Shown here: piece by piece, positions 1-64,000 of the stretch | How positions within the stretch are numbered: the first letter of the stretch is position 1 | Layout: every line of letters begins with the position of its first letter | IMG/VR virus record: IMGVR_UViG_3300008259_005066 | Location: 124,001 to 188,000 of that record | Direction: 5' to 3' (one strand) | DNA length: 64,000 bases | Notes under the pieces: model-generated | The model's input: only the letters and a program-made list of their open reading frames with translations | Databases searched by the model: none | What the model was told of the DNA's origin: nothing | Program-made: the position numbers and the translations under genes

Positions 1-1265
1 ACAAGCACCAGATTGAAAATACGAGGAATATTGATACCAACAGCAGCCACGCCATAGGTAGCAACAATAATTTTATCGGTAGCTTCAGCCACTTCGTCAT
101 ATTCATCCTGTCTGTCCTTTGCTTTGGTGGCGCCTGAAACAAACACAGCACGGTCGCCCAGTCGTTTTACTAGTTCTTGTCCGGCTGTGATACGATCTAC
201 CAGCACGAGAGTGTTGCCTGTTTCGTTAACTTGCCGTATCAAACTGGCCATGGTATCCAACCGCCCTGATTCCTCTAAAAGATATTTCAGTTCGCTTTGA
301 TAGTTGTTGTATTCCACATGGTCTACTAGTTGCACGATGTTGACATGGCACTGCGCCAGCACTCCTCTATCCTGCAGTTCAGCGGCGGCCAGTCGAGATA
401 TCACTGGTCCTAGACTCACATGCAAGGCCTGGAATTCAAAATCTTCTTTGGGTATGGTTCCTGTCAATCCCCAACGGATTGGCACTTGCGCCATCACGCC
501 TGTGAGCAGAGTTTTCAGTGCATCGGCCTTGGCCATGTGCACCTCGTCCACTATCACGCACACTACGCCTTCGATAAATTCACCAATGGTGATTTCTGCT
601 GATTGATTTTTGGTGTTCTTTAACAGCACATTGAGACTCTGCCATGTGCAGATGGTGTGTGTGCGTCCAAACTCTTTGCGGTCTCCGAAGAACACACCCA
701 CGTCCAGACCCATGTTGATGTAGTCTTTTTCTGTCTGTGTCACAAGACTTTTGTTAGGAACTATCACTATGCTACGACCATAAGGTGTCACAGCATGGCT
801 CAGGGCGGCAGTCATGATTGTTTTGCCGGCGCCAGTGGCCACTTCTTGCAGGCATTGAGGGTTGGCAAGAAAGTTGTTGACTATGTCAACTTGGTAGTCT
901 CGCATCATGACAGGTTCGCCGGCATTGGGATGTCCTTTGGGCCAAGAGATGTTAGAGAAAGTGTCTTCTTGCACTTGCTCAAACTCAAAGGTGGTGCGAT
1001 ACTCTCTTTGATCGTCCAGTTCTATGTCGTAACCATATTCTTCCAGCACTGGTATGATTTCAGGCAAGAGGTTTACGTAGGTGCTACCACCCAGTTGGAA
1101 AAAGGAGACCTTGCCATCCCATCGCCCCAATCTTACCGCTGGTAGGTATCTGGCGTAAGGAACATCATATTTGAACTTGTTGACTAGAGTGCGACGTGCA
1201 TCCAGTTCTAGCCCTTCTATCTTGACGTTGACTTCATCTCGTATGCTTAGTCGTGCAGTTCTCAT
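1..1265 (-). CDS. uvsW: UvsW-like superfamily 2 DNA helicase (partial, runs off left edge)
   Basis: Not in ORF track (no stop in window). Manual translation from ATG at 1265 (MRTARLSIRDEV...) gives motif I EVATGAGKT, motif II IVDEVH, motif III GLTGT and VATYGVAAVGINIP. Confidence 0.85.
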   Translation of the reverse strand, partial: MRTARLSIRDEVNVKIEGLELDARRTLVNKFKYDVPYARYLPAVRLGRWDGKVSFFQLGGSTYVNLLPEIIPVLEEYGYDIELDDQREYRTTFEFEQVQEDTFSNISWPKGHPNAGEPVMMRDYQVDIVNNFLANPQCLQEVATGAGKTIMTAALSHAVTPYGRSIVIVPNKSLVTQTEKDYINMGLDVGVFFGDRKEFGRTHTICTWQSLNVLLKNTKNQSAEITIGEFIEGVVCVIVDEVHMAKADALKTLLTGVMAQVPIRWGLTGTIPKEDFEFQALHVSLGPVISRLAAAELQDRGVLAQCHVNIVQLVDHVEYNNYQSELKYLLEESGRLDTMASLIRQVNETGNTLVLVDRITAGQELVKRLGDRAVFVSGATKAKDRQDEYDEVAEATDKIIVATYGVAAVGINIPRIFNLVL

Positions 1266-1271
1266 TGTGAT

Positions 1272-1299
1272 ATTATACACTAATTTTGACGTGTGTCAA
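1272..1299 (-). promoter_or_regulatory. sigma70-type promoter for helicase
   Basis: TTGACA-N16-TATAAT; ATG follows 6 nt later with no SD. Confidence 0.8.
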
Positions 1300-1309
1300 A
1301 ATAATTTGA

Positions 1310-2482
1310 TTAATGTGCATCCATTGCCGTTAGGACCTCGTCAAACAGGCTACGGAAAATACCCAAATGTTTTTGGATTTGCGGTATATCAACTTTCCTA
1401 TGTTTCATAAGTTTGGAAAATCTATCCACAAACTGTTGCCGCCATTGCGGACTGAATTTAACCTTGTCTAACCCATCAATCAGATCTTGTATCCACTGCG
1501 TCTGCTTGGATATCAATCTAAATCTTTGATTGCAATCCTGTAGATACTGTTTCAGTTCGATTTTTTCAGAAACGGTAAGTATGTCCCAAGACCAGCATCC
1601 GGGCGATAGATTGTGCAAAGAAATTGGTGTGCGTTCTCGATTGGCCCAGTCCAAAGTGGCATGCAGATTTTGAATATTAAGCACCTGTGTGACCACATGA
1701 AAATTGAGTTTGATGTTTGATAGTTGTTTCAGTTTTTGGTAATTGCCGATCAAGGTATCCCAGGTGTAAGGGTAACGCATAAGAGCATAGGTTTCTTCTA
1801 TAGCATCTATGCTGATTTGCATTTCAATTGCTTTGATCTCTGTAAGCTTTTTCCAAAGTTCATCAGTCAATACGCTGGCATTGGTTACGATCCTGGCTTC
1901 GAGATTTTTTTCAATGATCTTGTTGCAAATTTTGACGTTGTTTTTGAATAAGAAAAATTCCCCGCCTATGAAACTGACCTGCTCGAGATCAGGTAGCAGA
2001 TCTATAGTTTCCAACACTGTGTCTGTGTTGTCTTTTACATCGATTCTTTGCTTTATGAATCCCAATTGGTAACTTTCTTCGGCATGTTTGCTGGACCATT
2101 CAGGATCACACATAAAACAGGCCATGTTACACACATTGCCAAAAAAAACATCTAACAATTTGATACCCATCTGGTCACTGGCATAGGGTTTTTTCAACAA
2201 CTGTTTTCTAGTGCTGTCTAGACCAATTTGTTCAGATTTCCAACATCTATGACAACCAGGATGTGGTTGCAATCCTTGCAACAAGTTATTTCTGTGCCAG
2301 GACATTTCCTGCCCTTGAAGATATTCGTCAAGACTGGATATAGGACCCTGTGGATCATACACACATCCCGGTTTGAAAATCACTCCATACTGATCATATT
2401 TGCCAGGTATTGAGGCACTATAAGATTCTATTCGTAAAGTAGTAAATGGTGCCGTGCAAAATATTTTGTTGTCTTTGCCCAT
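1310..2482 (-). CDS. Radical SAM protein with N-terminal Cys-rich (SPASM/twitch-like) segment
   Basis: CNMACFMC (CxxxCxxC), GGE motif, extra N-terminal C...C...CHRC. Start moved to ATG 2482 (MGKDNK), 5 nt after CTAAGTA. Confidence 0.85.
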   Translation of the reverse strand: MGKDNKIFCTAPFTTLRIESYSASIPGKYDQYGVIFKPGCVYDPQGPISSLDEYLQGQEMSWHRNNLLQGLQPHPGCHRCWKSEQIGLDSTRKQLLKKPYASDQMGIKLLDVFFGNVCNMACFMCDPEWSSKHAEESYQLGFIKQRIDVKDNTDTVLETIDLLPDLEQVSFIGGEFFLFKNNVKICNKIIEKNLEARIVTNASVLTDELWKKLTEIKAIEMQISIDAIEETYALMRYPYTWDTLIGNYQKLKQLSNIKLNFHVVTQVLNIQNLHATLDWANRERTPISLHNLSPGCWSWDILTVSEKIELKQYLQDCNQRFRLISKQTQWIQDLIDGLDKVKFSPQWRQQFVDRFSKLMKHRKVDIPQIQKHLGIFRSLFDEVLTAMDAH

Positions 2483-2487
2483 GTGAA

Positions 2488-2494
2488 TACTTAG
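2488..2494 (-). promoter_or_regulatory. late-type promoter motif CTAAGTA
   Basis: Variant of recurring NTAA(A/G)TA motif, 5 nt before ATG. Confidence 0.6.
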
Positions 2495-2501
2495 CGAGGT
2501 C

Positions 2502-2534
2502 AAAAAAAGAGGCACCTTTTTAAAGGGTGCCTCT
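2502..2534 (-). terminator. intrinsic terminator after AAA ATPase
   Basis: AGAGGCACCC-tttaaaaa-GGTGCCTCT stem followed by T-run on minus strand. Confidence 0.85.
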
Positions 2535-2585
2535 GTGAAACGGATCGCCTAGGAGCTAGACTATTTGATGGCGATCCGGGTAAAC

Positions 2586-3611
2586 TTATTCGTGTCGCAT
2601 GCAGGTATTCTCTGCTAGGGCTTTCCAGTTAGAACTGACTTTGGTCAAGTCTGCCAATTTCAGCGCCATGCGCAGACTGATCTCGCGCATGCGGGCATGG
2701 TTGTCCTGCATGAATTGGACAATCTCATCGCCCTGTTCGGGTGAGAAATCATAGTCCTGGAACAAGTCACCTTTGCGGAAGATCTGCTTGATGCGCAGGA
2801 TCTTGTCGCGGGTGGTGTTCAGCGTAAGGTCCAGGAAGTGACAGCGACTCTGCAAAGCCTCAAGATGATCTTGCAGTTTCTTGCTCTTGAGATGATCAAA
2901 CTTTAGATTGGTGATGAAAATCACCGAACCCTTGAAGTCGAACTGGTCAGGAACACCTTCACGGCGCAACATCGAAGAGTCTGAATTCCAATGGATACGA
3001 CGTTTTTTGCCCGAGTCCAGAGCGGCTTTCAAGATGTTCAGCGCGATGTCATCTAGCAGAATGGAGTCGCAGTCGTCAAACACCAAGACGTTTTTAGGGT
3101 CCGAATGTTTATACAAGGTGCAATACAATCCTATAGGAGTCATGGCACCTTTGATCACTTCATACTTGATCTTGCGACCGCTGATGTTATCAAACAAGCC
3201 GGCCTTTTCCAGTTGATACTCTACCCCGTAGGATTTGCCCACTCCAGGAGGGCCTGTGACAATCATGGCACGGATGTCGCCAGCGATGGCGGCCTTGGTC
3301 ATGTCGTCTAGGATCCCGAACCGTTGCTCAATACGATCCATGATTTCTTCGTCAGTTTCTTCAGGTTTTTCGGTCTTTTTAAATTCTACTACCTTGTTAG
3401 ATTGCGACACAATACCTCCGGTGATTTCGATGTCTTCGATAGAGTCTAGTTTAACACGGATCTCGTCAGGAAAGCCAGGAAAATTATCGCCGTTTTGCAC
3501 GGTTACGAAATTGCCTTTTGCCGAACTGGAGAAATCTTTCACTAGGGTGAAGTTGGTGTTCACGATGGGTTGATTGCGATACACACCGCGCTTGATGAGG
3601 ACTTGCGTCAT
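2586..3611 (-). CDS. AAA+ family ATPase
   Basis: Walker A GPPGVGKS, Walker B LVFDDCD, ALQSRC arginine-finger-like motif; SD AGGAG. Confidence 0.85.
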   Translation of the reverse strand: MTQVLIKRGVYRNQPIVNTNFTLVKDFSSSAKGNFVTVQNGDNFPGFPDEIRVKLDSIEDIEITGGIVSQSNKVVEFKKTEKPEETDEEIMDRIEQRFGILDDMTKAAIAGDIRAMIVTGPPGVGKSYGVEYQLEKAGLFDNISGRKIKYEVIKGAMTPIGLYCTLYKHSDPKNVLVFDDCDSILLDDIALNILKAALDSGKKRRIHWNSDSSMLRREGVPDQFDFKGSVIFITNLKFDHLKSKKLQDHLEALQSRCHFLDLTLNTTRDKILRIKQIFRKGDLFQDYDFSPEQGDEIVQFMQDNHARMREISLRMALKLADLTKVSSNWKALAENTCMRHE

Positions 3612-3643
3612 TGTCTAGGCTCCTTTTTTGTTACTATACCCAT

Positions 3644-3672
3644 ATTATAGCAAAATGGCTAATTCTGGTCAA
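3644..3672 (-). promoter_or_regulatory. sigma70-type early promoter (proximal)
   Basis: TTGACC-N17-TATAAT. Confidence 0.8.
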
Positions 3673-3749
3673 CCTGGGCAAAAATCCCCCATTTTATGGG
3701 TGTTGTTTTTTTGCCACAGATCTATTCTGCTAAAATTTACTATAATTGT

Positions 3750-3778
3750 ATTTTACGGAAAAAGGATTTTGTGGTCAA
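3750..3778 (-). promoter_or_regulatory. sigma70-type early promoter (distal)
   Basis: TTGACC-N17-TAAAAT. Confidence 0.75.
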
Positions 3779-3782
3779 CCAC

Positions 3783-3808
3783 AAAAAAACCCTGCCGAAG
3801 GCAGGGTT
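3783..3808 (-). terminator. intrinsic terminator
   Basis: AACCCTGC-C(TTCG)G-GCAGGGTT then T-run. Confidence 0.9.
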
Positions 3809-3829
3809 GTTTTACCATTTGAAACTATA

Positions 3830-4273
3830 TCAGGTGGGTGATACATTACCTGGATTTGTTACATCAATAGTGAACGTGATGGTCTCTCCTGCGCTGATTT
3901 CAAAAAACCAACCGCTCCAGATGGGGCTCTGGGGCGTGCCGCCTGGCATTGGATCCACTGGTGTGGCTGGCCATTCAGGTGCTTGTCCGTTGATTAGGAT
4001 GTCGTTGTTTCTCATATCAAAGCCACAGGTAGATGGATCAGTTGAACGGACTACTTGCCCCACAGTGATTACACCGGATGTGACAGATACTGACACAGGG
4101 GCAGTAACAACAGCGTTGCCTGTCACTGGAATATCTGTAGAAAACAATGTAATTTCTGTGTCTAGCGGTTGTCCAACTCCTACTTGTCCGCTAAAAACTT
4201 CATTGCCATCGATTAAAATTGTTGTTGCCGAGGGTGTTGCAAAAACACGTCCGCGGAATAATACGCTTGCCAT
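3830..4273 (-). CDS. hypothetical protein, beta-rich, possibly virion-associated
   Basis: 147-aa ORF with SD AAGGA, own terminator and upstream late motif. Confidence 0.7.
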   Translation of the reverse strand: MASVLFRGRVFATPSATTILIDGNEVFSGQVGVGQPLDTEITLFSTDIPVTGNAVVTAPVSVSVTSGVITVGQVVRSTDPSTCGFDMRNNDILINGQAPEWPATPVDPMPGGTPQSPIWSGWFFEISAGETITFTIDVTNPGNVSPT

Positions 4274-4292
4274 AATTTTTCCTTTTGAATAT

Positions 4293-4386
4293 CTAAATAC
4301 GACATTAGGCTGGCTATCGCTTGGCTTAGCGCACCCGGATCTTTATCGTGCGATACAGCCGTATCCGAACCGCACATAGTATTTAG
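4293..4386 (-). ncRNA. candidate structured 5' leader RNA (unnamed)
   Basis: Non-coding interval with several short helices and loop-loop complementarity, bounded by a CTAAATAC/GTATTTAG inverted repeat. Confidence 0.4.
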
Positions 4387-5141
4387 CACCAGTGCTGTTC
4401 AATCACAGCATCTTTCACTTCGTGTGGTTTGGGACTGCCATGGAAAATCAACACACTGGTAGAATCTGGTATGTGTGTTCCAGTGCCGGGGGCTAGATAT
4501 TTACGGGTGCGAAAATCAAATCCTCCATCTTTGAGTTGCCAGCGCCAACTTTGCACCCTGGTTTTTTCAAAGTAATTTTCTCGGCCAGGACCCAGTATCT
4601 CATGTAGATAGTCCTGATCACCGTGCCATGCCGTGCGTTTGTGTGCTATTTGCCCAGGATCAAAATGCTGATAAATGTGCGCGAACTTCGCAGGATCAAA
4701 CCACATCATGCTGGAGTTCATGGCTATTTTACTGGGCCGGAACAGATATTTGAAGTCTTGCACAGCCCAGAATCTATCCGTGGGCAATCGCCACACCCAA
4801 TCAAGATTGCCTACGATCACTGTGTCCAGATCCAAATACAGCATGGGTCCTCTATGATGCCGTGGGTTGAATAACTGTATCTTGTACCACCACGATCGTT
4901 TGGGGCCGCGCACACCAGGCCATTCTTCCAAGGCATGATGTATCATGTGACCAGGCACTACTCTGTTGCTTTCGGTATAAACATGCATTCTCACCGGCAG
5001 AGAAAGATTGCGACAAAGAGCATTGTAGAGTTTGTCCACATAGTCCCATGGATACAAGGTGTCGTGTATCAAGCAGGCGCAATCAATATGCTCCAATGTC
5101 GCTGTTTCTACGACAGCGCGGTTTTTATTCTTTTTAACCAT
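4383..5141 (-). CDS. GT-A fold glycosyltransferase (GT8-like)
   Basis: LYLDLDTV DxD motif, GDQDYL motif, C-terminal IFHGSPKPH. Confidence 0.75.
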   Translation of the reverse strand: MVKKNKNRAVVETATLEHIDCACLIHDTLYPWDYVDKLYNALCRNLSLPVRMHVYTESNRVVPGHMIHHALEEWPGVRGPKRSWWYKIQLFNPRHHRGPMLYLDLDTVIVGNLDWVWRLPTDRFWAVQDFKYLFRPSKIAMNSSMMWFDPAKFAHIYQHFDPGQIAHKRTAWHGDQDYLHEILGPGRENYFEKTRVQSWRWQLKDGGFDFRTRKYLAPGTGTHIPDSTSVLIFHGSPKPHEVKDAVIEQHWC

Positions 5142-5956
5142 GAACCTTGTCTTATTTCATCAACTGTGTATTCTGTGTGGCATATCTCAACTAACCATCG
5201 ATCTCTGTCGTGATCTACCAACGTGTCTAGATCCTCGTATTTGGTACGAATAGGAGCAGCCAAACTGCTGGGATCCACGATGACTTGGCAACCAGACAGG
5301 GCGGCCTGTATGCCCGAGCCACTGTTATAATTTATCAAGGCCCTGCAGTCATAATTGATATCAAAATCATCGTAGGTATTTTTTATAGGGCGAGGCATTT
5401 CTATGGTCACATCTCGAGGCAAAAGACCTGGATCCAATGCACTCCTGGGATGTGGTCTCACGACTATGGGCAAGTCTGTGTGTGAACGAGCCAAGGCGAT
5501 TTGTTGATTGATCCAGTGTTCCATGCTGGGCAATGATTCTACCTGGAAACTCTGTTTGTGTTGCGCGGCTATGATCAATCGTGGTTGGCCCAAGCGCACT
5601 GGATATAGTTTAACTCCCAATTTGGCAGGGCGATCCCAATCAAGATCCGTGGTGTGTCCATAGTATCCCTGTGCGGTGATGTTGTCCACAGCGATCTTCC
5701 ATGTGTGCCCACGTTTCAGTGCGCCCACATCTATCACTATCACCGGTCGGCCGAGATTTTTATAATGCTGATACACTGAACGATTGGGTTGCATGCGACC
5801 GTGCCACAACACCGACCAGATCACCGCTACATCCGCATCTAGAGAATTTTCTCTACGTTGCCATCCCTGTTGAGAACATCGATCCAAAAAGGCTCCCAAC
5901 ACTTCTTTGCTGTTGAGAGCGCACTGAGATGGAAAATAGGCGATGGTCTTGATCAC
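5108..5956 (-). CDS. capsule-synthesis (KpsC/KpsS-like) GT-B protein
   Basis: LIIAAQ...IVVRPHP...INYNSGSGIQAALSG pattern. Start set at GTG 5956 (VIKTIAYFP); the ORF-track extension to 6388 overlaps a real plus-strand gene. Confidence 0.6.
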   Translation of the reverse strand: MIKTIAYFPSQCALNSKEVLGAFLDRCSQQGWQRRENSLDADVAVIWSVLWHGRMQPNRSVYQHYKNLGRPVIVIDVGALKRGHTWKIAVDNITAQGYYGHTTDLDWDRPAKLGVKLYPVRLGQPRLIIAAQHKQSFQVESLPSMEHWINQQIALARSHTDLPIVVRPHPRSALDPGLLPRDVTIEMPRPIKNTYDDFDINYDCRALINYNSGSGIQAALSGCQVIVDPSSLAAPIRTKYEDLDTLVDHDRDRWLVEICHTEYTVDEIRQGSWLKRIKTALS

Positions 5957-5962
5957 TAAATA
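5956..5962 (+). promoter_or_regulatory. late-type promoter motif CTAAATA
   Basis: 7 nt before ATG 5970. Confidence 0.65.
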
Positions 5963-5969
5963 TCCTGCG

Positions 5970-6809
5970 ATGAAATACACAGTAATTACCACGTTCCATG
6001 CCCCGGGTCTCAAACAATATGGCCAGCGCATGATCGACGCTTTTGATCGCCATTGGCCCGGAGATGTGGAACTGATAGTATATGCAGAAAATTGCCAGCC
6101 CAGATCGCCCAGCGATCGTGTGAAGATCCTGGATCTGTTGGCACAGTCACCAGATTTGGTAAATTTCAAAAATCGCTGGGGCAACGATCCCATGGCCAAT
6201 GGGTTGGTGGCCAAAGACACCGGAGTACCGTTCAAAGACAATGCTTTCAAGTGGGATGCAGTGAGATTCAGCCACAAGGTCTTTGCTGTGATCCATGCTT
6301 GCCGCACTCTAGACAGCGACTGGGTGATATGGTTAGATGCAGACACAGTGACTTTCCAGGACGTTCCGGAAAATTTCTTGAGCACCATATGCGAAGATTC
6401 AGCAATGGCCTGTTATCTGGGACGCAGGGAAAAATATCACAGCGAATGCGGATGGGTGGCCTATAATCGGCGCCATCCCGATTTGCTCAGTTTCATGGAC
6501 CGTTGGCATGATCTTTATGTCACAGGAGATCTTTTCCGCCTGCGCGAATATCATGACAGTTTTGTATTTGACGTGATCCGCAAAGACTTCCAGACGCAAC
6601 GACAGACCTCTTTCCACAATCTCAGTCCCGAACTGCCGGGCAAAGGCCCAGGGCATCCTTTTATCGCCAGTCGCTTGGGCCTATACATGGATCACATGAA
6701 AGGCTCTAAACGCAAGGCCTTGGGACATAGCCTACCCGATGATTATGATCGCAATCAAGGATTGAACAGCAGTGTGGGGTATTGGCAAGGAATCTTTGGC
6801 AGGCGCTGA
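5970..6809 (+). CDS. GT-A fold glycosyltransferase
   Basis: KWDAVRFSHKVFA, VIWLDADT DxD motif, YHDSFVFD, DHMKG; start MKYTVITTF. Confidence 0.75.
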   Translation: MKYTVITTFHAPGLKQYGQRMIDAFDRHWPGDVELIVYAENCQPRSPSDRVKILDLLAQSPDLVNFKNRWGNDPMANGLVAKDTGVPFKDNAFKWDAVRFSHKVFAVIHACRTLDSDWVIWLDADTVTFQDVPENFLSTICEDSAMACYLGRREKYHSECGWVAYNRRHPDLLSFMDRWHDLYVTGDLFRLREYHDSFVFDVIRKDFQTQRQTSFHNLSPELPGKGPGHPFIASRLGLYMDHMKGSKRKALGHSLPDDYDRNQGLNSSVGYWQGIFGRR

Positions 6810-7708
6810 CGCATGAATCGCCAGGCTTCACCGCTGGAGATCTCTTCCGAGCTCCAATGGCATTGTGCTAGTTTAGTATAAAACTCTTGTCGATCACCAC
6901 GGCGTGGTGATTCGATCTCTGCTATGTTGTTGCTGGCCCAGGGCCAGGCTTGGCTTTTGGCAGGTCGAGGATCTGTGACAAATGCAGGAACTCCCCACAG
7001 TATGCTGGCCACACCTGGACTGGAATTGTAGGTCACTGTGGCCCAGGTTTGATTGAGATCTTCTCTGATGTCTTGTTGTGTGCTCCAGGCAACCTGGGCC
7101 ACAGATGGTAGTTGTATGGTAGGCACTATGGCTAGATTTCCTGGGTGAGGTCTGATCACAATGGGTCGATCAGTGTGCTGGCGTATCTGAGGCAACAAGG
7201 TATCCAACCACTGTTGCACCGGAACGTCGCCCATGCTCCAACCGCCATTGCGTTGCAGTGCGACCAAGATATTGCGACCGTTGTTGCTCCATCCGCGCTC
7301 GGCGAAACCATAATGGGCTTTGATTCGTTGCCAGCGTTGTAGATCCGGGTCGCGATCAAAATAATAACCAGTGTCAGGAAACACGTCGTCTAGGCTATAA
7401 CGCAGATAACGATTGAAATCTGCAGGTTCCAAGAAACCAAACAGATTGCTGTCCATGGCCAAAGTATGTCCATTGCTTCGCCGTTGTTGTTTGATCACCC
7501 GACGGCGCACTTCGAGGTGTGCGCCGGTTTTCATTCCTATCCAGCCTTGGAGCACTGCCACATCACATTCTACAGGTTCGTCTTGGGTCACTAGATATAC
7601 TTCATCTCCGGCCAACTTGGCACCATGGGCAAATCTAGTCAAGATATCGCGCTTGAATTCGTTTTTAGATTTCCTAGGAACACCAGAGAGGTATACAGCT
7701 ATTTTCAT
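6755..7708 (-). CDS. capsule-synthesis (KpsC/KpsS-like) GT-B protein
   Basis: ILVALQ...IVIRPHP...VTYNSSPGVASILWGVP pattern, paralogous to 5108..5956. Confidence 0.6.
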   Translation of the reverse strand: MKIAVYLSGVPRKSKNEFKRDILTRFAHGAKLAGDEVYLVTQDEPVECDVAVLQGWIGMKTGAHLEVRRRVIKQQRRSNGHTLAMDSNLFGFLEPADFNRYLRYSLDDVFPDTGYYFDRDPDLQRWQRIKAHYGFAERGWSNNGRNILVALQRNGGWSMGDVPVQQWLDTLLPQIRQHTDRPIVIRPHPGNLAIVPTIQLPSVAQVAWSTQQDIREDLNQTWATVTYNSSPGVASILWGVPAFVTDPRPAKSQAWPWASNNIAEIESPRRGDRQEFYTKLAQCHWSSEEISSGEAWRFMRQRLPKIPCQYPTLLFNP

Positions 7709-9369
7709 TCTTGTCCGTTTATCACGGCCCAGGCATAGCCTGAGCGCATCTCTTCCACTGTGAACTGATGGTAGGCTAGACAGCGCAAAAGGGCATAGAC
7801 CTGATCAGTGTCCGGCATGAACGGTGTTTCTATAGTGGATAGATCTTTGTTGGACAATGGCTGTGCGGCATTGGGCCCCATGGTAAACACTGGTTTGCCA
7901 TAGATCAAACTTTCCACCGCGGCGATAGAATTGAAAGTGACCACACAATGCACATCTCGGTTGAGTGCATCCTGCATGGTATCCACGCTGGCTCTCACAC
8001 TGCGAGGCTGTTTGAGACGCACTTCAATCTCTCGATCAGTGTATTCTTTGATCGTGGTTATGGTCTTTTCCATCCAGCAATCTAGATCCAGATTCCAATA
8101 TTTCATAGCTTTCTCGCTGGGCGGACAGATCAAGATCTTACTGCCTGGTGTGTGACGATAGGGTCGGACTCTGGTGCGGTCTAATCTATCACTAGGCCGA
8201 TCTTGGATGGGACCTAACCATTGCATGGCATTCTTGGTCACTCTGTGATAGTCTTTGAGTTTTCCGTTACCAAAATATCCTGTGTCGATATAGTAGTAGT
8301 CTCGGCCCTGTTGTTCGCATCGTTGCATTATTTTTTTCTTGGTGATACTGCGCAGAGCGATAGGGTTGTCGCTGTGCTCCACATCTACCCAGGGACTGAT
8401 GCGTCCCATGGCACCGGTGACAAAACTATGCACTATGCCATCATACTTGATACCTTTTTCTTTGGCCTTGCGGCTGACGTCTTCCATTTCACTTATTCCT
8501 ATTAATTGCTTTTGTTCTGGATCACAGGCATATCTCTGGATACGCTGGCACACATCATCATAACCGTGTTGGTTGTAACCGTAGAGATTTTTGCTGTCTT
8601 GGATAGACCAGACCACATCCTTGAGTAACTGCCGTAGTTCCTGGGGGTAATCAAGATTATCGATCTCTTTGGTGCTGTGATCCACTTGTTTGGCACGCAG
8701 ATCACATTGATATTCTTTCCATACATCGCTGTAAGCACAATGGCTGTAGTTGTCAAACCAGGGGCCGCCTTCGGTGTAATGCAGAGCTTTGGGTGTGCCA
8801 TCCCATGGCTGATGATACCATCCTACCAACCAGTTCCACTCGGGTCTGAGTTCGCCAATTTCTTCTTCTTTGAGCCAAGAGAATCTGTGTAGTTCCTGTC
8901 CGGTGGCATTGTTGATATGATAGGGCGTGAGCCATTCGTTTGATTTATGTCCGCAGTTGAACAATATCATGCTGGACCAATTCTTGCGAGGGTAATACTC
9001 TTGTCGCTGGCCATCCATCTTGACAGTGTTTTGTGGGCGATAGTCATGTTTGACCAACATCACGGCATATCGTGGGTCAGCCTGTGCTATGAGTTCTTGT
9101 ATGTCTCCCAACCAGAGGAAATCACAGTCACAAAATATAGCCCAGCCTTTATAGTCATTGAGACGCGGAACTAAAAATCTCGTGAAGGTGAATTCCGTGC
9201 TGGCCTGCACGTCTCTGGGTCTGGTGTAAAGCAGATTCTCTCTCAGATCATCTTGTTTGAGCATATGGATCGTCACAGGCTCGGATGCGTTTTGCTGTAT
9301 GCTGTATTCGCACACATCGGCGGCTATGGGTTCTCGGCTGTCCCAGCCTATGTAAACATTGGTAGTCAT
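7705..9369 (-). CDS. two-domain glycosyltransferase: N-terminal GT-A plus C-terminal KpsS-like domain
   Basis: VYIGWDSRE, STEFTFTRF, FCDCDFL, RKNWSS, ALHYTEGGPWF; C-terminal VVTFNSIAAVESLIYGKP. Confidence 0.75.
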   Translation of the reverse strand: MTTNVYIGWDSREPIAADVCEYSIQQNASEPVTIHMLKQDDLRENLLYTRPRDVQASTEFTFTRFLVPRLNDYKGWAIFCDCDFLWLGDIQELIAQADPRYAVMLVKHDYRPQNTVKMDGQRQEYYPRKNWSSMILFNCGHKSNEWLTPYHINNATGQELHRFSWLKEEEIGELRPEWNWLVGWYHQPWDGTPKALHYTEGGPWFDNYSHCAYSDVWKEYQCDLRAKQVDHSTKEIDNLDYPQELRQLLKDVVWSIQDSKNLYGYNQHGYDDVCQRIQRYACDPEQKQLIGISEMEDVSRKAKEKGIKYDGIVHSFVTGAMGRISPWVDVEHSDNPIALRSITKKKIMQRCEQQGRDYYYIDTGYFGNGKLKDYHRVTKNAMQWLGPIQDRPSDRLDRTRVRPYRHTPGSKILICPPSEKAMKYWNLDLDCWMEKTITTIKEYTDREIEVRLKQPRSVRASVDTMQDALNRDVHCVVTFNSIAAVESLIYGKPVFTMGPNAAQPLSNKDLSTIETPFMPDTDQVYALLRCLAYHQFTVEEMRSGYAWAVINGQE

Positions 9370-10133
9370 AACTGTCTTTCTATGTCCTCTTCTTCACAAC
9401 GATCACCATACTGTATCTCCACTATCTTGAGCGGGTTAGGATCTTCGTTGACCAACTGATGCCATTCATGTGTGCTGATATGTAGATACTGATGACGCTG
9501 ATAACGGCCCTGTAGTTCAGTGTCCGTGGTAGTTGAATCCACTGTGTAGACCGTGGCTTCGCCCGATGCTACCAACCAGAATTCTGCGCGATCTTGATGA
9601 CGTTGCATGCTGAGAGCGGCTCCTGGCTCTACTGTGAGTTCTTTGACTTTCACTCCCGGTGTTTCATGCAACACGCGATAATAACCCCATGGACGTCGTG
9701 TCTGAGGCGCTTTCCATTCTTCCAGTATCCAGGACGAAGAATTGGCTTTGTTGAATCCACCTATGCCAAACACAAACTTCACATTGTCATCGGCCACATC
9801 CATCTCAGGACAGTTGTAGTCAGTCCTATCACCGCCGTTGGCGAAAATAATCTCATCCTGCGGATAACTCTGCCGACACATCCTGATGGCATTTTTTGCA
9901 GTTCCGTCTGAATCATCAAAATCTATCACGTAGTCCACACCAGCGATAGCCCGTAATATGGCAGTGCGTTCGCGCAGAGGCATGAATGCACGCCCTTTCT
10001 TTTGTCGCAACCATGCATCGGAGTTGGCACCTATCACTAGGATGTCTCCCAGTGCCTTGGCTGCTTGGATGTAAGCAAGGTGCCCAGAATGTATGGGATC
10101 GAATCCCCCGGTTATCAAAACTATTTTCTTCAT
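9366..10133 (-). CDS. HxGH-type nucleotidyltransferase fused to mannose-6-phosphate-isomerase-type cupin
   Basis: ITGGFDPIHSGH, FANGGDR; C-terminal RPWG...SMQRHQDRAEFW cupin. Confidence 0.85.
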   Translation of the reverse strand: MKKIVLITGGFDPIHSGHLAYIQAAKALGDILVIGANSDAWLRQKKGRAFMPLRERTAILRAIAGVDYVIDFDDSDGTAKNAIRMCRQSYPQDEIIFANGGDRTDYNCPEMDVADDNVKFVFGIGGFNKANSSSWILEEWKAPQTRRPWGYYRVLHETPGVKVKELTVEPGAALSMQRHQDRAEFWLVASGEATVYTVDSTTTDTELQGRYQRHQYLHISTHEWHQLVNEDPNPLKIVEIQYGDRCEEEDIERQL

Positions 10134-10690
10134 CGTTTTTCCAATATCACATCATATTTGCTGCCAAACAGTATGGGATTTTTTTCTCGTCTATCGAAAG
10201 GTTCTACTCGTTCCCATACGATATTGACCTGCATGTTTTTAAGTATCTGCTCTCGCCACCAGTCCGGCTCTTTTACGATAAGATGGCAGTTACGCCCATC
10301 GGGTAATAGTTTTTTAGCAGGATGGCAGGCTATGCGGAAAAATCCACAGCGTTGCATCTTGTCGCTCATCACTGCCAGGCTCTGAGCCAAGTGCTCGGGT
10401 TCGATATGTTCGATGGCATCAGTGGATATGATAGTGTCGAAAGTCCGCGTGGGCATGACAGCGAAATCTGGATTGCCTGGATCGTATCCAAACACTTCTA
10501 TGGCAGGAAAATTCTCTTTGATGGTAGCGATCAGCGCACCTTTGCCGCAACCAAAATCAATGAGATCGCGGGGTTGATATTGTTCGATAAATGGTCTGAC
10601 CAATTTGAATTGCTTGGCACCGTTGTTGAACTTGCCTTTTTCATGCATGGCCTGTATCTGTTGTTGATAACTTTGATTGATTATAGTCAT
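10130..10690 (-). CDS. class I SAM-dependent methyltransferase
   Basis: LIDFGCGKG motif I, DAIEHI. Confidence 0.85.
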   Translation of the reverse strand: MTIINQSYQQQIQAMHEKGKFNNGAKQFKLVRPFIEQYQPRDLIDFGCGKGALIATIKENFPAIEVFGYDPGNPDFAVMPTRTFDTIISTDAIEHIEPEHLAQSLAVMSDKMQRCGFFRIACHPAKKLLPDGRNCHLIVKEPDWWREQILKNMQVNIVWERVEPFDRREKNPILFGSKYDVILEKR

Positions 10691-11421
10691 ACTCGGAATA
10701 ATTTCCTATCTTGATGTGCGTCTATGTTGATGTATCTGCGCAAACAGTTGGCACCTATACGCGGGGTCACGCCGTGGATGGTATCTGCTGTGTTGAGAAA
10801 CAGTATCATGGTATTGGCACGATACGGAACTGTTCCGGCTGCTGCCACATGATCCGGATTGACTTCTCTGATGCCAGTGTATTCTGGAGCGGGCACCAGT
10901 TTGCGGAACACCTGGATGTCGCCGCCCACGCTGGTGTCTTCGGGTTTGCGCATATACAACAGGCCAGCAAACAGTTCTCGGCTGTTGTCCAAATGCGTGG
11001 TCCTCACTGTGGTATCTTGCTGACCGTTAAGAACGAACTGCACTTCCATCTGCACTGTGCCAGCGCGACCATCATGCCGTTCTGATACTCCTGCATCACG
11101 TAGATCTTGGGCAAACTCTGGATAATACTTTTCCAGGGCTGGTTCAAAAAGATCCAACACACGATTTTTGAAAGACACACTGTTGTGATAGGCCACAAAT
11201 TCTTGCCACAATGGAGACACAGTTCCTGGAACGAATTCATGCTGACGATAACGGCGTGCCTGGAAATGTGTCTTGCCATCCTGCATCATGTGTGCTTCAG
11301 GATACTCTGCTATCAACTGATCATACAATGTCTGCGGTAGAGCATCATGGATGCAAAAATACGGGCAAGGATCCTGTAGGAGATCGTCTTTGGTTATGGT
11401 CTGTGTTACATCAAGATGCAT
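10687..11421 (-). CDS. 2OG-Fe(II) oxygenase
   Basis: THLD...IHGVTPR...RRY (HxD...H...R). Start moved to ATG 11421, coupled to upstream stop. Confidence 0.8.
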   Translation of the reverse strand: MHLDVTQTITKDDLLQDPCPYFCIHDALPQTLYDQLIAEYPEAHMMQDGKTHFQARRYRQHEFVPGTVSPLWQEFVAYHNSVSFKNRVLDLFEPALEKYYPEFAQDLRDAGVSERHDGRAGTVQMEVQFVLNGQQDTTVRTTHLDNSRELFAGLLYMRKPEDTSVGGDIQVFRKLVPAPEYTGIREVNPDHVAAAGTVPYRANTMILFLNTADTIHGVTPRIGANCLRRYINIDAHQDRKLFRV

Positions 11422-12220
11422 CGCTGTTTCCTTGTTGATAAAATGGCTTGATATCATCCGATGATAATTCATGACCATTGAGCCATAATTCTCTATAGGC
11501 CGAAAGAGGCCAGTGTTTTTTTCTCTTGGTTTTCATATGACGGAACCATTCTCCCAACCAATGACCATGTATGGGTGTGCTTTTTTTCCTATGGCATTGA
11601 GATCGAAGATTGACATGATCCACGGTCAATGCCGCATGCATGCATATCTCTCCGTCCCAAAACATCCATGCTGATTCAGGCATGCAAGGCTCAAGATAAT
11701 AGCGCGAATATTCATCTCGGAATTTGGAAAAATCAGCATGTGCAGTGTCGATCAACACGAAGCCACTTTCTGCGGTAACGACCAATCGATCATCCACGGG
11801 CCGACTCACATCAAACAGTGCCACACAGTGATCTTCCAACGCACGATCCAGATGTTGCGATTCAAAAGGACGCATGGTAAAACTATCTGCATCTAACCAG
11901 CATATCCGATCGTGACTGTGATTCATCATATGGACCCAGGCCAGTCCTTTTTTGGTATAGCGTTGAGTATGCTGACTGCCCCAATGAGGCATCAGTGTGG
12001 TTGAGTTCTGCGCGATATGATCAAAGTTTTGACCGCAACAGGTCTGCCAGTCTCTGATCTCAAGTCGAGGATCCGTGGGCAAATCGATATCGTCTTCAAG
12101 ATACACTACCATTTTTGCATCTTGGGGCCAGTGATGCAACCATGAAGCCAGCATCTCCTCGGCGATGATGTCGTATAGCCTGCGATTAAAACTGGTAAAG
12201 CATGTCCAAGTGGGATTCAT
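11411..12220 (-). CDS. GT-A fold glycosyltransferase-like protein
   Basis: CWLDADSF DxD, AESGFV; resembles 5970..6809. Confidence 0.6.
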   Translation of the reverse strand: MNPTWTCFTSFNRRLYDIIAEEMLASWLHHWPQDAKMVVYLEDDIDLPTDPRLEIRDWQTCCGQNFDHIAQNSTTLMPHWGSQHTQRYTKKGLAWVHMMNHSHDRICWLDADSFTMRPFESQHLDRALEDHCVALFDVSRPVDDRLVVTAESGFVLIDTAHADFSKFRDEYSRYYLEPCMPESAWMFWDGEICMHAALTVDHVNLRSQCHRKKSTPIHGHWLGEWFRHMKTKRKKHWPLSAYRELWLNGHELSSDDIKPFYQQGNSDAS

Positions 12221-12876
12221 GATTTCTGCACCACTACAAATTTTTGTTTGGTGAATTCTTGGTCGGGACCAAAATATTCATCCACGGCTTTTTTAGCGCC
12301 ATCCCAACTGTGATAGTCATCAATCACGAGATACCCACCACTGACCAGTCGAGGATATAACACTTCTAACTCAATCTTTGTGCTGAGATAAAAATCTGTG
12401 TCCAATCTCAAAAATGCTATCTGATCCGGTAGATCCAATGATGTCAAAGTTTGGCTTACATCTCCCTTGATGAAATGTGTCCTATGCGGGGGCAATACCG
12501 ACCATACATTGTTCTGCACATCATCTAGATCGGCTCTGCACCAGTTGCGGCCTTCGTGTCCACCTTTGCGCCATTTTAAACTTTCAGTGGCATGTTTGCC
12601 TTCTCTATAATCATATTCAGACACTCCTTGCATACCTTCAAATGTATCATAGAGCCAATAATCTCTTTCATGATCGTCTACCATGGCAGCGGCCATGATC
12701 TGACCTCCGCGCCAGACGCCACATTCAACCACCGCTCCGGGTATGTCTCGTTGATTGAGATCTTGTATCAGGCGCTGGGTAAAAATCACGAATTTTCCGC
12801 TGGTCATCGTGAACTCGCGCACACGTTCGGCCACTGCAAGTTCCTGTTCGGAATAAGGTCTGTCAGCAGTGATCAT
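12217..12876 (-). CDS. TylF/MycF-family O-methyltransferase
   Basis: VECGVWRGG, YDTFEG, LRLDTDFYLST, VIDDY. Confidence 0.9.
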   Translation of the reverse strand: MITADRPYSEQELAVAERVREFTMTSGKFVIFTQRLIQDLNQRDIPGAVVECGVWRGGQIMAAAMVDDHERDYWLYDTFEGMQGVSEYDYREGKHATESLKWRKGGHEGRNWCRADLDDVQNNVWSVLPPHRTHFIKGDVSQTLTSLDLPDQIAFLRLDTDFYLSTKIELEVLYPRLVSGGYLVIDDYHSWDGAKKAVDEYFGPDQEFTKQKFVVVQKS

Positions 12877-13601
12877 CGGTAATTTCCAGCGATGCCATCG
12901 TCGCTGATGTTGTCACCACCATACATGTGCTGTATGGGTATTTCAAATGGTGCATCCTTGACTTTGCGGAACACAGCAGCCACCATGGGATCGCTTTCCC
13001 AGGTATCAAGTTCTAGTTTGCCTCTGTAGCCTTTGTTGCGACCCAGATTGTTGACGTCTAGTTTGTGTAGATATTGGGCATCACTGGATGCGATCCATAA
13101 CTCTCTCAACTCATAATCGTTTTGATTGGCCAAGCACGGAAACAGATTGGGGTTGTAGTTGAAGAATCCATGATCCACCCAGCGATAGAATGGCAGCACA
13201 TGGATCATGAATCCGCCCACACGGCAAAGGTCATGTGCATTCTTGAACACCATGTATTGGTTGAACACATGTTCCCCGGTGCCGTTGTTTGTGACCAGAT
13301 CAAACTGCTCATGGAATCCGTAGGTCTTGGGTATGTCTACGTTGAGATCCATGGCCACTGCATCTCGTTCAGTATTGACGTCAATGGCCAAGTATCGATC
13401 AAACCCTAGACTGAGATACCAATCTTTGGTTCCACCTAATTCTGCGGGCGGAGATATGCCTAGCTTTTGATAGATTTCACCGCGTGCCTTGGTGTTCTTG
13501 AGAGTTTGATTGCCCAGTTCAATGACTGTGGGCCGACGATTAGTTACAAGTTCGGGCGCTACTGAACCCACTGCTTTTGTGATTAGATTGCTGAATCCCA
13601 T
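12873..13601 (-). CDS. SAM-dependent methyltransferase-like protein
   Basis: IELGNQ, FDLVTNNGTGEHVFNQ; SD GGAGG. Confidence 0.7.
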   Translation of the reverse strand: MGFSNLITKAVGSVAPELVTNRRPTVIELGNQTLKNTKARGEIYQKLGISPPAELGGTKDWYLSLGFDRYLAIDVNTERDAVAMDLNVDIPKTYGFHEQFDLVTNNGTGEHVFNQYMVFKNAHDLCRVGGFMIHVLPFYRWVDHGFFNYNPNLFPCLANQNDYELRELWIASSDAQYLHKLDVNNLGRNKGYRGKLELDTWESDPMVAAVFRKVKDAPFEIPIQHMYGGDNISDDGIAGNYR

Positions 13602-13616
13602 GTGACCTCCATGGGG

Positions 13617-13623
13617 TATTTAT
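13617..13623 (-). promoter_or_regulatory. late-type promoter motif ATAAATA
   Basis: Upstream of GGAGG SD and ATG 13601. Confidence 0.6.
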
Positions 13624-13641
13624 CTACGCAGTTTATTGCGA

Positions 13642-14406
13642 TCAATGATCGCCAAAATAGGCCAGGCTTTTGTCCAACCAAGGCAATAACAGATCTCTCT
13701 GGCGCACATAGCCATATCGATCCAAACTTACCACTGCGCTGGAAGGTAACATGCCTCGTTCGGCTAGATGATACCACGACGTGGTCTTGGGATCGCTGGG
13801 CTGATGACCACTGCGATACACTATGATGTTGATCCAGGGATCTGCGGGATTTTTTTGGAAGAATCCCGATGAGCAGTCCCAACCGGTAGTGGCCAACATA
13901 TACATCAAGCTGACCACGGTGTGATTGTAATAACAATGACTGGGCAGGTCAAAGGCCTGGCGCTGGAATTCGATGTTGGTGGTTTGCGGCACCATGAGCA
14001 CCAGCATGGCACCAGGATTGGCGATGTTCCACCAATTGGACAGGCAACCCAGGGGATTGATCATGTATTGGAACGTGTCATGACACCACAGTAGGTCATA
14101 TCGGTGTTTGGTTTGATTGAGAGTCTCTAGATCTTGTTTTATGTAGTGGACGCCGGCACGTCTAGCTGGGGGTGCCAGTGAATCGACCACGGTATCCACA
14201 CCTGTGCAAGTGATATTGAGAGGTCTAGGGTTGTCATCTCTGGTGGTTCGGGTGGCCCACCAGGTGAGATCCAGAGCATCTGCTCCGCATCCTAGGTCTA
14301 TCACGCGGCCCACGCTTTCCATGAAATCGTCGTGTTCATACAGCGATTCCAGCACTTGAAGACTGTGCTCGTGGCTGGCTTGTGGGCTTGAGAATCCTTT
14401 ATGCAT
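13642..14406 (-). CDS. class I SAM-dependent methyltransferase
   Basis: VIDLGCG, YDLLWCHDTFQY. Confidence 0.8.
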   Translation of the reverse strand: MHKGFSSPQASHEHSLQVLESLYEHDDFMESVGRVIDLGCGADALDLTWWATRTTRDDNPRPLNITCTGVDTVVDSLAPPARRAGVHYIKQDLETLNQTKHRYDLLWCHDTFQYMINPLGCLSNWWNIANPGAMLVLMVPQTTNIEFQRQAFDLPSHCYYNHTVVSLMYMLATTGWDCSSGFFQKNPADPWINIIVYRSGHQPSDPKTTSWYHLAERGMLPSSAVVSLDRYGYVRQRDLLLPWLDKSLAYFGDH

Positions 14407-15427
14407 GAGAAAATTCTTCCAATATCTGTGTATGCCTAACTATGGCTGTGGCATGTATATAGTCGATCAGTTGAGCATTGGCTTGCAATCGATCCCAATG
14501 TTGTTGTCTCAATTCTACCATGTCTTGCTGGCTGACACGATGCACCAATTGCACTACCTGAGTCATGCGCACCCAGGGATCTGGTATATCATCATATGAG
14601 TGATTGTCAAACACATCATCAAACACATCAAACCCCATGCGCCTCACTTGGGCCACCAAGCCGGGCACTGCATACCAAACAGGAAACTGATGCCATGCCA
14701 TGGCTTTGAAAGTTTTTTCTGTGATAAAAATACTGCGCCAGGTGTTGGGGTCGATCTGGCTGGAACTTTCTACTACTAGATTCACAGGTGCTCGATAGAA
14801 AAAATCATGATCTATGCGATGCTGAAAAACTTGATCAGCCATAGGGCGGTCAACAATCATGGGATATGGTCGCGGCCATATCAACTGCTTGATGTCATCG
14901 CTGGGCTCCACACCATTGGTGCCAAACGTCATTATCAGTTCATCAGATCTGAATTTTGATAGCAGCCGTTTTGCGAGATTCGCTCTGCCGATGCTGGGCC
15001 TTCGCATGAGACAGGTCAGTCGGTGCGTCATTGGCAAGCCTGCCCAGTTGATGCGGTAATGCCGAAGATGATCATACCAATTACCATTGTAGATCAATCT
15101 GTCGGGCAGTGATGTAGCTCGATAAGGCAATCGATCAATCTGTTCTACACAACTGAATATTACCCGGAAATTTTCAACAGGAACCTGTCTTCTTTGACAT
15201 AACAAATCAAACATTCCTTGCATGTCTCCAGCATCAATGCCTTCGGGCTTGAGATCAAAAACCCAAATATAATCGCGGGCATCGTTCAATGAAAGTCTGT
15301 GTTGTTCAAGATCCTGTTCCAGTAATGGAACAAACCCATCGGATCTCAGTTCTTGTGAAGTGATATTGCGCCAAGCATCATAATATAAAACTCGGCCATT
15401 GTCATGCAGTCGTAAACGACTGATCAT
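14399..15427 (-). CDS. putative GT-B/GT10-like protein (TEK motif family)
   Basis: VNLVVESS...FITEKTFK...GFDVFDD motif shared with 62881..63951. Start ATG 15427 overlaps uvsY stop (ATGA). Confidence 0.5.
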   Translation of the reverse strand: MISRLRLHDNGRVLYYDAWRNITSQELRSDGFVPLLEQDLEQHRLSLNDARDYIWVFDLKPEGIDAGDMQGMFDLLCQRRQVPVENFRVIFSCVEQIDRLPYRATSLPDRLIYNGNWYDHLRHYRINWAGLPMTHRLTCLMRRPSIGRANLAKRLLSKFRSDELIMTFGTNGVEPSDDIKQLIWPRPYPMIVDRPMADQVFQHRIDHDFFYRAPVNLVVESSSQIDPNTWRSIFITEKTFKAMAWHQFPVWYAVPGLVAQVRRMGFDVFDDVFDNHSYDDIPDPWVRMTQVVQLVHRVSQQDMVELRQQHWDRLQANAQLIDYIHATAIVRHTQILEEFSHA

Positions 15428-15876
15428 ACCTGGATGTCTTCCATCCCCGCTGTGCGCAAGCGGACGATATGTCCCATTTGCCATTGTTTAGTATCAAGCC
15501 CTTTCATGATACCCAACCAACGATTACGTAAGAGAGCCACTTCGTTGATGATGGTCTCAAAATCAATGACCTCGTCCTCGCCATCTACATATTTTTCCGC
15601 GTCTCGGCTGGTCAGCGCCCGGGCGTAACCCTCGAGATACTTCTGGAAATGGCGACGGCGGATCTTGCGCAATTGGATATTGAGATAGTTTAAGATGGCT
15701 TCTATCTCTTGCAATTGGTTAAAACGATGTTCAGTGATACCGGGCAATTCCTTGATATTGGTTTCAACAAAGCCACCGATCCTGCACTCGCGTTTGGCTT
15801 CCTCTAGCTCGCGCTCGTAGTGTGCTATAAAATCTGGAATAGCACTCAGGTTAGCAACTACTCGGCTATACCACAT
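15424..15876 (-). CDS. uvsY: UvsY recombination mediator
   Basis: Helical 150-aa protein with YLEGYARALTSRDAEKYVDGE and KQWQMGHIVRLRTAGMED; near uvsX and gp32. Confidence 0.8.
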   Translation of the reverse strand: MWYSRVVANLSAIPDFIAHYERELEEAKRECRIGGFVETNIKELPGITEHRFNQLQEIEAILNYLNIQLRKIRRRHFQKYLEGYARALTSRDAEKYVDGEDEVIDFETIINEVALLRNRWLGIMKGLDTKQWQMGHIVRLRTAGMEDIQV

Positions 15877-17119
15877 TATCTATTTCCTTGACCAGCCACG
15901 GAAATGTTTTGCGCCAACTATTACCCCTACGACGATCTTTTTCATCAAGGAATAATTTGAGATCAGATTTACATTGTAGATCTGGTTGAGAATTTTCGAT
16001 TCGATCTCGTATTCCTTGCATATATTTGAGGGATGTCTGATCCTGTTCGGTATCTGTTGGCATGAGATCTAGTATGCGATCAAAATCTTCTTGGAAAATT
16101 CCTTTTCCAACTATATGAGGCATGAGATATCCAGGTTGTGGACTGATGGCAGAAAAATAATGTCCTACAGGATGCTGATTCCTCCACGATGATAGTTTTT
16201 CCAACAGTTGAGGCATGGTCTTGATAGTTAGCACTGATATAGTCTGATTGATATTAATGGTCAACCACTTGTGTGTCAATAGAGTTAGGAAATTTTTTTC
16301 CCATGATGCCAAATCAACTCCATATCGGACATATTCTTGTTCAGGTCCCCAGCAGTCGATGCTACAGGTTATGTCAATGCGCTTGAGATGTTTCTTTACC
16401 AGCAAAGAACGGAATATTTTCACAAATTTATCTAGTTTGTCTTGAGAAACCATTAGATTGGTCACTATACCTAATTCAAGATCGGAGTGTGGATTATTTT
16501 CAAAAAACTCTAACAATTTCTCAAACTCAGCCTGATAGAATGGTTCCCCTCCTAGCACATTGAACCTACGCAAGGATCCAGAATTTTTATCCATCCAGGA
16601 CCAAAATTTTTCCAACAGTGCTGGATAGTTTTGTGGGCGAGGTGCTGGCGTCAGTTTGATATGTCCAGCTATGAAGTCACCAAATTTGACATTTTCCTGA
16701 TGTAGTTTACTGCTCAATTCTGGCAAACAATAAAGGCAGGCCAGATTGCAAGTGTTGTTAAAAAAAACTTCCAATATTGTCGGAGATACTGTAATGGCTG
16801 TTGGATCATGGCCTAACTCCGGCGGAACCAGGTCAGGAATATTGAGATGCAACATCCTATCACTGAACCCGCCCGACTGTTCTATTTCTCTACAGTATCC
16901 ACAACTTTCTTTGGGCCATTGGCCGTCCAACATTGCGATACGCTCTTGTTTTTTTTTCTCGGTGTTATGGAAATCGTCAAAATTTTCTACAGTCAAAGGA
17001 CTCCAACCTGTGCGATGACAACTGGCTGTAGTTTCATCGTGTAGATACAGGGTAGACCAATTCCATTTTAATTGACAAGCAGTGGCAGTTTTGATTGGGA
17101 AATATTTCGCAGACATCAA
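15866..17119 (-). CDS. Radical SAM protein with N-terminal Cys-rich segment
   Basis: CNLACLYC, LGGEPF, N-terminal C...C...CGYC. Confidence 0.85.
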   Translation of the reverse strand: MMSAKYFPIKTATACQLKWNWSTLYLHDETTASCHRTGWSPLTVENFDDFHNTEKKKQERIAMLDGQWPKESCGYCREIEQSGGFSDRMLHLNIPDLVPPELGHDPTAITVSPTILEVFFNNTCNLACLYCLPELSSKLHQENVKFGDFIAGHIKLTPAPRPQNYPALLEKFWSWMDKNSGSLRRFNVLGGEPFYQAEFEKLLEFFENNPHSDLELGIVTNLMVSQDKLDKFVKIFRSLLVKKHLKRIDITCSIDCWGPEQEYVRYGVDLASWEKNFLTLLTHKWLTININQTISVLTIKTMPQLLEKLSSWRNQHPVGHYFSAISPQPGYLMPHIVGKGIFQEDFDRILDLMPTDTEQDQTSLKYMQGIRDRIENSQPDLQCKSDLKLFLDEKDRRRGNSWRKTFPWLVKEIDNVV

Positions 17120-17355
17120 TACTCGTCATCGTAATCGTCTTCTTCATCTTCCCCAAGATCTTCTTCTTCCTTGAGATATTCTGCCAAGGCACGTTTTACG
17201 TCGCCATCGCCCTTGAATGAATTTTTGATTTCTTCGGCGCTGACGTCGTTGTCAATCAATACCGTGACCAAGGTTTCTGCGGCTTCAGATCTGTCTACAG
17301 AGTTGACATAGCGTTTGACTTCGGTCCAAATTTCTGCGGCTAATTCTACTGACAT
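17116..17355 (-). CDS. small acidic hypothetical protein
   Basis: 79-aa ORF with D/E-rich tail, tightly packed after uvsX. Confidence 0.7.
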   Translation of the reverse strand: MSVELAAEIWTEVKRYVNSVDRSEAAETLVTVLIDNDVSAEEIKNSFKGDGDVKRALAEYLKEEEDLGEDEEDDYDDEY

Positions 17356-17358
17356 CAG

Positions 17359-18417
17359 TTATTCCTCCTGTTCTGATTCAGCAATACTTACCTCAGTCTT
17401 CTGATTTTGGAAATCTCGCATGACTTTGTCAAGGCAACCGTCTTCGTTGGATTCCCAGCCTTTGCGGAAGTATTTAATGATCTCTCCTTCGCTGGTCACA
17501 AACATGAGTTTGTTGCCATCTTTCTTTAACATACCTTTTTTCTCTGCCAAGTCGGTGAGTCCGGAATAAGGATTCATACCTGTTTCATAGGGGATCTTGA
17601 CCTGCACACCTTCGAATGGTTTGGCATAGCGTGTTTTCATCACTTTACAAGCAGATCGGATACCCATGACATCTGAAATTTTGTTGCCATCTTCATCTTC
17701 TTTGAGTTTGAGTTTGCGCATGGCAACCACAATACTAGAAGCATAGATAAAGCCTTGACCGCCGGAGATTTTATCATCAGGATCGAACATGTCTTGGCTG
17801 GCATAGGTATGATTGGTACACACCATGCCCACGTTGTAGTTACCAAACATGTTTACGCAGTTACGCACCAAAGCAGTAAGGCTCTTGGCTTTGCGACCTA
17901 GGTCACCTTTCATGTCACCGGCTTCAAACTGGTTCACGTCAGTGGGTGTGAGCAACATACCCACAGAGTCGATCACAAACATGACCTTGGGGCGTTCATC
18001 TGCAGGCAAGCCTTTGTAGTCAGCCATGAATGTTGAAATAGTTTTGGCCACATCATCGATCATGGCCATGCTCAGTTTTAACAGTTTCCGTTCATCTGTA
18101 TCCACCCCCAGGGCGTGCAACCATGCTTCGTCCAAGGCGTTCTCTGTGTCAATCAATACCACAAAAATACCTTGTTCCTGCGCATGCTTGACGATGTTGC
18201 CACTACAGATATAACTTTTGCCTGCACCAGACTCACCGGCGAACACAGTGACCTTGCCCAAGGGCACACCTTTGTTAAAGTCTCCAGAGATAAGATAATT
18301 CAAGGCGAAATTACCTGTAGAGATCCAGTCTGTTGGATCATTGAAACCGATACTCAATCCATCGATTGATTTTGTTATTTCCTTGCGGAATTTTGAAACG
18401 TCAAAGGGTTTACCCAT
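17359..18417 (-). CDS. uvsX: UvsX RecA-like recombinase
   Basis: Walker A GESGAGKS, IDTENA, VIDS, SGGQGFIYASS. Confidence 0.95.
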   Translation of the reverse strand: MGKPFDVSKFRKEITKSIDGLSIGFNDPTDWISTGNFALNYLISGDFNKGVPLGKVTVFAGESGAGKSYICSGNIVKHAQEQGIFVVLIDTENALDEAWLHALGVDTDERKLLKLSMAMIDDVAKTISTFMADYKGLPADERPKVMFVIDSVGMLLTPTDVNQFEAGDMKGDLGRKAKSLTALVRNCVNMFGNYNVGMVCTNHTYASQDMFDPDDKISGGQGFIYASSIVVAMRKLKLKEDEDGNKISDVMGIRSACKVMKTRYAKPFEGVQVKIPYETGMNPYSGLTDLAEKKGMLKKDGNKLMFVTSEGEIIKYFRKGWESNEDGCLDKVMRDFQNQKTEVSIAESEQEE

Positions 18418-18436
18418 ATTTCACCTGTCTAGAAGA

Positions 18437-18458
18437 ACACAGGGGCGAACCCCTGTGT
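18437..18458 (-). terminator. hairpin/terminator between gp32 and uvsX
   Basis: ACACAGGGG-TTCG-CCCCTGTGT 9-bp stem followed by TCTTC. Confidence 0.7.
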
Positions 18459-18473
18459 GATTGCTCGTATATA

Positions 18474-19463
18474 TTACTGTTTGTTTTGACGTGCGCGGAT
18501 CATGGCCAAGATGTCTTGGGCATTTTGTGCACCTGGTTTGGCCTGCACCGGCGCTGTGGGCGTGGGTGCGTCATCGCCTTCGTCGAACGAGATGGCAGTA
18601 GAAACAGGTGCCGACTTCTCCACTGGTGCGGCTGATTCTACAACAGTTTCAGAGCCTGTGGAAGAACCTTGCGGAGCCGCTACACCAGCCGGACGGAAGT
18701 ATGCACCCCAACGGTCGGGATCGTAAGGTTTGCCGTCGACAGAAGCCTCAAACATTTCTTTCATAACTTTGAGTTCTGCTTCGCCGGGTTTCTTAGGAAG
18801 GAAGTCGGACAAATTGAACAAGCCATGAGCCTCGATCGCGGCCTGTTCTGCTTCTGTCAACGCACTCTCCTTACGAGCCCATTTGGAGGTTGAGTAGTCT
18901 GCGTAACCACCTTTGGATGTCTTGGTGATACGGAAATCCAGACCACGCATCAAGTCTGTTGGCAACTCTTCCAGTTCTGGATCCATGAGTGCGGACTTGA
19001 TTGTTTGGAAAATCTGAGGACCGATGATGAATCGGCGTATGGGATTTTCCGGTGTCTTGTCATCTGCCAGGGGATTTTCGCGGACGAATCCTTGCATGAT
19101 GTATGAACGCTTCTTCCAATACTTACGGCCCATGTCTTCAAGGGCTTTGTCTTTGAACCAGGTGCGCACTTCTGCCAAGATCGGGCAAGCATCGCCCCAC
19201 ATCTCTACGCAGGGAACCTGCACTTGGACCTGTTTGGAATCCATTTCCCCTTTGACGCCATTGAATGGCAGTTTGATCATCGCCCGTTCGACCCAGAAGA
19301 AAGTGTTCTTTGAGTCGCCGTCAGGAAGGAAACGAAGCGTTGCGCTCTGTCCTTCATCGATGTTCCAGTGGGGGTAAATTGCGTTGTCGCCGCCTTGTGA
19401 TTGTCCGCCTTTGTTCGACTCTGCGGCTTGTAGTCGAGCGCGGATTTCTGCTAATGATGCCAT
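18474..19463 (-). CDS. gp32: single-stranded DNA-binding protein (T4 gp32-like)
   Basis: ATLRFLPDG, PCVEMWGDACP, KYWKKRSY, TSKGGYADYSTSKW. Confidence 0.9.
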   Translation of the reverse strand: MASLAEIRARLQAAESNKGGQSQGGDNAIYPHWNIDEGQSATLRFLPDGDSKNTFFWVERAMIKLPFNGVKGEMDSKQVQVQVPCVEMWGDACPILAEVRTWFKDKALEDMGRKYWKKRSYIMQGFVRENPLADDKTPENPIRRFIIGPQIFQTIKSALMDPELEELPTDLMRGLDFRITKTSKGGYADYSTSKWARKESALTEAEQAAIEAHGLFNLSDFLPKKPGEAELKVMKEMFEASVDGKPYDPDRWGAYFRPAGVAAPQGSSTGSETVVESAAPVEKSAPVSTAISFDEGDDAPTPTAPVQAKPGAQNAQDILAMIRARQNKQ

Positions 19464-19526
19464 AATAGAAATTGTCCTTTCAAGAAATTTTAAATTGCCT
19501 ATATATGCCTTGCATACACCCTACTG

Positions 19527-19560
19527 AGTGTAGCATAGATATTTAGCATGTCAATGTCAA
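19527..19560 (-). promoter_or_regulatory. stacked promoters for gp32 (two sigma70-type plus one late motif)
   Basis: TTGACA-N17-TATGCT, TTGACA-N16-TACACT, and CTAAATA at 19540-19546. Confidence 0.7.
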
Positions 19561-19595
19561 AAGGCGATTTTTCTTTTGAACATTGATTTTGGCAT

Positions 19596-19602
19596 GTAAA
19601 TA
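19596..19602 (+). promoter_or_regulatory. late-type promoter motif GTAAATA
   Basis: 7 nt before ATG 19610. Confidence 0.6.
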
Positions 19603-19609
19603 TCGGCAT

Positions 19610-20170
19610 ATGACACAGTATAACACATCTACACAACAAGTCAAGATATATGATCAAGTCTGTCAATTGCAATCAGTGGCACCGAACTGTTGGCTTGTGG
19701 ATGAGTGTTTTTGCTCCGAAACATTGTCATGGATGCAGGACATTGTGATAAACGAACAAAATCAATTCGCAGTTTCACGACCCCATCGCAGACTGATGTT
19801 GCAACCGGGCCCGGATCATGCCCGATTACAACAGATAGGGTTGGATATCATACCTTCATTGAATCAGATCTCTGGATTGGATCTCAATCTCATGATAGTG
19901 AAATTTTGGCTAGACTTGCCGGGCTTTGCCTGCCAGACACATTCAGATTCACCAGACATCATAGTTACCTATCAAGTCTATGTTGACATTTGGTCTTCAA
20001 AACAGGATCCCTGTCACGGTATCGAATTCTTGCATGTGGATCCGCCATACAAGTTAGAGTTGGCCAATAACAAAGGTTATATCAATGTCAATACCGATCT
20101 CAAACCTCATAGGGTATTGCCTGGAATCGGCACACGTGCCAGCGTGACATTTCAATACAATTTGGTATAA
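19610..20170 (+). CDS. 2OG-Fe(II) oxygenase-like protein
   Basis: THSD...KPH...R (HxD...H); start MTQYNT. Confidence 0.65.
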   Translation: MTQYNTSTQQVKIYDQVCQLQSVAPNCWLVDECFCSETLSWMQDIVINEQNQFAVSRPHRRLMLQPGPDHARLQQIGLDIIPSLNQISGLDLNLMIVKFWLDLPGFACQTHSDSPDIIVTYQVYVDIWSSKQDPCHGIEFLHVDPPYKLELANNKGYINVNTDLKPHRVLPGIGTRASVTFQYNLV

Positions 20171-20715
20171 CTCAATACCAGCACTTCTCTCACTGTGTTG
20201 CCCGGCACGCAGGACAGCATGCCACAGAATCCACGAGGTTCATTGACATAGATGCTGGCTAGATTGGGTTCATAATTGACCACATCAACATCGTGTCTAG
20301 TGAGCCGGCGCATAGGCTGATAGTCTAGTTCGCTTTCCGCATTGACCTGGCTGTCATGACAGAAACAGAATGCCATACGGCAGTCGGATTCTTCGCCCAT
20401 GCCAATCTGCACCTGCACCAAGATGTCAGGATGTAGCCTGTGCATCATTATGGAACTGCCGGCTAGATCGATGCTGACATAGGCCACTTGCGGTGCCAGA
20501 GGCCGGCCGACCAGTTGGCTCACACGTTCAGTGTTGGCTTCTACTATCTGTTGTAATTCGGGAGTGTCTGACCATGGTGTGAGCAAACGGTCGTCATACT
20601 GCATGGAAAATGGCACGCGAGATCGTCTATATGCCAGTTTGATCGATCGCCATTGATCGGGTTCAAAGAAATCTTTGGCCGTCCACAGTTGCTGATTGAT
20701 CCGGACAGCGTTCAT
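20152..20715 (-). CDS. divergent paralog of the adjacent 2OG-Fe(II) oxygenase-like protein
   Basis: IDLAGSSIMMHRLHPDILVQVQ aligns ungapped with LDLPGFACQTHSDSPDIIVTYQ of 19610..20170. Confidence 0.55.
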   Translation of the reverse strand: MNAVRINQQLWTAKDFFEPDQWRSIKLAYRRSRVPFSMQYDDRLLTPWSDTPELQQIVEANTERVSQLVGRPLAPQVAYVSIDLAGSSIMMHRLHPDILVQVQIGMGEESDCRMAFCFCHDSQVNAESELDYQPMRRLTRHDVDVVNYEPNLASIYVNEPRGFCGMLSCVPGNTVREVLVLSYTKLY

Positions 20716-22223
20716 GACCGAGCTAGATTCAATAATCTATCTAGCCCTTGGCTTTCTTTGATGCCTATATATTCGGTTCGTTGACCAGCGGGTCTGATGC
20801 CCACTTCCATGCTGGGGTATTTGTTCTTGAGATTCTGTGCGTGTTTCCGGGCCTGCTCACGATTGCCATATTGATGTAGGCCGGATTCGATACCATCACG
20901 CCTGCGTATCACATCATAGGGTCCTTGAGCATCTGGTTCTGCAGAGATGTCGCCCATGGCCAATCTTTTTACCTGTCCTTCTTTGACTGCATCAAGGTCT
21001 ATGGCATCCATACCTGGTATGCCCAACTGTTCCAATCTTTTTTGCACACGAGGATCGTCCCACACATTGGCGTCAGGGTTGGTCATGGCCATGTCTTCCA
21101 AGATGTCAAACAGTTCGTCGTCGCCAATGATGTCATACAGTTGTTCTGTGGCATTGGAAGCATCAGGTCCCACGATGAGATCTTTGCTCATCAAGATCTG
21201 TAATTTTTTTACCTGCTCAGGAGTCTCTGGTATGGCCCAGGTGCCTTCCATCACACGGTCAGTCCATGATTCAAATTCGTCGGCTTCGGGGAGATCCTGT
21301 TCTTGCAGTCGTGCCAGCACAGGCAAGGCCTGTTCTACTCTAGGATCCAAAGTCTGTTTCACGAACAATTCGCGTATGGTCTCCACTGCTTCGTCTATCT
21401 CTGTGATCTCAGCAGGATCAAAACTGTCACGTTCTTCGTGATAGCCTCTGCGACCTATCATCTTCTTGGCCTTGGCTTTGAGATCAGCGTAGTGGCGTAT
21501 GGCAGCTTCTACCATGTGCGCGGCTTCACCGGTATAGTCACGATGCCGTGCCGCACGCACGAAGTTGCTGAGCGTTTTCATCTCATCCACGATCTCTGTG
21601 ATGTGGATGCCAAAGGCATCGTAGGGTGTGCCACCTTCGGCCACGTGTCGTGCCAGCATGCGACCATGTGTGAGGCTGCGGCTGGGCACACGGAAACGTT
21701 CACCTTCGGCATTCTCTACATAGAGGCTTTCGATATGGCGGAAACGTGCATCACCTTCACCCAAGGTTTTGTTGTGTTTGATCACAAGCCGTGCGCGATT
21801 GGGTTGATCTGAGTAGGAAATCTTGCGGTTGCCATAGTAGCCTTCAAACAGGCTTTCTTTGACGGCAGCCATGGTCTTCATGTTGTATTTGAGTCTGCTG
21901 AGATTTTTTACGTTAAACGTGAGCAGATTGCGTTTGGCGAACATGCGAACCAGATACAGGAAATCATACCAGTCGCCACGATCATTGCCTTCCATGGCTC
22001 GTGCCATGTTGTCTCCAAAATACATGTCCAGGTTGTTTTCACCGTCCAGGGCCACTACCACAGTGCCATAGTCCTTTTCAGGAGTGGCATAGTCAAAACT
22101 GATGATGTCTGCATCAGCAGGATCAGCGGCGGGTTTGCCTTGGCTGTCCAGGGCTTCGGGTTCAAAATCCTGCGCTACGAGCAGGTCATATAGTTGGCGT
22201 GCGGGTGTGTTTTTATCGCTCAT
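20712..22223 (-). CDS. hypothetical head-associated protein
   Basis: 503-aa ORF after terminase with late motif; several (L/V/I)xE sites. Confidence 0.6.
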   Translation of the reverse strand: MSDKNTPARQLYDLLVAQDFEPEALDSQGKPAADPADADIISFDYATPEKDYGTVVVALDGENNLDMYFGDNMARAMEGNDRGDWYDFLYLVRMFAKRNLLTFNVKNLSRLKYNMKTMAAVKESLFEGYYGNRKISYSDQPNRARLVIKHNKTLGEGDARFRHIESLYVENAEGERFRVPSRSLTHGRMLARHVAEGGTPYDAFGIHITEIVDEMKTLSNFVRAARHRDYTGEAAHMVEAAIRHYADLKAKAKKMIGRRGYHEERDSFDPAEITEIDEAVETIRELFVKQTLDPRVEQALPVLARLQEQDLPEADEFESWTDRVMEGTWAIPETPEQVKKLQILMSKDLIVGPDASNATEQLYDIIGDDELFDILEDMAMTNPDANVWDDPRVQKRLEQLGIPGMDAIDLDAVKEGQVKRLAMGDISAEPDAQGPYDVIRRRDGIESGLHQYGNREQARKHAQNLKNKYPSMEVGIRPAGQRTEYIGIKESQGLDRLLNLARS

Positions 22224-22230
22224 GGTATTA

Positions 22231-22237
22231 TATTTAT
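22231..22237 (-). promoter_or_regulatory. late-type promoter motif ATAAATA
   Basis: 7 nt before ATG 22223. Confidence 0.65.
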
Positions 22238-23802
22238 TAGAACACGGCTATGAAGGGCATGGGTTCTATGATGGTATCCGAATGATCACGCAGTTGTGTG
22301 TCCAGTTCTTGATGATAACTCTGGAGCAGTTGCATCATGCGCACAGCCAACAGCGTGGCCATGACAAGATCATCGGTTTCGCCTACTTTGGCCGCGTAAC
22401 TGGCACCGTGCGCTATGAAGTTCTTGAGTTCAGTGATGAGGCTGGCAGAATTAATGCGCATCCTACCAGTTTCAATGAGATTTTTCAGTTTGGCGCAGGC
22501 CGCCAGTTTGGGCTTGTTGGTGGTGTTGAATCCTTTGCGATATCTGCGTCCGCCGCCACTGCTGGGATCGCTGAGGAAATAGCCCTGGATGTTTTCTTCG
22601 CCATATTCTGCTATGGATATCAAGGCAGCTTCGCCAATGGTATTGTTCTCCACTGTAAAATAGATGCTTTTGGAATCACGCAGTGTTTCATTAATGTGTT
22701 TGCACACATCGGCCAAGATGCGAACCTGGCTGGGAATGTCGGTCCGGTTGTGCCGCCATTCGGCTACCTGTTCTGTGGTGTTGGCATCAAACACCTGGAT
22801 GGCCGACGGGTCTCCCCCGGTGCCCAGGCTAGGGTCCAGGGCTACTACATAGATATGCTCTTTGTTTATGGGTTTGAACCAGCGCACCTGTCCAGTCTTG
22901 TAGATGGGTTCAGTGGCCACAAGATCGATCAGTTTAGTAGGAGCGATCAAGGTCTCGTCGTCGATGATGAATTCGCAGTCCATCTCTCGGCGGAAACGTT
23001 CTTCGCCCAGTATGGCTTTTTGCTGTGAAGCCCAGGCATCGTCACGGTCAGGATGTTCGCGCCAATATGCACGGAAAGCCCGGAAACCATTCTGCCCTAT
23101 TTCTGTGGGATTGCCGTAGTCATCTTCCAGTTTGTTGGCCAGTTTCCAGATCAGCGCAAACTGATCTTCGTCTGAATTGGGCGTGGACGTAACAATGGCT
23201 TTACCACCAGTTGACAGCGTGGGTGTGATGGAAGTCCAAAACTCTTTGGCTATGCCCGGGCGCACGAACGCAAACTCGTCGCAGTAGAGCAAGGTTATTG
23301 ACATACCACGACCGGTGTTTTCTGTTGTGGTCTGGCTGACGATACGTGATCCATTGTCAAATTCTATAGATCCTTTGTTGTAACTCACAACCCCTGCCCT
23401 GATATGATCTGGACAGGCTTCATAGGCATAACGAACACGTTGCATGATCTCCTGTGCGCCCAGATACTTGTGGGCGGCCACCAAGATGGTCGAATCCGGA
23501 ACGAACATGGCATACCACAGCAGATAGCCTGCTGCCGAAGTAGATTTGCCCGTTTGCCTAGGCATCATGGATATAGAGAATCTATAATTGTGATAGGTCT
23601 CGATCAAGCGTTCTTGGAATTCATAGGGCTGATACAGCATCTTACCATACAAGGGATGTTGTATGTAGAAAAAATGACTCATGAAGTAAGTAGGACCCGA
23701 TTCAGGATCCGCACATTTCACGAACTCATCGACCTGCTGTTCAGTGTAAGGCATCCTGCGATGCGGTTGCTTGATAAGGACGCCTTCGAGACTCTTGGAC
23801 AT
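22237..23802 (-). CDS. gp17: terminase large subunit (T4 gp17-like)
   Basis: PRQTGKS Walker A, LLYCDEFAF Walker B, nuclease VALDPSLG and DDLVMA. Start ATG 23802 (MSKSLEG). Confidence 0.95.
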   Translation of the reverse strand: MSKSLEGVLIKQPHRRMPYTEQQVDEFVKCADPESGPTYFMSHFFYIQHPLYGKMLYQPYEFQERLIETYHNYRFSISMMPRQTGKSTSAAGYLLWYAMFVPDSTILVAAHKYLGAQEIMQRVRYAYEACPDHIRAGVVSYNKGSIEFDNGSRIVSQTTTENTGRGMSITLLYCDEFAFVRPGIAKEFWTSITPTLSTGGKAIVTSTPNSDEDQFALIWKLANKLEDDYGNPTEIGQNGFRAFRAYWREHPDRDDAWASQQKAILGEERFRREMDCEFIIDDETLIAPTKLIDLVATEPIYKTGQVRWFKPINKEHIYVVALDPSLGTGGDPSAIQVFDANTTEQVAEWRHNRTDIPSQVRILADVCKHINETLRDSKSIYFTVENNTIGEAALISIAEYGEENIQGYFLSDPSSGGGRRYRKGFNTTNKPKLAACAKLKNLIETGRMRINSASLITELKNFIAHGASYAAKVGETDDLVMATLLAVRMMQLLQSYHQELDTQLRDHSDTIIEPMPFIAVF

Positions 23803-23807
23803 ACTGT

Positions 23808-23835
23808 TACTTACCAAAATATACGCCGATAAATA
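23808..23835. promoter_or_regulatory. divergent late-type motifs for terminase (GTAAGTA, minus) and HNH (ATAAATA, plus)
   Basis: Each lies 5 nt before its ATG. Confidence 0.65.
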
Positions 23836-23840
23836 TCATT

Positions 23841-24377
23841 ATGAGCGACACGTTAGTATTAGCACCAGACTATCAACCAGTAAACTACTTGCCGCTGTCA
23901 ACCATAGATTGGCAGACTGCTATCAAACTGTTCTTCTTGGACAAGATCCAAGTGCTAGAATGGTATGACGATTGGACTGTGCGCAGTGCCAAATTGGAAA
24001 TGCGTGTGCCTGCTGTGGCTGTCACAAAGAAAGGATTTGGTAAGAATGGTGGTATGCGTTTCAGCCGCCAGAATCTCTATCTGCGTGATCTGTTTACTTG
24101 CCAATATTGCAATGACACCTTGGGCGCAAGACATCTAACCATAGACCATGTGTTGCCCAGAGCACAAGGTGGCATCACTTCTTGGGAAAACTGCGTGACC
24201 TGTTGCAAGACCTGCAACTCCAACAAAGGCAACAAGGTGTGGAGGCCAAACAAAACTCCTTACAAGCCTAACTACTGGAAGTTGGTAGATTCAGTGAAGA
24301 GCACTTATCGAGGGGTGCGGCATCCTTCGTGGCATCTGTATCTGGGCCTCAAAGAAGAACAGATACGAACCTACTGA
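23841..24377 (+). CDS. HNH endonuclease (McrA-like)
   Basis: CQYC...TIDHVLP...ENCVTCCKTCNSNK. Confidence 0.9.
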   Translation: MSDTLVLAPDYQPVNYLPLSTIDWQTAIKLFFLDKIQVLEWYDDWTVRSAKLEMRVPAVAVTKKGFGKNGGMRFSRQNLYLRDLFTCQYCNDTLGARHLTIDHVLPRAQGGITSWENCVTCCKTCNSNKGNKVWRPNKTPYKPNYWKLVDSVKSTYRGVRHPSWHLYLGLKEEQIRTY

Positions 24378-24811
24378 CACCACGACTGCTTGGCGTCACC
24401 GTAGTATTCTCTGGCGAATCCATTTTTAATCAATTCAGCACGTAGGCTCACACCATTCAGTATGATATCTCCCAGAACACGACCACCGAACTTGTCCCAG
24501 GCATAGAGTGTGACTTGGTGCTTTTGTGTTGATGCAACTGCTTGTTTGGTAAAGGCACTGGCAGCTTCACCACGTTGTGCTTCGCTGGGGCACTGAGATC
24601 GGTGTCCTTTTTCTGGAGTGTCAACACCATAGATGCGGACAGCAAGTTCTGGCTTGAGCGGTCGAGGAAGAAACGGCGCACTGATAACAATAGTGTCGCC
24701 GTCGCTGACCCTTAGTATTTGTGCGTCATAGGTAACGCCTTGTGGTGCTTTTTGTGCCAAGGCTGGAACTGCTATGGCTATGAGCAGTGCTAAAAAAACG
24801 TAGAGTTTCAT
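24371..24811 (-). CDS. thermonuclease (SNase family) with signal peptide
   Basis: DGDT, RIYGVDTPE, DKFGGRVL; N-terminus MKLYVFLALLIAIAVPALAQ. Confidence 0.9.
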   Translation of the reverse strand: MKLYVFLALLIAIAVPALAQKAPQGVTYDAQILRVSDGDTIVISAPFLPRPLKPELAVRIYGVDTPEKGHRSQCPSEAQRGEAASAFTKQAVASTQKHQVTLYAWDKFGGRVLGDIILNGVSLRAELIKNGFAREYYGDAKQSWCQ

Positions 24812-24822
24812 CTTGATATCCT

Positions 24823-26445
24823 TTATGTTATTTCTTGCCATTCCACACTGGCATAGACGTCTTGATTGGTGCCGGTGGTGGCCATGGTAATCACATACTC
24901 GTATGGTGTGCCAGTAAAAGGCTCTCGCTCCAGCTGATATTCAAAAGTAAATGTTTCTTGCGTGGGAGAACCTGTGCTCTGGTTGGTTGAGTTTATGAAT
25001 GACTGTTCAGCGATGTCGCCTGACACCAAGGCTGTGGGAGCGAGGTTGTATTGCACTGAACTGTCTACAGCTGAATCCGTCCATGAGCCACCTGATGTGA
25101 TGGCTTTTTTATAGATTCGGAACTGGAATATGCTGGCAGCCACAGGTACCAGGCTGTAGTTTATGGGTATAACCACGGCATTGAGATTGGTGCTCTTGAG
25201 TCGGATAGCGATAACGGGTTTAAAAGTCTGATCATTGGGCAAGCGAACCGGAGTGCCTATGGCATGACTGGCGGCTCTGGGATTGCCTGATCCACTCAGT
25301 TGGAATCCACCTTCAGAGATCACTGTGCTACAGATCTGTGTCATCATGCTGGTGCCGGCGACAGCGCCAGTGTTGGTTATTTCATAGCGTATGGGCAAGG
25401 TGGCCGTGGTCATGTAGACCTTGGTGTTGCCCGGTTGATTGGCATGAGGAAATGAATGACAGATAATATACGCACCGTTGATGACAAAGCCCACACGCAC
25501 TGAGCCCACGCCCAGCCACTCCACATCAGCAAAAAAGATCTGTGTTCGATCAGGATACAGCGTGATACCAGACGGATTGGTCACAGGTCCTGTGCCATTG
25601 AGTTGATCGACATTCCAGGCATCTTGTCTGATACGCTCTTCCACTCCAGTGGATCCTGAACGTATGACCATGTAGTTGTAGGATCCATCGTTTTCAAAAT
25701 ACACACCGTCGTTGGCATCAAACAAGCCCACACGCTGGCGGAGATTTGTCTTTGGTGTGTTAAAACAAAATGTGTTCAGTGTGAGTTGGCTCTTGCCAGG
25801 CTGGTAAGGAAATGGCTTCAGCGTTTCTCTCAGCACTGAATCGCCCGACGCTGTGCCCACGTTGAGCTGATAGGAACTCTGAGCGGCTACATATACCACG
25901 TTGCCAGTGCCAGATATGGAGTTAGCAAACTGGCCATGATCGTAGTAGCGAGCCTGAGTTTCAAACAGGCTAACAGGTTCAGACACACGCAGACGCCCAA
26001 ACGCATCGGCAGTGGCTCCGCCAAACCCAGATATCACTACATTGGCGTCATCAGCCAGCACCACATTGGCCGTGCCAGTGATGCCCACATTGCCATCTAT
26101 GGTTATGCTTCCACCACCATCAACCACAGTGACGTTGGCAGTGATACCCGCGATGTTTCCGGTTATGCCCACATTGCCCGACGTTATAGCGACATTGGTG
26201 TTGCCTGAGATCACCCAAGGTGTGGTGCCCTGGAAAACAGTGACATTGCCCGATATGGGCATGGTGTTGCCTGTGAGATCGATATTACCCAGTGCGCCAA
26301 TGCTTATATTGCCCACTGACACATTGCCAACTAGCACAGCGTTGGTGCGGACAAATACGTTGCCGGTGGCCTCGTCCAGCTCCAGGGCCTGCGTTATGTT
26401 ACGTAGATACCACGGTGCTACGTTAGCTGGATTTGGATAGGCCAT
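24823..26445 (-). CDS. hypothetical virion structural protein
   Basis: 540 aa; GNV/GNI repeats followed by beta-rich domain; CTAAATA 7 nt upstream (26453-26459). Confidence 0.6.
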   Translation of the reverse strand: MAYPNPANVAPWYLRNITQALELDEATGNVFVRTNAVLVGNVSVGNISIGALGNIDLTGNTMPISGNVTVFQGTTPWVISGNTNVAITSGNVGITGNIAGITANVTVVDGGGSITIDGNVGITGTANVVLADDANVVISGFGGATADAFGRLRVSEPVSLFETQARYYDHGQFANSISGTGNVVYVAAQSSYQLNVGTASGDSVLRETLKPFPYQPGKSQLTLNTFCFNTPKTNLRQRVGLFDANDGVYFENDGSYNYMVIRSGSTGVEERIRQDAWNVDQLNGTGPVTNPSGITLYPDRTQIFFADVEWLGVGSVRVGFVINGAYIICHSFPHANQPGNTKVYMTTATLPIRYEITNTGAVAGTSMMTQICSTVISEGGFQLSGSGNPRAASHAIGTPVRLPNDQTFKPVIAIRLKSTNLNAVVIPINYSLVPVAASIFQFRIYKKAITSGGSWTDSAVDSSVQYNLAPTALVSGDIAEQSFINSTNQSTGSPTQETFTFEYQLEREPFTGTPYEYVITMATTGTNQDVYASVEWQEIT

Positions 26446-26485
26446 AATATACTATTTAGCTAGGGCTGGTAGCGCAACAAAGTGG

Positions 26486-27121
26486 CTAAACTTGTACCAC
26501 AGTCACTATGACGCTGGGTACCACAGGGCCTGGACCTTCACTGGCCAGTGCCACAATATCAATGCCAGCAAAACTACTCCACCAGGCCAACTTTACATGG
26601 TCACCGGCTGCCAAGGACTCCACATAGTTCCAACCAACGACCACTTTGTTATTGTTGCCTGTAAAGGTGGTGACGCCACCAGAGTCTGGCACAGTGTTGC
26701 CATTTTTTTCCAGCCATATTTCCATGTTGTGTGTGCCGCCACCAGTTTGCAGGAATTGTGCGCTGAATTGGATGTCATAAACACCGGCAAAATCCACAGT
26801 GATTTCATCGCCACTGACTATGCTCACATGATTGTTGCTGGAGGTGGTGTTGAACTGCATGTAGTTGACATTGCCAGTGTCGTTGTTCTGATTGGTGGTA
26901 TCGTAGAACGATCCGTAGAACTTGGTGGCATTGGCATTGGCCAACAACACCAGATTGCCGTTGTTGTCACCAGCATACAAGTTCAGGGCGTTTTGTTCTA
27001 CTACCAGTTCTGCTGGCCTTGCATTGCCATTGTATTGGCCCACAGTGACCTGGGCATTGTCCTTCATGGCCGCCCGGCTGATGCCGGTTATGTCGCTGTA
27101 GGGTGGTGGCGGGCTGGCCAT
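26486..27121 (-). CDS. hypothetical protein with C1q/BclA-like C-terminal domain
   Basis: FYGSFYD...AGVYDIQFSAQF...WNYVESL pattern. Confidence 0.45.
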   Translation of the reverse strand: MASPPPPYSDITGISRAAMKDNAQVTVGQYNGNARPAELVVEQNALNLYAGDNNGNLVLLANANATKFYGSFYDTTNQNNDTGNVNYMQFNTTSSNNHVSIVSGDEITVDFAGVYDIQFSAQFLQTGGGTHNMEIWLEKNGNTVPDSGGVTTFTGNNNKVVVGWNYVESLAAGDHVKLAWWSSFAGIDIVALASEGPGPVVPSVIVTVVQV

Positions 27122-27525
27122 TATCTAGGATATCCTCTGAAACTTTTTATAGGGCTGGTAGCATTGGTAGTGCTGGGCTCCTGGCTCTTCTCTGAAGTCA
27201 CTAATTTTTTGCCACCTGGCGTGTTGGTCATTTTCAACGCACGGTCAATCACGGGCTTTATGCCTGCGTTCATGCCTGCGATCACTCCGTGTTCGCCAAA
27301 TGCTGTTTCTGAACTCCATTCAGGTTTGAACGGATCGATGCCATTGTTCTGTGGATTCAGTGCAGAAGCGTAGTCAGCACGAGCACGGGCGATGGCCACC
27401 ATGAATCTGTAGTTGTTGTAAGGATCTGATGCTGACAATCCAGGGATCACGTAGGTGTGTTGCATGGGAGACTCTTGTTCTGGCGCCAATGTTTTTTGCT
27501 CAGCGACAAACTCTCGGGCTCTCAT
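27121..27525 (-). CDS. small putative capsid-internal protein (MRAREF family)
   Basis: MRAREFVAE...SPIKSFRGYPR; paralog of next gene. Confidence 0.6.
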   Translation of the reverse strand: MRAREFVAEQKTLAPEQESPMQHTYVIPGLSASDPYNNYRFMVAIARARADYASALNPQNNGIDPFKPEWSSETAFGEHGVIAGMNAGIKPVIDRALKMTNTPGGKKLVTSEKSQEPSTTNATSPIKSFRGYPR

Positions 27526-27893
27526 CGAGGATATCCTCGGAAACCTTTGATGGGACTCTTTGGGTTACCACCGGGTGCTTCTTGGCTGCGCATGTCGCCG
27601 TTGTTTAGATCATGGTGTATGCTGCCTACTGCATCGTAGGCCTGCCGAAGCATGGCCGCTTCTTCTTCAGTATAAGGAAAAGCGATGTCGTAATTGTGTG
27701 CCCACGATGCACTGGGGATATCTATAGGATTTACACCATCTGCTGAGGCCACGGCCATCATCACTCGATTCAGTTCGTAGTAGCGATCGCGACCATCGGC
27801 ATCTTTGAAACGATGAACACCACGAGTGCTCCATCTCTGTCGCTTGGTCATCTTACCTTCTGGACTTTCAACGATAAATTCGCGTGCTCGCAC
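27522..27893 (-). CDS. small putative capsid-internal protein (MRAREF family)
   Basis: GTG start with AAGGAG SD; MRAREFIVE...SPIKGFRGYPR. Confidence 0.6.
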   Translation of the reverse strand: MRAREFIVESPEGKMTKRQRWSTRGVHRFKDADGRDRYYELNRVMMAVASADGVNPIDIPSASWAHNYDIAFPYTEEEAAMLRQAYDAVGSIHHDLNNGDMRSQEAPGGNPKSPIKGFRGYPR

Positions 27894-27902
27894 GATTGCT
27901 CC

Positions 27903-28181
27903 TTAGAACACGCTTTCTTGTGCTGAGCTCGCTGTGCCTAGTTCCAAAGCAGTAAAAGGTGTTCCGGTAACGGTCACCTTGTTACCAGCACCAGCATAGA
28001 CTTCAAACACAGTATTAGCCGGTATGCTGATAGGTGCTGAATAGATATTGCCTACCGCAGCCGCACTGCCGAGTGCTGTAGCATAGGCTTGATATGTCAC
28101 GGTGTTAGCCCCGGTGGCGATCTGCAGTTTATCTGAGTAGACTGTAGCGTTTGCTAGACTGGTGTAGACGTTTGCGGCCAT
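27903..28181 (-). CDS. hypothetical protein
   Basis: 92-aa ORF with SD AAGGA, in operon. Confidence 0.65.
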   Translation of the reverse strand: MAANVYTSLANATVYSDKLQIATGANTVTYQAYATALGSAAAVGNIYSAPISIPANTVFEVYAGAGNKVTVTGTPFTALELGTASSAQESVF

Positions 28182-28196
28182 TGTTGTTTTTCCTTA

Positions 28197-28835
28197 TTAC
28201 CACGCACGGCAAGACCAATATCTTGCCTTTGTTCTTGGTCCCGGATTGTCGCAGTTGTGTCGGGCACGGAATGATCGGCGACGTGCAGGATTGGACTTCT
28301 TGATCTTCATGGTCTTTTGACCCAACCGTTTGGCTGATGTTCCACCATGACCAAAGTTTACTTTCTTGATATTGCCCGAACTGGGATCACGGACATATAC
28401 TTTGAATTTCTTGACGTCGCCACGCATGGGTTTGCCCAGGGGAACTTTGCGACCTTGATATTCAGCTTCACCAATGGGGTCATCGGCGGCTGTGCCGTCG
28501 GGTGCACCAGGTTGGCTGTCCGAAGCAGGTTCTTCTTGTGTGGGATCTTCGCTGACCAAAGTATCATCTACGCTCATGGACTCTTCCATGTCTTTGCAAG
28601 AGCATGCTTCCTGCATGCATTCAGAGCAGGTATCTTCTACAGTGTATCCATAACTTTCCAGTATGCTGATCAGTTTGGCGTCGGCTTCGATGCACAGTCT
28701 ATCTTCTTCCACGCCAATGATATGGCTTTCGATCAAGCAATCTTCTTGGATGTTGATAGCAAAATCATCACCAACGGCCGGATTGTCCATCCATTGTTCA
28801 GATTCGGCGAGATAATCTTTGAAAGTTTTCATCAT
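28197..28835 (-). CDS. putative head protein with basic C-terminal domain
   Basis: MKTFKDYLAE N-terminus; acidic middle; basic C-terminus RRSFRARHNC...YWSCRAW. Confidence 0.65.
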   Translation of the reverse strand: MMKTFKDYLAESEQWMDNPAVGDDFAINIQEDCLIESHIIGVEEDRLCIEADAKLISILESYGYTVEDTCSECMQEACSCKDMEESMSVDDTLVSEDPTQEEPASDSQPGAPDGTAADDPIGEAEYQGRKVPLGKPMRGDVKKFKVYVRDPSSGNIKKVNFGHGGTSAKRLGQKTMKIKKSNPARRRSFRARHNCDNPGPRTKARYWSCRAW

Positions 28836-30472
28836 GCTTTGTATTGTTGATACAGTTTGCTCAAATGTGATTCAAGTTCTTCGGCTTCTTGCACACGCAC
28901 TGCTGTGACAGGCACAGTGGTCTGACCGTTGCCTGCTATGTCACGTTTTTGCTTGTTGAGACCGCCTGCGATGGTCTTGGTCATGTAGTCTGCAGTTTGT
29001 GTTTCTGCTTCGGGTGCGTTGGCCACATCTTCTTGGCCTTCGGCCATTTGCTCGCAACCACAAGGTGTGGAACCGCATGCAGGGCATGTTTCTTCGTAGC
29101 CACCAGCCGACCCCATGCCAGCCAGTTTCAGTATCTGTGCCAGTTTTACAGCATCGTCATCTGACGCTGTCACAGACAGATTCTTTTCGCCGTTTTCACC
29201 CACTGACATGTTGATGCTCATGCCTTCCGTGAGCACTTCGCTGAGTCTGCGATTGTAGCTTTCTGTGATCTGGCTTTCATACACGCCTTTACCAAATATC
29301 ATACCTTTTTTCCCTTTTCCTGTGGCAGGAGCCGTGGCCACTGATCCGGCCACTGTGGACTCTTCAGTTTCCTCTTTGCCTTTTTTCTTGGCCATCTTGG
29401 TGGCAGTAGCATACATCACTTCTTCACCACGCTCGCCATAACGCTTTTCAAAGTCGCCTTTGGATTTCTTCATTGACTTCACAAACTTTTCGCGCTTGTC
29501 CATTTCAGGCTTTGACAGTTTGCGCTCGGGCATGACTTCTTCTGCGTCTTCAGCATCACTGGCCTTGACATAGTCACGTGCTGTGTCAAGATAGTCCAGG
29601 GCCTTGGTGATCTTTGACTGCACCCACTCTGGTAAATTCTCATCTGCATCAAGTATGCTGTGTAATTCTTTGGCTGCATCCATCACCGTGTGTAACTGTT
29701 CACGGGCCATGTCGCCTTCGCGATCGTATTCACCTTTATCTACGAGACTAATACTATCAATATCGCCTTCTTTGATAGCACCTTTTTTCAGCAATTTGCT
29801 CTTGCCTGTGGGGCCTTTAGCACCGATGGCATGCTTGGTGCCCTTGGGTCGGCCACGTCCACGCTTTTCAGCACTGGGATCTTTGCGGCCTGGTTTGAGG
29901 TTGCCGTGCTCATCGTAGTCATCGTCACTGCCTGTATTGTCGTCATCATGACGACGTGTGTGTTGCACACCGCGATCGGTTTTCTTCAGCGTGCCTTTGG
30001 TTGTTTTCACTGTGTCGCCTGATCGGGCTCTGCGATCAAAGTCATCGCGATCATCAAATTCATATTCGCGCACTGGTTCCATGTCTCCGTCACCGTCTAG
30101 GTCGGCCATCTTCTTGCCAGCGGCACGAGCTTTTGCAAGATTACCTGTGAACCGGTTGCCTTCTTCCATGTCATCTTCATTGGTTTTGCGCAGTTTGGCC
30201 AACACAGCGCCAGCCACTTTCTCGCCACGCTCTTTGCTACCATATCGCTCACCGGCTGACTTTGCGATCTGCGCAAAGGCCTTGCCAGGTTTACCGATGT
30301 CTTTGCCGGCACGTGCGGCCTTGGCCGAATAGGATGCTTCGTCTACTTCTTTGGCCGCCGACTTCATTGGTTCTGTTTTGTTGCCATCTTTGTCCAGATC
30401 CAGAAAGTCTGGTTTGGAACCACGACCTTCCAGCAAGTTCATTTTACCTAGTATGTCATACATGTTGTTCAT
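28832..30472 (-). CDS. putative prohead core/internal protein with AT-hook and DxDxDG motifs
   Basis: Highly charged; KRGRGRPKG, DLDKDG, DLDGDG. Start ATG 30472 with TAAGGA SD. Confidence 0.6.
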   Translation of the reverse strand: MNNMYDILGKMNLLEGRGSKPDFLDLDKDGNKTEPMKSAAKEVDEASYSAKAARAGKDIGKPGKAFAQIAKSAGERYGSKERGEKVAGAVLAKLRKTNEDDMEEGNRFTGNLAKARAAGKKMADLDGDGDMEPVREYEFDDRDDFDRRARSGDTVKTTKGTLKKTDRGVQHTRRHDDDNTGSDDDYDEHGNLKPGRKDPSAEKRGRGRPKGTKHAIGAKGPTGKSKLLKKGAIKEGDIDSISLVDKGEYDREGDMAREQLHTVMDAAKELHSILDADENLPEWVQSKITKALDYLDTARDYVKASDAEDAEEVMPERKLSKPEMDKREKFVKSMKKSKGDFEKRYGERGEEVMYATATKMAKKKGKEETEESTVAGSVATAPATGKGKKGMIFGKGVYESQITESYNRRLSEVLTEGMSINMSVGENGEKNLSVTASDDDAVKLAQILKLAGMGSAGGYEETCPACGSTPCGCEQMAEGQEDVANAPEAETQTADYMTKTIAGGLNKQKRDIAGNGQTTVPVTAVRVQEAEELESHLSKLYQQYKA

Positions 30473-30482
30473 TTTGTTTTCC

Positions 30483-31088
30483 TTATCTGGCAGAGCTGTG
30501 GACAGCCGGTATCTTGTTTTGTTTCGTCCCCACGGGGCTGACGTCTCCCATGGGGAAATCATTGGAAGTCACAGCAGGCGGTGTCTTGCCACCAGCCACA
30601 GTGAAATCGCTCTTGTATGCGTTCTTGACCACTACCTGATGTTCTTTGGGAGCGGCTGAGTAATCTTTCTTGAGATCTCGTTGCTGTTTGTCAGGCGCAG
30701 GAAAATCTGTATCGGTCAAGACGTTTTTGTTTTCTACATCTTGCTTGGCACGCTCTTCATCCATGCTGTCTGCATATTTCTTGTCTTGCATTAGAATGTT
30801 GTTGGGATTGAGTTTCAGCAATTCAGCTATCTGGGTGATTTGGGGAGGTGTTGCAGGATAGTTGAAAGTAACATCAAAGAAAGTCATTGATTCATTGTTG
30901 CACTGTGGGAAATCTTTGAGCTGTTTCTGCACAGGTGTTTTTTTCACGTCGCTCATTGACACTACATCAAACTGCTTGAGCTTGTCTTTGAATGCGGGCA
31001 TAAAGCCCTCAGGCATGTCTCCTGCTATCTTGATGCGATAATCATACGTGTGTTTTGATTCTGTTAGGTATTCTGCAAAAGTTTTCAT
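30483..31088 (-). CDS. putative head-associated protein
   Basis: MKTFAEYLTE N-terminus; CTAAATA at 31106-31112. Confidence 0.65.
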   Translation of the reverse strand: MKTFAEYLTESKHTYDYRIKIAGDMPEGFMPAFKDKLKQFDVVSMSDVKKTPVQKQLKDFPQCNNESMTFFDVTFNYPATPPQITQIAELLKLNPNNILMQDKKYADSMDEERAKQDVENKNVLTDTDFPAPDKQQRDLKKDYSAAPKEHQVVVKNAYKSDFTVAGGKTPPAVTSNDFPMGDVSPVGTKQNKIPAVHSSAR

Positions 31089-31113
31089 ATCAATCCCCTA
31101 TATCATATTTAGC

Positions 31114-31596
31114 CTATTCTGGCTTCTTTGGTTGTTCGCGGCGCACAAGGCGTTCCAGCATTTCGTTGCGATCCAGCACATGCCCTGTGCCTGTGACGGG
31201 TATGTCTCCGTCGTTGGACTCGCGATCCAGTTTGGCTTTCTGCATCTGTAACTGTATCATCTTGAGTTTTTTGTTCATCTTGGCTGTTTTGGCCGTGATA
31301 GCGTGACCCAGCATGGTGCTGGCCACGGAAAATATCTCTGATGCATAGCGGCTGTCTACCTGCATGCCCAGATCCATGAGATCGTCAAAACTTTCTCGTG
31401 CCTTGCCGGCCAATTCGTCCATTTCTTCGTCTGATGCTTCCAGGCCTCGCACAGCGGGCAATGCTTGCTCGATCTTGTCAAGAGTGGCCAGAGTTTCGGG
31501 CAATACAGGCAGGGCAGGTTCAGAGGGAGTTTGATCGTCTATGGATTCATCCTCTTTGCGAGGCAGATCAAACAGTTCTTCTAATTTTCTCGTCAT
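31114..31596 (-). CDS. hypothetical helical protein (terminase-small-subunit-like position, uncertain)
   Basis: 160-aa coiled-coil-like ORF; GTAAATA 4 nt upstream. Confidence 0.5.
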   Translation of the reverse strand: MTRKLEELFDLPRKEDESIDDQTPSEPALPVLPETLATLDKIEQALPAVRGLEASDEEMDELAGKARESFDDLMDLGMQVDSRYASEIFSVASTMLGHAITAKTAKMNKKLKMIQLQMQKAKLDRESNDGDIPVTGTGHVLDRNEMLERLVRREQPKKPE

Positions 31597-31610
31597 GCGG
31601 TATTTACCGC

Positions 31611-32045
31611 TTATTTTTTACCGTTGCGGAAGATGTCGTCTTCGGTTATCACCCGGAACTGGATGCCTTGGCGGCGGCACCACTTCGAAGCGGCATCCCA
31701 TTTGGCGTAGTTCACTGCCACTATGGCACGGTCACGGGCACTGGCCTTGCTTTCCAGGATGCTTTGCTTTTTGGGCTTGATTTCGATCAGTTCAGTGATC
31801 ACTCTGCTGTCTCGGGTGCGATATTGCACCAAGAAATCAGGAATATAGTTGGTCATTTTGCCTGTGAGCGGATTGCGATATGGGATAGCAATGCTCTCGC
31901 TGGCCCATCCCACTATGGAATCGTTGTTGTCACAGAAACGCATGAAAGCATGTTCCCAACCCGAACGATATTTGGGTCGGCCTTTGCCTAGATATTTGTT
32001 GGGATTGCGGACTTCAAAAAATCCCTGTGCATAGTTGCGGCTCAT
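31611..32045 (-). CDS. gp4: head completion nuclease (T4 gp4-like, TnsA-N/PD-(D/E)xK)
   Basis: NPNKYLG...YRSGWE...WASE...YIPDF...EIKP. Confidence 0.9.
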   Translation of the reverse strand: MSRNYAQGFFEVRNPNKYLGKGRPKYRSGWEHAFMRFCDNNDSIVGWASESIAIPYRNPLTGKMTNYIPDFLVQYRTRDSRVITELIEIKPKKQSILESKASARDRAIVAVNYAKWDAASKWCRRQGIQFRVITEDDIFRNGKK

Positions 32046-32401
32046 GGTAACACATTGCGGGCCGCATAGAAGTTAGGTTGCACCACGGCATTCACACCCA
32101 ACAGCGTGGCGTTGCTTCTTTGGTTGTTGAGATAGTAACACAAGGTAGATGTCAATTGTAACTGGTCTTGTCCTTGTATTTCTTGGAGCAATTCCAGCAC
32201 AGGACGTCTACTGTAATCTGCTACCTGGAACAGACTCACTGTAAAATTTTTGGCTGCGGTCTTGTCTTTGAAAATCCTAGCAAAATAACTGTAGACCGCA
32301 TCGTATTGATCCACAGGAACTTCTACGGCAAATTCGTAAAAATTATCAAACACCCTGACAGTCATGTCAAGTCTTGGATCGGTATAGTTTACTGTGCTCA
32401 T
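32042..32401 (-). CDS. hypothetical protein
   Basis: 119-aa ORF with ATGA overlaps on both sides. Confidence 0.65.
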   Translation of the reverse strand: MSTVNYTDPRLDMTVRVFDNFYEFAVEVPVDQYDAVYSYFARIFKDKTAAKNFTVSLFQVADYSRRPVLELLQEIQGQDQLQLTSTLCYYLNNQRSNATLLGVNAVVQPNFYAARNVLP

Positions 32402-33666
32402 CGTATGTTGTTATTTACTTGTTGATTTACAGGCTGTATGGTCCTACCAGTGCGTGTGAATTCTGTAGGCACTGCCTGGGTAGTAGGTCCTGACAGAGTA
32501 GGTTCGGCTGTTCTCGGCGAAGCCGGATCAGTGGTAGTGGAATTCTGTTGCACCGGAACTTTGGGGAAGAAAAATCCGTCGGCGGCGTTGGCTGTTTGTC
32601 TCACAGCGCCTGGTAACTGCCCTCGGATCACATCCTGCACCACGGCATTGGCTTCATTGCGCACTATGCTCTGGAGATTTTTGCCTTTGAAAGTCTGATA
32701 GGCAGTGCCGGCTTTTTGCACGGCACCAATGATGCCCAATACAGAACCCGACTGTAGATCGTTCACTATGCCTCCCACTGTGTCTACTAAACCACCCTGT
32801 CCCAATATGGTCGCGTTGTTGCCCAACCGATCCAGAGGACTGCGCACTGTGTCGTAGCGTGATGGATCGGCAAATCCTTTGATGTTGGCACTGGGCCGAG
32901 AAGTATCGATCTTGCCTTGATAGTATTTCACTGTCTCGTAACGCAAGGTCATCTGATGTTCCATGGTGCCGGTGTTTTGGCTGTAATCATAGGTGTCATG
33001 CCGGAAATCGGTGATCATGGGGTTGATCAAAACATAGGCGCAGAAATCATGCTGGCTCATGCCATATATGGTGATGTCGCGGAAGAATGGTGGTTTGCCA
33101 TTGGGTGCCGACACACCATCACTGTAGGACTCACCAACATAACCCCAGTCGTTCACAGTGCGTTGATCGTTGTAGATGTCTCGACCGTTGTAACTGAGTT
33201 TGGGATCACCGCCGTTGCCGCTCTGGCCGGCGCTGCCTTGTGTGACGGGCACACCCCAATATTGTTGGGTAGGATCTTTGTAGTAGTATGCGAAATAGTT
33301 ATACCACAGGCTCCGCACCAGATCGCTGCCATCATCGTGGAACACGATTTGGCAAGGGTTGTAGTCTATGCGCTTCTGGACCAATCGCTTGCGATTGTAT
33401 TGATTCATTGTGTCAACTTCGATGTTGTAGTTGGGAAGTTGTGCTGTTTTTACCAATAGTCCAATGTTGTCTCGTTCCTGGCGATTGAACACTTCGGCCA
33501 ACTTGGGGATTTCAATGGTGTTGAGATTAAAGTAGACATGGAAGAGATATTTAAAACGAGGCGCCAGCTCATATCCGTTGGCACGGAAAGTCTTGCTGGC
33601 GTGTGTGTAGTCCTTTAGATAGTCGCTTCCAAAGAACCCCTTGAGGAAGTCCGCTCCAAAGGCCAT
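32398..33666 (-). CDS. tail-tube-fold baseplate/tube initiator protein (gp48/gp54-like)
   Basis: VKTAQLP...QYNRKR...IVFHDD...TLRYE pattern; adjacent to tail tube. Confidence 0.6.
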   Translation of the reverse strand: MAFGADFLKGFFGSDYLKDYTHASKTFRANGYELAPRFKYLFHVYFNLNTIEIPKLAEVFNRQERDNIGLLVKTAQLPNYNIEVDTMNQYNRKRLVQKRIDYNPCQIVFHDDGSDLVRSLWYNYFAYYYKDPTQQYWGVPVTQGSAGQSGNGGDPKLSYNGRDIYNDQRTVNDWGYVGESYSDGVSAPNGKPPFFRDITIYGMSQHDFCAYVLINPMITDFRHDTYDYSQNTGTMEHQMTLRYETVKYYQGKIDTSRPSANIKGFADPSRYDTVRSPLDRLGNNATILGQGGLVDTVGGIVNDLQSGSVLGIIGAVQKAGTAYQTFKGKNLQSIVRNEANAVVQDVIRGQLPGAVRQTANAADGFFFPKVPVQQNSTTTDPASPRTAEPTLSGPTTQAVPTEFTRTGRTIQPVNQQVNNNIR

Positions 33667-33672
33667 GATTGA

Positions 33673-34290
33673 TTAGCCGGTTACTACGTCGCCCAGTGTT
33701 CTACCTACTGTGGCACCAACACCAGAACCAATCGGTGTCTGGATGGCATTGTCATAACGCAAGGTCATGGAAACTGTGACTGCGGCACTCTCACCGTAGT
33801 TCAAATCGTTGTAGTTCACTGTGCTCAAGTAGCAACCATACAGTTCCCAAGTTTCAAGCACGTTGGGCGCAAACGCACCATTACCACCGTCCAGTATTTC
33901 ACAGCGTGTGGTGAATTTGTAGTCGATACCTGAAGCGGCTGAAGCCTGCTCTACGAAATCCAACTGCTTCTGCAGTTGTTCGCCAACCAGTTTAGAAACG
34001 TTGCCACCGGCATCGTCACGCAATTCACATGTGACAGCTTCCCAATTGTATTTGCCTGCGAGATAGATGGTGCTGTTATATACCGGCACTTCAATCTCTG
34101 GAAAGTTGATTGTAGGGCGTGTGAAACTGATCACCTGTTTGGTGAGTTCAGTTCTTGGTGTGCTTACGCCAAGATTCTCAAACACCACTCTGAAGCGATA
34201 CTTGAGTTTGGGCATCAGCAAACCCTGGGTTGGGCTTGACTGATCACTTGCCAACGGCACTGTCATTCTGTTCAATGATGCGATAGACAT
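33673..34290 (-). CDS. gp19: tail tube protein (T4 gp19-like)
   Basis: YRFRV, RPTINF, YLAGKYNW, LRDD, WELYGC, TLRYD; follows sheath. Confidence 0.85.
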   Translation of the reverse strand: MSIASLNRMTVPLASDQSSPTQGLLMPKLKYRFRVVFENLGVSTPRTELTKQVISFTRPTINFPEIEVPVYNSTIYLAGKYNWEAVTCELRDDAGGNVSKLVGEQLQKQLDFVEQASAASGIDYKFTTRCEILDGGNGAFAPNVLETWELYGCYLSTVNYNDLNYGESAAVTVSMTLRYDNAIQTPIGSGVGATVGRTLGDVVTG

Positions 34291-34337
34291 ACTGGTCTCC
34301 TGAATCCTTATTGCAATTATTTATCTGAGATGAGATC

Positions 34338-34366
34338 AAAAAAAATGGGGCCAAAGCCCCATTTTT
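34338..34366 (-). terminator. terminator after tail sheath, followed by late motif ATAAATA (34318-34324)
   Basis: AAAAATGGGGC-caaa-GCCCCATTTTT stem with A/T runs on both sides. Confidence 0.85.
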
Positions 34367-34383
34367 CTGCACTAGCGATACCG

Positions 34384-37242
34384 TTAGACGGTGCTTGCGG
34401 TAGCAACATCGCCTGCGGCAATCTCACCTGTGTTCTTGATACGAACCGGTATGTAGATGAATTCAACTGCTTTCACAGGCTCGATTGCGATGTCAACATA
34501 GAGTTCGTTGCGATCGATACGAGCCGGTGTGTTGTTTGATTCATCACACACAACCAGGTAGTCGTAAACACCACGCTTGGCCACAAGATCGTTCAACAAG
34601 TTAGAGATAGCATTGGATATCTCATCACGAGTGATCTGATCATTGGGTTCAAACACAAAGCTCTTGCCAATGGTTTCAAGGCGTCCACGCAAGAATGCAA
34701 TCAAACGTGCCACATTGATACGATCCAGTGCCGACGGTGTTGCAGCTTCGGTCTTGTTACCGTAGTTGGTTATGCCCGTGCCAGGTATGAACGTGATCGG
34801 GTTGATCTTGTTTTCATACAAGGTATCACGTATGCTTTGACGGATCGCTGTTGAGATAAACTGTCCGGTCTGGGCATTGACATATCCCAACGAAAACGCA
34901 TTGTCAACCACACCGCGGCGTGTGCCGGCAGGTGCCAACCATGGGAACGAAACTTCGTCGCTACGCAGGATAGTGCGCAACATCATATGGCTGGGCGGTT
35001 GCACCACTGTGCCACCAGTCAAATCTGTGGTTTGGCATGATGGATAGAACGTGCCAAGATACGCATCAGCTGTGACCAGTCCATCTTCTCCGTCTAAACC
35101 AGCACCACCAGCATTGGTCGCCCATGCAGTGATAGCGTCGGCTGTGTCAGGCAAGCGCATTGGTGTGTCACCAACTACAAACGCTGTGTTGTTGCGCTCA
35201 TTGTTGAGTGCTATCATATTCACTATCAATTCTGGATAGTTGGGTGTGGCGATCAAATTGAACTGGCGTTGTTCTTCGCGCAGATCTTGATTGCCATCTA
35301 TCGATGATTTCATGGCCTGCACCACCATGTTCCGCACTGCTTTGCGACCCATGTAAGGTGATCCATCGTTTTTCAATCCGCTGGCAGTGACCCATGCATC
35401 AGTGACTGTGCCTGTGAAATCAGGATAGTCAGTGGCATTGAAGTAATCTACCTGGAAGCTCTTGACGTTGAATCCTGAACGACGCAGGTTGAATGCCAAC
35501 ATGCCTGCAGGATACAATGTATACTCAGGTGCATCTGGATCCAGATACGAGCTGGCCAGCAAACTGGTTATGGTTGGAATTGGAGCAGTGATAGGATCTG
35601 TGTCACCGTTGGTAGCCCAACGGAAGTCAGCGAACAGCACACCATTTTCGGTGGTCTGGTCGGTGTTGTCGATCAATACCCATTGATCTGCACCGTCTAC
35701 TGATTGCCAACGCTTGATCACTGGATACAGTTCAAGATCGCTGGTGTCGATCCAGAGATCACCATAGACCAGTGGAGTATCGTCACTTTGCACAGTGGGT
35801 GCTGTGACAGAAATGATTGGTCCAGCGGGATCTGTCTGTGTCAAATTGTAACCGCGCACATCATTGCTGAGTGTGCGATATCCAACCCAGGCATTGCCAC
35901 TATTGATCATGATGTCAACTTGATCTGTGGCAGAATAATACCACAAGCGTCCATCAGCAGGATCTTGGCTAGGTGCCACGTCGCTGGCAGTGTATGTGAA
36001 TGTGGGTGCACCTACCCAGTTAGATAGGATCAACTGATTGCTCACACCTGCTCGCACTCCAGTGACTGATGTATTGATACCTGCATCTGCCACGGGTGTG
36101 CCGGATGTGTCTTCAAGCACGATGCTACCACCTTGGGTGTGCTGTATCTGGATGGCGCCATCTGATGTCACGCCTGCTGTGACTGGAGCACCGGATGGTA
36201 TAGCGGCCAAAAATGCTGTGACAAAATCTGCCGCTGTGGTTCCGCCCAGCGTGGCTGTGACCGCGGTGGTCAGTGTATCACTGTTTTTCACGCTCCAGGA
36301 GATAGTGAACTGTTCGCCGTTGACAAATGTTGGTGATGTGTCGTCACCAATGATGATTGTGTTACCGCTGGCCAGACGCTCAAGGATCTTGATAGTGAAT
36401 GTGAAGTCTTCGTCCACATCATATTGAGCATAGGTCGAACCTGCTGTGATGTTGCGACCACCACCAGCCGGATCTAGAGCCTTGTTTGCGCTCTGATCGT
36501 TGGCATAAAGTGGACAACTCTGTTGCACAAACAGTCCCAATGTGGAATCATATTTCTTCACTGCGAGATCCGCACCTTGGTTTACTGTATTGGTCTTGTT
36601 CCATACCGAACCAGTTGGATGTGGCTCTGTGTCAGTGGTCCTCCAGCGTGGAACTGTGTAGTTTGGACTCTGTTGTAGCACAGGTGCATAGTAGATGCGT
36701 GGTGTGATTCCTAGATCGGTCAACAGAGTTCCTGTGCCGTTGGCTATGTCAAGGATACCGTTGCCATCATCAGTGGATCCATCATTGGATCCGTTGGAAT
36801 CGATGTAGATTTCCAACTTGCCACTGACATTCTTGGCACTGATGCCAGGAACGTTGGCTGCATTGATTGCCGAGGCCATGGCAGTGACCGTGGTTCCAGC
36901 GATAGTAACCAACTGATCATTGAGGTAAATGCTTTGTGCATTGGTCAATGTGGGATTGGTTTGGGTTCCTATCACTGAGGGCCATGAGTTTTTCCAATCA
37001 TCTGACCCCACTAACACCCAGGTATTGGCAGCAACCACTGGATCACTGACAGTGTTACCTGGAGATTTGAAATAGGTATAGTTGTTGGCATTCACGGCTA
37101 CCACAGCATAGTCACCGATGTTACCGATGCTGTCCAAAGGAGCAGTGGTAGTGTCCAATGGATCTATCAAGTCATCTGCTGATGTGATCACTATGGGTGT
37201 CTTGTTGGTAAATGTGTTGCAGTGGCCGATGTATCTAACCAA
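34384..37242 (-). CDS. gp18: tail sheath protein (gp18-like), C-terminal part after frameshift
   Basis: FPWLAPAGTRRG, LYENKINPI, ALDRINVARL, FVFEPND, IDRNEL, IEPVKAVEFIYI. The ORF-track TTG start is probably artefactual. Confidence 0.9.
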   Translation of the reverse strand: MVRYIGHCNTFTNKTPIVITSADDLIDPLDTTTAPLDSIGNIGDYAVVAVNANNYTYFKSPGNTVSDPVVAANTWVLVGSDDWKNSWPSVIGTQTNPTLTNAQSIYLNDQLVTIAGTTVTAMASAINAANVPGISAKNVSGKLEIYIDSNGSNDGSTDDGNGILDIANGTGTLLTDLGITPRIYYAPVLQQSPNYTVPRWRTTDTEPHPTGSVWNKTNTVNQGADLAVKKYDSTLGLFVQQSCPLYANDQSANKALDPAGGGRNITAGSTYAQYDVDEDFTFTIKILERLASGNTIIIGDDTSPTFVNGEQFTISWSVKNSDTLTTAVTATLGGTTAADFVTAFLAAIPSGAPVTAGVTSDGAIQIQHTQGGSIVLEDTSGTPVADAGINTSVTGVRAGVSNQLILSNWVGAPTFTYTASDVAPSQDPADGRLWYYSATDQVDIMINSGNAWVGYRTLSNDVRGYNLTQTDPAGPIISVTAPTVQSDDTPLVYGDLWIDTSDLELYPVIKRWQSVDGADQWVLIDNTDQTTENGVLFADFRWATNGDTDPITAPIPTITSLLASSYLDPDAPEYTLYPAGMLAFNLRRSGFNVKSFQVDYFNATDYPDFTGTVTDAWVTASGLKNDGSPYMGRKAVRNMVVQAMKSSIDGNQDLREEQRQFNLIATPNYPELIVNMIALNNERNNTAFVVGDTPMRLPDTADAITAWATNAGGAGLDGEDGLVTADAYLGTFYPSCQTTDLTGGTVVQPPSHMMLRTILRSDEVSFPWLAPAGTRRGVVDNAFSLGYVNAQTGQFISTAIRQSIRDTLYENKINPITFIPGTGITNYGNKTEAATPSALDRINVARLIAFLRGRLETIGKSFVFEPNDQITRDEISNAISNLLNDLVAKRGVYDYLVVCDESNNTPARIDRNELYVDIAIEPVKAVEFIYIPVRIKNTGEIAAGDVATASTV

Positions 37243-37646
37243 TAGTCACCGTTGTTGGGTGCACCTGTGGGGCGTGTCAAACTGGCTGTGAGTTCGCTCA
37301 AGTCAATGTTGGCACGCTGGACGTATGCACGATTGGAAATGCCTAGAACAGAATAGGCTGCGAGCAGACCGTATTCGTTAAGTTCATAACCATTGATTGG
37401 TGTGCCTGCTGTGGTTTTGTAGAAGAATGGGTTACCAAATGTGTTGACCAAATCTCTTTGGCTAGAGATTAAATAAACTCGATTTGCGTTGACCTCTGTG
37501 GTGCCGGCAGCCACGCCAACACCGCTACCACTGATCTTGTTTTGCGCTGTGGCTATCAAGATAAATGGTACTGAATTTGTAGGAGCTGGTAGATAGTTGG
37601 ATTCATCTATGATCGTAACTTCTACGCCTGGGCTAAGTAGTGCCAT
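37191..37646 (-). CDS. gp18: tail sheath protein (gp18-like), N-terminal part before frameshift
   Basis: MALLSPGVEVTIIDES sheath N-terminus; SD AAGGA; CTAAATA at 37675-37681. Confidence 0.85.
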   Translation of the reverse strand: MALLSPGVEVTIIDESNYLPAPTNSVPFILIATAQNKISGSGVGVAAGTTEVNANRVYLISSQRDLVNTFGNPFFYKTTAGTPINGYELNEYGLLAAYSVLGISNRAYVQRANIDLSELTASLTRPTGAPNNGDYWLDTSATATHLPTRHP

Positions 37647-37743
37647 GTGTCTGTTCCTTTAAAAGTGCTATTGATATTTAGCGGCACACACCAAAACCAC
37701 CATCTAACCTTGCCCTTACCTAAGGTTTTGCTTAAATATCTGC

Positions 37744-38091
37744 ATGTCAAGACCCCTGTGCAAAGCCTGCAACAAACGACCATCTGCCGTGAATTGCTAT
37801 CGTGGCGATAAGATCTACTATCGCAGTCGTTGCGACAACTGCATCAGGAAAGATCGTCGGCAAAAACCAACAGAACCCAGATGGAAACAGGCAGGATACA
37901 AGAAAAAAATGATCTGTGACCGCTGTGGATTCCGCGCCAAAGTCCAGTCTCAGACTCTAGTATATCATGTAGATGGTAATCTCAACAACTCTGAACTGCG
38001 TAATCTCCGTAGCGTGTGCCTTAATTGCACAGCCGAGATCATGAGAGAGGACTTGCCTTGGCGACGCGGAGATCTCGAAGAAGATCGGTGA
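37744..38091 (+). CDS. HNH/zinc-finger protein
   Basis: CKAC, CDNC, CDRC, YHVDGNLNN...VCLNC; TTAAATA 5 nt upstream. Confidence 0.75.
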   Translation: MSRPLCKACNKRPSAVNCYRGDKIYYRSRCDNCIRKDRRQKPTEPRWKQAGYKKKMICDRCGFRAKVQSQTLVYHVDGNLNNSELRNLRSVCLNCTAEIMREDLPWRRGDLEEDR

Positions 38092-38683
38092 TCTGCTGGA
38101 ACAGTTGGTCCATGGTGCCGTTGTTGTCTATCACTGCATCGAATTCCGTGCCCACCCAGGCAGTTTCACTGGCATGTATTCCTATGCTACCTAGCATCTG
38201 AGATGCTCCATTTGTGCCGAGATTGGCCTGTTGGGCCACTGCATACCATTCGGGCTCTGGCCCGCGGACCACACGGATAACTATGCCGCCCTGGGCCCGG
38301 ATAGCACTAATCTCATTAGGGAAACGACAGTCAGAAATCACCACATCATCCTGTGATGTGCGCAGTTTGTTTTCAAGGCTGGCAATCCAGATATCGTCAT
38401 GGAAAGCCCGACGGCACACTTCGGTGCCCCAATACTGTAGCACCCAACGTGGTGTGATCACTTGTCCAAGACGCTTTGACCACCACTCATCCACTTGTTC
38501 ACGCCACTCTCGGGCCTGTTTGGTGCGCCCTTCCAGCATGGTGCGATCCCAGCCAAACACAGCCGCACAGGCATCTTTCAGCGTGTTGGCGAAACTTTCT
38601 CTACGGAATTGATGTATGTTCACAAGATAATCAGCGATGGTATCTTTGCCTGAACCTATGAATCCGCATACTCCTATGATCAT
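38039..38683 (-). CDS. gp1: deoxynucleoside monophosphate kinase (T4 gp1-like)
   Basis: IIGVCGFIGSGKDT, PRWVLQYWGTEVCR, ISDCRFPNE, HASE. Start ATG 38683. Confidence 0.9.
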   Translation of the reverse strand: MIIGVCGFIGSGKDTIADYLVNIHQFRRESFANTLKDACAAVFGWDRTMLEGRTKQAREWREQVDEWWSKRLGQVITPRWVLQYWGTEVCRRAFHDDIWIASLENKLRTSQDDVVISDCRFPNEISAIRAQGGIVIRVVRGPEPEWYAVAQQANLGTNGASQMLGSIGIHASETAWVGTEFDAVIDNNGTMDQLFQQITDLLRDLRVAKASPLS

Positions 38684-39201
38684 ACCAGTTCCTTTACTTT
38701 GAGATATTCCAAACAGTCCCACAATAACCGTATCTGCCTCCGGCAATCTTCCAGGGCATGATGGCTGGCAGGGTATTTTTGTAGATTGGGGACCAAACTA
38801 AACAGAGTGCGGCTGTCTCGCACAGAGAAAAACTTCCAGGGCAGGGCCATGTTTTCACTCTTGTAAGCATGCTCTAGGATGTTCATGTCATAGGTCGGTC
38901 CTTGGGCCCAAACATGCCTAGCGTGCCAGGCCAAGCGATGCAGGCCTTCCAGGGCTTCACGCAAAGGTATGCGATTGTCCTCGCCAAATGCTTCTTCGCG
39001 GATGTCTGCGGGTTGGGTGGCCCACCATTGCAGTGTGCTTTCATCTATGGCGCGGCCTTCTTGGCTTTCCAGCGTGACCCGGGCATAGAATTCTCTACCA
39101 AAAAAGCCACGCTCCAAGGGATTGAACTCCTGGGCCGCTATGGTCAGTATGGTGGTGTCGGGTGTGGTCGCAAGACCCTCTATGTCAATCATTAAATCCA
39201 T
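38680..39201 (-). CDS. DEDDh 3'-5' exonuclease (ExoVIII/RNase T-like)
   Basis: MIDIE, WAQG..YD, RDSRT, HHALED. Confidence 0.85.
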   Translation of the reverse strand: MDLMIDIEGLATTPDTTILTIAAQEFNPLERGFFGREFYARVTLESQEGRAIDESTLQWWATQPADIREEAFGEDNRIPLREALEGLHRLAWHARHVWAQGPTYDMNILEHAYKSENMALPWKFFSVRDSRTLFSLVPNLQKYPASHHALEDCRRQIRLLWDCLEYLKVKELV

Positions 39202-39207
39202 TCAATG

Positions 39208-39216
39208 ATTATAACA
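39208..39216 (-). promoter_or_regulatory. extended -10 promoter
   Basis: TGTTATAAT then 6 nt to ATG 39201. Confidence 0.6.
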
Positions 39217-39244
39217 GAGATTTTGGTTAGATGCTAGAGAGTTG

Positions 39245-40015
39245 TTAGCCAATGACAAAAGTCAGCGGTTGGCTGGCATCCACATAGCGTTTGAGTTCAT
39301 CTATGAGTATGTCCATGGCTTCTTTGGCTTCGGTTTTCATGGCCGCACCATTGAGGCTGGTCCCGCCCTGTGGTCCGGCGATCTGGGCAAACTTTTCACG
39401 TGCTTCGCCGATGATCATTTTGCATGCGGCTACCATATAATCGCGGATCCACTGTTGGATCTGGATATTGGCCAGCAAAGCAATTTCGGGTTTGAGTTGA
39501 TATACCCACAGCAAAAGCACTTCACCTTCACCTTTGGGATCACGCATGAACTGTATCTGCTTGGTGACAGGGTTGTAGGTGTAGTTCATGAAACCACCAA
39601 ACATCCTGGCTGCCAACTCTACATATTGGGTATAGAAATCATAAGTGGCCAACCCACCAGCAGAACTGTAGTTCAACAAATAGGTGTTCAGCGTGGCACT
39701 GGAGAACGGATCAAAACTGGAACTGTATGGGCCTTGTATGTTGCCAATGGTGCGGCGGAACACTTGGCGCACAACTTGAACTTCTTGCGGTAGCGTGTAG
39801 ATGTTGACGTTTTCTATCAACGGCAGGAAGATATAGCATTCTTCGTAGGCATTTTCTGCTCGTTGGCGATAGGTGCCGATGGTTCGTTGATAGGCCGCTT
39901 CATAGTGTGCAGGATCTAACTCAAGATCGATGATCTGATCGCCCAACTGGAGTTGCACATATTCGATGAGGTTTTGCTTTAATGTTTCTAGCGTTGATGC
40001 AGTCTGATCTACCAT
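39245..40015 (-). CDS. gp13: neck protein (T4 gp13-like)
   Basis: QLGDQIIDLELD, IGEAREKF, GGTSLNG; SD GGAG; CTAAATA at 40034-40040. Confidence 0.75.
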   Translation of the reverse strand: MVDQTASTLETLKQNLIEYVQLQLGDQIIDLELDPAHYEAAYQRTIGTYRQRAENAYEECYIFLPLIENVNIYTLPQEVQVVRQVFRRTIGNIQGPYSSSFDPFSSATLNTYLLNYSSAGGLATYDFYTQYVELAARMFGGFMNYTYNPVTKQIQFMRDPKGEGEVLLLWVYQLKPEIALLANIQIQQWIRDYMVAACKMIIGEAREKFAQIAGPQGGTSLNGAAMKTEAKEAMDILIDELKRYVDASQPLTFVIG

Positions 40016-40036
40016 TACAGGCTCCTATACAACTAT

Positions 40037-41209
40037 TTAGCGGAAGAAGTCCTGACAATGGCCCTCACGTGAAATGTCATTGGTCACACAATGAATACCA
40101 CAGTCCCAAAAATATTTGTGTCGGAACGGGACAACATGCACTTCTATACCGTGTCGCGCACAGGCTTTTTCGACTCGATCGTTGTGGGTAGAAACCACGA
40201 TATTTTTGGGATCTACGATCAGGATATTGACATCAAACACAGTTTCTGACACCTGTCCAACCCATTCATCAAAGTAATGATCTACCATGTTTATGAGATT
40301 GTTATCTTGCTCAAATCCCGGCATAAACCACCGTCCTTTGTTGCGTTTCATACTGAACTCAAACTCTCTCATGTGGGCATAATTGCTGGGTGGTAGATAC
40401 ACCACTTCCCATCCTGGAAAAGTATCCGCATAGGTGGGCACATCATTGAGACTGACTATCAAACCTGGTGTAACAGGGCAATACACAGCATCTCCGTGAC
40501 CGCCCGAATTGACCACATGATTTCTCGTGGTCGGAAATAATGCATTAACTTGATCTAATATGGCTTTTTTATCATCATAGTAAGTCTGCGTGGCAAAGTA
40601 TAGATCTTGGCCAATGCGACTCACAAAGCACCCATTGATGAAATCGAGATCAGTGTAAACTATATCTGTGCCACTGCTCTTTATCTCGTTTAAAATATGC
40701 GGATAAAAATCCAATTTGGCGTCAAGATGTTGTTGATCTATTCCACAGAATATTTCAAACTTCTTACGAACATCGTCGGCATACTCAGGCCAAGCATCAT
40801 AGAAATCTTTTGGACGCACATAATCGGGCCACCAATTCATTTTGTTCTGGCGATAAAATACCGACCAGGCATGACTGGCATTTGGCTCTCGCGGTATCCA
40901 GAAACGATCCTGGATCATGATAAAATAATCACGAGGAGCGGTGGGTGGTTGCACCCATTTGCCATCGATATAAAGACTATCGAGATTTTCTGGAAACTGG
41001 GGCCTCACCACCCGGACCCCAAATCGATCTTGCAAGAGTGTAATCAGTCCTTGATAATCTTCTTCAGTTTCTTGTGCAAGATTTTCAAATTTTTCGCGGG
41101 TCTTCGAATCTTTGATCCACTTGTAAAATTCGGGCGGATATGTTCGTCCCACCATGCATACTTTGAGTGGATCCCAGTGTTGGTATACGGAATACATTAG
41201 ATCTTTCAA
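40037..41209 (-). CDS. amidinotransferase (glycine/inosamine-phosphate amidinotransferase family)
   Basis: WDPLK, PRDYF, GGHGD, C-terminal GIHCVT. TTG start (alternative ATG 41197). Confidence 0.8.
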   Translation of the reverse strand: MKDLMYSVYQHWDPLKVCMVGRTYPPEFYKWIKDSKTREKFENLAQETEEDYQGLITLLQDRFGVRVVRPQFPENLDSLYIDGKWVQPPTAPRDYFIMIQDRFWIPREPNASHAWSVFYRQNKMNWWPDYVRPKDFYDAWPEYADDVRKKFEIFCGIDQQHLDAKLDFYPHILNEIKSSGTDIVYTDLDFINGCFVSRIGQDLYFATQTYYDDKKAILDQVNALFPTTRNHVVNSGGHGDAVYCPVTPGLIVSLNDVPTYADTFPGWEVVYLPPSNYAHMREFEFSMKRNKGRWFMPGFEQDNNLINMVDHYFDEWVGQVSETVFDVNILIVDPKNIVVSTHNDRVEKACARHGIEVHVVPFRHKYFWDCGIHCVTNDISREGHCQDFFR

Positions 41210-42357
41210 TAGGTTTTCAAGATAACAAGATTTTCATTTCCGCGACCATTGAACTTGATCTCCGTGGCTTTGATATCTTTGAAGTATTTACGAGCCGCGG
41301 GTTTACCACTTGACAAAAGTGCTTTGAGTTGTTCTGCAGGTTTTCTCAAGGTTTTCTGTTGCGTCAGTGTAGGGTCAAAACCCACGATACTGGACCCTTT
41401 GACGCTCACAGTGCCTGCATGAGTATCTGCTACCACATGCACCAGTTTGCGTTTTTTGGTATCATACAACCATGCTTCTGAAGCACCAACCAATTTGGCC
41501 GGTGATTCGGATGTGAGTTTGAGTTCAGCAAAGTCTTTCAAAAACTTGAACTTGGCACTTTGTTTTTCTGGACTCACGGCTTTTTTGGCACGCGGCTTGC
41601 GCTCGACTTTCTTGATCTGCACATAACTGCCACAGTCGGCAATAACCTGCTCGGCAAACTTTACGAAGTTTTTGATCTGGATTTTGCTCCAGGGGCTGTA
41701 ACCTTCTACCAATTGCGCATCTCGGCCTGCGAGCACTTCCTCAAATTCGCTTAGGCGATTTTTCCAATGATCGGCGATGGTATTCACCATCTGCGGTGCC
41801 ACATTCATACCACGCAGGATGGTGATAGGCTTGAAGTCTGCTGACATTTTGGCGCCGGATACGATGAAGTCGTCAAACATGCCCTCAAGTTCGCCCGCAC
41901 ACTCTGAGACTTTTTCACGCAGGCGATCCTGGATGGTAGGACCTCGGACCAACTCTTTTTCCGCTGTTTTGATTACTTCTTTTATAGCACGAATGCTTTT
42001 TAGATGCGCAACAATGGCATTGTCTACTGTGAGTTCTTCGTGTTCATTAAACTGATACCCCATGAGGTTCATGCGGCACAACCAGCCTACTTGGTTGCCG
42101 ATGGTGCTTTCTGGCACGCGACCAAAGTCTTTGGCATCCCGCTGGCGATCGTTGCGGATCAACCAATCGATCACAAACTCTTTCACGGTTTTTTTGTCAT
42201 AGTGATAGCCATACCAAGTAAAGGCCGCGATCAACTTGCTGTTGCGATTTTCCGTGTCGGGTTGGGTGCGCCATTCGGGTTCGGAACCTGTGTATTTGAG
42301 ATCCGGAGATTTCGGGTGCAGGGCCTTGAGTGGTTTGAGTGCTGTTTGAGTTTTCAT
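41206..42357 (-). CDS. hypothetical protein
   Basis: 383-aa ORF in early operon, basic C-terminal domain. Confidence 0.7.
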   Translation of the reverse strand: MKTQTALKPLKALHPKSPDLKYTGSEPEWRTQPDTENRNSKLIAAFTWYGYHYDKKTVKEFVIDWLIRNDRQRDAKDFGRVPESTIGNQVGWLCRMNLMGYQFNEHEELTVDNAIVAHLKSIRAIKEVIKTAEKELVRGPTIQDRLREKVSECAGELEGMFDDFIVSGAKMSADFKPITILRGMNVAPQMVNTIADHWKNRLSEFEEVLAGRDAQLVEGYSPWSKIQIKNFVKFAEQVIADCGSYVQIKKVERKPRAKKAVSPEKQSAKFKFLKDFAELKLTSESPAKLVGASEAWLYDTKKRKLVHVVADTHAGTVSVKGSSIVGFDPTLTQQKTLRKPAEQLKALLSSGKPAARKYFKDIKATEIKFNGRGNENLVILKTY

Positions 42358-42626
42358 CTTTGCTCCTTGTGCATGAGTTTAGCCATCAATATATGTGCTT
42401 CAAAATTTTTCAATACTTCCTCTGCCCTGACCAGTAGATCATCAAACAAGGAAGATCCACGTCCACGACGACGACAGTTGACCCATTCCGAATCGGCTTG
42501 TGCCAGCAATTCATACACAGCACGGTGCCAGGTATAAAATTCTCTGGTGCCCATACTGGCGCCTATGCTGTTGCGATGTGCTTGATCCAAACGATCATGC
42601 AATTTTTGCCAATCTTCCAGGTCCAT
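42354..42626 (-). CDS. hypothetical protein
   Basis: Start ATG 42626 (MDLEDW), 5 nt after TAAAAT. Confidence 0.65.
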   Translation of the reverse strand: MDLEDWQKLHDRLDQAHRNSIGASMGTREFYTWHRAVYELLAQADSEWVNCRRRGRGSSLFDDLLVRAEEVLKNFEAHILMAKLMHKEQR

Positions 42627-42631
42627 TGTGT

Positions 42632-42660
42632 ATTTTAGCACTTTCGGAAAATCTGGTCAA
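42632..42660 (-). promoter_or_regulatory. sigma70-type early promoter
   Basis: TTGACC-N17-TAAAAT, same layout as 3750-3778. Confidence 0.8.
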
Positions 42661-42667
42661 CCTACCC

Positions 42668-42674
42668 ATAAATA
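42668..42674 (+). promoter_or_regulatory. late-type promoter motif ATAAATA
   Basis: 7 nt before ATG 42682. Confidence 0.7.
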
Positions 42675-42681
42675 CAGCACT

Positions 42682-44010
42682 ATGCCCAGATTAAGCCTTT
42701 ATCGCCCCAACAGGCAAAACGATTACAAGTTTTTGGACCAAACCATAGCCGAAATGTATCAGGTTGGCGGCTTGGACATCTTTGTCCACAAGTATCTGGG
42801 CCCGCAACCACATGGCGACGATAGCAGTAGCCAAACTGGTGGCACACAAGATGCCACACAACCAGCCTACAGCTATACCAATCCCTTGTTCGTGGAAGAT
42901 CTGTTGCTGATAGAAAATCGCGACAGAAAATACGATCAAGACATCTATATCATGCGCGGTGTTTACAATCAGCAGGATATCGACTTTGATCTCAGCCAGT
43001 TTGGCCTGTTCTTGAACAATGACACCCTGTTCATCACTTTCCATTATAACGTGATGATCGATACCATGGGTCGCAAACTGATGTCGGGTGACGTGCTAGA
43101 ATTTCCCAATCTCCGCGATTACAACCCACTGAACACAGCACTACCAAAAGCCCTGCCTCGCTACTATGTGATCCAGGATGCGGCATTTGCTTCAGAAGGT
43201 TTCAGCCAAACCTGGTTGCCGCACCTGTGGCGAGTGAAAGCCACGCCCTTGGTTGGTGCGCAAGAATACAACGACATACTGAACAAACCTTTTGCTCAAG
43301 ACAATATCTGGGATCCGGGCAACTACTATCCGTCAGGAAGCATAGTGCTCTACGGCGACACCTATTACCGTGCCATACAGAACACTCCGACCAGCACTGA
43401 AATAACCAACACTACCTACTGGCAAGTCTACACTCCCGAAACCATCCAGGAGTCGATCGGCACACGCAAGAAAGATTACGAACTCAACGACGCCATACTC
43501 ACACAGGCCGAATACGAAGTTCCGTTGTCAGGCTACGACACAGTTAAGTTTTACATCGTGCCCACCAACCCAGATGGCACGCCTGCTGATCCTGCTTCCA
43601 TCCCCACTGCCGATTACACAGTGGTCACTGTGGATACCACGCTGACCAATGTCAGCGATGGCAATGTGAGTCCTACTGGTGACGGCTACACATCAGGTTA
43701 TTTGACCGGTGATGGTATCGCACCCAATGGCCTGCCTGTGACACCGGGTATAGCGTTCCCATTGAATCCCAGCCAAGGCGATTATGCCTTGCGCCTGGAC
43801 TACTTTCCCAATCGCTTGTTCCGATTCAACGGTGCTCGTTGGGTCAAGATCGAAGACAATGTGCGCACCAATCTCACTCCGGGTCCAGACAACAAGACCA
43901 TGCGGTCGGGCTTCGTCAACAACACCAACACAACACAGACTGCCGATCGTGGACCCATACCACAGCGTCAAGGACTGTCCAATATTCTCAAACCCGAGGC
44001 GGATAACTGA
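42682..44010 (+). CDS. gp14: neck protein (T4 gp14-like) with insertion
   Basis: MPRLSLY, EDLLLIENRDRKY, DVLEFP, PHLWRVK; directly upstream of gp15-like gene. Confidence 0.6.
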   Translation: MPRLSLYRPNRQNDYKFLDQTIAEMYQVGGLDIFVHKYLGPQPHGDDSSSQTGGTQDATQPAYSYTNPLFVEDLLLIENRDRKYDQDIYIMRGVYNQQDIDFDLSQFGLFLNNDTLFITFHYNVMIDTMGRKLMSGDVLEFPNLRDYNPLNTALPKALPRYYVIQDAAFASEGFSQTWLPHLWRVKATPLVGAQEYNDILNKPFAQDNIWDPGNYYPSGSIVLYGDTYYRAIQNTPTSTEITNTTYWQVYTPETIQESIGTRKKDYELNDAILTQAEYEVPLSGYDTVKFYIVPTNPDGTPADPASIPTADYTVVTVDTTLTNVSDGNVSPTGDGYTSGYLTGDGIAPNGLPVTPGIAFPLNPSQGDYALRLDYFPNRLFRFNGARWVKIEDNVRTNLTPGPDNKTMRSGFVNNTNTTQTADRGPIPQRQGLSNILKPEADN

Positions 44011-45398
44011 TGCAACAATTCTTCTACGACGAACAGATACGCAGATTCCTGCTACAGTTTACCAGGATGTTTTCCAACTTCCAGTGCGAATATGGGCGTA
44101 ACGACGAAGGTGTAAAAGGCCTTATCCGTGTGCCCATCCGTTACGGTGACGCCAGCCGCCAGGCACAGACTGTGCTACAAAACAATTCGGCGTCAACACT
44201 GCCATCTACACCGCTGATGACATTTTATGTCACTGATCTCGAATATGCACGTGATCGTGTGCAAGAGCCTTACTATGTGGAAAAGACCAATGTGCGCCAA
44301 CGTTATTGGGACACCGATACACAAAGTTATGAGACCACACAAGGCAATGCGTTTACCATAGAACGCTTGATGCCTGTGCCTTTTAATTTGAAACTGCGAT
44401 TGGATCTTTGGACTTCCAATACCAACCAGAAACTACAGATCTTGGAGCAGATATTGACACTGTTCAATCCTGCGTTGGAAATACAAAGCACAGACAACTT
44501 CTTGGATTGGACCAGCCTTTCGGTATGCGAACTAGAATCGGTGACATGGAGTTCAAGATCCATACCACAAGGCACCGAAGATCCCATAGATATCGCCACG
44601 CTACAATTCACACTGCCTATCTGGATATCACCGCCGGCCAAGGTCAAGAAACTGGGCGTGGTGCAGAAAATCGTAGCGTCAATATTTGACTCCAATGGCG
44701 ACGCCATAGAAGCCATAACCAACAATGATCTGCTGTTGGGAACAAGGCAGAAATTCACGCCCTACAACTATCAGGTGCTATTGATAGGCAATCAACTGCA
44801 GGTATTACAACCATCAGCAGTGGTGCCGGGCAAAGGCACTATCAATCCTGACAGTTCGCCACCATCCAATGTGTTTTGGCATGCTGTGGTCAATGAGTTT
44901 GGTGACTTGCAGAATGGCATCAGTCAAGTAAGGCTTGACAATCCGTTTGATGGCACTATAATAGTGGGAACAGTGGCCTATCACCCATCGGACGATAGAT
45001 TCCTTTTGTTTACCATAGATGAAGATACCATACCTACAAATACATTGGACCCTGTGAACGCCATCATCGATCCCCAACGCAAAGGCCCTGAGGCAGGATT
45101 GCCTGCTGCCGCTGCCGGACAGCGATATCTCTTGGTCAATGATACCGGAGCCGCCGACTATGGCAGTGGTGCACCCGCATGGACTGGCGTCAATGGAGAG
45201 ATATTGCATGCCGACGCCAACGACATCATAGAATATGACGGTGAAAAATGGAACATAGCATTCAAGAGCGATCAACTCACAGATGTGCAATATGTCACAA
45301 ACATAACCACCAATATACAGTATCGCTGGGCAGCCGGAGAGTGGTTAAAGAGTTATGAAGGACTGTATCCGTCAGGCGAATGGAGTCTAGTGCTTTGA
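44010..45398 (+). CDS. gp15: tail sheath stabilizer/terminator (T4 gp15-like) with C-terminal extension
   Basis: FFYDEQIRR, VPIRYG, MPVPFNL, QILEQILTLFNP. Confidence 0.75.
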   Translation: MQQFFYDEQIRRFLLQFTRMFSNFQCEYGRNDEGVKGLIRVPIRYGDASRQAQTVLQNNSASTLPSTPLMTFYVTDLEYARDRVQEPYYVEKTNVRQRYWDTDTQSYETTQGNAFTIERLMPVPFNLKLRLDLWTSNTNQKLQILEQILTLFNPALEIQSTDNFLDWTSLSVCELESVTWSSRSIPQGTEDPIDIATLQFTLPIWISPPAKVKKLGVVQKIVASIFDSNGDAIEAITNNDLLLGTRQKFTPYNYQVLLIGNQLQVLQPSAVVPGKGTINPDSSPPSNVFWHAVVNEFGDLQNGISQVRLDNPFDGTIIVGTVAYHPSDDRFLLFTIDEDTIPTNTLDPVNAIIDPQRKGPEAGLPAAAAGQRYLLVNDTGAADYGSGAPAWTGVNGEILHADANDIIEYDGEKWNIAFKSDQLTDVQYVTNITTNIQYRWAAGEWLKSYEGLYPSGEWSLVL

Positions 45399-45820
45399 AT
45401 GCAGTGGGTGTTTGGTTCTATTCCGTATCAACCGATCGTTATCTCTATCTCTTAAGGAATGACGATCGTAACCCCGGAACTTGGGGATTGCCTGGTGGCA
45501 AAGCCCTGGCCAACGAAACCTTGATAGAAACCATACGCAGAGAATGCATTGAAGAACTGGGTTCGTGGCCCCAGGAGATCCGATTGGTGCCTATAGAAAA
45601 ATTCACTAGCCCTGATGGCAAGTTCCATTATCATACGTTTTTCTGTAGCGTTGCAAAAGAATTTGTGCCTGAACTAAACGAAGAACATCAAGGTTATGCC
45701 TGGATTGATTCGCATACTTGGCCTAGGCCGTTGCATCCGGGCCTATGGTCGACAGTGAACTTTGATGAAGTCAAACAAAAAATGACACAGGTGCAACGCC
45801 TGCATCACACATCACAGTAA
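45380..45820 (+). CDS. NUDIX hydrolase
   Basis: Nudix box GGKALANETLIETIRRECIEELG. True start may be TTG 45395. Confidence 0.9.
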   Translation: MESSALNAVGVWFYSVSTDRYLYLLRNDDRNPGTWGLPGGKALANETLIETIRRECIEELGSWPQEIRLVPIEKFTSPDGKFHYHTFFCSVAKEFVPELNEEHQGYAWIDSHTWPRPLHPGLWSTVNFDEVKQKMTQVQRLHHTSQ

Positions 45821-46476
45821 GTGATGAATCTGCGATAGTCCCACACGTCAACGTTGGCAAAATTGCGCCATGAATTGGGCGGCGGAGCGCCGTCGGTAAC
45901 AAGATAAAATTTCACACCCGGATATGCACGGAACACATGAGGCATGTCAGCTGTGCTTTGTGTGTCAATCACACAGTGAGGATTGATGCCATCCACACCA
46001 ATTATGAATACTTCTTGGTGACCATCAAAGGCAGCGATGTAGGCAGCTCGGGCACCTGGACTCAGTCTCACGGCATAAGGCACAGGATACAGTTGTTCAG
46101 GAAAACGCAAACAGTTGCGAGTGCTGGAATACACCACTGTGTTGGTAGTGTAATTTTTGGCTACCATGTCAGATAATTCTTTGACATTGGTCTCTATATA
46201 AAAGTCGCAACGTATCTTGCGCCACACTCCATCACAACCATAGGTCTGCAATTTCTTCTGCCCTAACAGACCACCTTTGTGATTTTCTAACACACGGACC
46301 ACGTCTTCTCTGGCCGTTTCATCTTGTCCAATCACAGCGGCCCTGCCAGATATGTGTTGATTGGAAATAGAGTTAGGAACGAATTCTCTATTTTGTATTT
46401 TCATTCCACCTTTGTAAGTGGTATCTGTGATGATGAATTCACCATCATAATGTTCGCGAAAACGTGCTGTTATCAT
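45805..46476 (-). CDS. MptE/GT42-like Rossmann-fold protein (degenerate)
   Basis: AAVIG...TYGCD...SPGARAAYIA...VFIIGVD, similar to 61384..61971. Confidence 0.4.
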   Translation of the reverse strand: MITARFREHYDGEFIITDTTYKGGMKIQNREFVPNSISNQHISGRAAVIGQDETAREDVVRVLENHKGGLLGQKKLQTYGCDGVWRKIRCDFYIETNVKELSDMVAKNYTTNTVVYSSTRNCLRFPEQLYPVPYAVRLSPGARAAYIAAFDGHQEVFIIGVDGINPHCVIDTQSTADMPHVFRAYPGVKFYLVTDGAPPPNSWRNFANVDVWDYRRFITYCDV

Positions 46477-47141
46477 AATCTTCCCACCATTATTTCAATG
46501 GTGCCCTCTTCAGTTGACTGATGATTGTCCAGTGCTTTGCCTAATACTACGCCCGGAGTATATTGGGTCACTGGCAAGGCCATGGCCACACCCGGAGTGT
46601 CGCTGGAACACAACAAATCACCTTTGGAAATCTGTCCTTTGACCCGACAAGGGACCCGCCCAATCAGGGCCACTGGTGCTACAAATTCACCTTCCAATCC
46701 GCGATTCATCAGCACGCCAGGATTTTCAGACACAGTGCCGGCGATAGACGACTGGCATGCTTGTGTGCTTTGTGTGACTTCTTGATCTCCGCCTATGACC
46801 AAAACTGTGCCCACAGGATATTCTGCGTCAGCTAGATATCTTTCAGCCACGTCAGCGTATTGTGCTGATGTGGCTTTAACAAATGCAGTATTAAAATATG
46901 CTGTAGCGTTTCCTATGTTACCCACACCGTTACTGCTGGCATTTTCAAAGCCATTGATAAAACTCTTGTTTGACATTGACTGCACAGCGTTAGCACCTAT
47001 CAATTGATAACCACCTGGGTGTGAACCATCATGCACACGGATCACTTCTAAATCAGTGTCAATGCTTAACTCGCCGGCAGAACCAGTGAATGAGTTATTT
47101 TGTGCTGTGGTTCCCCTGCGGAACTGTAAAACGGTTGGCAT
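46473..47141 (-). CDS. small tail/fibre protein: Mtd-N-like head plus Peptidase G2-like chaperone domain
   Basis: QFRRGT...GELSIDTD...HDG; C-terminal AQYADVAE...GRVPC...GKAL. Confidence 0.65.
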   Translation of the reverse strand: MPTVLQFRRGTTAQNNSFTGSAGELSIDTDLEVIRVHDGSHPGGYQLIGANAVQSMSNKSFINGFENASSNGVGNIGNATAYFNTAFVKATSAQYADVAERYLADAEYPVGTVLVIGGDQEVTQSTQACQSSIAGTVSENPGVLMNRGLEGEFVAPVALIGRVPCRVKGQISKGDLLCSSDTPGVAMALPVTQYTPGVVLGKALDNHQSTEEGTIEIMVGRL

Positions 47142-47166
47142 TGAATTCTCCTGTTTCTTTATTTAT

Positions 47167-50100
47167 TTAGGTTAACACACCAAGATCCACACCCTCTAGC
47201 ACTTCGCCCACTGGGTCCATCATGCTGTAAACTTCGCCCAAGTTCACACCAAACGGATCCGTGGCTGATGATTCAAACGGTGCTTCCTGCACAGTCTGGA
47301 CGAAATTGTAGCTGAGGTCAAAATTACCCGTGGAGCCAGGCACCGGTTGCACCGTGGAGTTAGGATACTGGGTAGCACCACCACCTCCACCACCGCCACT
47401 CTGATCTTCCCATGTAAGTCCACCAGCACCATTGGTAGTGAGAACTTGGGCGGCATTGCCATACCCACTAGGAAATATATAGGTAAAATTTCCGGTCAGT
47501 GTAGCCGGTGATCGGAGTCCTATATAGTTGCTGTTGTCACTGTCGTTGAGGAACAGTATACCGCGATTTTGTATTTCAACGTTGGACGACGCTTTGATCA
47601 GAGCGCCAGTGACGTTGCCTGTGGCCACTAATTGTCCTGTGGTAACAAGATTACCACCAGTGATGTTACCCGTGGCGTCAACGCGACCTGCTGTAGTGAT
47701 ATTTCCACCTGACACATTGCCAGTGGCAATTACTTGACTTCCTGTTGTTAAATTACCGCCTGTGACATTGCCTGTCACATCTAAACTTGTAAGTGTGCCT
47801 AGAGATGTGATATTGGGCTGTGCGGCCGTGTTCAACGTTCCTGTGAGCGTGGTTGCAACTATGGTAGAAGCACCTAGATTACCAACGTTGGCGTTACCGG
47901 TGACAGACAACACTCCGGATGTTATGAGGTTGCCGCCTGTGATGTTGCCCGTGGCCACTACCTGTGCACCGGTAGTAAGATTGCCACCAGTGACATTTCC
48001 AGACGCTGTCAAACTGGTCAATGTTCCTAGAGAACTTATATTAGGTTGTGCTGCCGTGGTCAGTGTGCCGGTTATCAGCGTTCCACTTAGGTTGCCGCTG
48101 GTAATGTTTCCAGTGACCCCTAATGATGTTAACGTGCCAACCGAAGTAATGTTGGGTTGTGCCGCTGTTGTTACTGTGCCTGCTGTGGTGGCTGCGCCTG
48201 TCAAGTCACCCACGAATGTGGTCGAGGTCACACTGGTCAGGCCAGCCACGGTGGTCACTGTGGCGCCCAGTGTGAGTGCTGTTGATCCCAGTGTGACAGC
48301 GGCATTGGCCAATCTTGCCTGTGCCAAGGTGCCACTTGAAATATTGTCAGCACTGATACTGGAGACGTTGGCGCCTGATCCATTGAGTGTGCCCACGAAG
48401 TTGCCACTGGTGACATTGCCTGTGACGGCCAAATTTGTGAGTGTGCCAACTGAGGTAATGTTGGTTTGTGCGGCTGTGCTTATGGTTCCTGTCAGTGTAG
48501 TTGCTGTGACTGTGGTAGCTCCAAGATTGCCCACGTTGGCATTGCCAGTGGCAGATATTGTTGCGGATTCAAGCCCACCAACTATGAGATTACCATAGTT
48601 GTTTACTGTGACAACATCATTTGATACTGATACATTGGTGGCTGCTATGAGTTTACCTGCTGAGTTATCATAGCCCATGAAAGCGGCCTGTTCTGTGGTA
48701 GTGTAATACCAAAGTTCCTGGCCTCGATCTTTGCCGTCGTTGCTGGTCAGCGGTGTGTTGTTAGCGCCACGACCTAACCCAATGATTGGATCAACTACGT
48801 TAAGATTGGTGACGTTGACGGAAATAATATTGCCACTCACAGTAAGATTTCCTGCTATTGTGACGTTGTCGCTGGCAGTAAGTGTTCCTGTTGACACTGT
48901 GCCTGTAGTGACCAAATTGCCACCCGAGACATTACCGGTGGCAGTTAAACTTGTCAGTGTACCAACGGATGTAACATTGGGTTGTGCGGCTGTTTCTAGA
49001 GTACCAGTAACAGTAGTGAATGCACCCCGTGTTCCGGAAATATTACCAGAACCCACGTTTCCAGTCACGCTCAACGAATCAAGTGTTCCCACTGATGTGA
49101 TATTTGTTTGTGCGGCAGTGGTCAGCGTGCCAATGATATTGGTACCAATGAGATTACCACCAGTGACGTTGCCTGTTGCTGTGACTTGCCCTGCGGTAAC
49201 GATATTGCCGCCGGTGACGTTGCCAGTGGCTGTGATTGTTGTTCCTGCTGATACCAGCCCTGCAGTAACAAGATTGCCACCTGTGATGTTGCCGGTGGCG
49301 TCAACACGACCTGCTGTGACGAGATTGCCACCTGTGACATTGCCAGTAGCTACTACCAATCCTGCTGTGCCAAGATTGCCCACGTTGGCATTGCCGGTAG
49401 CATTGAGTGTACCGGTGATGTTAGCACCTGTTGTGGTGGCTACAAGCACTATGGAAGAATTTGGAGCCAACGCGATATTGGCAGCAGATGTGGTATTGAT
49501 TTGTAGTGAAGTTCCAGAATCAAAGATGTTACCACTGAGTAAAAGATTGGCACCCGACACATTGCCGGTGATATTGGCATTGCCAGACACGCTTAAAGAA
49601 TTAGCTATAGAAACAATGGCATTGGCCAAAAATGACACAGTGCCGTTACCTGCTACTGGACCAACACTAATGTTAGTTGTAGATCCTGCCGCCCCGAGTG
49701 TTCCAATACTAATGGTCTTGGTTGACCCAGATGCAGTGACTCCGTTGCCAATGGCAATAGTTTGAGTTGCAGTGCTACGGCCAATGGCAATTGCACCAGT
49801 GGCTGAGGTGCCACCAATGGTCAAAGGACCACTGGTCTGGCCGGTCATTATATTGAGTGTGCCACTGGTTATGGTAGTGAATAAACTGGTGGTGCCGGTG
49901 GTAGTTGTAGTTGCCACATTAGGCGTAGACATTGATGTAGCATGGCTGGCTAACGCAACAGTCAAAATATTAGTGCTGGGATTGAAAGTTAGGCCTGTAT
50001 CATCAGCGAATAGTGATCTATAACCACCAGCTGAGCCACTTGGACTTACATAAGGTAAATTGTAGGTTACGTTGTCATCTGGAGATTCTGTAACAAATAT

Positions 50101-51252
50101 AAAGTTTGCGACATTGGCCGTGCCTGCAAGATTTCCAATAAAGTTAGGAGCTGTGATATTGCCAGTGGCATTGATGGTGCCAGTGACATTGGCGCCTGTG
50201 GTTGTTGCGACTACTACGTTTGTTCCATTTGGAGCAAGTGTAACATTACCACTTGATCCAGTGATCAAGAACAATGCACCTGTATCAACAATATTACCAG
50301 ATAGATTTATATTGCCACCGGTTATGTTGCCAGTGGCTGTGATCTGCCCTGCTGTGCCAAGATTGCCCACGTTGGCATTGCCAGAAACGGTAATAGCAGT
50401 TAAGTTAGCATTGGTAGCACCCAGGTTACCAACGTTGGCATTGCCCGTCGCTGACAGCACGCCACTGGTTATAAGGTTACCGCCGGTGATATTGCCCGTG
50501 GCCACAACAGTATTGGCATTGACTTCTGGAGAAGCTCCTGATAATACAGTCGTGCCGCCAGCAGGATTGGTAATGATAACTGCTGTGGCATTGGCAGAGA
50601 TTTGTGCGTTGCCAAGATAGATAGTGGAGTTGGCTAGATAGATATCTTTCCATCGGCTAGTAGTTGTACCTAGATCGTAAGTGACATTGGCCCCAGGTAA
50701 TACGCTACCATAAAAAGTTGGACTGTCATTGACTGCAAATGTTATAGTATCTGTTGTAGCATTGCCTGTGATTACAATGTTATTGCCAGTTGAGAATGTA
50801 ACTGTGTCGCCCACAATGTCTGCCAGTACCGCAGTGCCATTGGCATAGATGTTGCCAAACGCGAATGCAGAGTTCTGTTCAAAGGTCAGTGCAGTGACGC
50901 CAATGGTGATGGGATCGTTTGTGGTCAGTTTCCACTGGGTGTCTTTATAGGTCACACCTTCGGTGACCATGACGATGGTTCCAGCATTGAGTTCGCCGGA
51001 CTCGTTGGTATCTACTGATCTAATCCAAGTGCCATTTGATCCTGTGCCCAACACTGATACCTGATAAACACCGTTTTGGCTACCAGTGGATTGGCCGGCT
51101 ACTAGGATTCTGCTACCTATGCTCAAACTCACACCATCCACTGTGCTGGGCGCACCGCCTGCCAGTGTGACGTCGGTCAGCGTGATCACGCGGACCGCTT
51201 GTTTGTAGTCTATGTCAAATATCTGATAGGCGCGAGGTTTAGTTAATCCCAT
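47167..51252 (-). CDS. giant virion fibre/structural protein with GN(I/V)TGGN repeats (1361 aa)
   Basis: N-terminal KQAVRV...QNGVY...WIRSVD tail-fibre motif; Gly/Asn/Thr repeats; ATAAATA at 51272-51278. Confidence 0.7.
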   Translation of the reverse strand: MGLTKPRAYQIFDIDYKQAVRVITLTDVTLAGGAPSTVDGVSLSIGSRILVAGQSTGSQNGVYQVSVLGTGSNGTWIRSVDTNESGELNAGTIVMVTEGVTYKDTQWKLTTNDPITIGVTALTFEQNSAFAFGNIYANGTAVLADIVGDTVTFSTGNNIVITGNATTDTITFAVNDSPTFYGSVLPGANVTYDLGTTTSRWKDIYLANSTIYLGNAQISANATAVIITNPAGGTTVLSGASPEVNANTVVATGNITGGNLITSGVLSATGNANVGNLGATNANLTAITVSGNANVGNLGTAGQITATGNITGGNINLSGNIVDTGALFLITGSSGNVTLAPNGTNVVVATTTGANVTGTINATGNITAPNFIGNLAGTANVANFIFVTESPDDNVTYNLPYVSPSGSAGGYRSLFADDTGLTFNPSTNILTVALASHATSMSTPNVATTTTTGTTSLFTTITSGTLNIMTGQTSGPLTIGGTSATGAIAIGRSTATQTIAIGNGVTASGSTKTISIGTLGAAGSTTNISVGPVAGNGTVSFLANAIVSIANSLSVSGNANITGNVSGANLLLSGNIFDSGTSLQINTTSAANIALAPNSSIVLVATTTGANITGTLNATGNANVGNLGTAGLVVATGNVTGGNLVTAGRVDATGNITGGNLVTAGLVSAGTTITATGNVTGGNIVTAGQVTATGNVTGGNLIGTNIIGTLTTAAQTNITSVGTLDSLSVTGNVGSGNISGTRGAFTTVTGTLETAAQPNVTSVGTLTSLTATGNVSGGNLVTTGTVSTGTLTASDNVTIAGNLTVSGNIISVNVTNLNVVDPIIGLGRGANNTPLTSNDGKDRGQELWYYTTTEQAAFMGYDNSAGKLIAATNVSVSNDVVTVNNYGNLIVGGLESATISATGNANVGNLGATTVTATTLTGTISTAAQTNITSVGTLTNLAVTGNVTSGNFVGTLNGSGANVSSISADNISSGTLAQARLANAAVTLGSTALTLGATVTTVAGLTSVTSTTFVGDLTGAATTAGTVTTAAQPNITSVGTLTSLGVTGNITSGNLSGTLITGTLTTAAQPNISSLGTLTSLTASGNVTGGNLTTGAQVVATGNITGGNLITSGVLSVTGNANVGNLGASTIVATTLTGTLNTAAQPNITSLGTLTSLDVTGNVTGGNLTTGSQVIATGNVSGGNITTAGRVDATGNITGGNLVTTGQLVATGNVTGALIKASSNVEIQNRGILFLNDSDNSNYIGLRSPATLTGNFTYIFPSGYGNAAQVLTTNGAGGLTWEDQSGGGGGGGATQYPNSTVQPVPGSTGNFDLSYNFVQTVQEAPFESSATDPFGVNLGEVYSMMDPVGEVLEGVDLGVLT

Positions 51253-51280
51253 GTTTTACCCAGGTTTGATATATTTATGG

Positions 51281-51313
51281 AAAAAAATAGGGCCAACCAG
51301 TGGCCCTATTTTT
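51281..51313 (-). terminator. intrinsic terminator
   Basis: 13-bp stem AAAAATAGGGCCA/TGGCCCTATTTTT plus T-run. Confidence 0.85.
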
Positions 51314-51329
51314 GGTAAGTTTGCGCAGA

Positions 51330-54300
51330 TTACAGGCGCCCTACTACGACTTCTATCACACCTTCCGTGCCATCAAAGTCTTCCAGTGCTTTGCCTATCA
51401 CAGTGCCCACACGTGGATCTGGTTCGGCTCTAGCACGACCATCTGCTGTGGATACCATCATGTCGCCTTTGCGCACAGGACCTGTGACCCGGGTTGGTAC
51501 ACGACCTGTGAGTGCTACAGCAACAATGTGATCACCTTCCAGTGCAGAATTCATGATGTAACTTGGATTGGTAGAAATCACACCAGCCACACGCTTGCAT
51601 GCTTCTTCGGTGCAACCTGTGACTTCGGCTGATCCGCCAAAACATACCACTGTGCCGGGTTCTAGATTGGTATCTGCCGCATACATCTCGGCCAAGTCAG
51701 CGTATTGTGCTGAGGTGGCTTTGGCAAATATGGTATTGAAATAACTGCTGGATGTTCCAATGTTGCCTACACCGTTGGCCTGCAGATTGTTGATACCAGC
51801 CGAAGTAAATGACACAATACCAGAACCGCCTACATTGATATTGACATTACCGTTGCTGGTAGCGCAACTCACATTGGACGTTCCATTGGCGATGGTAGTG
51901 GTATCAACGTTATTGGAACTCAGTGTGCCAGGTGTTGTTCCATCCGGTCCAAAGAATGCCAAGGTGTTGCCCGAGGTGTTCTTGAGGACGATGTTGCCCA
52001 GCGTGATCGAGTTACCACTGAAGTAGCCATCTCTCCATCTCAGCGCAGAACTGCCCAAATCATAAGTGACGTTGGCTGTGGGTATCAAATCACCGGTGAT
52101 ACGCACATCGTTGTCGGTGTCAACCACTTCCACGGCAGCATTGCCGTTGACGTTAGAAATACCTTTGACCGTGACCGTGGTAGTGATCTCTCGCACCTCG
52201 ATAGTATCAGACACCAGAGGTGCTTCTGTAAATGTCAGCACATTGCCTGTCACGGAATAGGCCAACACAGGAATCTGTAGCACACCGTTGATCGAAACGA
52301 TACAGGAGTCTGTGGTCTGGCTAGTGCCCAATGTGTATGCTACAGTAGATCCATCTCCGTTGAACACTTCTGAATCGATTACTGTGAACACAGTGCCCGC
52401 AGATACCCACGAGTCTGCATCATAGAATTCCAAACTGTCCAGCGTGGTGTTGAAACGGATCATACCAGTGACGCCAGTGGCCGGACGCTGTGCGGAGTTA
52501 CCGCGTGGTATCAGGATTGAGTTACTGGATTGGAATGAAACTACGGCATTGGCTACCTGTGTGGAGTTACCAAATGACGCTGTAGACGTGCCTGCATCAA
52601 CATAGAATATGTTGGCAGTGGTGTCACTGTTGACCGCAAAGTCTGTGTCAGAGCTGTCACTGTTTACTGTGACGCGACCTGTGCGGCTGGTTATACTGGC
52701 AACATATAAATTGCCGTTGGTGATATCAATGCCTTGTGTAGATGCTACTGCACGCACATTGGCTTCTGCTGTGTTGCCAACAAATATTTTTACGTTGCCG
52801 TTGGTAGAACCCAGCATTAAATTACCACGTGACGTGCTTCCACCTGTTTGTGCGTTGGCCACTACGTATAAGTAACCGTCATTGAGTGAAGAAGTGTCGC
52901 CAAAGAAAGCAGGATCATCATGAGTGCTGGAACCAATACCCATGTCAATGAAAAATGTGGAGTCGGTTCCGTTGTCAGCAGTGGCCACATAGTCTGTAGA
53001 TGCAATGGGGCCAGCGTTGATGTTTTCAAAGTTAATCTGGCTGTATGAATTGGTGTTGCCCGAAAACTGTGCTACTATGTTGGAACCCAGAGGGGTAAAT
53101 CCTGCAACACCTGCTTGTATGGCCAAGTTACCTGTGGGCGCTTGACCAAAGAAAATACCAGAAACATTGGCTACGATATTGCTTGTGGAAGTAAAGGTAC
53201 CAATTACTGTGCCATTGCCGGTTATGTAGAGTTGTTGTGCATTGATATTGCCACTCAACGCATTGAGATTGGCCGAAGTGTTGATATTGCCTGTGGCATC
53301 GATGCGGCCGCCTGTGGATATATTACCGCCTGTGATGTTACCAAGAACGGTCAATGCATCAGTAGTGGCATCATATGTGATTCCTGCATCACCGGCAATT
53401 AAACCGTTGTTGTTGAACAAAATCTGTGTGTTAGAACCTGGCGCTACAAATGGACCAGAAATGTTGCCTACTGATACTACGCTTTCAGCATAGATATTGC
53501 CTGCTTGGAACGTGCCATACTGCACCACATTGACGATGTTGTTTCCGCTGAAGTTTACATTGGCAGCAGCTACAACGTTGCCGGTAGAGTTATCCCAGAA
53601 TACCGAAGCATTACCTTTGCCTGTGGCTGCTTTGTAGTATTCCATGTAGATACCACGATCCATACCATCATCTGAGGTCAACGGTGCTCCATTGGCACCT
53701 GTGCCCATGATGATTATGGGATCTTCTACCCGCAAGTCATCGATGTTGATGTAGGTCAGATTGCCTTGGACCACTAAGTTGCCACCAATAGTAGCGTTGC
53801 CTGTGGTCTCCAGATGAACAGCATACAGAGTGCTGTTAGCAGTGATATTGCCACCAAAAATATTGCCAGTGGCAGAAATGTTTGCTCCGCTGGAAATCAA
53901 ACCGGTTGCCACAACAGCGGCGTTTGATATAAGATTACCACCGGTAATATTGCCAGTTGCGGATACAGTGGTGGCAGCAGATACGGAAGCATTACTTACC
54001 ACATTGCCACCTGTGACATTGCCAGTGGCACTCACAGTGGTTGCCGCTGACACTGCGGCGTTGCTTACTAGGTTACCACCAGTGATGTTACCGGTAGTGT
54101 TTATTTGTCCAGATACACTGAGGTTGCCAAGAGCCAGATTACCAGTAATGGTAACGTTACCAATCACAGCGCCACTGGAAATCAAATTACCAGCAGTGAC
54201 ATTACCTGTGGCATCGATGTTGCCAGTGGTAGAAATGTTACCACCGGATATGTTACCAGTGGTTGTTGAAATATTGCCTGCGGCTATGACAGCCGCATTG

Positions 54301-54875
54301 GAAACCAAGTTACCACCGGTGATGTTACCGGTAGCGGAAATTTGACCCACTGTGGAAAGATTGCCGGCACGCACATTGCCAGTGATGGCTGCATCCGTGA
54401 TAATATTGCCGACCAAACTTGTGGTGCCGTTGATGACGATGTTGCCACCAATGTTGGCGTCATTGGTGTGGAAACTGGCGTAACTAGCGATAGTGACCGT
54501 GGTATTGGTAGTGGTGTCATTGGTGAATACCGTGACAAACTCACCTTGAGATTCATCCCAAACAAAAGCGATGTTTTGGCTGCTGCCACGTTCGCCAATG
54601 AAACCAATGTCCAAACTAGGAGCACCTGATTGATTGGCGGCCAGCAACAGTATGGGATCTTCAATAACAACACTGACTGTGTCAATGGTTGTGGTAGTTC
54701 CGTTGACTGTCAAGTTGCCAGATACTGTAAGATCTGATCCGTAGACCAGACTGTTGGCTATTTTGCCTGCTGTGATTGAGTAATCTTGCAGTTTGACGCC
54801 TGCGTTGATACCAAGGTATACGTTACCGGTTGATGAATCGGTAATCTGATTGTTTTTTATCCGTGTAATGGCCAT
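51330..54875 (-). CDS. giant virion protein with GNITGGN repeats and C-terminal Peptidase G2-like domain (1181 aa)
   Basis: Repeats plus AQYADLAE...GRVP...GKALE; CTAAATA at 54906-54912. Confidence 0.7.
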   Translation of the reverse strand: MAITRIKNNQITDSSTGNVYLGINAGVKLQDYSITAGKIANSLVYGSDLTVSGNLTVNGTTTTIDTVSVVIEDPILLLAANQSGAPSLDIGFIGERGSSQNIAFVWDESQGEFVTVFTNDTTTNTTVTIASYASFHTNDANIGGNIVINGTTSLVGNIITDAAITGNVRAGNLSTVGQISATGNITGGNLVSNAAVIAAGNISTTTGNISGGNISTTGNIDATGNVTAGNLISSGAVIGNVTITGNLALGNLSVSGQINTTGNITGGNLVSNAAVSAATTVSATGNVTGGNVVSNASVSAATTVSATGNITGGNLISNAAVVATGLISSGANISATGNIFGGNITANSTLYAVHLETTGNATIGGNLVVQGNLTYINIDDLRVEDPIIIMGTGANGAPLTSDDGMDRGIYMEYYKAATGKGNASVFWDNSTGNVVAAANVNFSGNNIVNVVQYGTFQAGNIYAESVVSVGNISGPFVAPGSNTQILFNNNGLIAGDAGITYDATTDALTVLGNITGGNISTGGRIDATGNINTSANLNALSGNINAQQLYITGNGTVIGTFTSTSNIVANVSGIFFGQAPTGNLAIQAGVAGFTPLGSNIVAQFSGNTNSYSQINFENINAGPIASTDYVATADNGTDSTFFIDMGIGSSTHDDPAFFGDTSSLNDGYLYVVANAQTGGSTSRGNLMLGSTNGNVKIFVGNTAEANVRAVASTQGIDITNGNLYVASITSRTGRVTVNSDSSDTDFAVNSDTTANIFYVDAGTSTASFGNSTQVANAVVSFQSSNSILIPRGNSAQRPATGVTGMIRFNTTLDSLEFYDADSWVSAGTVFTVIDSEVFNGDGSTVAYTLGTSQTTDSCIVSINGVLQIPVLAYSVTGNVLTFTEAPLVSDTIEVREITTTVTVKGISNVNGNAAVEVVDTDNDVRITGDLIPTANVTYDLGSSALRWRDGYFSGNSITLGNIVLKNTSGNTLAFFGPDGTTPGTLSSNNVDTTTIANGTSNVSCATSNGNVNINVGGSGIVSFTSAGINNLQANGVGNIGTSSSYFNTIFAKATSAQYADLAEMYAADTNLEPGTVVCFGGSAEVTGCTEEACKRVAGVISTNPSYIMNSALEGDHIVAVALTGRVPTRVTGPVRKGDMMVSTADGRARAEPDPRVGTVIGKALEDFDGTEGVIEVVVGRL

Positions 54876-54933
54876 AATATGTCACTTCGCTCCGCTCTAT
54901 GGTATTATTTAGCGGTCCGGCCAAAAAGATCTG

Positions 54934-56262
54934 TTACCAGGCGCCAATCACTATCATAATTTTGTGCGGGCCTGCACCGCACGTTTCCAGTGCTTTGCCC
55001 ACGATCACACCCGGGCGCCAGTCATTATCTGCTAGTTTTTCTGCATGTCCAGCACGGCCTGACGTGGTCAGCACATCGCCTTTGGCCACAGGACCTACCA
55101 CCCAGCAAGGTACACGTCCTGCCATGGCTATGGGCACACCTGCTTGACCTGCGTTCATGATATAGGCAGGATCAGTGGAAATCACACCGGCCAATCGTTG
55201 ATCAGCATACTGGTAACTTTCTGTGACTTCGCTGTCGCCCGCAAAAATCATTACCCACCCGGGCTGATAAGCGCCATCGGCAGCAAAATATTCCGCCAAG
55301 TCCGCATACTGAGCAGATGTTGCTTTGGCAAATATAGTATTGAAATATGTGCCGCTGGAACCAATGTTGCCAACGCCGTTGGCATTGTTGTTGAATATGT
55401 TGCCTACACTTAAATTGCCAGTGCCAACATCTAGCCCGCCGCCGCTGGATATCGTGGCAGGAGTGGTCCCATCTGCGGCAAAGAAACCAATGGCATTGCC
55501 AGTTTGGTTGGTCAGTATCACGTTGCCAAGATAGATCGAATTGCCTGCTAGATATAGATCATTCCATCTCAGAGTGGTGTTGCCCAAATCATAAGTGACG
55601 TTGGCTGTCGGTAACAGATTGCCTGTGATATTGACTTGTGCGGTAGCGTCACTGACATTTACAATAGCATTGCCAGCGGAGTTGCTGATTTCTGTGACCA
55701 CTTGTAACTGGCTTATGAAACGTATTTCAATTTGATCCGCCACCGATGGAGCTTCTGTGAATGTTATGACGTTGCCTGTGACAGAGTAAGCAAAAACAGG
55801 AACTTGGCTCACACCGTTGATGCTGACCAAAATAGAATCAGATGTAGCAGTTTCATTCAAGGCAAATACCGAAGTTGCGCCATCGCCATTGATAATTTGG
55901 CTGGTGATATCTACTAAATCTTGACCTACCACATCCCACTCAGTGCCGTCATAGACTTCGACCAACAATGTATTGGTATTGAATCGCAACGCACCTTGAT
56001 CAGGTGATCCGGGACGCTGTGCAGTATTACCCGTGGGTATGGTCAGCGCAGTGGTACTAGTAATCTGTGTCACACCAGCAGAGGCAGGTATCAGCACTAG
56101 ATTACCTGTTGTGGCTGTTAAAGTAACGTTGGTGTTGGATGTGATTGCTGTGCCGTCAATGGTAAAGTTATCAACTATCAACTGGCCTTGGATATTGGCT
56201 GTGGTTCCATTGAAGGTAAAGTTAGCACTGTCCACTAGATAACTAGTTTCCGCCGGTGACAT
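54934..56262 (-). CDS. C-terminal part of frameshifted giant virion protein (Peptidase G2-like end)
   Basis: Paralogous to the C-terminal ~430 aa of 51330..54875; no SD or promoter at its start. Confidence 0.7.
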   Translation of the reverse strand: MSPAETSYLVDSANFTFNGTTANIQGQLIVDNFTIDGTAITSNTNVTLTATTGNLVLIPASAGVTQITSTTALTIPTGNTAQRPGSPDQGALRFNTNTLLVEVYDGTEWDVVGQDLVDITSQIINGDGATSVFALNETATSDSILVSINGVSQVPVFAYSVTGNVITFTEAPSVADQIEIRFISQLQVVTEISNSAGNAIVNVSDATAQVNITGNLLPTANVTYDLGNTTLRWNDLYLAGNSIYLGNVILTNQTGNAIGFFAADGTTPATISSGGGLDVGTGNLSVGNIFNNNANGVGNIGSSGTYFNTIFAKATSAQYADLAEYFAADGAYQPGWVMIFAGDSEVTESYQYADQRLAGVISTDPAYIMNAGQAGVPIAMAGRVPCWVVGPVAKGDVLTTSGRAGHAEKLADNDWRPGVIVGKALETCGAGPHKIMIVIGAW

Positions 56263-59200
56263 TGCCTGTGGCCGATATGGTAGTTGCTGCCGATACGGCA
56301 GAATTGGAAATTAAATTACCAACACTGACGTTGCCATTGACGTTTGCCTGTCCTGTGGCTGAGATATTGGCCACATACAAATCGGTTATGCTAACATTGC
56401 CAACCACTGCTGAATTGGCAATGAGATAGTTGCCCTGCACGTTGGCTGGCGTGGTTATGTTGCCTGTGCTGGTCAGTGTTCCTAGATTGATGATGTTACC
56501 ACTGGTCACATTGGCCAAGATAGTGATATTACCACCATTGATGTTGCCGGATCCTACAGATAAATTACCTGCTGTGACGTTGGCGACAATGACTGCGCTG
56601 TTGGCTATGTTTAGATCTTGTCCCGATATCAATGCGTTGGATATGACATTGCCACCAGTGATGTTACCAGTGGCAGTGATTGTTGTAGACGCACTGATCG
56701 CGGCATTGGAAACTAAATTACCACCGGTAATGTTACCGGTAGCTGATACAGTAGTAGCAGCCGATACAGCGGCGTTTGATGTCAAGTTACCACCGGTAAC
56801 ATTACCGGTAACATTGACGTATCCGGTGGCTGAGATATTTCCTACATCTAGATCTGTGATCGTGACATTGCCAATCACGGCTGAATTAGCAATGAGATAG
56901 TTGCCTTGCACATTGGCAGGAGTGGTGATGTTACCGGTACTGTCTATTGTTCCAAGATTAACGATGTTACCACTGTTTACATTGACTGTTACAGTGATAT
57001 TTCCAGTTGAAATATTTCCAGAACCAGTAGAAACATTACCTGCTGTGACGTTGGCAGTAATGACAGCACTGTTAGCGATAGAAAGATCTTGACCAGTGAT
57101 CAATGCGTTGGCTATGACATTGCCACCAGTGATGTTTCCTGTGGCAGAAATTTGGCCTGCTGTGGCTAGATTACCGCTGACTGTGTTGCCAACAATCAGC
57201 GCAGATTCTCCGTAGAGATTACCAATTTGCCAAGTTCCAAATTGATTGACAGTCACTATCTCGTTGGCGATGGTCACATCTTTGGCTGCCAGGAGATTTC
57301 CTGCGGAATTATCGTAACCTATGAAAGCAGATTTCTCAGAAGTTGAATAATACCACAGTTGCTCGCCGCGATCCTTGCCATCATTGGTAGTCAATGGAGT
57401 GTTGTTGGCTCCACGACCCATGGAAATGATTGGGTCCTCAATGTTGAGGCTGGTCACATTGTTGTAGACTAAATCGCCATTGACAGTGAGATTGCCATCT
57501 ATGATAGCATCGCCGTTGACTTGTAGATTGCCTTGGGCAGTGATGTCATCGCCAGTGATTGACCCAGTCACAGTGAGCGTGTCTGTTTGGATGTTACCAC
57601 CGGTGCCATATCCTACCTGGAAGATATTGGTTGCTTGGTCATAGGTTAAATTAGCGGATGCGCCAAAATCACTGTTGAGGTTGTATTGTATCTGGGTATT
57701 GGACCCAGCGGGCTGTTGGAAATCAACAGGAGCACCATTGGCATAATAGTATCCATCAGTGAGTATGTTGCCCACTGCGGCATTGCCGGTGATCGTGAGT
57801 GTGATTCCACTGATAGAACCGTTGGATATGATATTGCCACCCGTGATGTTACCAGTGGCAGTGACAGTGGTAGCGGCCGATATGGCAGCATTGGATATGA
57901 CATTGCCACCCGTGATATTACCAGTGGCCGATATAGTGGTTGTGGCTGATATGGCAGCATTTGAAGTCACATTGCCACCGGTGATATTGCCAGTGGCAGA
58001 AATTGTAGTCACAGCAGATATGGCAGCGTTTGACACTAAATTACCACCTGTGATATTGCCAGTGGCACTCACAGTGGTAGCGGCACTGATAGCGGCATTT
58101 GATGTCAAGTTACCACCGGTGATGTTACCAGTGGCCGATATAGTGGTTGTGGCTGATATGGCAGCATTGGATATCACATTGCCACCCCATACATTACCCG
58201 TGGCTGCCACAAATCCTTGAGTGCTGAGATTACCGACTATCGCTGTTTCGGTGGCTGTGAGAGTCGCGGTATAGACACCAAGATTGGCATTTAGATTGGC
58301 GGCCGTGATATTGCCATTGACTGTGAGGCTGTTGCCTACAGCATTACCAATGTTGGGTGTGACCAAATTGGCCCCGGGCTTGACTGATATATTGCCCGAT
58401 CCGTCAAAGGCCGTGGTGTCGTTGTCCACCTTGGCAGCGAACACAGTGCCATTGAGCACCAAACCTGCGGCTGTGTTGGCCGAGTAGACTTGGCTGGCAC
58501 TAAACTGTGTGAATTCAATGTTAGCATAGCCAATGATAAATGGACCTGGAGGTGCTGTTTTTACATAACTTTCTCCGGCTCCGGTGTTACCTGCCTGAAC
58601 ATAGAAATAGGAACCTTGGTCCAGACCAGTGGAAGTATCTGGTTCGTATGTATCCGTATCGCTAGAACGTGTGAGTATCCATGGCGCAGACACATTACCA
58701 GTCTGGCTGACCACATACACACCATTTTCATAGGCCAAGGCTTGCTGATAAACCAACACACGCTGACCCACTGTGGGATTGACACCATCCACGGTGAGTT
58801 GAGCATTGACATTGGCAGTGAGCGTGGCTCCTATACCAGAATTCACTGTCACACCTTGTGTGAGACCAGCCGCCGATGTGATGTTGGCCACTGGTACACC
58901 ATTGTAAATGGTAGTGAGCACGGCCGCTGATGCATTGGGAGTAGATACTACAAAATAAGCAGTGTTGCCTGCGATGCCAGAAAAAGAATTTGCAAACCAC
59001 AGTTGATCATTGATCTGCAGATTGGCCGCTGAAGAAAACACTACCACGTTACCTGCTATGGTATCTGTCACTGTGAAAGTGTTGCCGCCTTGGGTATAAG
59101 TTGCGGCGGGCAATGCTACCGGAGTCTCAACATAGACTGGAGTGTGGATATGGATTCCCGATGACACCGCATCGTCAACATATTGTTTGGTAGCGGCATC

Positions 59201-59980
59201 ATAGGACTGTTGTGGATTGGACAGCCCATTGATCCACTGTGAGTTCATCACTATGTTGCCAGTGCCGTCCCATTGTAGCACACCGCTGGCAGAATTCAGC
59301 GTGAGATCACCAGAACTGGTTGTGACAGTGTTGGTTACAATGTTGGGTGCTGTCACATTGCCAATGGCCACTATGTTGCCAGAAGAATACAAGTTGCCAC
59401 CATTGATATTGCCAGTGGCCGTGATTGTTGTGGCCGCTGAAATAGCGGCGTTGGATATGACATTGCCACCCGTGATATTACCAGTGGCAGTGACAGTGGT
59501 AGCGGCCGATATGGCAGCATTGGACACGATGTTGCCACCTGTGACATTGCCACCCACTGTGACTGTGTTTGAAATGTTTACGATATTGCCAGTGAAATAC
59601 TCCTGCACCACCAGATTGGCCACTACCAGGTTGCCAGATATGCTGACATTACCTATCACAGCGCCGGTGGATATCAAGTTACCAGCAGTTAAATTCGCAG
59701 TGACGGCTACATTGGTGCCATCATAGGTAAATCCAGAATTAGTTAGAGCTAACTGTGTAGACCCAGCATAAAATACGCCATTGGCCGTGGCCGAAGTGAT
59801 GCGAACATTTGACGCATTGGCCACACCCAAAACTGTGAAATCATCCGCAGGTGTGCTGGTTAGCACGCCAACACGATTGTTGTCTACATCAAAGTAGATC
59901 AGGTTGCCCTGGATGCTGAGATTGGCACCACGTTGCAGGTTGTCCTGCAATATATTGCCGGAAATGCGAGATATTGCCAT
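56243..59980 (-). CDS. N-terminal part of frameshifted giant virion protein (1245 aa)
   Basis: MAISRISG start, AATKQYVD motif, repeats; ends abruptly at a repeat (GNVTGGN-TAG). Confidence 0.75.
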   Translation of the reverse strand: MAISRISGNILQDNLQRGANLSIQGNLIYFDVDNNRVGVLTSTPADDFTVLGVANASNVRITSATANGVFYAGSTQLALTNSGFTYDGTNVAVTANLTAGNLISTGAVIGNVSISGNLVVANLVVQEYFTGNIVNISNTVTVGGNVTGGNIVSNAAISAATTVTATGNITGGNVISNAAISAATTITATGNINGGNLYSSGNIVAIGNVTAPNIVTNTVTTSSGDLTLNSASGVLQWDGTGNIVMNSQWINGLSNPQQSYDAATKQYVDDAVSSGIHIHTPVYVETPVALPAATYTQGGNTFTVTDTIAGNVVVFSSAANLQINDQLWFANSFSGIAGNTAYFVVSTPNASAAVLTTIYNGVPVANITSAAGLTQGVTVNSGIGATLTANVNAQLTVDGVNPTVGQRVLVYQQALAYENGVYVVSQTGNVSAPWILTRSSDTDTYEPDTSTGLDQGSYFYVQAGNTGAGESYVKTAPPGPFIIGYANIEFTQFSASQVYSANTAAGLVLNGTVFAAKVDNDTTAFDGSGNISVKPGANLVTPNIGNAVGNSLTVNGNITAANLNANLGVYTATLTATETAIVGNLSTQGFVAATGNVWGGNVISNAAISATTTISATGNITGGNLTSNAAISAATTVSATGNITGGNLVSNAAISAVTTISATGNITGGNVTSNAAISATTTISATGNITGGNVISNAAISAATTVTATGNITGGNIISNGSISGITLTITGNAAVGNILTDGYYYANGAPVDFQQPAGSNTQIQYNLNSDFGASANLTYDQATNIFQVGYGTGGNIQTDTLTVTGSITGDDITAQGNLQVNGDAIIDGNLTVNGDLVYNNVTSLNIEDPIISMGRGANNTPLTTNDGKDRGEQLWYYSTSEKSAFIGYDNSAGNLLAAKDVTIANEIVTVNQFGTWQIGNLYGESALIVGNTVSGNLATAGQISATGNITGGNVIANALITGQDLSIANSAVITANVTAGNVSTGSGNISTGNITVTVNVNSGNIVNLGTIDSTGNITTPANVQGNYLIANSAVIGNVTITDLDVGNISATGYVNVTGNVTGGNLTSNAAVSAATTVSATGNITGGNLVSNAAISASTTITATGNITGGNVISNALISGQDLNIANSAVIVANVTAGNLSVGSGNINGGNITILANVTSGNIINLGTLTSTGNITTPANVQGNYLIANSAVVGNVSITDLYVANISATGQANVNGNVSVGNLISNSAVSAATTISATGNVTGGN
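57827..58171 (-). repeat. coding tandem repeat, 5 x 69 bp (23 aa)
   Basis: Unit SNAAISA(T/A/V)TT(I/V)(S/T)ATGNITGGN(L/V/I)x; near-identical copies also around 59400-59530. Confidence 0.9.
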
Positions 59981-60007
59981 CGATAGCCCTTTTTACTATT
60001 TATGGGC

Positions 60008-60430
60008 TTATGGTTGTGTGGGCGCGACCACGCTCCTGATGACGTTTATGGGCTCGCCATCGGGCGGAGCCGAAGTAAAAGTTATGTCGTAACCACCGCC
60101 CGTGATTGAGTATGTGGTACCAGGTTGCTGATACACAGAACCTATGAACACAATGACTTGATCATCTGCAGAAATTGCTGTGGTATTGGTGAGGCTAAAA
60201 GTCAAGGTAGAGCCATCGCCGGTGTCGCTGTAGACATCTACATTGAGTTCTCCGCCTATGCCCACAGGGCGAAATACAGAACCGTTGAAAAATTCCAGCG
60301 TGCCTATGTCTGTGTTATAACGGAAACTGCCAAAAACCGGTGCTGTGGGACGTGTGCTGGAATCGCCAGCAGGAACCACTATGCTGGAACTACCGCTTTG
60401 CAGTTGACGATTTTTGACAAAGTAACCCAT
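60008..60430 (-). CDS. hypothetical virion protein
   Basis: RYNTDIGTLEFFNG and GDGSTLTF...VFIGSVYQ modules shared with the giant proteins. Confidence 0.65.
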   Translation of the reverse strand: MGYFVKNRQLQSGSSSIVVPAGDSSTRPTAPVFGSFRYNTDIGTLEFFNGSVFRPVGIGGELNVDVYSDTGDGSTLTFSLTNTTAISADDQVIVFIGSVYQQPGTTYSITGGGYDITFTSAPPDGEPINVIRSVVAPTQP

Positions 60431-60744
60431 TAGATAGTGGTGAAACTTGCGACTGTGGTGATAGCATTGTTGGCATTGGCATCGGCCCGCACTGTATCGC
60501 CTGGTCCCAACAGCAGTTTTTCACTGCCCGCATACAATTGATAGGTATCGTTGGCAGTGATCAACAGTTGGCTCAATATGGTGTTGCTGTTGCCGGCTGA
60601 GCTACCGCTGGGCACCACATACACATTGGCAACCACGTTGCCAGCTGAGTAGTTTGTGAAACTCAAAAATGTGATAGCCGTGTTGCCCGAACTGGTGTAG
60701 ATATTACCGGCTGCTGTTGTTACGTTTCCTACTGCTATAGTCAT
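60430..60744 (-). CDS. hypothetical virion protein
   Basis: 104-aa beta-rich ORF with SD AAGGA. Confidence 0.65.
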   Translation of the reverse strand: MTIAVGNVTTAAGNIYTSSGNTAITFLSFTNYSAGNVVANVYVVPSGSSAGNSNTILSQLLITANDTYQLYAGSEKLLLGPGDTVRADANANNAITTVASFTTI

Positions 60745-60754
60745 GATCTGTTCC

Positions 60755-61387
60755 TTAGAATATTATGCTGAAAACAATGGCTTTGGATTTGCTTATCAAC
60801 TCATCCTGATTGGCATCGTTGTTGAAGTATATGCCAGTGCCTCCGCTACCAGGCACATCGGATGTTATTGTGGCCGCATTGCCAATGGCAGTGGGAGTGG
60901 CGCCGTTGTATTCCAGCACCAAAGTTCCATCTAGTGTGAGTTCGCTGGTGGCATAATCAAATGTCAGACCGGCATTGCCACCAAATGTGCCATCTCCGTT
61001 GTTGAACTGCACCGCTGTGTTTGAACCACCCGGAACTACTGTGTTACCTGTGGCGATAGGAGTCCATGATCCTGTCAAGCCCGTGGTGTCTGTGGACGAG
61101 GTCAGTTCCCATTGTGCTGTGTTGTTGTTGTATCGCAGGCCTGCAAAGTTTGAAGCAGTGCGATGCGTGAGCAAACCAGAATTTGATGCGTAGCTTCCTG
61201 TGTTGGACGAGTTGACCAGGATGAACGGATCTTTGACATTGAGTTCGTCCACATTGATATAGGTCAAATTACCTTGCACCGTCAAGTTTCCACTCACAGT
61301 GGTATCCGTGTCGATATAGACCTTCTGCGTGGGAGGATCAATGGTCTGGATGTAGTAATCGCCGTCGATGCGTTTGTAACTGGTCAT
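60755..61387 (-). CDS. hypothetical virion protein
   Basis: GNLTVQGNLTYINVDELNVKDP module shared with the giant proteins; CTAAATA at 61404-61410. Confidence 0.65.
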   Translation of the reverse strand: MTSYKRIDGDYYIQTIDPPTQKVYIDTDTTVSGNLTVQGNLTYINVDELNVKDPFILVNSSNTGSYASNSGLLTHRTASNFAGLRYNNNTAQWELTSSTDTTGLTGSWTPIATGNTVVPGGSNTAVQFNNGDGTFGGNAGLTFDYATSELTLDGTLVLEYNGATPTAIGNAATITSDVPGSGGTGIYFNNDANQDELISKSKAIVFSIIF

Positions 61388-61971
61388 ATCTGCCCTTTTG
61401 CTGTATTTAGCAGGGTTTGGAATTCCAAAATTGGCATGCTACGCAGATTTTTCACTGTGTCAAAACCGGCCACTCGAGCGGATTGCAGGCCTTCTACCCG
61501 TATGAATTCTCTGGCAGGAAAATCCCCACAGATCTGTATGATCTGTTTGACCCAATTGCCGCTGAATGTGGGCGGATCCTGGCTTTTTTTGTAGAACTGC
61601 GTGTCAGCATAGAGATTGTTGAACTGCCCATTGGTGGTTCCAAGATCAAATCCCAGCAGGTAAATGCAGTGATATCCATCAAGACAAGCCAAGGCCACTG
61701 CATTGGGACCGGAACTGAATCCTTGATATTTGCTGTCCAATCTGTGCGCACCGCTTTCAGGCAAGGGTTTGCGGGTGTAGAAACGATGCTTCTTGGCATA
61801 GCCCGAATCTTGTATGGCCGTGGCGATGGGACGGTCAGTGGCTATCAGCACATCAGGTGTGAACGTGCGATACAAGGCATTGCATCCATACACTGGCCCT
61901 TGTGTTTTCAATTGTGCAAGATCGATGGGTTCGCGGCTGCGGCCGTTGCCCAAAACAAATGCTGTGGTCAT
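61384..61971 (-). CDS. MptE/GT42(CstII)-like Rossmann-fold protein
   Basis: AFVLGNGRSR, VYGCNALY, SSGPNAVALA, IYLLGFD. Confidence 0.5.
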   Translation of the reverse strand: MTTAFVLGNGRSREPIDLAQLKTQGPVYGCNALYRTFTPDVLIATDRPIATAIQDSGYAKKHRFYTRKPLPESGAHRLDSKYQGFSSGPNAVALACLDGYHCIYLLGFDLGTTNGQFNNLYADTQFYKKSQDPPTFSGNWVKQIIQICGDFPAREFIRVEGLQSARVAGFDTVKNLRSMPILEFQTLLNTAKGQI

Positions 61972-62006
61972 AAAAAATCCTCCCTGTATGTATCTGGGGA
62001 GGATTT
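61972..62006 (-). terminator. terminator hairpin that also occludes the downstream GGAGG SD
   Basis: AAATCCTCCC-N12-GGGAGGATTT, then TTT and ATG. Confidence 0.75.
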
Positions 62007-62022
62007 CCGAGCCTTAGGTATT

Positions 62023-62784
62023 TTAGCTGTTGTAGTTTTCTACGATGCCAAGATCCAAAAGATTCTGCTGTGTGCCTGTGTTACCAGATCCGGTTGTGCC
62101 CGATTTGATAACTGTGCCTTCGTCTGTAAAGAAGTTGGCAGCATAACGCACATCATTGACCACGCTGGTGGCAGCATAGGTAGATCCACCTGTGAAGTCC
62201 AAGATGAACTTGTTGGTCAACTTGCTGATACGGCGTGCTGTAGAGTCATTCAATGTGAACGTGATGTTCATATTGCCCGAAGTCAATGTTGTATCGGCTT
62301 CGTCGGCTAAGATGCAAACACCAACTGCGTTTACTCGACCTGTGCCGGTGCTACCAAGTGCGGCTGTAGCAGTAAAGATTTGACCCACTGTGGGTGTGCC
62401 AGTTACTCCGTAAGCAGTCCAATTGGTGTCGCCAACAACAGTGATGCGATACGCTGTGCCTGATACCAATGCTGTGCGAGCGGTCGTGCCACCAACCAAG
62501 AACTTGTGTGCGCCTTTTTGTGTGATGATGTAACCATCTTCTTCAGCAAAACCTGTGATACGCACACGGCATTTCACAGTGGGATAGTTTGCTGAATCCA
62601 CTGTGTTGGATCCACCAACCACACCTTCATATTCAGTGGCCGAACCAGGTGTGAAACCTGTGGGTACCACGGGTGCTGTCAGTGCTGAAAAAGGATTGAA
62701 GCCGATGTCAACTCCGGGATTAGCGCCGGTTGAAGAGTTATAACTCGTTTCCGAGATGTTTTTGATTTTGAGAGGACGTCCCAT
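62023..62784 (-). CDS. hypothetical virion structural protein (MGRPLKI N-terminus)
   Basis: 253 aa, strong TAAGGAG SD, late motif, own terminator. Confidence 0.65.
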   Translation of the reverse strand: MGRPLKIKNISETSYNSSTGANPGVDIGFNPFSALTAPVVPTGFTPGSATEYEGVVGGSNTVDSANYPTVKCRVRITGFAEEDGYIITQKGAHKFLVGGTTARTALVSGTAYRITVVGDTNWTAYGVTGTPTVGQIFTATAALGSTGTGRVNAVGVCILADEADTTLTSGNMNITFTLNDSTARRISKLTNKFILDFTGGSTYAATSVVNDVRYAANFFTDEGTVIKSGTTGSGNTGTQQNLLDLGIVENYNS

Positions 62785-62789
62785 TTTGT

Positions 62790-62877
62790 TTTCTCCTTAA
62801 AGAAGCCCAATGCGGGTTCTAGCCGCTACGCAGGGGGTTGATGCCTGCATAAAACGCTGAATTGCGTTGTGTAAGAG
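62790..62877 (-). ncRNA. candidate structured 5' leader RNA (unnamed)
   Basis: Three consecutive hairpins between late motif (62878-62884) and SD. Confidence 0.4.
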
Positions 62878-62880
62878 TAT

Positions 62881-63951
62881 TTATGATCTTTCGCCATTAA
62901 GCAGGGCTACCACCGGTGCCAGGATCTGTTGTTCCACATTGCCTGAATGGAACCAATGGAAATTGTGTTCAATATGGAAACGATTGGCATGCCACCAATC
63001 TCGTGTGTCTGCGTGATGCTGATTGACCACTTCGGCCACGAGATGCAACCTACTGCTGAAATTCTGTTTGAGATCATAGTCATCACAGAAAGTATGGAAT
63101 CCCAGTCGTTTCAACCATGCAGTGGTTCCAGGCGCACCCACCACAAGGAATAGTTGTCCGGCAGCGATGGGTTTCCAGATCTTTTCGCTAGTAAAACTGA
63201 TCAAGGCCGATGTCTCTGTGACCACATTGCACCATGCATCTTGATAGGCTGGATGCGCCAAAGAATGGTCGTTTTGTCCTAAGGTTTCGCCTTGCCATGC
63301 CATGGGAAAATCTCGTATGTTTGTGATGCATCGTTGTGCCAGTTCATCGCCTATGAGATTGGCCAATCCACGATATTGGTATGCAGTGATTGGATGCCCC
63401 TGATAGGGACAGCGATCATAGAAACTGTAGATAAACTTGTCCAGCAGTCCAAGATCTTTGACCATGGTATAGAACACCAAACGATGGAACGTGGGATTGC
63501 GATTGAGACAGGAGAACGCATGTGTTCTATCATGACTGGGGAACTCGCGACACAGCGATTGTTTTTTAAAAACAAACAACCAACTGGGATATGTAATCTC
63601 TCGGAGATGTTGATGCTGTGTGAGATCAAACTGGCTCAAACCAAAAAAACAAGGTATACGGAATTCACCAGCGATGTTATCCAGTATGATAGACTTGTCT
63701 CGATAGTCTGTGACAGGATCTTGCGTGCCGTCAAATATGATCTGTTCAAATCTGATGTTATCGGCGCTGGCCCGATCAACCACGGTCTTTACGTAATGTT
63801 CTATGTCTTGACCTTTGACTAAATTGCAGTCAATGACCAGGGTTGGACGATGGACCTGTTTCAACAACGGTTCATAGTGCTGGTGAGGATTGTTTTCAAC
63901 AAAATCAAACTGATCAGTGTTGAAGTTGTAGCGCCAATGCAGATCTTGCAT
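62881..63951 (-). CDS. putative GT-B/GT10-like protein (TEK motif family)
   Basis: CNVVTETS...FTSEKIWKPIAAGQ...GFHTF; ATAAGTA 5 nt upstream (63957-63963). Confidence 0.5.
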   Translation of the reverse strand: MQDLHWRYNFNTDQFDFVENNPHQHYEPLLKQVHRPTLVIDCNLVKGQDIEHYVKTVVDRASADNIRFEQIIFDGTQDPVTDYRDKSIILDNIAGEFRIPCFFGLSQFDLTQHQHLREITYPSWLFVFKKQSLCREFPSHDRTHAFSCLNRNPTFHRLVFYTMVKDLGLLDKFIYSFYDRCPYQGHPITAYQYRGLANLIGDELAQRCITNIRDFPMAWQGETLGQNDHSLAHPAYQDAWCNVVTETSALISFTSEKIWKPIAAGQLFLVVGAPGTTAWLKRLGFHTFCDDYDLKQNFSSRLHLVAEVVNQHHADTRDWWHANRFHIEHNFHWFHSGNVEQQILAPVVALLNGERS

Positions 63952-64000
63952 CGCAATACTTATGGTGTTTTTACTATCAGACTATGATTGGCTGGTGGGG

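Follow-up and report, generated by a model that had tools for sequence, protein, structure and literature searches.

The mRNA of an AAA+ ATPase gene in an uncultured phage carries, between its stop codon and its terminator, an anti-SD, which is a short complement of its own Shine-Dalgarno (SD) region. The covariation of both partners in more than 100 distinct loci established that this pairing has very likely been maintained by selection. The gene is located in a stretch of 64,000 nt, hereafter called the window (positions 124,001 to 188,000 of the IMG/VR record IMGVR_UViG_3300008259_005066), for which the complementarity had been proposed in an earlier note made without database searches.

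Organization of the ATPase transcription unit

From sequence alone it is inferred that the ATPase gene forms its own promoter-to-terminator unit, as is typical for an early gene. The features, given in the direction of transcription and headed by an upstream promoter whose link to the ATPase unit is uncertain, are as follows:

3750..3778, minus strand: second sigma70-like promoter, TTGACC-17-TAAAAT
3644..3672, minus strand: sigma70-type promoter, -35 box TTGACC at 3672-3667, spacer of 17 nt, extended -10 box TG-n-TATAAT at 3649-3644
3612..3637, minus strand: 5′-UTR of approximately 26 nt, A-rich and unstructured, with the start inferred near 3637 from the position of the -10 box
3613..3624, minus strand: SD region AGGAGCCUAGAC, followed by A and then by the AUG at 3611-3609; 5′ partner of the putative long-range helix
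2586..3611, minus strand: ATPase coding sequence, 341 aa, TAA stop codon at 2588-2586
2541..2578, minus strand: 3′-UTR hairpin with a perfect 9-bp stem, 2578-2570 (CGGAUCGCC) with 2549-2541 (GGCGAUCCG)
2551..2561, minus strand: anti-SD GUCUAGCUCCU, within the 3′ half of the loop and separated from the 3′ stem arm by 1 nt
2502..2534, minus strand: intrinsic terminator with a 9-bp stem, a 9-nt loop and a U7 tract, 8 nt past the hairpin

The main promoter matches the consensus at 11 of 12 positions and has the TG element, and its -10 box was also seen in homologs at a distance from the AUG equal to that in the window. The hairpin begins 8 nt after the stop codon, with 7 nt in between, and has a loop of 20 nt (2569-2550). 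The complete 3′-UTR of the window gene comprises about 85 nt, and the distance from the SD to the anti-SD is about 1.05 kb.

The promoter at 3750..3778 could give rise to a longer leader or to a short transcript ending at a weak hairpin and U run at 3700-3680. At the other end of the unit, the T tract of the terminator continues into the sequence TTGACC at 2503-2498. Terminator-promoter cassettes resembling the T4 PeSL type were considered and dropped; the T-run/TTGAC junction is rare in this genome.

The encoded protein is an AAA+ ATPase and a homolog of T4 NrdC.10 that meets the membership criteria of the phrog_1250 group; a cellular function is not assigned. In a profile search residues 1-339 matched phrog_1250 with E = 2.7e-87, and the match to PF00004 was weak though above the cutoff of that family. 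The Walker A sequence GPPGVGKS is invariant among the aligned homologs, and the homologs in the phages VR5 and Acj9 carry the annotation NrdC.10. In the AlphaFold model (pLDDT 83) a beta domain at the N terminus precedes an AAA+ core; the model gave AAA+ matches at E ~1e-6, and its core resembles those of ORC/Cdc6, RFC, RuvB, CbbX and NorQ.

The window belongs to a single-contig phage genome of 209.5 kb with a GC content of 48%, and the origin of these phages is lake/freshwater metagenomes. DNA similarity to cultured phages was not found, and all protein-level matches to cultured phages were below 60% identity. A scan of genome contigs gave no host signal, as homologs were present only in MAG-binned contigs of many phyla. 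Metatranscriptome coverage of these uncultured phages is restricted to trace contigs.

Predicted pairing of the SD region with the 3′ loop in the window

The earlier note had placed the SD, the stem, the loop, the stop codon and a hairpin immediately before the terminator, and these features held at every position given. It had also claimed that the SD region and the loop pair over 11 bp with one bulged C, and this held as well: the duplex is composed of 5 + 6 bp, the bulged base is C3619 or C3618, and the calculated energy is -17.5 kcal/mol, versus -7.9 kcal/mol for the SD with the 3′ end of 16S rRNA. Folding of positions 2490-2600 yielded both the hairpin and the terminator, with an MFE of -35 kcal/mol and z = -3.9. 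When the loop was shuffled, -17.5 kcal/mol was attained by 1 of 20,000 shuffles (P = 5e-5), and with CUCCU held fixed the test gave P = 6e-4. By itself, the window duplex is borderline once the approximately 100 genes with a 3′ non-coding region are allowed for. The question of whether the complementarity is due to chance is settled by the comparative data described below, and not by the statistics of the window alone.

A genome-wide rule was not supported: for 99 genes with a 3′ non-coding region, the cognate energy was -10.3 kcal/mol and the non-cognate energy -10.4 kcal/mol. A scan of pre-terminator regions in this genome showed a mild excess of complements of at least 9 nt (3/91 versus 0.4%), the best candidate being an internal operon gene that looks weak.

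Distribution of the element among homologous loci

Three scans of IMG/VR yielded 241 loci with 59-86% protein identity, of which 226 were complete, representing 156 distinct UTR combinations. The heptamer test was performed with the 151 distinct loci having a GGAG, and the search extended to 400 nt downstream of the stop codon. Of these 151 loci, 92 had an exact downstream reverse complement of their own GGAG+3 heptamer, and 45 had that of their own 9-mer. The sense, reversed and complement controls were found in 0, 1 and 1 loci, respectively, and the reverse complement of the heptamer was never found in the coding sequence of the same locus. In 82 of the 92 loci a T run, the homologous terminator, follows within 110 nt of the anti-SD. 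Additionally, a bulged version of the element occurs in about 26 further loci, which make up the clade of the window.

In roughly 20% of the loci no anti-SD was detected within 400 nt, and T4-type homologs located inside operons have no anti-SD. The homolog EST35_0359 of the cultured Pseudomonas phage PA5oct has an 8-nt complement plus two G-U pairs in a 3′ hairpin.

The 15-mer of the loop is present in 45 viral contigs, 39 of them with the ATPase gene upstream on the same strand; among the others, three are cut by the contig end and three are isolated matches without a hairpin. In the clade of the window, the conservation of the loop exceeds that of its partner in the ATPase 5′-UTR, a difference that possibly hints at an extra constraint imposed, for example, by a protein or by another RNA.

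Covariation of the two partners

The base following GGAGC was Watson-Crick paired in 76% of the loci, versus 34% expected. The pair types were C:G in 41 cases, U:A in 40, A:U in 14 and G:C in 1, and the non-paired cases are nearly all within the bulge clade. On the tree of the ATPase protein the pair type switched at least 8 times. For 17 sequence classes with one representative each, the mean energy of cognate pairs was -14.6 kcal/mol compared with -11.9 kcal/mol for non-cognate pairs, and none of 10,000 permutations was as good. Duplex energies calculated for the whole 3′ region (cognate -16.4, non-cognate -15.3 kcal/mol) were rejected as too noisy on account of GC-rich terminators, and the analyses that replaced them took the SD core as their anchor.

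Changes of the SD core itself were examined in homologs of 48-60% identity, in which the following partners were found:

L299: SD side AGGAGCCAACC, 3′ element GGUUGGCUCCU
L301: SD side GGAGAGAGA, 3′ element UCUCUCUCC
L304: SD side GAGGGCA, 3′ element UGCCCUC, present in two copies
L311: SD side CAAAGGGGGC, 3′ element GCCCCCUUUG

The SD core is also altered to AAGGGGGC in distant homologs, with the 3′ loop altered correspondingly, and most of the 3′ elements of the distant homologs are located in a hairpin loop ahead of the terminator. No other single observation argues as strongly for the SD as the selected partner as does this covariation of its core.

Within the clade of the window, the bulged 5′ base varies (C, A or G) and the paired positions are conserved. 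In one subclade the bulge is on the opposite strand and the helix totals 13 bp, and others pair perfectly over 9-10 bp. In 21 aligned homolog 3′-UTRs, compensatory changes were present at 7 of the 9 pairs of the hairpin stem, and GCUCCUAG in the loop was invariant. The 3′ hairpin is thus shown by stem covariation to be a real structure.

The earlier note had proposed an alignment of homologous UTRs for covariation and had named a lack of conserved complementarity as a refutation. The alignment was done, the complementarity is conserved, and the refuting outcome was not met. The core idea of that note, namely that the 3′ loop pairs with the SD of its own mRNA, is supported by covariation on both sides in more than 100 loci, the SD core included.

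Position of the anti-SD within the transcription unit

Two layouts of the element were distinguished. In the first, which is that of the window, the 3′ half of the hairpin loop contains the anti-SD, with 1 nt separating it from the 3′ arm, and pairing with the SD results in a pseudoknot topology. In the second, the anti-SD is single-stranded, lies directly 5′ of the hairpin and 2-11 nt after the stop codon, and the topology is nested; an anti-SD at 2-11 nt from the stop was found in 28 loci. In both layouts it is possible that the long-range helix stacks on the adjoining stem.

Some loci contain an insertion of one or two small, often hydrophobic ORFs of 29-105 aa behind the ATPase gene. In these loci the anti-SD stays beside the terminator, 112-372 nt downstream and in two contigs 811 nt downstream, and it matches the SD of the ATPase gene and not the ribosome sites of the inserted ORFs. 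The anti-SD keeps to the terminator and to the SD of the first gene, and therefore the pairing joins the two ends of the transcription unit.

Folding of full-length mRNAs

For eight homolog mRNAs of the nested type (full-length, about 1.1 kb), partition function calculations gave a probability of ~1.0 for the core of the SD:anti-SD helix. The probability of GGAG being unpaired was 0.0, versus 0.11-0.62 after in-silico mutation of the anti-SD. Opening-energy (accessibility) calculations for these homologs were discarded as misleading; the ensemble already includes the 5′-3′ helix.

In the window, a bulge breaks the helix and pairing requires a pseudoknot; the model cannot form the helix and the hairpin together. 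Nested folding of the full window mRNA gave P = 0.27 for SD:loop. In every variant the SD was paired with the coding sequence, also in the anti-SD mutant, and full-mRNA modelling therefore does not discriminate in the case of the window. A simple estimate from hybrid and opening energies was about -10.9 kcal/mol net.

Proposed mechanism

In the proposed mechanism the ATPase mRNA would close on itself, the 3′-terminal anti-SD pairing with the SD region of the short leader. Of all parts of an mRNA, only the 3′-UTR escapes unwinding by translating ribosomes, and the anti-SD is moreover the last to be transcribed. As the anti-SD is made last and in a ribosome-free region, the nascent transcript would load ribosomes and the finished mRNA would mask its SD. 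The time for loading of ribosomes during synthesis would correspond to about 1.1 kb, or tens of seconds. Once formed, the helix of 7-13 bp (-17.5 kcal/mol in the window) is predicted to be much stronger than the pairing of the SD with 16S rRNA (-7.9 kcal/mol). The expected outcome would be a capped, time-limited yield of ATPase per transcript and probably also a faster decay of the closed mRNA. Ribosomes that load during transcription would escape the control, and the element would therefore not be a full off-switch. In a cell, ribosomes pass over the coding sequence but not over the 3′-UTR, which may be the rationale for the position of the element; this is inferred.

An action in cis that limits the translation of finished transcripts is the most economical reading and is favoured with moderate confidence; pairing in vivo, the action in cis and the lowered translation are all inferred. 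Action in cis and in trans cannot be distinguished from the sequence. The suggestion in the earlier note that full-length transcripts silence themselves, or that the 3′ end acts in cis or in trans, is likewise still an inference that rests on sequence evidence only.

A bolder reading, which is a sequence-based proposal and considered unlikely, is that the module is a sensor of ribosome traffic and not a simple damper. The anti-SD is located just past the last stop codon, so that only a terminating ribosome would melt the anti-SD or the hairpin, and each termination would free the SD for one new initiation. Translation would then rely on ribosomes loaded during transcription and would end for good when the mRNA empties. 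If true, the bolder reading would amount to a self-timing closed loop, by which the synthesis of an early protein is confined to nascent or actively translated transcripts. It is also possible that the 3′ module, beyond the favoured action in cis, acts in trans on other phage genes, to which the perfect complement of the loop at genome positions 85862-86479 points.

Alternative explanations

The alternative that survives best is a stable small RNA derived from the 3′-UTR, consisting of the hairpin and the terminator, which would target newly made ATPase mRNAs in trans as an anti-SD RNA, a form of delayed negative feedback, and possibly other phage mRNAs too. This is unlikely but cannot be excluded. 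The combination of a hairpin and a terminator resembles the layout of 3′-derived sRNAs, which speaks for the alternative, and the covariation is equally consistent with trans pairing to the same mRNA species. Furthermore, the ribosome site of another gene in this genome, at 85862-86479, has a perfect 11-nt complement of the loop; this complement reaches 17 of 18 nt when the 3′ arm is included, with -21.3 kcal/mol and, with the arm, -35.4 kcal/mol. The stronger conservation of the loop relative to the ATPase 5′-UTR in the clade of the window is also in its favour. However, the gene of the second target has no homolog in the records of five relatives, one of which is 99% complete, and the only occurrence of AGGAGCTAGAC there is that in the ATPase 3′ loop. 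The loop 15-mer goes together with the ATPase unit, a partner within the same molecule is present at a far higher local concentration, and no 3′ fragment is documented by RNA data.

A second alternative is that the 5′-3′ helix chiefly governs mRNA decay, either as an RNase III site as in icaR or by end protection as in hbs of B. subtilis. It is unlikely as the main role, although compatible with the preferred explanation. In most architectures the 3′ end of the anti-SD is 0-1 nt from the stem, and in the window coaxial stacking of 11 + 9 bp to a near-continuous helix of about 20 bp is geometrically plausible; cleavage of such a helix by RNase III is inferred. Published precedents exist for both variants (PMC3868564, PMC5737220). 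Against this alternative, it is invariably the SD itself that serves as partner, which suggests that ribosome access was the target of selection, and many lineages have helices of 7-9 bp, a short length for an RNase III substrate.

It is very unlikely that the two sequences are DNA-level inverted repeats instead of RNA partners, be it as recombination sites or as the ends of a gene cassette that is mobile or invertible. The repeats do flank the gene, the ends of a mobile element would covary too, and the region downstream of the gene is variable. However, the repeat always holds an SD at a working distance from the AUG and tracks the changes of the SD core. The repeats have just 7-11 bp, the promoter and the terminator lie outside of them and no recombinase lies inside, and the anti-SD is embedded in a hairpin with a covarying stem. 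Moreover, upstream synteny is kept, with a glycosyltransferase gene upstream in 47 of 80 loci, and the DNA contigs of three metagenome runs are collinear without strand-switch joints at the repeats.

Finally, the explanation that the reverse complement of the loop is the ribosome-binding site of an antisense ORF (AGGAGCTAGAC...ATG, 2551-2570, plus strand) is all but excluded: the plus strand does read AGGAG, 12 nt, ATG and an ORF of 16 codons, but an ATG at SD spacing is present in only 25 of 74 loci, the ORFs range from 1 to 131 codons without conservation, and the stem covariation favours an RNA structure.

Comparison with described systems

The nearest described case is icaR of S. aureus (Ruiz de los Mozos et al. 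2013). A 3′-UTR motif of this mRNA, UCCCCUG, binds to the SD region, with the result that initiation is blocked and a substrate for RNase III arises; whether it acts in cis or in trans is unresolved (PMC3868564). Common to both is a 3′-UTR anti-SD directed against the SD of the same mRNA species, and the criterion given by icaR, an anti-SD in the 3′-UTR of the same unit that is complementary to the SD, is met by the window. While icaR has a long 3′-UTR (the paper treats 3′-UTRs of more than 100 nt) and a complementary region of 40 nt (PMC3868564), the phage element has a 3′-UTR of about 85 nt and a helix of 7-13 bp. Also unlike in icaR, the phage anti-SD is found just ahead of the terminator, either within the loop of a hairpin or next to one, it belongs to a phage early gene, and its support is phylogenetic (more than 100 covarying loci) and not experimental. 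What is new is thus a short, hairpin-presented, terminator-adjacent and deeply conserved element borne by phages, whereas mRNA closure of the icaR type was already known.

In a 2025 preprint by Gill et al., anti-SD-like 8-mers located hundreds of nt from the ribosome site were described to pair with it, to inhibit initiation and to promote decay (PMC12697547). These were synthetic 8-mer substitutions in B. subtilis reporters, such sequences were depleted from natural genes, and three natural long-range cases were given (PMC12697547). As the reporters were repressed at long distance, a mechanism of the proposed kind works at such distances. In contrast to those sequences, the phage element is natural, positively maintained, structured and located outside the coding sequence.

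The earlier note had likened the element to type I toxin mRNAs. This analogy is loose, with end-to-end folding alone in common. In hok/Sok and aapA1/IsoA1 such folding keeps the full-length mRNA inert and the order of transcription matters, in which the phage mRNA would be alike. The products of hok and aapA are small toxic peptides, and each of these mRNAs has an antisense RNA as partner and becomes active only after 3′ processing. The 3′ fbi element of hok binds the extreme 5′ end of the mRNA, the SD being masked locally by other elements. The phage gene, by contrast, encodes a 341-aa AAA+ ATPase and has no small hydrophobic toxin ORF, and its SD is the direct partner proposed for the 3′ element. 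An antisense gene was not recognised, with no Rfam match and no convincing plus-strand promoter over the 5′ region.

The leader hairpins of T4 resemble the element in that a phage mRNA masks its SD by complementary RNA. In the leaders of T4 e, soc and I-TevI, the anti-SD lies a few tens of nt upstream, and a late promoter inside the hairpin bypasses it. In the phage mRNA described here the anti-SD is instead about 1.05 kb downstream, beyond the stop codon, and the criterion of the leader type is not met. A T4-like layout of local SD masking was observed at the gene at genome 85862-86479.

For hbs of B. subtilis, an interaction of the 5′- and 3′-UTR together with initiating ribosomes was found to control ribonuclease action (Braun et al. 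2017, PMC5737220). The UTR interaction of hbs is stabilising. Base-pairing of the two UTRs of one mRNA is common to hbs and, as inferred, to the phage element, with the difference that hbs was not described as SD pairing. Unprocessed T7 gene 1.2 mRNA was reportedly described in 1981 to pair its 3′ region with a ribosome site.

The view of the earlier note that this is not a described phage control element was upheld by the absence of an Rfam family and of a phage report in the literature searched. The sole match to Rfam was a chance match to sR42 (12.5 bits versus a gathering score of 38) inside the coding sequence.

Implications

For natural long-range 5′-3′ pairing in bacterial-type mRNAs only a handful of cases are known, and each of the three given in PMC12697547 rests on one organism. 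To our knowledge, 5′-3′ closure has not been reported before in double-stranded DNA phages, as far as the literature was searched, or with deep phylogenetic support. The phylogenetic depth provided here consists of more than 100 distinct loci, all four bases at the covarying position and a covarying SD core. The family offers natural compensatory mutants for the study of how helix length, bulges and loop presentation tune repression, and the compact 3′ module could find reuse in synthetic gene circuits. The proposed mechanism would explain why the element is placed in the only part of the mRNA that is not unwound by ribosomes. For the phages, the element suggests a cheap cis-encoded cap or timer for the output of an early gene, which would function without a dedicated repressor or nuclease.

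Complements of ribosome sites elsewhere in the phage genome

[quoted passage not shown]

L081:1363-1980 (genome 85862-86479), (-), 205-aa gene with a signal-peptide-like N-terminus
L081:1981-2050 (genome 86480-86549), (-), upstream region of the 205-aa gene

The ribosome site of this gene, CGCCUAAGGAGCUAGAC, is perfectly complementary over 11 nt (17/18 nt) to the ATPase 3′ loop together with its 3′ arm. The 205-aa gene also has an anti-SD of its own upstream, GUCUUGGCUCC, with which the ribosome site forms a hairpin locally (-17 to -20 kcal/mol). The loop of this hairpin contains the motif TAAATA, which recalls the late promoters of T4 that are sited within SD-masking hairpins.

Complements to the ribosome-site regions of two further genes (loci L296 and L297), likewise outside the window, were located just upstream of a downstream terminator, at distances of 1.25 and 2.5 kb, respectively:

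genome 189388-190488, (-), gene with a 9-nt complement to its ribosome-site region
genome 98709-99014, (-), gene with an 11-nt complement to its ribosome-site region

The first gene is internal to an operon and its complement overlaps a stop codon. The 11-nt match of the second includes the palindrome CCTAGG. It is conceivable that both complements are due to chance.

Promoters and terminator around the ATPase gene

Upstream of the main sigma70-type promoter of the ATPase gene, two additional features were identified:

window 3778-3750, (-), second sigma70-like promoter, TTGACC-17-TAAAAT, approximately 105 nt upstream of the main promoter
window 3700-3680, (-), weak hairpin and U run following the second promoter

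The second promoter may represent a tandem arrangement with a longer leader, or may give rise to a short transcript of approximately 60 nt. The main promoter segment (window 3631-3684) was found again in numerous metagenome contigs whose sequences diverge to either side of it, and this recurrence suggests a repeated promoter cassette common to several genes or phages.

At the other end of the unit, TTGACC directly abuts the T tract of the terminator (window 2498-2508, (-)), and the same junction is present in many homologous loci (TTTTTTTGAC); the end of the ATPase unit overlaps a putative -35 box of the next unit. Since the annotated GTG start (2515) of the downstream radical-SAM ORF falls within the terminator stem, the real start is probably located farther downstream.

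Homologous loci

Three IMG/VR contigs of 60, 104 and 316 kb (L275, L292 and L293) encode an ATPase 100% identical to that of the window. The size of the largest raises the possibility that the 209.5-kb record is incomplete or that a larger close relative exists.

In relatives including L215, L194, L178, L224 and L175, small ORFs are located directly past the ATPase stop codon and before the 3′ anti-SD module. The inserted hydrophobic ORFs comprise 29-37 aa (e.g. beginning MAWL), ORFs of 71-105 aa are present in other loci, and their start codons abut or overlap the ATPase stop codon.

The cultured jumbo phage PA5oct of Pseudomonas (L250) encodes a homolog, EST35_0359, with 47% identity over the AAA+ part. 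Directly past its stop codon lies a 3′ hairpin, the descending arm of which is complementary to AGUAGCAU, located between SD and AUG, and the match reaches into GGAG through two G-U pairs. EST35_0359 of PA5oct may offer a tractable model.

What the first reader, a model, noticed from the sequence alone, without database searches (positions are those of the whole stretch)
4293..4386. Candidate pseudoknotted or switchable RNA leader bounded by an inverted late-promoter motif
Seen on the minus transcript: helix GUGCG/CGCAC with a GUUCGG bulge, and an inner AUAC/GUAU stem capped by a GGCU loop. A second hairpin CGCU/AGCG has loop AAGCCA, complementary to GGCU, and AGCC occurs three times. A second GUGCG (4334-4330) could compete for CGCAC, and UCGGAU can pair with AUCCGG. 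The element sits between CTAAATAC and GTATTTAG (perfect 8-bp inverted repeat, i.e. convergent late motifs), ahead of a monocistronic 147-aa gene. Inference: a riboswitch-like, ribozyme-like or protein-binding RNA, possibly with an antisense counter-transcript. I cannot match it to a named family.
Basis: partly seen in the sequence, partly recalled or inferred. Interest (0 to 1): 0.6.

Follow-up and report, generated by a model that had tools for sequence, protein, structure and literature searches.

The report
Pseudoknotted 5' leader of phage late mRNA

Summary
From this sequence alone nothing exceeds chance (MFE z-score -0.72).

I collected 23 distinct homologous leaders from freshwater phage contigs. 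They show a conserved fold on the minus (sense) strand:
- P1, a helix that starts about 5 nt after the late-promoter box TAAATA.
- A 6-9 bp pseudoknot (PK) between the P1 loop (AUACGGC) and GUCGUAU, about 55 nt downstream.
- P2, a bipartite helix (GGGU/GCCU plus GCU/AGC) nested between the pseudoknot arms.

In this model 93% of pair cells are paired, against 31-46% when partners are slid. Twelve pairs change on both sides, and 0 of 500 shuffles match the observed values.

The element occurs once per genome. It is found only upstream of one family of beta-sandwich proteins that resemble carbohydrate-binding modules (CBMs). No Rfam 15 family matches it.

Its spacing to the promoter is tight (0-7 nt), while its spacing to the ribosome-binding site is loose and A/U-rich (20-52 nt to the AUG). 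I therefore favour a cis-acting element at the 5' end of the mRNA that protects it from decay. A protein-binding operator or a riboswitch remains possible.

The parts
4379..4386 (-). Late-promoter box CTAAATAC (T4-type, -13 to -6). Its TAA is also the stop codon of the upstream glycosyltransferase gene (4383-5141).
   Evidence: TAAATA touches non-coding DNA in 45 of 90 genome occurrences, although only about 5% of the genome is non-coding, and it often sits 5-30 nt before start codons. The genome encodes a gp55-like late sigma factor. The box is invariant in all 23 leaders.
4371..4375 (-). P1 5' strand, GUGCG (extends to 4376-4369, UGUGCGGU, in this phage). The predicted transcript start is at about 4374.
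   Evidence: All five P1 pairs change on both sides among homologues. P1 starts a median of 5 nt after TAAATA.
4365..4367 (-). P1b 5' strand, CGG (pairs with CUG at 4358-4356).
   Evidence: 97% of cells are paired; C-G changes to U-A in L217 and L228.
4358..4364 (-). Pseudoknot 5' arm, AUACGGC, in the P1 hairpin loop.
   Evidence: Pairs with 4303-4297. It is 96% paired, and 5 of 6 pairs change on both sides. A contiguous 6-9 bp duplex is present in all 23 leaders. RNAalifold finds it unaided.
4348..4352 (-). P1 3' strand, CGCAC (extends to 4354-4347).
4337..4347 (-). A/U-rich linker ending in the invariant CC (4338-4337).
   Evidence: C48 and C49 are invariant in 23 of 23 leaders. Their partner is unknown.
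4307..4336 (-). P2 domain: GGGU (4336-4333) pairs with GCCU (4310-4307), and GCU (4330-4328) pairs with AGC (4315-4313). They are separated by a 2x2 internal loop and capped by the variable loop UAAG...CGAU.
   Evidence: 96% of cells are paired. Changes are one-sided only: U-A, U-G and C-G at the closing pairs. Support comes mostly from conservation.
4297..4303 (-). Pseudoknot 3' arm, GUCGUAU.
4274..4296 (-). A/U-rich spacer containing the Shine-Dalgarno sequence AAGGA (4284-4280).
   Evidence: The distance from the pseudoknot to the AUG is 20-52 nt and 68-87% A+U across homologues. Some clades carry an extra hairpin here.
3830..4273 (-). 147-aa gene for a beta-sandwich protein that resembles a carbohydrate-binding module.
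   Evidence: AlphaFold2 pLDDT 86. The best PDB match is 2xhh (CBM36/60-like), Z 7.1. At least 167 homologues exist, some with a CBM_5_12 insert.
3788..3808 (-). Intrinsic terminator that ends the monocistronic unit.
   Evidence: A 9-bp stem with 6 G-C pairs, followed by a T run.

Best explanation
The stretch is the 5' untranslated leader of a short, monocistronic late mRNA of a T4-related freshwater jumbo phage.

What is shown:
- Transcription is expected to start about 6 nt after the box CTAAATA, that is at the first pair of helix P1.
- The first ~80 nt fold into a conserved pseudoknot. P1 (plus a short P1b) closes a loop whose bases AUACGGC pair with GUCGUAU about 55 nt downstream.
- The bipartite helix P2, with its conserved cap, sits in the long connecting loop.
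- The Shine-Dalgarno sequence lies 10-45 nt further on, in an A/U-rich and mostly unstructured spacer. It is not part of the conserved fold.

What is inferred:
- The fold acts in cis at the 5' end of the transcript as a compact, base-paired 5' terminus.
- Such a terminus would protect this strongly expressed late mRNA from 5'-end-dependent decay (pyrophosphohydrolase, RNase E or RNase J entry) and so raise its yield.
- The conserved unpaired bases may also make it a docking site for a factor.
For: Structure:
- 23 distinct leaders give 93.2% paired cells, against 31-46% for slid partners. Twelve pairs change on both sides, and 0 of 500 shuffles reach the observed values.
- The pseudoknot is contiguous over 6-9 bp in every sequence, with about nine different arm pairs. 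Examples are AUACGGC/GUCGUAU, ACACGAC/GUCGUGU, GGUACAGC/GCUGUACU and CGCAGU/ACUGCG.
- RNAalifold recovers the long-range helix and P2 from a MAFFT alignment without guidance.
- Many G-U pairs fit the sense-strand RNA and would be C-A mismatches on the other strand.

Promoter:
- TAAATA is strongly enriched in non-coding DNA and often sits just upstream of start codons.
- The genome encodes a gp55-like late sigma factor.
- T4 late promoters are an 8-bp box at the -10 position (PMC2988020).

Tie to the 5' end:
- The distance from the box to P1 is 0-7 nt, median 5.
- The distance from the fold to the AUG is 20-52 nt.

Expression:
- Contigs from 4 metatranscriptomes in 4 studies, 100% identical, lie only at 3825-4351. 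That is inside the predicted unit; none lies on the flanking genes.
- A terminator follows immediately after the gene.

Dispensability: relatives with 130-132-aa proteins have the box 20-30 nt before the AUG and no element.
Against: - The transcript start is predicted, not mapped. The RNA contigs cannot show ends or strand and could include DNA carry-over.
- A simple protective hairpin would not need an invariant CC, a conserved UAAG...CGAU cap and a 7-bp pseudoknot. That degree of conservation is more typical of a ligand- or protein-binding RNA.
- The element is restricted to one gene family and occurs once per genome. This suggests a gene-specific role rather than a general stabiliser.
- No stability or translation measurement exists.
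Confidence: 0.45

Rival explanations
1. Translational operator bound by a protein. The candidate binder is the gene's own product or another phage late protein, in the manner of the T4 gene 32 leader, where a 5' pseudoknot nucleates repressor binding that spreads over an A/U-rich region to the ribosome-binding site.
For: - The layout is the same: a 5' pseudoknot, then an A/U-rich spacer (68-87% A+U), then the Shine-Dalgarno sequence (T4 case in PMC3014915).
- The element has a strict one-to-one association with one gene family.
- Conserved unpaired bases (CC, UAAG, CGAU) could be contact points.
Against: - The product is predicted to be a beta-sandwich resembling carbohydrate-binding modules, not a nucleic-acid binder.
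- The spacer length varies 2.5-fold. In several clades it holds a stable hairpin that would interrupt cooperative spreading.
- No binding data exist.
Confidence: 0.22
2. A new riboswitch class: the pseudoknot domain is an aptamer for a small molecule that tunes expression of the downstream glycan-binding-like protein.
For: - It is an ~80-nt conserved fold with a pseudoknot and invariant unpaired nucleotides in a 5' UTR.
- Its neighbours are glycosyltransferase genes.
Against: - No expression platform was found. There is no terminator in the leader and no conserved pairing that hides the Shine-Dalgarno sequence. The distance from the ribosome-binding site to the fold is variable.
- The controlled gene is not a metabolic or transport gene.
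- No Rfam riboswitch model matches, even at E up to 10.
Confidence: 0.12
3. A self-cleaving ribozyme, for example a pistol-like RNA whose hairpin loop forms a pseudoknot with a downstream strand.
For: A hairpin-loop-to-downstream 6-7 bp pseudoknot is also the core of pistol ribozymes (from memory, not tested as a fold match).
Against: - No hit to any Rfam ribozyme family at E up to 10.
- Here the 3' arm lies outside P2 rather than in an internal loop.
- One metatranscriptome contig runs uninterrupted from 4351 to 4201, across P2 and the 3' arm.
Confidence: 0.03
4. One reading: a switchable leader bounded by convergent late promoters, with an antisense counter-transcript starting at CTAAATAC 4293-4300 (+).
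For: The 8-bp inverted repeat is perfect in this phage, and T4 late promoters need only the box.
Against: - The reverse box is found at that place in 1 of 23 leaders.
- The repeat's pairs are kept in 68% of cells, with no double change.
- The competing GUGCG pairing is not kept when P1 changes.
- No RNA contig extends upstream of 4351 (weak evidence).
Confidence: 0.04

Closest known systems
T4 gene 32 mRNA leader (5' pseudoknot translational operator and stabilising leader)
   Same: - It belongs to a T4-related phage.
- An H-type pseudoknot lies at the 5' end of the mature mRNA.
- An A/U-rich stretch follows, leading to the ribosome-binding site (PMC3014915).
   Different: - The downstream gene is different: a beta-sandwich CBM-like late protein, not an ssDNA-binding protein.
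- The fold is larger, with a whole helix domain (P2) inserted between the pseudoknot arms.
- There is no sequence similarity.
- The spacer is variable and sometimes structured.
- The binder is unknown.
freshwater-2 RNA (Rfam RF02980)
   Same: - It is present in the same window (62782-62869, minus strand, 69 bits).
- It also starts a few bases after a TAAATAC box.
- It also runs to an AAGGA ribosome-binding site of a late gene of unknown function.
- It comes from the same habitat.
   Different: - It is three simple hairpins with no pseudoknot in the Rfam model.
- There is no sequence similarity.
- My covariance model finds only the 4271-4385 copy in the genome.
5'-terminal stabilising stem-loops of bacterial and phage mRNAs (ompA-type leaders)
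   Same: A helix begins within a few bases of the predicted 5' end, upstream of an accessible ribosome-binding site (mechanism from general knowledge).
   Different: This element is far more elaborate and sequence-conserved than a simple terminal hairpin, and its stabilising effect is untested.
T4 e / soc / 49 / I-TevI leaders (ribosome-binding site hidden in read-through transcripts, with a late promoter inside the hairpin)
   Same: A late promoter box forms one arm of an inverted repeat in front of a late gene that lies in an early-gene neighbourhood (PMC3014915).
   Different: Here the repeat does not cover the Shine-Dalgarno sequence or the AUG, and it is not conserved.

Membership tests
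Any Rfam 15 family | Covariance-model score at or near the family's gathering threshold | tested here: not met
   cmscan of 4150-4550 with permissive filters, E up to 10, gave only a 16.6-bit chance match to psRNA14 on the other strand. The whole-window gathering scan found only freshwater-2, elsewhere in the window.
T4-type late transcription unit | A TATAAATA-like box at the -10 position with no -35 element, and a gp55-type sigma factor in the genome | tested here: met
   (C/A)TAAATA is enriched in non-coding DNA and often lies just upstream of start codons. A 308-aa gp55-like protein matches phrog_12791 at E 3.8e-78. The box is invariant in all 23 leaders.
T4-type late transcription unit | A mapped RNA 5' end about 6 nt after the box | not testable with these tools
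   Only assembled metatranscriptome contigs were available; they cannot show ends.
T4 gene 32-type translational operator | A 5' H-type pseudoknot followed by an A/U-rich region that reaches the ribosome-binding site | tested here: met
   The pseudoknot is supported by covariation. The spacer is 68-87% A+U.
T4 gene 32-type translational operator | It lies upstream of, and is bound by, an ssDNA/RNA-binding protein encoded by the same mRNA | tested here: not met
   The downstream protein is a beta-sandwich closest to CBM36/60 modules, with no Pfam or PHROG match. Binding itself cannot be tested here.
Riboswitch | A conserved aptamer-like fold in a 5' UTR | tested here: met
Riboswitch | An expression platform: a terminator/antiterminator or conserved occlusion of the ribosome-binding site | tested here: not met
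   There is no terminator-like site on the minus strand between 4274 and 4386. No conserved pairing of the Shine-Dalgarno sequence was found. The spacer is 20-52 nt.
Riboswitch | Specific ligand binding | not testable with these tools
   Needs in-line probing or a similar assay.
Pistol or other self-cleaving ribozymes | A match to the family model, and site-specific self-cleavage | tested here: not met
   No ribozyme family was reported at E up to 10. Cleavage itself cannot be tested here.
5'-terminal mRNA stabiliser | A helix starting within about 0-3 nt of the transcript's 5' end | tested here: inconclusive
   P1 starts 0-7 nt (median 5) after the box. That is where a T4-type start is expected, but the start is not mapped.
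T4 e/soc-type read-through silencing hairpin | The Shine-Dalgarno sequence or AUG pairs with sequence upstream of the late start | tested here: not met
   The inverted repeat ends 13 nt before the Shine-Dalgarno sequence. It is kept in 68% of cells without compensatory change, and the reverse box occurs in 1 of 23 leaders.

The most novel reading that the evidence does not exclude
The pseudoknot domain is a new class of sensing RNA in jumbo freshwater phages. It would be either an aptamer for a small molecule or a specific operator for a phage or host protein, and it would set how much of a glycan-binding virion-surface protein is made late in infection. A further option is a bacterial-virus counterpart of nuclease-resistant 5' RNA folds.
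Probability: 0.3. Interest if true: 0.75.

Novelty: new member of a known kind. Interest (0 to 1): 0.55.

Why it matters
Conserved pseudoknots in phage 5' leaders are rare. A 2010 review called the T4 gene 32 pseudoknot possibly the only viral example used for translational autoregulation (PMC3014915).

This is a second, unrelated and larger pseudoknotted leader in the T4 lineage. It is well supported by covariation, widespread in lake metagenomes and tied to one late gene.

It offers a compact and testable model for how large phages tune the stability or translation of single late messages. It also adds a candidate family to RNA catalogues.

The same genome carries the orphan freshwater-2 motif in the same promoter-leader arrangement. 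This places that motif too in a late-mRNA leader of a T4-like phage.

Tried and rejected
- Nucleotide search of GenBank phages with 3600-5200 found no match. tblastn of the 147-aa protein against the same set found no match.
- Three DNA-pattern scans of IMG/VR returned mostly chance hits and only three leader variants that protein-based searches had not already brought in (L010, L025, L303): the P1-loop core, the loop core plus CCGGG and the P2 domain.
- 80 loci were fetched through the neighbouring nrdC.10-like AAA protein. Only 6 carry the 147-aa family, and only 3 of those carry the leader.
- A single-sequence fold is not significant. Per-homologue ViennaRNA folds and Shine-Dalgarno accessibility gave no consistent picture, because pseudoknots are not modelled.
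- An all-against-all column-pair scan for further tertiary pairs was swamped by clade structure. The candidate pairs 47-65 and 68-74 were not pursued.
- The alternative long-range pairing UUCGGA/UCCGGG is 86% paired but not better than shuffles. It conflicts with P1b, the pseudoknot and P2, so I left it as unresolved.
- Foldseek against PDB and BFVD found nothing below E 1e-3 for the protein. ESM Atlas matches all had TM below 0.45.
- The supplements of the IMG/VR structured-RNA catalogue (PMC10690425) are not held. I therefore could not check whether the motif is already one of its 8,495 unnamed candidates.
- A literature search for 'freshwater-2' returned nothing.

Full report
**Context**

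The window is bases 124001-188000 of a 209.5-kb IMG/VR virus record. An identical copy of the locus lies on a 315.8-kb contig, so the phage is a jumbo phage.

Most genes are on the minus strand. The neighbouring 341-aa AAA protein is the counterpart of T4 nrdC.10. The genome encodes a gp55-like late sigma factor: phrog_12791 at E 3.8e-78, and a T4 gp55 match at E 3.2e-6.

The hexamer TAAATA, usually preceded by C or A, occurs 90 times. Half of the occurrences touch the roughly 5% of the genome that is non-coding, and many lie 5-30 nt before start codons. This matches the T4 late promoter, an 8-bp box at the -10 position with no -35 element (PMC2988020).

The flagged stretch lies between the stop codon of a glycosyltransferase gene (4383-5141, phrog_1962; its TAA is inside the box) and a 147-aa ORF (3830-4273). 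That ORF is followed by a strong terminator (3808-3788). Two sigma-70-like promoters for the next gene come after the terminator.

**The observation**

From this sequence alone it is not more than chance. The fold has a z-score of -0.72, and the 8-mer occurs 3 times against 0.9 expected, a count that 4 of 100 shuffles reach. Rfam 15 has nothing at this place even at E = 10.

**Homologues**

The 147-aa protein has no Pfam, PHROG or GenBank-phage match. It has at least 167 relatives in metagenomes.

I collected 23 distinct leaders through protein-based locus searches, pattern scans and twelve contig look-ups. Synteny is constant: a glycosyltransferase-like gene, then TAAATA, then a leader of 106-142 nt, then the protein (139-184 aa, some with a CBM_5_12 insert), and in most loci the nrdC.10-like gene next.

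A sister clade with 130-132-aa proteins has the box only 20-30 nt before the AUG and carries no element.

**The fold**

Positions are counted from the T of TAAATA, so position n equals window coordinate 4386-n.

- P1 pairs 11-15 with 34-38 (GUGCG/CGCAC). In other lineages it becomes AGAUAGU/GCUAUUU, GGUGUGA/UCACACC, GGUAG/CUACC, AUGUAACAU/AUGUUACAU, ACACGA/UCGUGU, CACAGA/UCUGUG or ACUUGU/ACAAGU.
- P1b pairs 19-21 with 28-30 (CGG/CUG, or UGG/CUA in L217).
- The loop bases 22-28 (AUACGGC) pair with 83-89 (GUCGUAU). This pseudoknot is a contiguous 6-9 bp duplex in all 23 sequences. It shows about nine different arm pairs, including complete replacement by CGCAGU/ACUGCG in L047 and L228.
- P2 pairs 50-53 with 76-79 and 56-58 with 71-73. 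It lies between the pseudoknot arms and is supported mainly by invariance plus U-A, U-G and C-G exchanges.

On the MAFFT alignment A3, which was not fitted to any structure, the model gives these figures:

- 93.2% of cells are paired, against 31-46% when partners are slid by 1-3 columns.
- 12 of 21 pairs change on both sides.
- 0 of 500 shuffles reach the observed values.
- The pseudoknot helix alone is 96.4% paired, and 5 of its 6 pairs covary.

RNAalifold on the same alignment chose the long-range helix plus P2 unaided. The many G-U pairs fit only the sense-strand RNA.

- Inner AUAC/GUAU stem: 64% paired.
- CGCU/AGCG hairpin: 61% paired.
- GGCU:AGCC loop contact: 74% paired.
- The 8-bp inverted repeat: 68% paired with no double change.
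- The competing second GUGCG: 71% paired with no double change.
- UCGGAU/AUCCGG: 86% paired but no better than shuffles, and it clashes with P1b, the pseudoknot and P2.
- The reverse promoter box exists at that place only in this lineage.

The 'bounding inverted repeat' is therefore the promoter box on one side and, on the other, the tail of the true pseudoknot arm plus three bases.

**Distribution**

A covariance model of the leader finds one copy in the 209-kb genome. It finds none in the searched loci that carry the nrdC.10-like gene but lack the long-leader form of the protein gene.

**Expression**

Contigs from four metatranscriptomes in four studies, all 100% identical, lie only between 3825 and 4351. 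That is inside the predicted promoter-to-terminator unit, and one contig covers most of the leader. None lies on the flanking genes within the 1.5 kb laid.

Contigs cannot show ends, strand or level, and the runs were chosen with this stretch. This is modest support that the unit is transcribed and abundant.

**Protein**

AlphaFold2 with 56 homologues gives a confident beta-sandwich (pLDDT 86). The best structural neighbour is a CBM36/60-type carbohydrate-binding module (2xhh, Z 7.1, 105 residues, rmsd 4.0), a middling match. With the CBM_5_12 inserts in some relatives, a glycan-binding virion or accessory protein is likely. Nothing suggests nucleic-acid binding.

**Mechanism**

The fold's distance to the promoter box is tightly kept (0-7 nt, median 5). 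That places the first P1 pair at the expected T4-type start. Its distance to the AUG ranges from 20 to 52 nt of A/U-rich sequence, which in some clades holds an extra hairpin.

No terminator or conserved occlusion of the Shine-Dalgarno sequence was found. This asymmetry favours a role that depends on being at the 5' end of the transcript, namely a compact base-paired terminus that shields the message from 5'-end-dependent decay. It argues against roles that must reach the ribosome-binding site.

The degree of sequence conservation and the strict gene association keep a protein-binding operator and, less likely, a riboswitch in play. The closest precedent is the T4 gene 32 leader (PMC3014915).

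**Novelty**

This is a new RNA family of a known general kind, a structured cis-acting phage 5' leader. I could not check the 8,495 unnamed IMG/VR candidates of PMC10690425.

Noticed in passing
window 62782-62869 (-), box at 62884-62877, ORF 62023-62784 (-): Rfam freshwater-2 RNA (RF02980, 69 bits) sits in the same arrangement: ATAAATAC box, then a ~90-nt structured leader, then an AAGGAG ribosome-binding site. The gene behind it is a 253-aa protein with no PHROG match. This places that orphan motif in a late-mRNA leader of a T4-like phage.
   Followed up: partly
window 24823-26445 (-), 20712-22223 (-), 23841-24377 (+); also several genes outside the window: TAAATA lies only 5-8 nt before the called ATG of several genes, including virion structural proteins. 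With a T4-type start these mRNAs would be leaderless or nearly so. The start codons were not verified.
   Followed up: no
L307:1381-2307 (-) = G000:C1 about 206172-207098: The gp55-like late sigma factor is 308 aa, much longer than T4 gp55 (185 aa). The T4-like part is in the C-terminal two thirds.
   Followed up: partly
L004 (IMGVR_UViG_3300032116_000004, 315,778 nt): An identical copy of the locus lies on a 315.8-kb contig. The 209.5-kb record (CheckV completeness 60%) is therefore a fragment of a jumbo phage. Related contigs reach 338 kb.
   Followed up: no
L044, L045, L046/L007, L048, L222, L230: A sister clade of the protein (130-132 aa, without the variable middle insert) lacks the leader altogether. 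Its promoter box is 20-30 nt before the AUG.
   Followed up: partly
L020, L196-L198, L212, L025, L026, L217, L303 (spacer between pseudoknot and Shine-Dalgarno sequence): Some clades carry an extra small hairpin in the spacer (for example CUAGAAAAUCUAG or AUCAAAAUUUGAU). L025 and L026 also have a second forward TAAATA there. In L010 a local hairpin pairs UCCUU with the Shine-Dalgarno AAGGA.
   Followed up: no
window 3644-3778 (-): Two tandem sigma-70-like promoters (TTGACC-17-TAAAAT and TTGACC-17-TATAAT) lie between the terminator and the nrdC.10-like AAA gene. The late unit is therefore an island between early-type genes.
   Followed up: no
window 1310-2515 (-): A radical SAM protein (Pfam PF04055, E 9e-15) lies just downstream of the nrdC.10-like gene, close to several glycosyltransferase-like genes.
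   Followed up: no
L050, L053, L054, L057-L061, L066-L068, L070, L072, L073, L076-L078: An unrelated, highly conserved stretch was picked up by chance by a pattern scan in about 20 contigs of one metagenome. It contains the hairpin GUCUC-UUCG-GAGAC and lies about 80 nt before an ATGATCAACAAGAA... ORF. It may be another structured leader.
   Followed up: no

What the first reader, a model, noticed from the sequence alone, without database searches (positions are those of the whole stretch)
4383..15427. Phage-encoded glycan assembly and decoration cluster
Seen: 13 tightly packed ORFs. They comprise four GT-A DxD domains, three KpsC/KpsS-like domains, an HxGH nucleotidyltransferase-cupin fusion, four methyltransferases including a TylF/MycF type, a 2OG-Fe(II) oxygenase and a TEK-motif GT-like gene. 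Internal late-type promoters lie at 5956 and 13617. Known: KpsC/KpsS are Kdo transferases of capsule synthesis, TylF/MycF methylate sugar hydroxyls, and HxGH enzymes (TagD/HldE-type) activate polyol-phosphates or heptose. Inference: this is a complete pathway making a methylated/hydroxylated polymeric glycan, for virion coating or host-surface remodelling. That is far more than the single glucosyltransferases used for T4 DNA modification.
Basis: partly seen in the sequence, partly recalled or inferred. Interest (0 to 1): 0.75.

Follow-up and report, generated by a model that had tools for sequence, protein, structure and literature searches.

The report
Jumbo-phage glycan assembly and tailoring cluster
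An uncultured freshwater jumbo phage carries an 11-kb block of sugar-adding and sugar-decorating enzymes, mostly from virus-only families, that most likely coats phage particle proteins with a methylated glycan; relatives of the block are common in lake phages but none has been tested.

Summary
Window 4383-15427 has 13 contiguous genes. They encode four GT-A (DxD) domains, three KpsC-like GT-B domains, an HxGH nucleotidyltransferase-cupin fusion, four SAM methyltransferases (one TylF), a weak 2OG-Fe(II) oxygenase and a GT-B-fold protein. T4-late-type motifs lie at 5956 and 13617.

Corrections:
- One gene (5970-6809) is on the + strand.
- ORF 5108-6388 is really 5108-5956.
- The unit probably runs on to a 14th ORF (3830-4273) and a terminator at 3788-3808.

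"Complete pathway" is wrong. None of the 13 proteins has a membrane segment. A 91%-complete copy of the same phage (316 kb) has no initiating transferase or flippase. That copy does have two further sugar-nucleotide loci elsewhere, including GDP-mannose dehydratase, a DegT aminotransferase and a GHMP kinase.

The core of the cluster is conserved next to uvsY in many lake-phage contigs. Its families are virus-only and lack Pfam models.

Best reading: late-expressed, cytoplasmic glycosylation of phage virion proteins (about 0.45). Rivals are host LPS or glycolipid remodelling (about 0.25) and DNA glycosylation (about 0.08). The DNA reading is disfavoured by the absence of any base-hydroxymethylation route and by strong restriction-site avoidance.

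The parts
14399..15427 (-). g13: GT-B-fold glycosyltransferase-like protein (342 aa), with the 'ITEKTFKA' motif
   Evidence: AF2 pLDDT 90.6. The best AFDB cluster is 'GT family 1', E 6e-12, TM 0.62. All 50 top VIA matches are GT-B glycosyltransferases at Z 8.6-10.4. No Pfam hit in 40 homologues. 189 homologues, all unnamed.
13642..14406 (-). g12: class I SAM methyltransferase
   Evidence: Methyltransf_11 at 1.5e-5, above the cut-off. Present in nearly all related loci.
13617..13623 (-). Late-type promoter motif ATAAATA, 16 nt before the g11 ATG
   Evidence: 'CCCAGATAAATA' is conserved upstream of all 4 diverged g11 orthologues.
12873..13601 (-). g11: divergent class I SAM methyltransferase
   Evidence: Pfam is weak (0.014). 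Atlas score 0.98 with 228 shared features, and all family-bearing neighbours are methyltransferases.
12217..12876 (-). g10: TylF/MycF-type O-methyltransferase
   Evidence: PF05711 at 8.1e-30, 104 bits against a cut-off of 23. Rare in relatives, 1 of 13 loci.
11411..12220 (-). g9: GT-A (DxD 'DAD') glycosyltransferase-like protein, paralogue of g3
   Evidence: BLASTP to g3 at 1.8e-7 and to g3 orthologues at 1.4e-10. No Pfam hit of its own.
10687..11478 (-). g8: 2OG-Fe(II) oxygenase-like protein (prolyl-hydroxylase-type family); probable true start at 11421
   Evidence: PF13640 at 6.4e-4, 21 bits, below the cut-off of 27. Orthologues begin at residue 20. No Tet_JBP match.
10130..10690 (-). g7: class I SAM methyltransferase
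   Evidence: Methyltransf_23 at 6.2e-8.
9366..10133 (-). g6: HxGH nucleotidyltransferase (HldC/TagD type) fused to a type II mannose-6-phosphate-isomerase cupin
   Evidence: PF01467 at 2.4e-14 and PF01050 at 3e-22. rfaE_dom_II at 1e-19. The best PDB match is 5x9q, then ECT and TagD. At least 7998 homologue clusters exist; all 120 listed carry the cupin, and all but one truncated 205-aa entry (P0508) also carry the nucleotidyltransferase domain.
7705..9369 (-). g5: two-domain protein. N-terminus is a GT8-like GT-A (DxD 'DCD'); C-terminus is a KpsC-like domain without the HP motif
   Evidence: phrog_28018 at 1.6e-54. GT8 is weak here but present in the split orthologue. The C-terminus is a paralogue of g2 and g4. 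Capsule_synth scores E 0.009 on this domain. 'RLKQP' stands in place of 'RPHP'.
6755..7708 (-). g4: KpsC/WbbB-like GT-B transferase with RxHP and NSS motifs
   Evidence: AF2 pLDDT 90. Foldseek's top PDB hits are KpsC, WbbB and KrkA. In a profile search of the PDB, KpsC and WbbB are the only hits, with HP and NS aligned. 3669 homologue clusters, none with a Pfam domain.
5970..6809 (+). g3: GT-A (DxD 'DAD') glycosyltransferase-like protein, the only gene on the + strand
   Evidence: GT2 at 1e-3, below the cut-off. Atlas neighbours carry GT8/Nucleotid_trans and are all viral. The opposite-strand orientation is conserved in all relatives.
5956..5962 (+). Late-type promoter motif CTAAATA, 7 nt before the g3 ATG; it overlaps the g2 GTG start on the other strand
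   Evidence: A motif lies upstream of g3 orthologues in 9 of 14 diverged loci.
5108..5956 (-). g2: KpsC-like GT-B transferase with the RPHP motif (GTG start)
   Evidence: Paralogue of g4 (7e-10) and of the g5 C-terminus (1e-7). The N-terminal extension to 6388 is antisense to g3 and has the wrong codon-position GC. The start context 'ATATTTAGTG' is conserved.
4383..5141 (-). g1: GT-A (DxD 'DLD') glycosyltransferase
   Evidence: phrog_1962 'glycosyltransferase' at 3.6e-24. GT8 is weak at 0.08. Present in all related loci that reach this position.
3830..4273 (-). orf147: small S/T/P-rich beta-type protein, a probable 14th gene and a candidate acceptor or structural protein
   Evidence: A CTAAATA motif lies at 4386-4380. 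It is 22% Ser+Thr. Positional counterparts in L003 and L005 share only a loose N-terminal pattern seen by eye; BLASTP supports only L003-L005 (6e-5) and a weak C-terminal window-L003 match (E 0.01). Nothing informative in the Atlas or Pfam.
3788..3808 (-). Intrinsic terminator ending the minus-strand unit
   Evidence: 9-bp stem with 6 GC pairs, followed by a run of T. Sigma-70-like promoters for the next gene follow at 3778-3644.

Best explanation
The block is the main glycan-assembly locus of an uncultured freshwater jumbo myophage of about 316 kb.

Proposed mechanism:
1. All 13 enzymes are soluble and work in the infected cell's cytoplasm.
2. g6 isomerises a ketose phosphate and/or makes one nucleotide-activated sugar or sugar-phosphate. 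Other donors come from the host and from the phage's own sugar-nucleotide loci elsewhere in its genome (GDP-mannose dehydratase, epimerases/reductases, a DegT aminotransferase, a GHMP kinase).
3. Four GT-A transferases, one GT-B transferase and three KpsC-like transferases add residues one after another. The HP motif in two of the KpsC-like domains suggests a CMP- or CDP-linked donor such as an ulosonic acid.
4. Four methyltransferases (one of the sugar-O-methyl TylF type) and a 2OG oxygenase tailor the product.
5. Most of the block is transcribed from T4-late-type promoters together with structural genes.
6. The most likely acceptor is therefore a phage virion protein, for example Ser/Thr-rich tails or linkers of tail-tube and fibre proteins, or the small S/T-rich ORF at the end of the operon. 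This would give a glycan coat whose accessory decorations vary between related phages.

What is shown: gene content, folds, paralogy, synteny, promoter motifs, and the absence of membrane or export parts.
What is inferred: donor identities, the order of steps, and the acceptor.

Confidence that this is a glycan assembly and tailoring locus is about 0.9. Confidence that the acceptor is a virion protein is about 0.45.
For: Enzyme classes.

No membrane or export machinery:
- No hydrophobic segment in any of the 13 proteins.
- No Bac_transf, Glycos_transf_4 or Polysacc_synt in the 91%-complete copy G001, which is identical over the 21-kb locus.

Phage-encoded sugar-nucleotide loci in G001.

Late-type promoters:
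- (C/A)TAAATA is enriched before start codons and before sheath, fibre and virion genes.
- It is present before g11, g3 and orf147 and conserved in relatives.
- The neighbouring ATPase gene instead has conserved TATAAT-type promoters.

The families are virus-only:
- The listed nearest Atlas structural neighbours of g4 are 100% viral and those of g13 94-100% viral, among members with a recorded taxon.
- g3 clusters are viral.
- No relative of g4 was found in 185,579 species genomes.

The core is conserved beside uvsY in all 13 diverged IMG/VR loci, while the accessory genes vary.

Related modules lie next to tail genes in Caulobacter phage CcrColossus.

A further GT42/Maf-like gene sits among the fibre genes of this window.

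Candidate acceptors with T/S/P-rich segments exist.

Precedent: glycans on capsid and tail-tube C-termini of mycobacteriophages, as summarised in PMC12619734.
Against: - No glycoprotein, glycan or enzyme activity has been observed; the acceptor is inferred.
- The cluster lies in the replication/recombination module (gp32-uvsX-uvsY ... helicase), not in the structural module.
- The nearest solved relatives (KpsC, WbbB, GT8, HldC) all act on lipid-linked envelope glycans.
- Peripheral LPS-core enzymes also lack membrane segments, so the lack of such segments here does not exclude envelope work.
- g13 and g12 have no late motif of their own and are probably co-transcribed with uvsY.
- Several family assignments are below curated thresholds (g3, g8, g9, g11, g5 N-terminus).
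- The RNA evidence is only short pieces of relatives in two metatranscriptome libraries.
Confidence: 0.45

Rival explanations
1. Host-envelope remodelling. The soluble enzymes act at the inner face of the host membrane on lipid A-core, lyso-phosphatidylglycerol or undecaprenyl-linked intermediates. Host flippases export the altered LPS or capsule anchor. The result is changed receptors: exclusion of other phages, or no loss of progeny on cell debris.
For: - The closest solved relatives act on envelope glycolipids: KpsC/WbbB/KrkA, GT8, HldC/RfaE-II and TagD.
- LPS-core and KpsC/KpsS enzymes are peripheral proteins without membrane segments (established knowledge), so fits this reading too.
- The same idea was proposed for GT8/rfaE clusters of pelagimyophages (PMC7029224), and Pelagibacter phage Mosig carries the g3-g5-g1 module.
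- g1, g2 and g4 are basic proteins with pI 8.2-9.1.
Against: - The families are virus-only with no close bacterial relatives. Genes acting on variable host glycans would be expected to be exchanged with hosts.
- The core is conserved in phages of very different hosts (Pelagibacter, Caulobacter, lake phages).
- Late-type promoters fit poorly with an early receptor-masking role.
- No phage-encoded export or ligation step.
Confidence: 0.25
2. DNA hypermodification. The transferases build mono- to oligosaccharides on a modified base in phage DNA to block restriction, as in the 5hmC-glycan gene clusters described by Pyle et al.
For: - The cluster sits among replication and recombination genes.
- All of its enzymes are soluble.
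- Phage clusters are known to put Kdo, heptose and di- or trisaccharides on 5hmC using GT-B enzymes and a cytidylyltransferase (bioRxiv 10.1101/2023.12.21.572611).
- The g13 model matches T4 alpha- and beta-glucosyltransferases at Z about 10.
- A dNMP kinase is encoded at 38039-38746.
Against: - No thymidylate-synthase/hydroxymethylase family, C5 DNA methylase or Tet_JBP in G000 or in the 91%-complete G001. The Tet_JBP control was silent, so that one negative is weak.
- g8 is not TET-like and is missing from most relatives that keep the core.
- Strong restriction-site avoidance in the genome: GTAC observed/expected 0.11 and AGCT 0.37 (the only 4-mers below 0.6), AGCGCT 1 against 24 expected. 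This argues that the DNA is not globally shielded.
- The T4 glucosyltransferase matches do not stand above other GT-B folds.
- A sulfotransferase in Mosig and a tail-gene context in CcrColossus do not fit DNA as target.
Confidence: 0.08
3. A soluble small-molecule product. This could be a glycosylated, methylated metabolite or nucleotide-linked oligosaccharide that acts as a signal, an inhibitor of a host defence or a storage compound, with no macromolecular acceptor.
For: - TylF-type methyltransferases and GT-B enzymes are typical of natural-product sugar tailoring.
- All enzymes are soluble.
- Radical SAM genes flank the block.
Against: - No scaffold-forming enzyme (PKS, NRPS, terpene or similar) was found among the ORFs scanned in or next to the cluster; the rest of the window was only partly scanned.
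- Eight transferase domains are many for a small molecule.
- The conserved core has no aglycone-related gene.
Confidence: 0.07

Closest known systems
Retaining beta-Kdo transferases KpsC/KpsS (GT107), WbbB (GT99) and KrkA
   Same: g4 has the same two-Rossmann-domain fold (top Foldseek hits, E 4e-9 to 1e-5). The RxHP motif and the following N/T-S motif of the nucleotide-binding domain align with KpsC 'KPHP' and WbbB 'RAHP ... NSS'. The domain occurs in several copies per locus, as in KpsC.
   Different: - No significant sequence match: profile E 0.68-2, and Capsule_synth only weak.
- In the weak alignment, the Gln of the KpsC 'QVESD' segment is kept but the Asp four residues on is not (g4 QRNGG, g2 QHKQS). 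That this Asp is the catalytic nucleophile is from my own knowledge.
- The g5 C-terminal domain lacks HP altogether.
- The phage encodes no KdsA or KdsB.
- The family is virus-only.
Mycobacteriophage virion glycosylation (Che8/Corndog/Myrna type)
   Same: Phage-encoded soluble glycosyltransferases, a lytic phage, and a glycan thought to coat capsid or tail proteins on Ser/Thr-rich tails.
   Different: The cluster here is far larger (8 transferase domains, 4 methyltransferases, an oxygenase, a nucleotidyltransferase). It uses different enzyme families, sits in the recombination module, belongs to a jumbo myophage whose host is unknown, and has no experimental evidence.
Giant-virus glycan machinery (chlorovirus and mimivirus capsid or fibril glycans)
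   Same: The virus encodes its own sugar-nucleotide enzymes (GDP-mannose dehydratase, aminotransferase), multi-domain GT and methyltransferase proteins, and methylated sugars, all working in the cytoplasm without host export machinery (my knowledge of those systems).
   Different: This is a bacteriophage. No homology was shown between the transferases. The acceptor is unknown.
'LPS-related' gene clusters of cyanomyophages and pelagimyophages
   Same: They contain GT8, rfaE-like nucleotidyltransferase, methyltransferases and 2OG oxygenases. Pelagibacter phage Mosig carries the homologous g3-g5N-g5C-g1 module.
   Different: In those phages the genes lie in hypervariable regions with tail fibres and are treated as host-derived auxiliary genes. 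Here the core is a fixed part of the genome backbone next to uvsY. The nucleotidyltransferase-cupin fusion and g13 are absent from all 50,697 deposited phage genomes.
Phage 5hmC-glycan DNA hypermodification clusters (Pyle et al.)
   Same: Several GTs related to LPS or teichoic-acid enzymes plus a cytidylyltransferase; Kdo and heptose products are known.
   Different: The defining cytosine methyltransferase plus 5mC dioxygenase (or hydroxymethylase) is absent. The genome avoids restriction sites.

Membership tests
GT107/GT99 beta-Kdo transferases (KpsC, KpsS, WbbB) | Two-domain GT-B-like fold closest to KpsC/WbbB | tested here: met
   The g4 model (pLDDT 90) has KpsC, WbbB and KrkA as top PDB hits, E 4e-9 to 1e-5, TM about 0.5. 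g2 and the g5 C-terminus are linked only by paralogy.
GT107/GT99 beta-Kdo transferases (KpsC, KpsS, WbbB) | HP motif and following S/T-S motif that bind the CMP phosphate | tested here: met
   g4 has R186-x-H188-P189 and N228-S-S; g2 has RPHP. Both are nearly invariant in 54 diverse homologues and align to KpsC and WbbB. Not met by the g5 C-terminal subfamily, which has RLKQP.
GT107/GT99 beta-Kdo transferases (KpsC, KpsS, WbbB) | QxxxD motif with the catalytic Asp nucleophile (D160 in KpsC, D232 in WbbB) | tested here: not met
   In the alignment to 6mgd, Q152 aligns with the Gln of 'QVESD', but position +4 is Gly in g4, Ser in g2, and not conserved in the family. The alignment is weak (E 0.68), so this is provisional.
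GT107/GT99 beta-Kdo transferases (KpsC, KpsS, WbbB) | Significant match to Pfam Capsule_synth (PF05159) | tested here: not met
   No hit for g2 or g4. g5 C-terminus scores E 0.009, 12 bits against a cut-off of 20. 3 of 54 homologues hit weakly.
GT107/GT99 beta-Kdo transferases (KpsC, KpsS, WbbB) | Uses CMP-beta-Kdo as donor | not testable with these tools
   Needs an enzyme assay. The phage has no KdsA, KdsB or NeuB.
GT-A glycosyltransferases (GT8/GT2-like) | Profile match plus DxD motif | tested here: inconclusive
   g1 matches phrog_1962 at 3.6e-24. The orthologue of the g5 N-terminus carries PF01501. g3 matches GT2 at 19 bits against a cut-off of 23. g9 is linked only through g3. DxD is seen in all four sequences.
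TylF/MycF O-methyltransferases | Pfam PF05711 above the gathering score | tested here: met
   g10 scores 104.4 bits against a cut-off of 23, E 8.1e-30.
HxGH cytidylyltransferase-like nucleotidyltransferases (TagD, HldC/RfaE-II, ECT) | PF01467 match and the HxGH signature | tested here: met
   54 bits against a cut-off of 21. 'HSGH' at residues 15-18. PDB matches are 5x9q at 3.6e-11 and TagD at 2.7e-8. The substrate was not determined.
Type II phosphomannose isomerase cupin | PF01050 above the gathering score | tested here: met
   79 bits against a cut-off of 23.6, residues 145-253.
2OG-Fe(II) oxygenases (PF13640, prolyl-hydroxylase type) | Profile match above the cut-off; HxD...H triad | tested here: inconclusive
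   21.1 bits against a cut-off of 27. An 'HLD' and a later His are seen in the sequence. No PDB sequence match.
GT10 alpha-1,3-fucosyltransferases | Pfam Glyco_transf_10 match, or a fold match standing above other GT-B folds | tested here: not met
   No Pfam hit in 40 homologues. No PDB sequence hit. FUT9 and FucT13 reach Z 9.7, within the general GT-B band of 8.6-10.4. The 'ES..(I/V)TEK' likeness is from my memory only. A lead: the g13-like domain is fused to GDP-mannose dehydratase in other viruses.
Phage 5hmC-glycan DNA hypermodification clusters | Cytosine C5 methyltransferase plus 5mC dioxygenase (TET/JBP), or a dCMP/dUMP hydroxymethylase | tested here: not met
   None in G000 or in the 91%-complete G001. 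The Tet_JBP control rang nowhere at E 0.01, so that one negative is weak.
Autonomous surface-polysaccharide (Wzx/Wzy, ABC or synthase) pathways | Initiating polyprenyl-phosphate transferase and an export component | tested here: not met
   No Bac_transf, Glycos_transf_4 or Polysacc_synt in G001. No membrane segment in the cluster.
T4-type late promoters | TATAAATA-like motif enriched just upstream of late (structural) genes | tested here: met
   Dependence on a gp55-like sigma factor was not tested.

The most novel reading that the evidence does not exclude
The three KpsC-like domains would belong to a large, virus-only, unclassified glycosyltransferase family: 4767 representatives at 50% identity, with no Pfam model. 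The family keeps the CMP-binding HP/NSS half of the retaining beta-Kdo transferases but has lost their Asp nucleophile. On this reading it works by a different mechanism or on a different CMP- or CDP-linked donor. Together with the equally widespread nucleotidyltransferase-cupin fusion, it would form the conserved core of a virion-glycosylation system shared by a whole clade of abundant freshwater jumbo phages. That would be a bacteriophage counterpart of giant-virus capsid glycosylation.
Probability: 0.25. Interest if true: 0.8.

Novelty: new variant of a known kind. Interest (0 to 1): 0.62.

Why it matters
- Phage glycosylation is known from a few cases: single DNA glucosyltransferases, seroconversion genes and mycobacteriophage capsid glycans. 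This is a multi-step, virus-encoded glycan factory built into the conserved backbone of a widespread, uncultured lake jumbo-phage clade.
- It is made largely of enzyme families that occur only in viruses and have no curated model.
- If the product coats virions, it would change how these phages' host recognition, stability, grazing losses and antigenicity are understood.
- It would also add thousands of sequences to new glycosyltransferase families.
- If the product instead rewires host LPS, it is a large auxiliary metabolic module.
- Either way, the KpsC-like family and the nucleotidyltransferase-cupin fusion are concrete, cloneable targets for enzymology.

Tried and rejected
- Megablast of the cluster against 50,697 phage records gave no match.
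- Single-sequence Pfam and NCBIfam scans left g2, g4, g9 and g13 blank.
- A narrow g4 profile against the PDB gave only noise.
- The g13 profile against the PDB hit only helical repeat proteins, which is spurious. A g13 motif fragment against the PDB gave noise.
- g8 against the PDB gave nothing.
- orf147 in the Atlas scored at chance level.
- A scan of 185,579 species genomes for g4 relatives found none. The broader alignment A4 was too divergent for that tool.
- I asked whether the phage is a 'moraphage' (PMC12619734, whose core includes four GT groups). No HSP70 was found and no link was shown, so I dropped this.
- RNA runs gave only 165-272-nt contigs of relatives at 90-98% identity in two libraries. 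These are kept as contigs without strand, so they give no evidence on timing or strand.
- A collagen-like acceptor for the oxygenase is rejected: there are no GXY repeats in the 209-kb genome.
- The + strand ORF 3696-4379 is rejected as a gene. It has no homologues, and a minus-strand promoter motif and terminator bracket the opposite ORF.

Full report
**What the window is.**
The window is part of an IMG/VR virus record of 209.5 kb, judged 60% complete. It encodes gp32, UvsX, UvsY, large terminase, tail sheath, tail tube and long fibre-like proteins. UvsX is 62-67% identical to those of Rak2/Atu_ph07/Phosso-type jumbo myophages. Near-identical DNA occurs in lake and freshwater metagenomes. A second IMG/VR contig, G001, is 315,778 bp and 91% complete. 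It carries the whole locus with 99-100% identical proteins, so it is a fuller copy of the same phage.

**The observation.**
Thirteen genes fill 4383-15427 with overlaps or gaps of 40 nt or less.

| Gene | Coordinates | Assignment | Evidence |
|---|---|---|---|
| g13 | 14399-15427 | GT-B-fold protein | |
| g12 | 13642-14406 | methyltransferase (Methyltransf_11) | |
| g11 | 12873-13601 | divergent methyltransferase | |
| g10 | 12217-12876 | TylF O-methyltransferase, 8e-30 | |
| g9 | 11411-12220 | GT-A, paralogue of g3 | |
| g8 | 10687-11478 | 2OG-Fe(II) oxygenase-like, below Pfam's cut-off | |
| g7 | 10130-10690 | methyltransferase (Methyltransf_23) | |
| g6 | 9366-10133 | HxGH nucleotidyltransferase + PMI-type cupin | |
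| g5 | 7705-9369 | GT8-like N-domain + KpsC-like C-domain | |
| g4 | 6755-7708 | KpsC-like | |
| g3 | 5970-6809, + strand | GT-A | |
| g2 | 5108-5956 | KpsC-like | |
| g1 | 4383-5141 | GT-A, phrog_1962 | |

Three details change:
- g3 is on the opposite strand.
- The 426-aa ORF 5108-6388 is an artefact. Its first 144 codons are antisense to g3, and the true g2 starts at GTG 5956.
- The transcription unit probably runs on through a small S/T/P-rich ORF (3830-4273) to a strong terminator at 3808-3788.

**The KpsC-like domains.**
- The g4 model (pLDDT 90) finds KpsC, WbbB and KrkA Kdo transferases ahead of all other GT-B folds.
- A profile of 54 diverse homologues finds only KpsC and WbbB in the PDB. 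The scores are not significant (E 0.68-2), but the RxHP and N/T-S motifs are aligned.
- In that alignment the Gln of KpsC's QVESD segment is matched, but the Asp that acts as nucleophile in these retaining enzymes (my knowledge) is not. The g5 C-terminal subfamily has also lost the HP motif.
- The family is very large: 3669 clusters for g4 alone and 4767 representatives at 50% identity. It has no Pfam model.
- Its nearest structural neighbours are all viral, and no relative was found in 185,579 species genomes.
- I therefore treat these domains as a virus-specific branch of the HP-motif GT-B transferases, not as members of GT107 or GT99. Kdo as the sugar remains a guess.

**The other parts.**
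- g13 is a GT-B fold with no subfamily standing out. T4 DNA glucosyltransferases, trehalose synthases and fucosyltransferases all score Z about 10. In other viruses the same domain is fused to a GDP-mannose dehydratase/epimerase, which hints at a 6-deoxyhexose donor.
- The nucleotidyltransferase of g6 is closest to HldC (ADP-heptose), ECT and TagD. Its cupin is the isomerase domain of bifunctional GMP/PMI enzymes.
- The g6 fusion is the best-conserved gene of the block: 73-97% identity over the 120 best of at least 7998 clusters. No deposited phage genome has it fused.

**Is it a complete pathway?**
No.
- None of the 13 proteins has a hydrophobic segment.
- G001 has no WbaP-type or WecA-type initiator and no Wzx-type flippase.
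- It has no KdsA, KdsB or NeuB.
- G001 does hold seven SDR epimerase/dehydratase genes in two further loci. These loci include a GDP-mannose 4,6-dehydratase (4e-73), a DegT aminotransferase (5e-73), an RmlD-like reductase, a GHMP sugar kinase, another methyltransferase and a weak GT1-like gene.
- The phage therefore invests more in glycan synthesis than the finding suggests. The window cluster is the assembly and tailoring part.

**Conservation.**
- In 13 diverged IMG/VR loci and three metagenome contigs, the block lies directly after uvsY and before a phrog_1250 ATPase.
- The always-present core is g12, g5, g4, g3 (always on the opposite strand), g2 and g1, often with a fourth or fifth KpsC-like gene.
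- The accessory genes vary: g6 is in 9 of 13 loci, g7 in 6, g8 in about 5, g11 in about 4, g13 in 3, and g9 and g10 in 1 each.
- Cultured Rak2-like phages lack the block at this position.
- Parts of the module occur in Pelagibacter phage Mosig, with two methyltransferases and a sulfotransferase.
- Parts also occur in Caulobacter phiCbK-like jumbo phages, between tail and lysis genes and beside a sialyltransferase-like gene.

**Timing.**
- (C/A)TAAATA is over-represented: 11 in the window against 3.8 expected.
- Genome-wide, more than half of its copies lie within 60 nt upstream of a same-strand start codon, including those of virion, sheath-neighbour and fibre genes.
- It stands before g11, g3 and orf147. 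The g11 site (CCCAGATAAATA, then GGAGG, then ATG) is conserved in all four diverged orthologous loci. A site precedes g3 in 9 of 14 loci.
- The neighbouring ATPase gene has conserved TATAAT-type promoters instead.

**Which acceptor?**
- *DNA.* DNA is a real rival, because phage clusters are known to put Kdo, heptose and short glycans on 5hmC. Here no route to a hydroxymethylated base was found in a 91%-complete genome. The genome also avoids GTAC (54 observed, 486 expected) and AGCT, and several 6-mer palindromes are nearly absent. This is the pattern expected of DNA that restriction enzymes can still cut.
- *Host envelope.* The known biochemistry of the nearest relatives favours this reading, and the lack of membrane segments does not exclude it. 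Late promoters, virus-only families and a fixed core across phages of very different hosts fit a phage-intrinsic acceptor better.
- *Candidate acceptors.* The tail-tube-like protein has a T/S/P-rich C-terminal tail. Poly-Thr linkers occur in a 1361-aa fibre-like protein and in two other proteins. orf147 at the operon's end is S/T-rich. A GT42/Maf-like gene also sits among the fibre genes.
- I put virion-protein glycosylation at about 0.45, envelope remodelling at about 0.25, DNA at about 0.08 and a soluble product at about 0.07.

**Novelty.**
Phage-encoded glycosylation is a known kind of system. Similar 'LPS-like' gene sets have been noted, untested, in pelagimyophages and cyanophages. Three things are new here:
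- the size and fixed backbone position of the locus;
- the virus-only KpsC-like family, which appears to lack the nucleophile;
- the conserved nucleotidyltransferase-cupin fusion.

The exact 13-gene set is not in any deposited phage genome.

Noticed in passing
window 61384-61971 (-): A 195-aa ORF among fibre-like late genes. It has weak CST-I (GT42 sialyltransferase, E 0.013) and MptE-like/Maf (E 0.079) matches, and BLASTP 7e-6 to CcrColossus gp126 'alpha-2,3-sialyltransferase-like'. It is a possible CMP-nonulosonate transferase outside the finding.
   Followed up: partly
G001 180-200 kb (L029) and 256-270 kb (L031), outside the window's record: The 316-kb copy of the same phage has two more sugar loci. 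They hold several NDP-sugar epimerase/dehydratases, GDP-mannose 4,6-dehydratase, a DegT aminotransferase, an RmlD-like reductase, a GHMP kinase, a methyltransferase, GTP cyclohydrolase I and an FG-GAP protein. One locus lies next to a Peptidase_G2 (tail-spike chaperone) protein.
   Followed up: partly
whole genome G000 (209.5 kb): Extreme avoidance of GTAC (observed/expected 0.11) and AGCT (0.37). AGCGCT, ACGCGT and GCGCGC are nearly absent, and GTGCAC is low. This points to strong restriction pressure from the unknown host.
   Followed up: partly
window 3830-4273 (-), with 3788-3808 and 4380-4386: A small S/T/P-rich ORF follows g1, with a late motif upstream and a strong terminator downstream. 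Fast-evolving positional counterparts exist in relatives; by eye, one has CBM5/12-like repeats. The overlapping + ORF 3696-4379 is probably spurious.
   Followed up: partly
window 32398-33666 (-); 47167-51252 (-); G000 84.3-86.5 kb: The tail-tube-like protein has a T/S/P-rich C-terminal tail (residues 375-404). Poly-Thr/Ser linkers occur in a 1361-aa fibre-like protein and in two neighbouring proteins. All are possible O-glycan sites.
   Followed up: no
window 15866-17119 (-) and 1310-2515 (-): Two radical SAM genes. One is wedged between uvsX and uvsY; it is present in some relatives and absent in others. Their function and any link to the glycan genes are unknown.
   Followed up: no
window 46473-47141 (-): A protein with an Mtd_N domain (major tropism determinant N-terminus, 1.9e-10), preceded by a late motif. 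It may be a receptor-binding protein of the kind diversified by retroelements. No reverse transcriptase was looked for.
   Followed up: no
window 5954-5962: The GTG start of g2 (-) and the CTAAATA motif of g3 (+) occupy the same bases. 'ATATTTAGTG' is conserved across diverged loci, so the two divergent genes share a 13-nt junction.
   Followed up: partly
window 2586-3611 (-): An AAA-type ATPase (phrog_1250, 2.7e-87) always follows the cluster in relatives. It has conserved sigma-70-like promoters, unlike the cluster. Its role is unknown.
   Followed up: no
Atlas neighbours of g3 and g13: In other viruses the g3-like GT-A domain is fused to MptE-like/Maf and TylF-type methyltransferase domains. 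The g13-like domain is fused to GDP-mannose dehydratase or to a methyltransferase. This points to a wider viral glycosylation toolkit.
   Followed up: no
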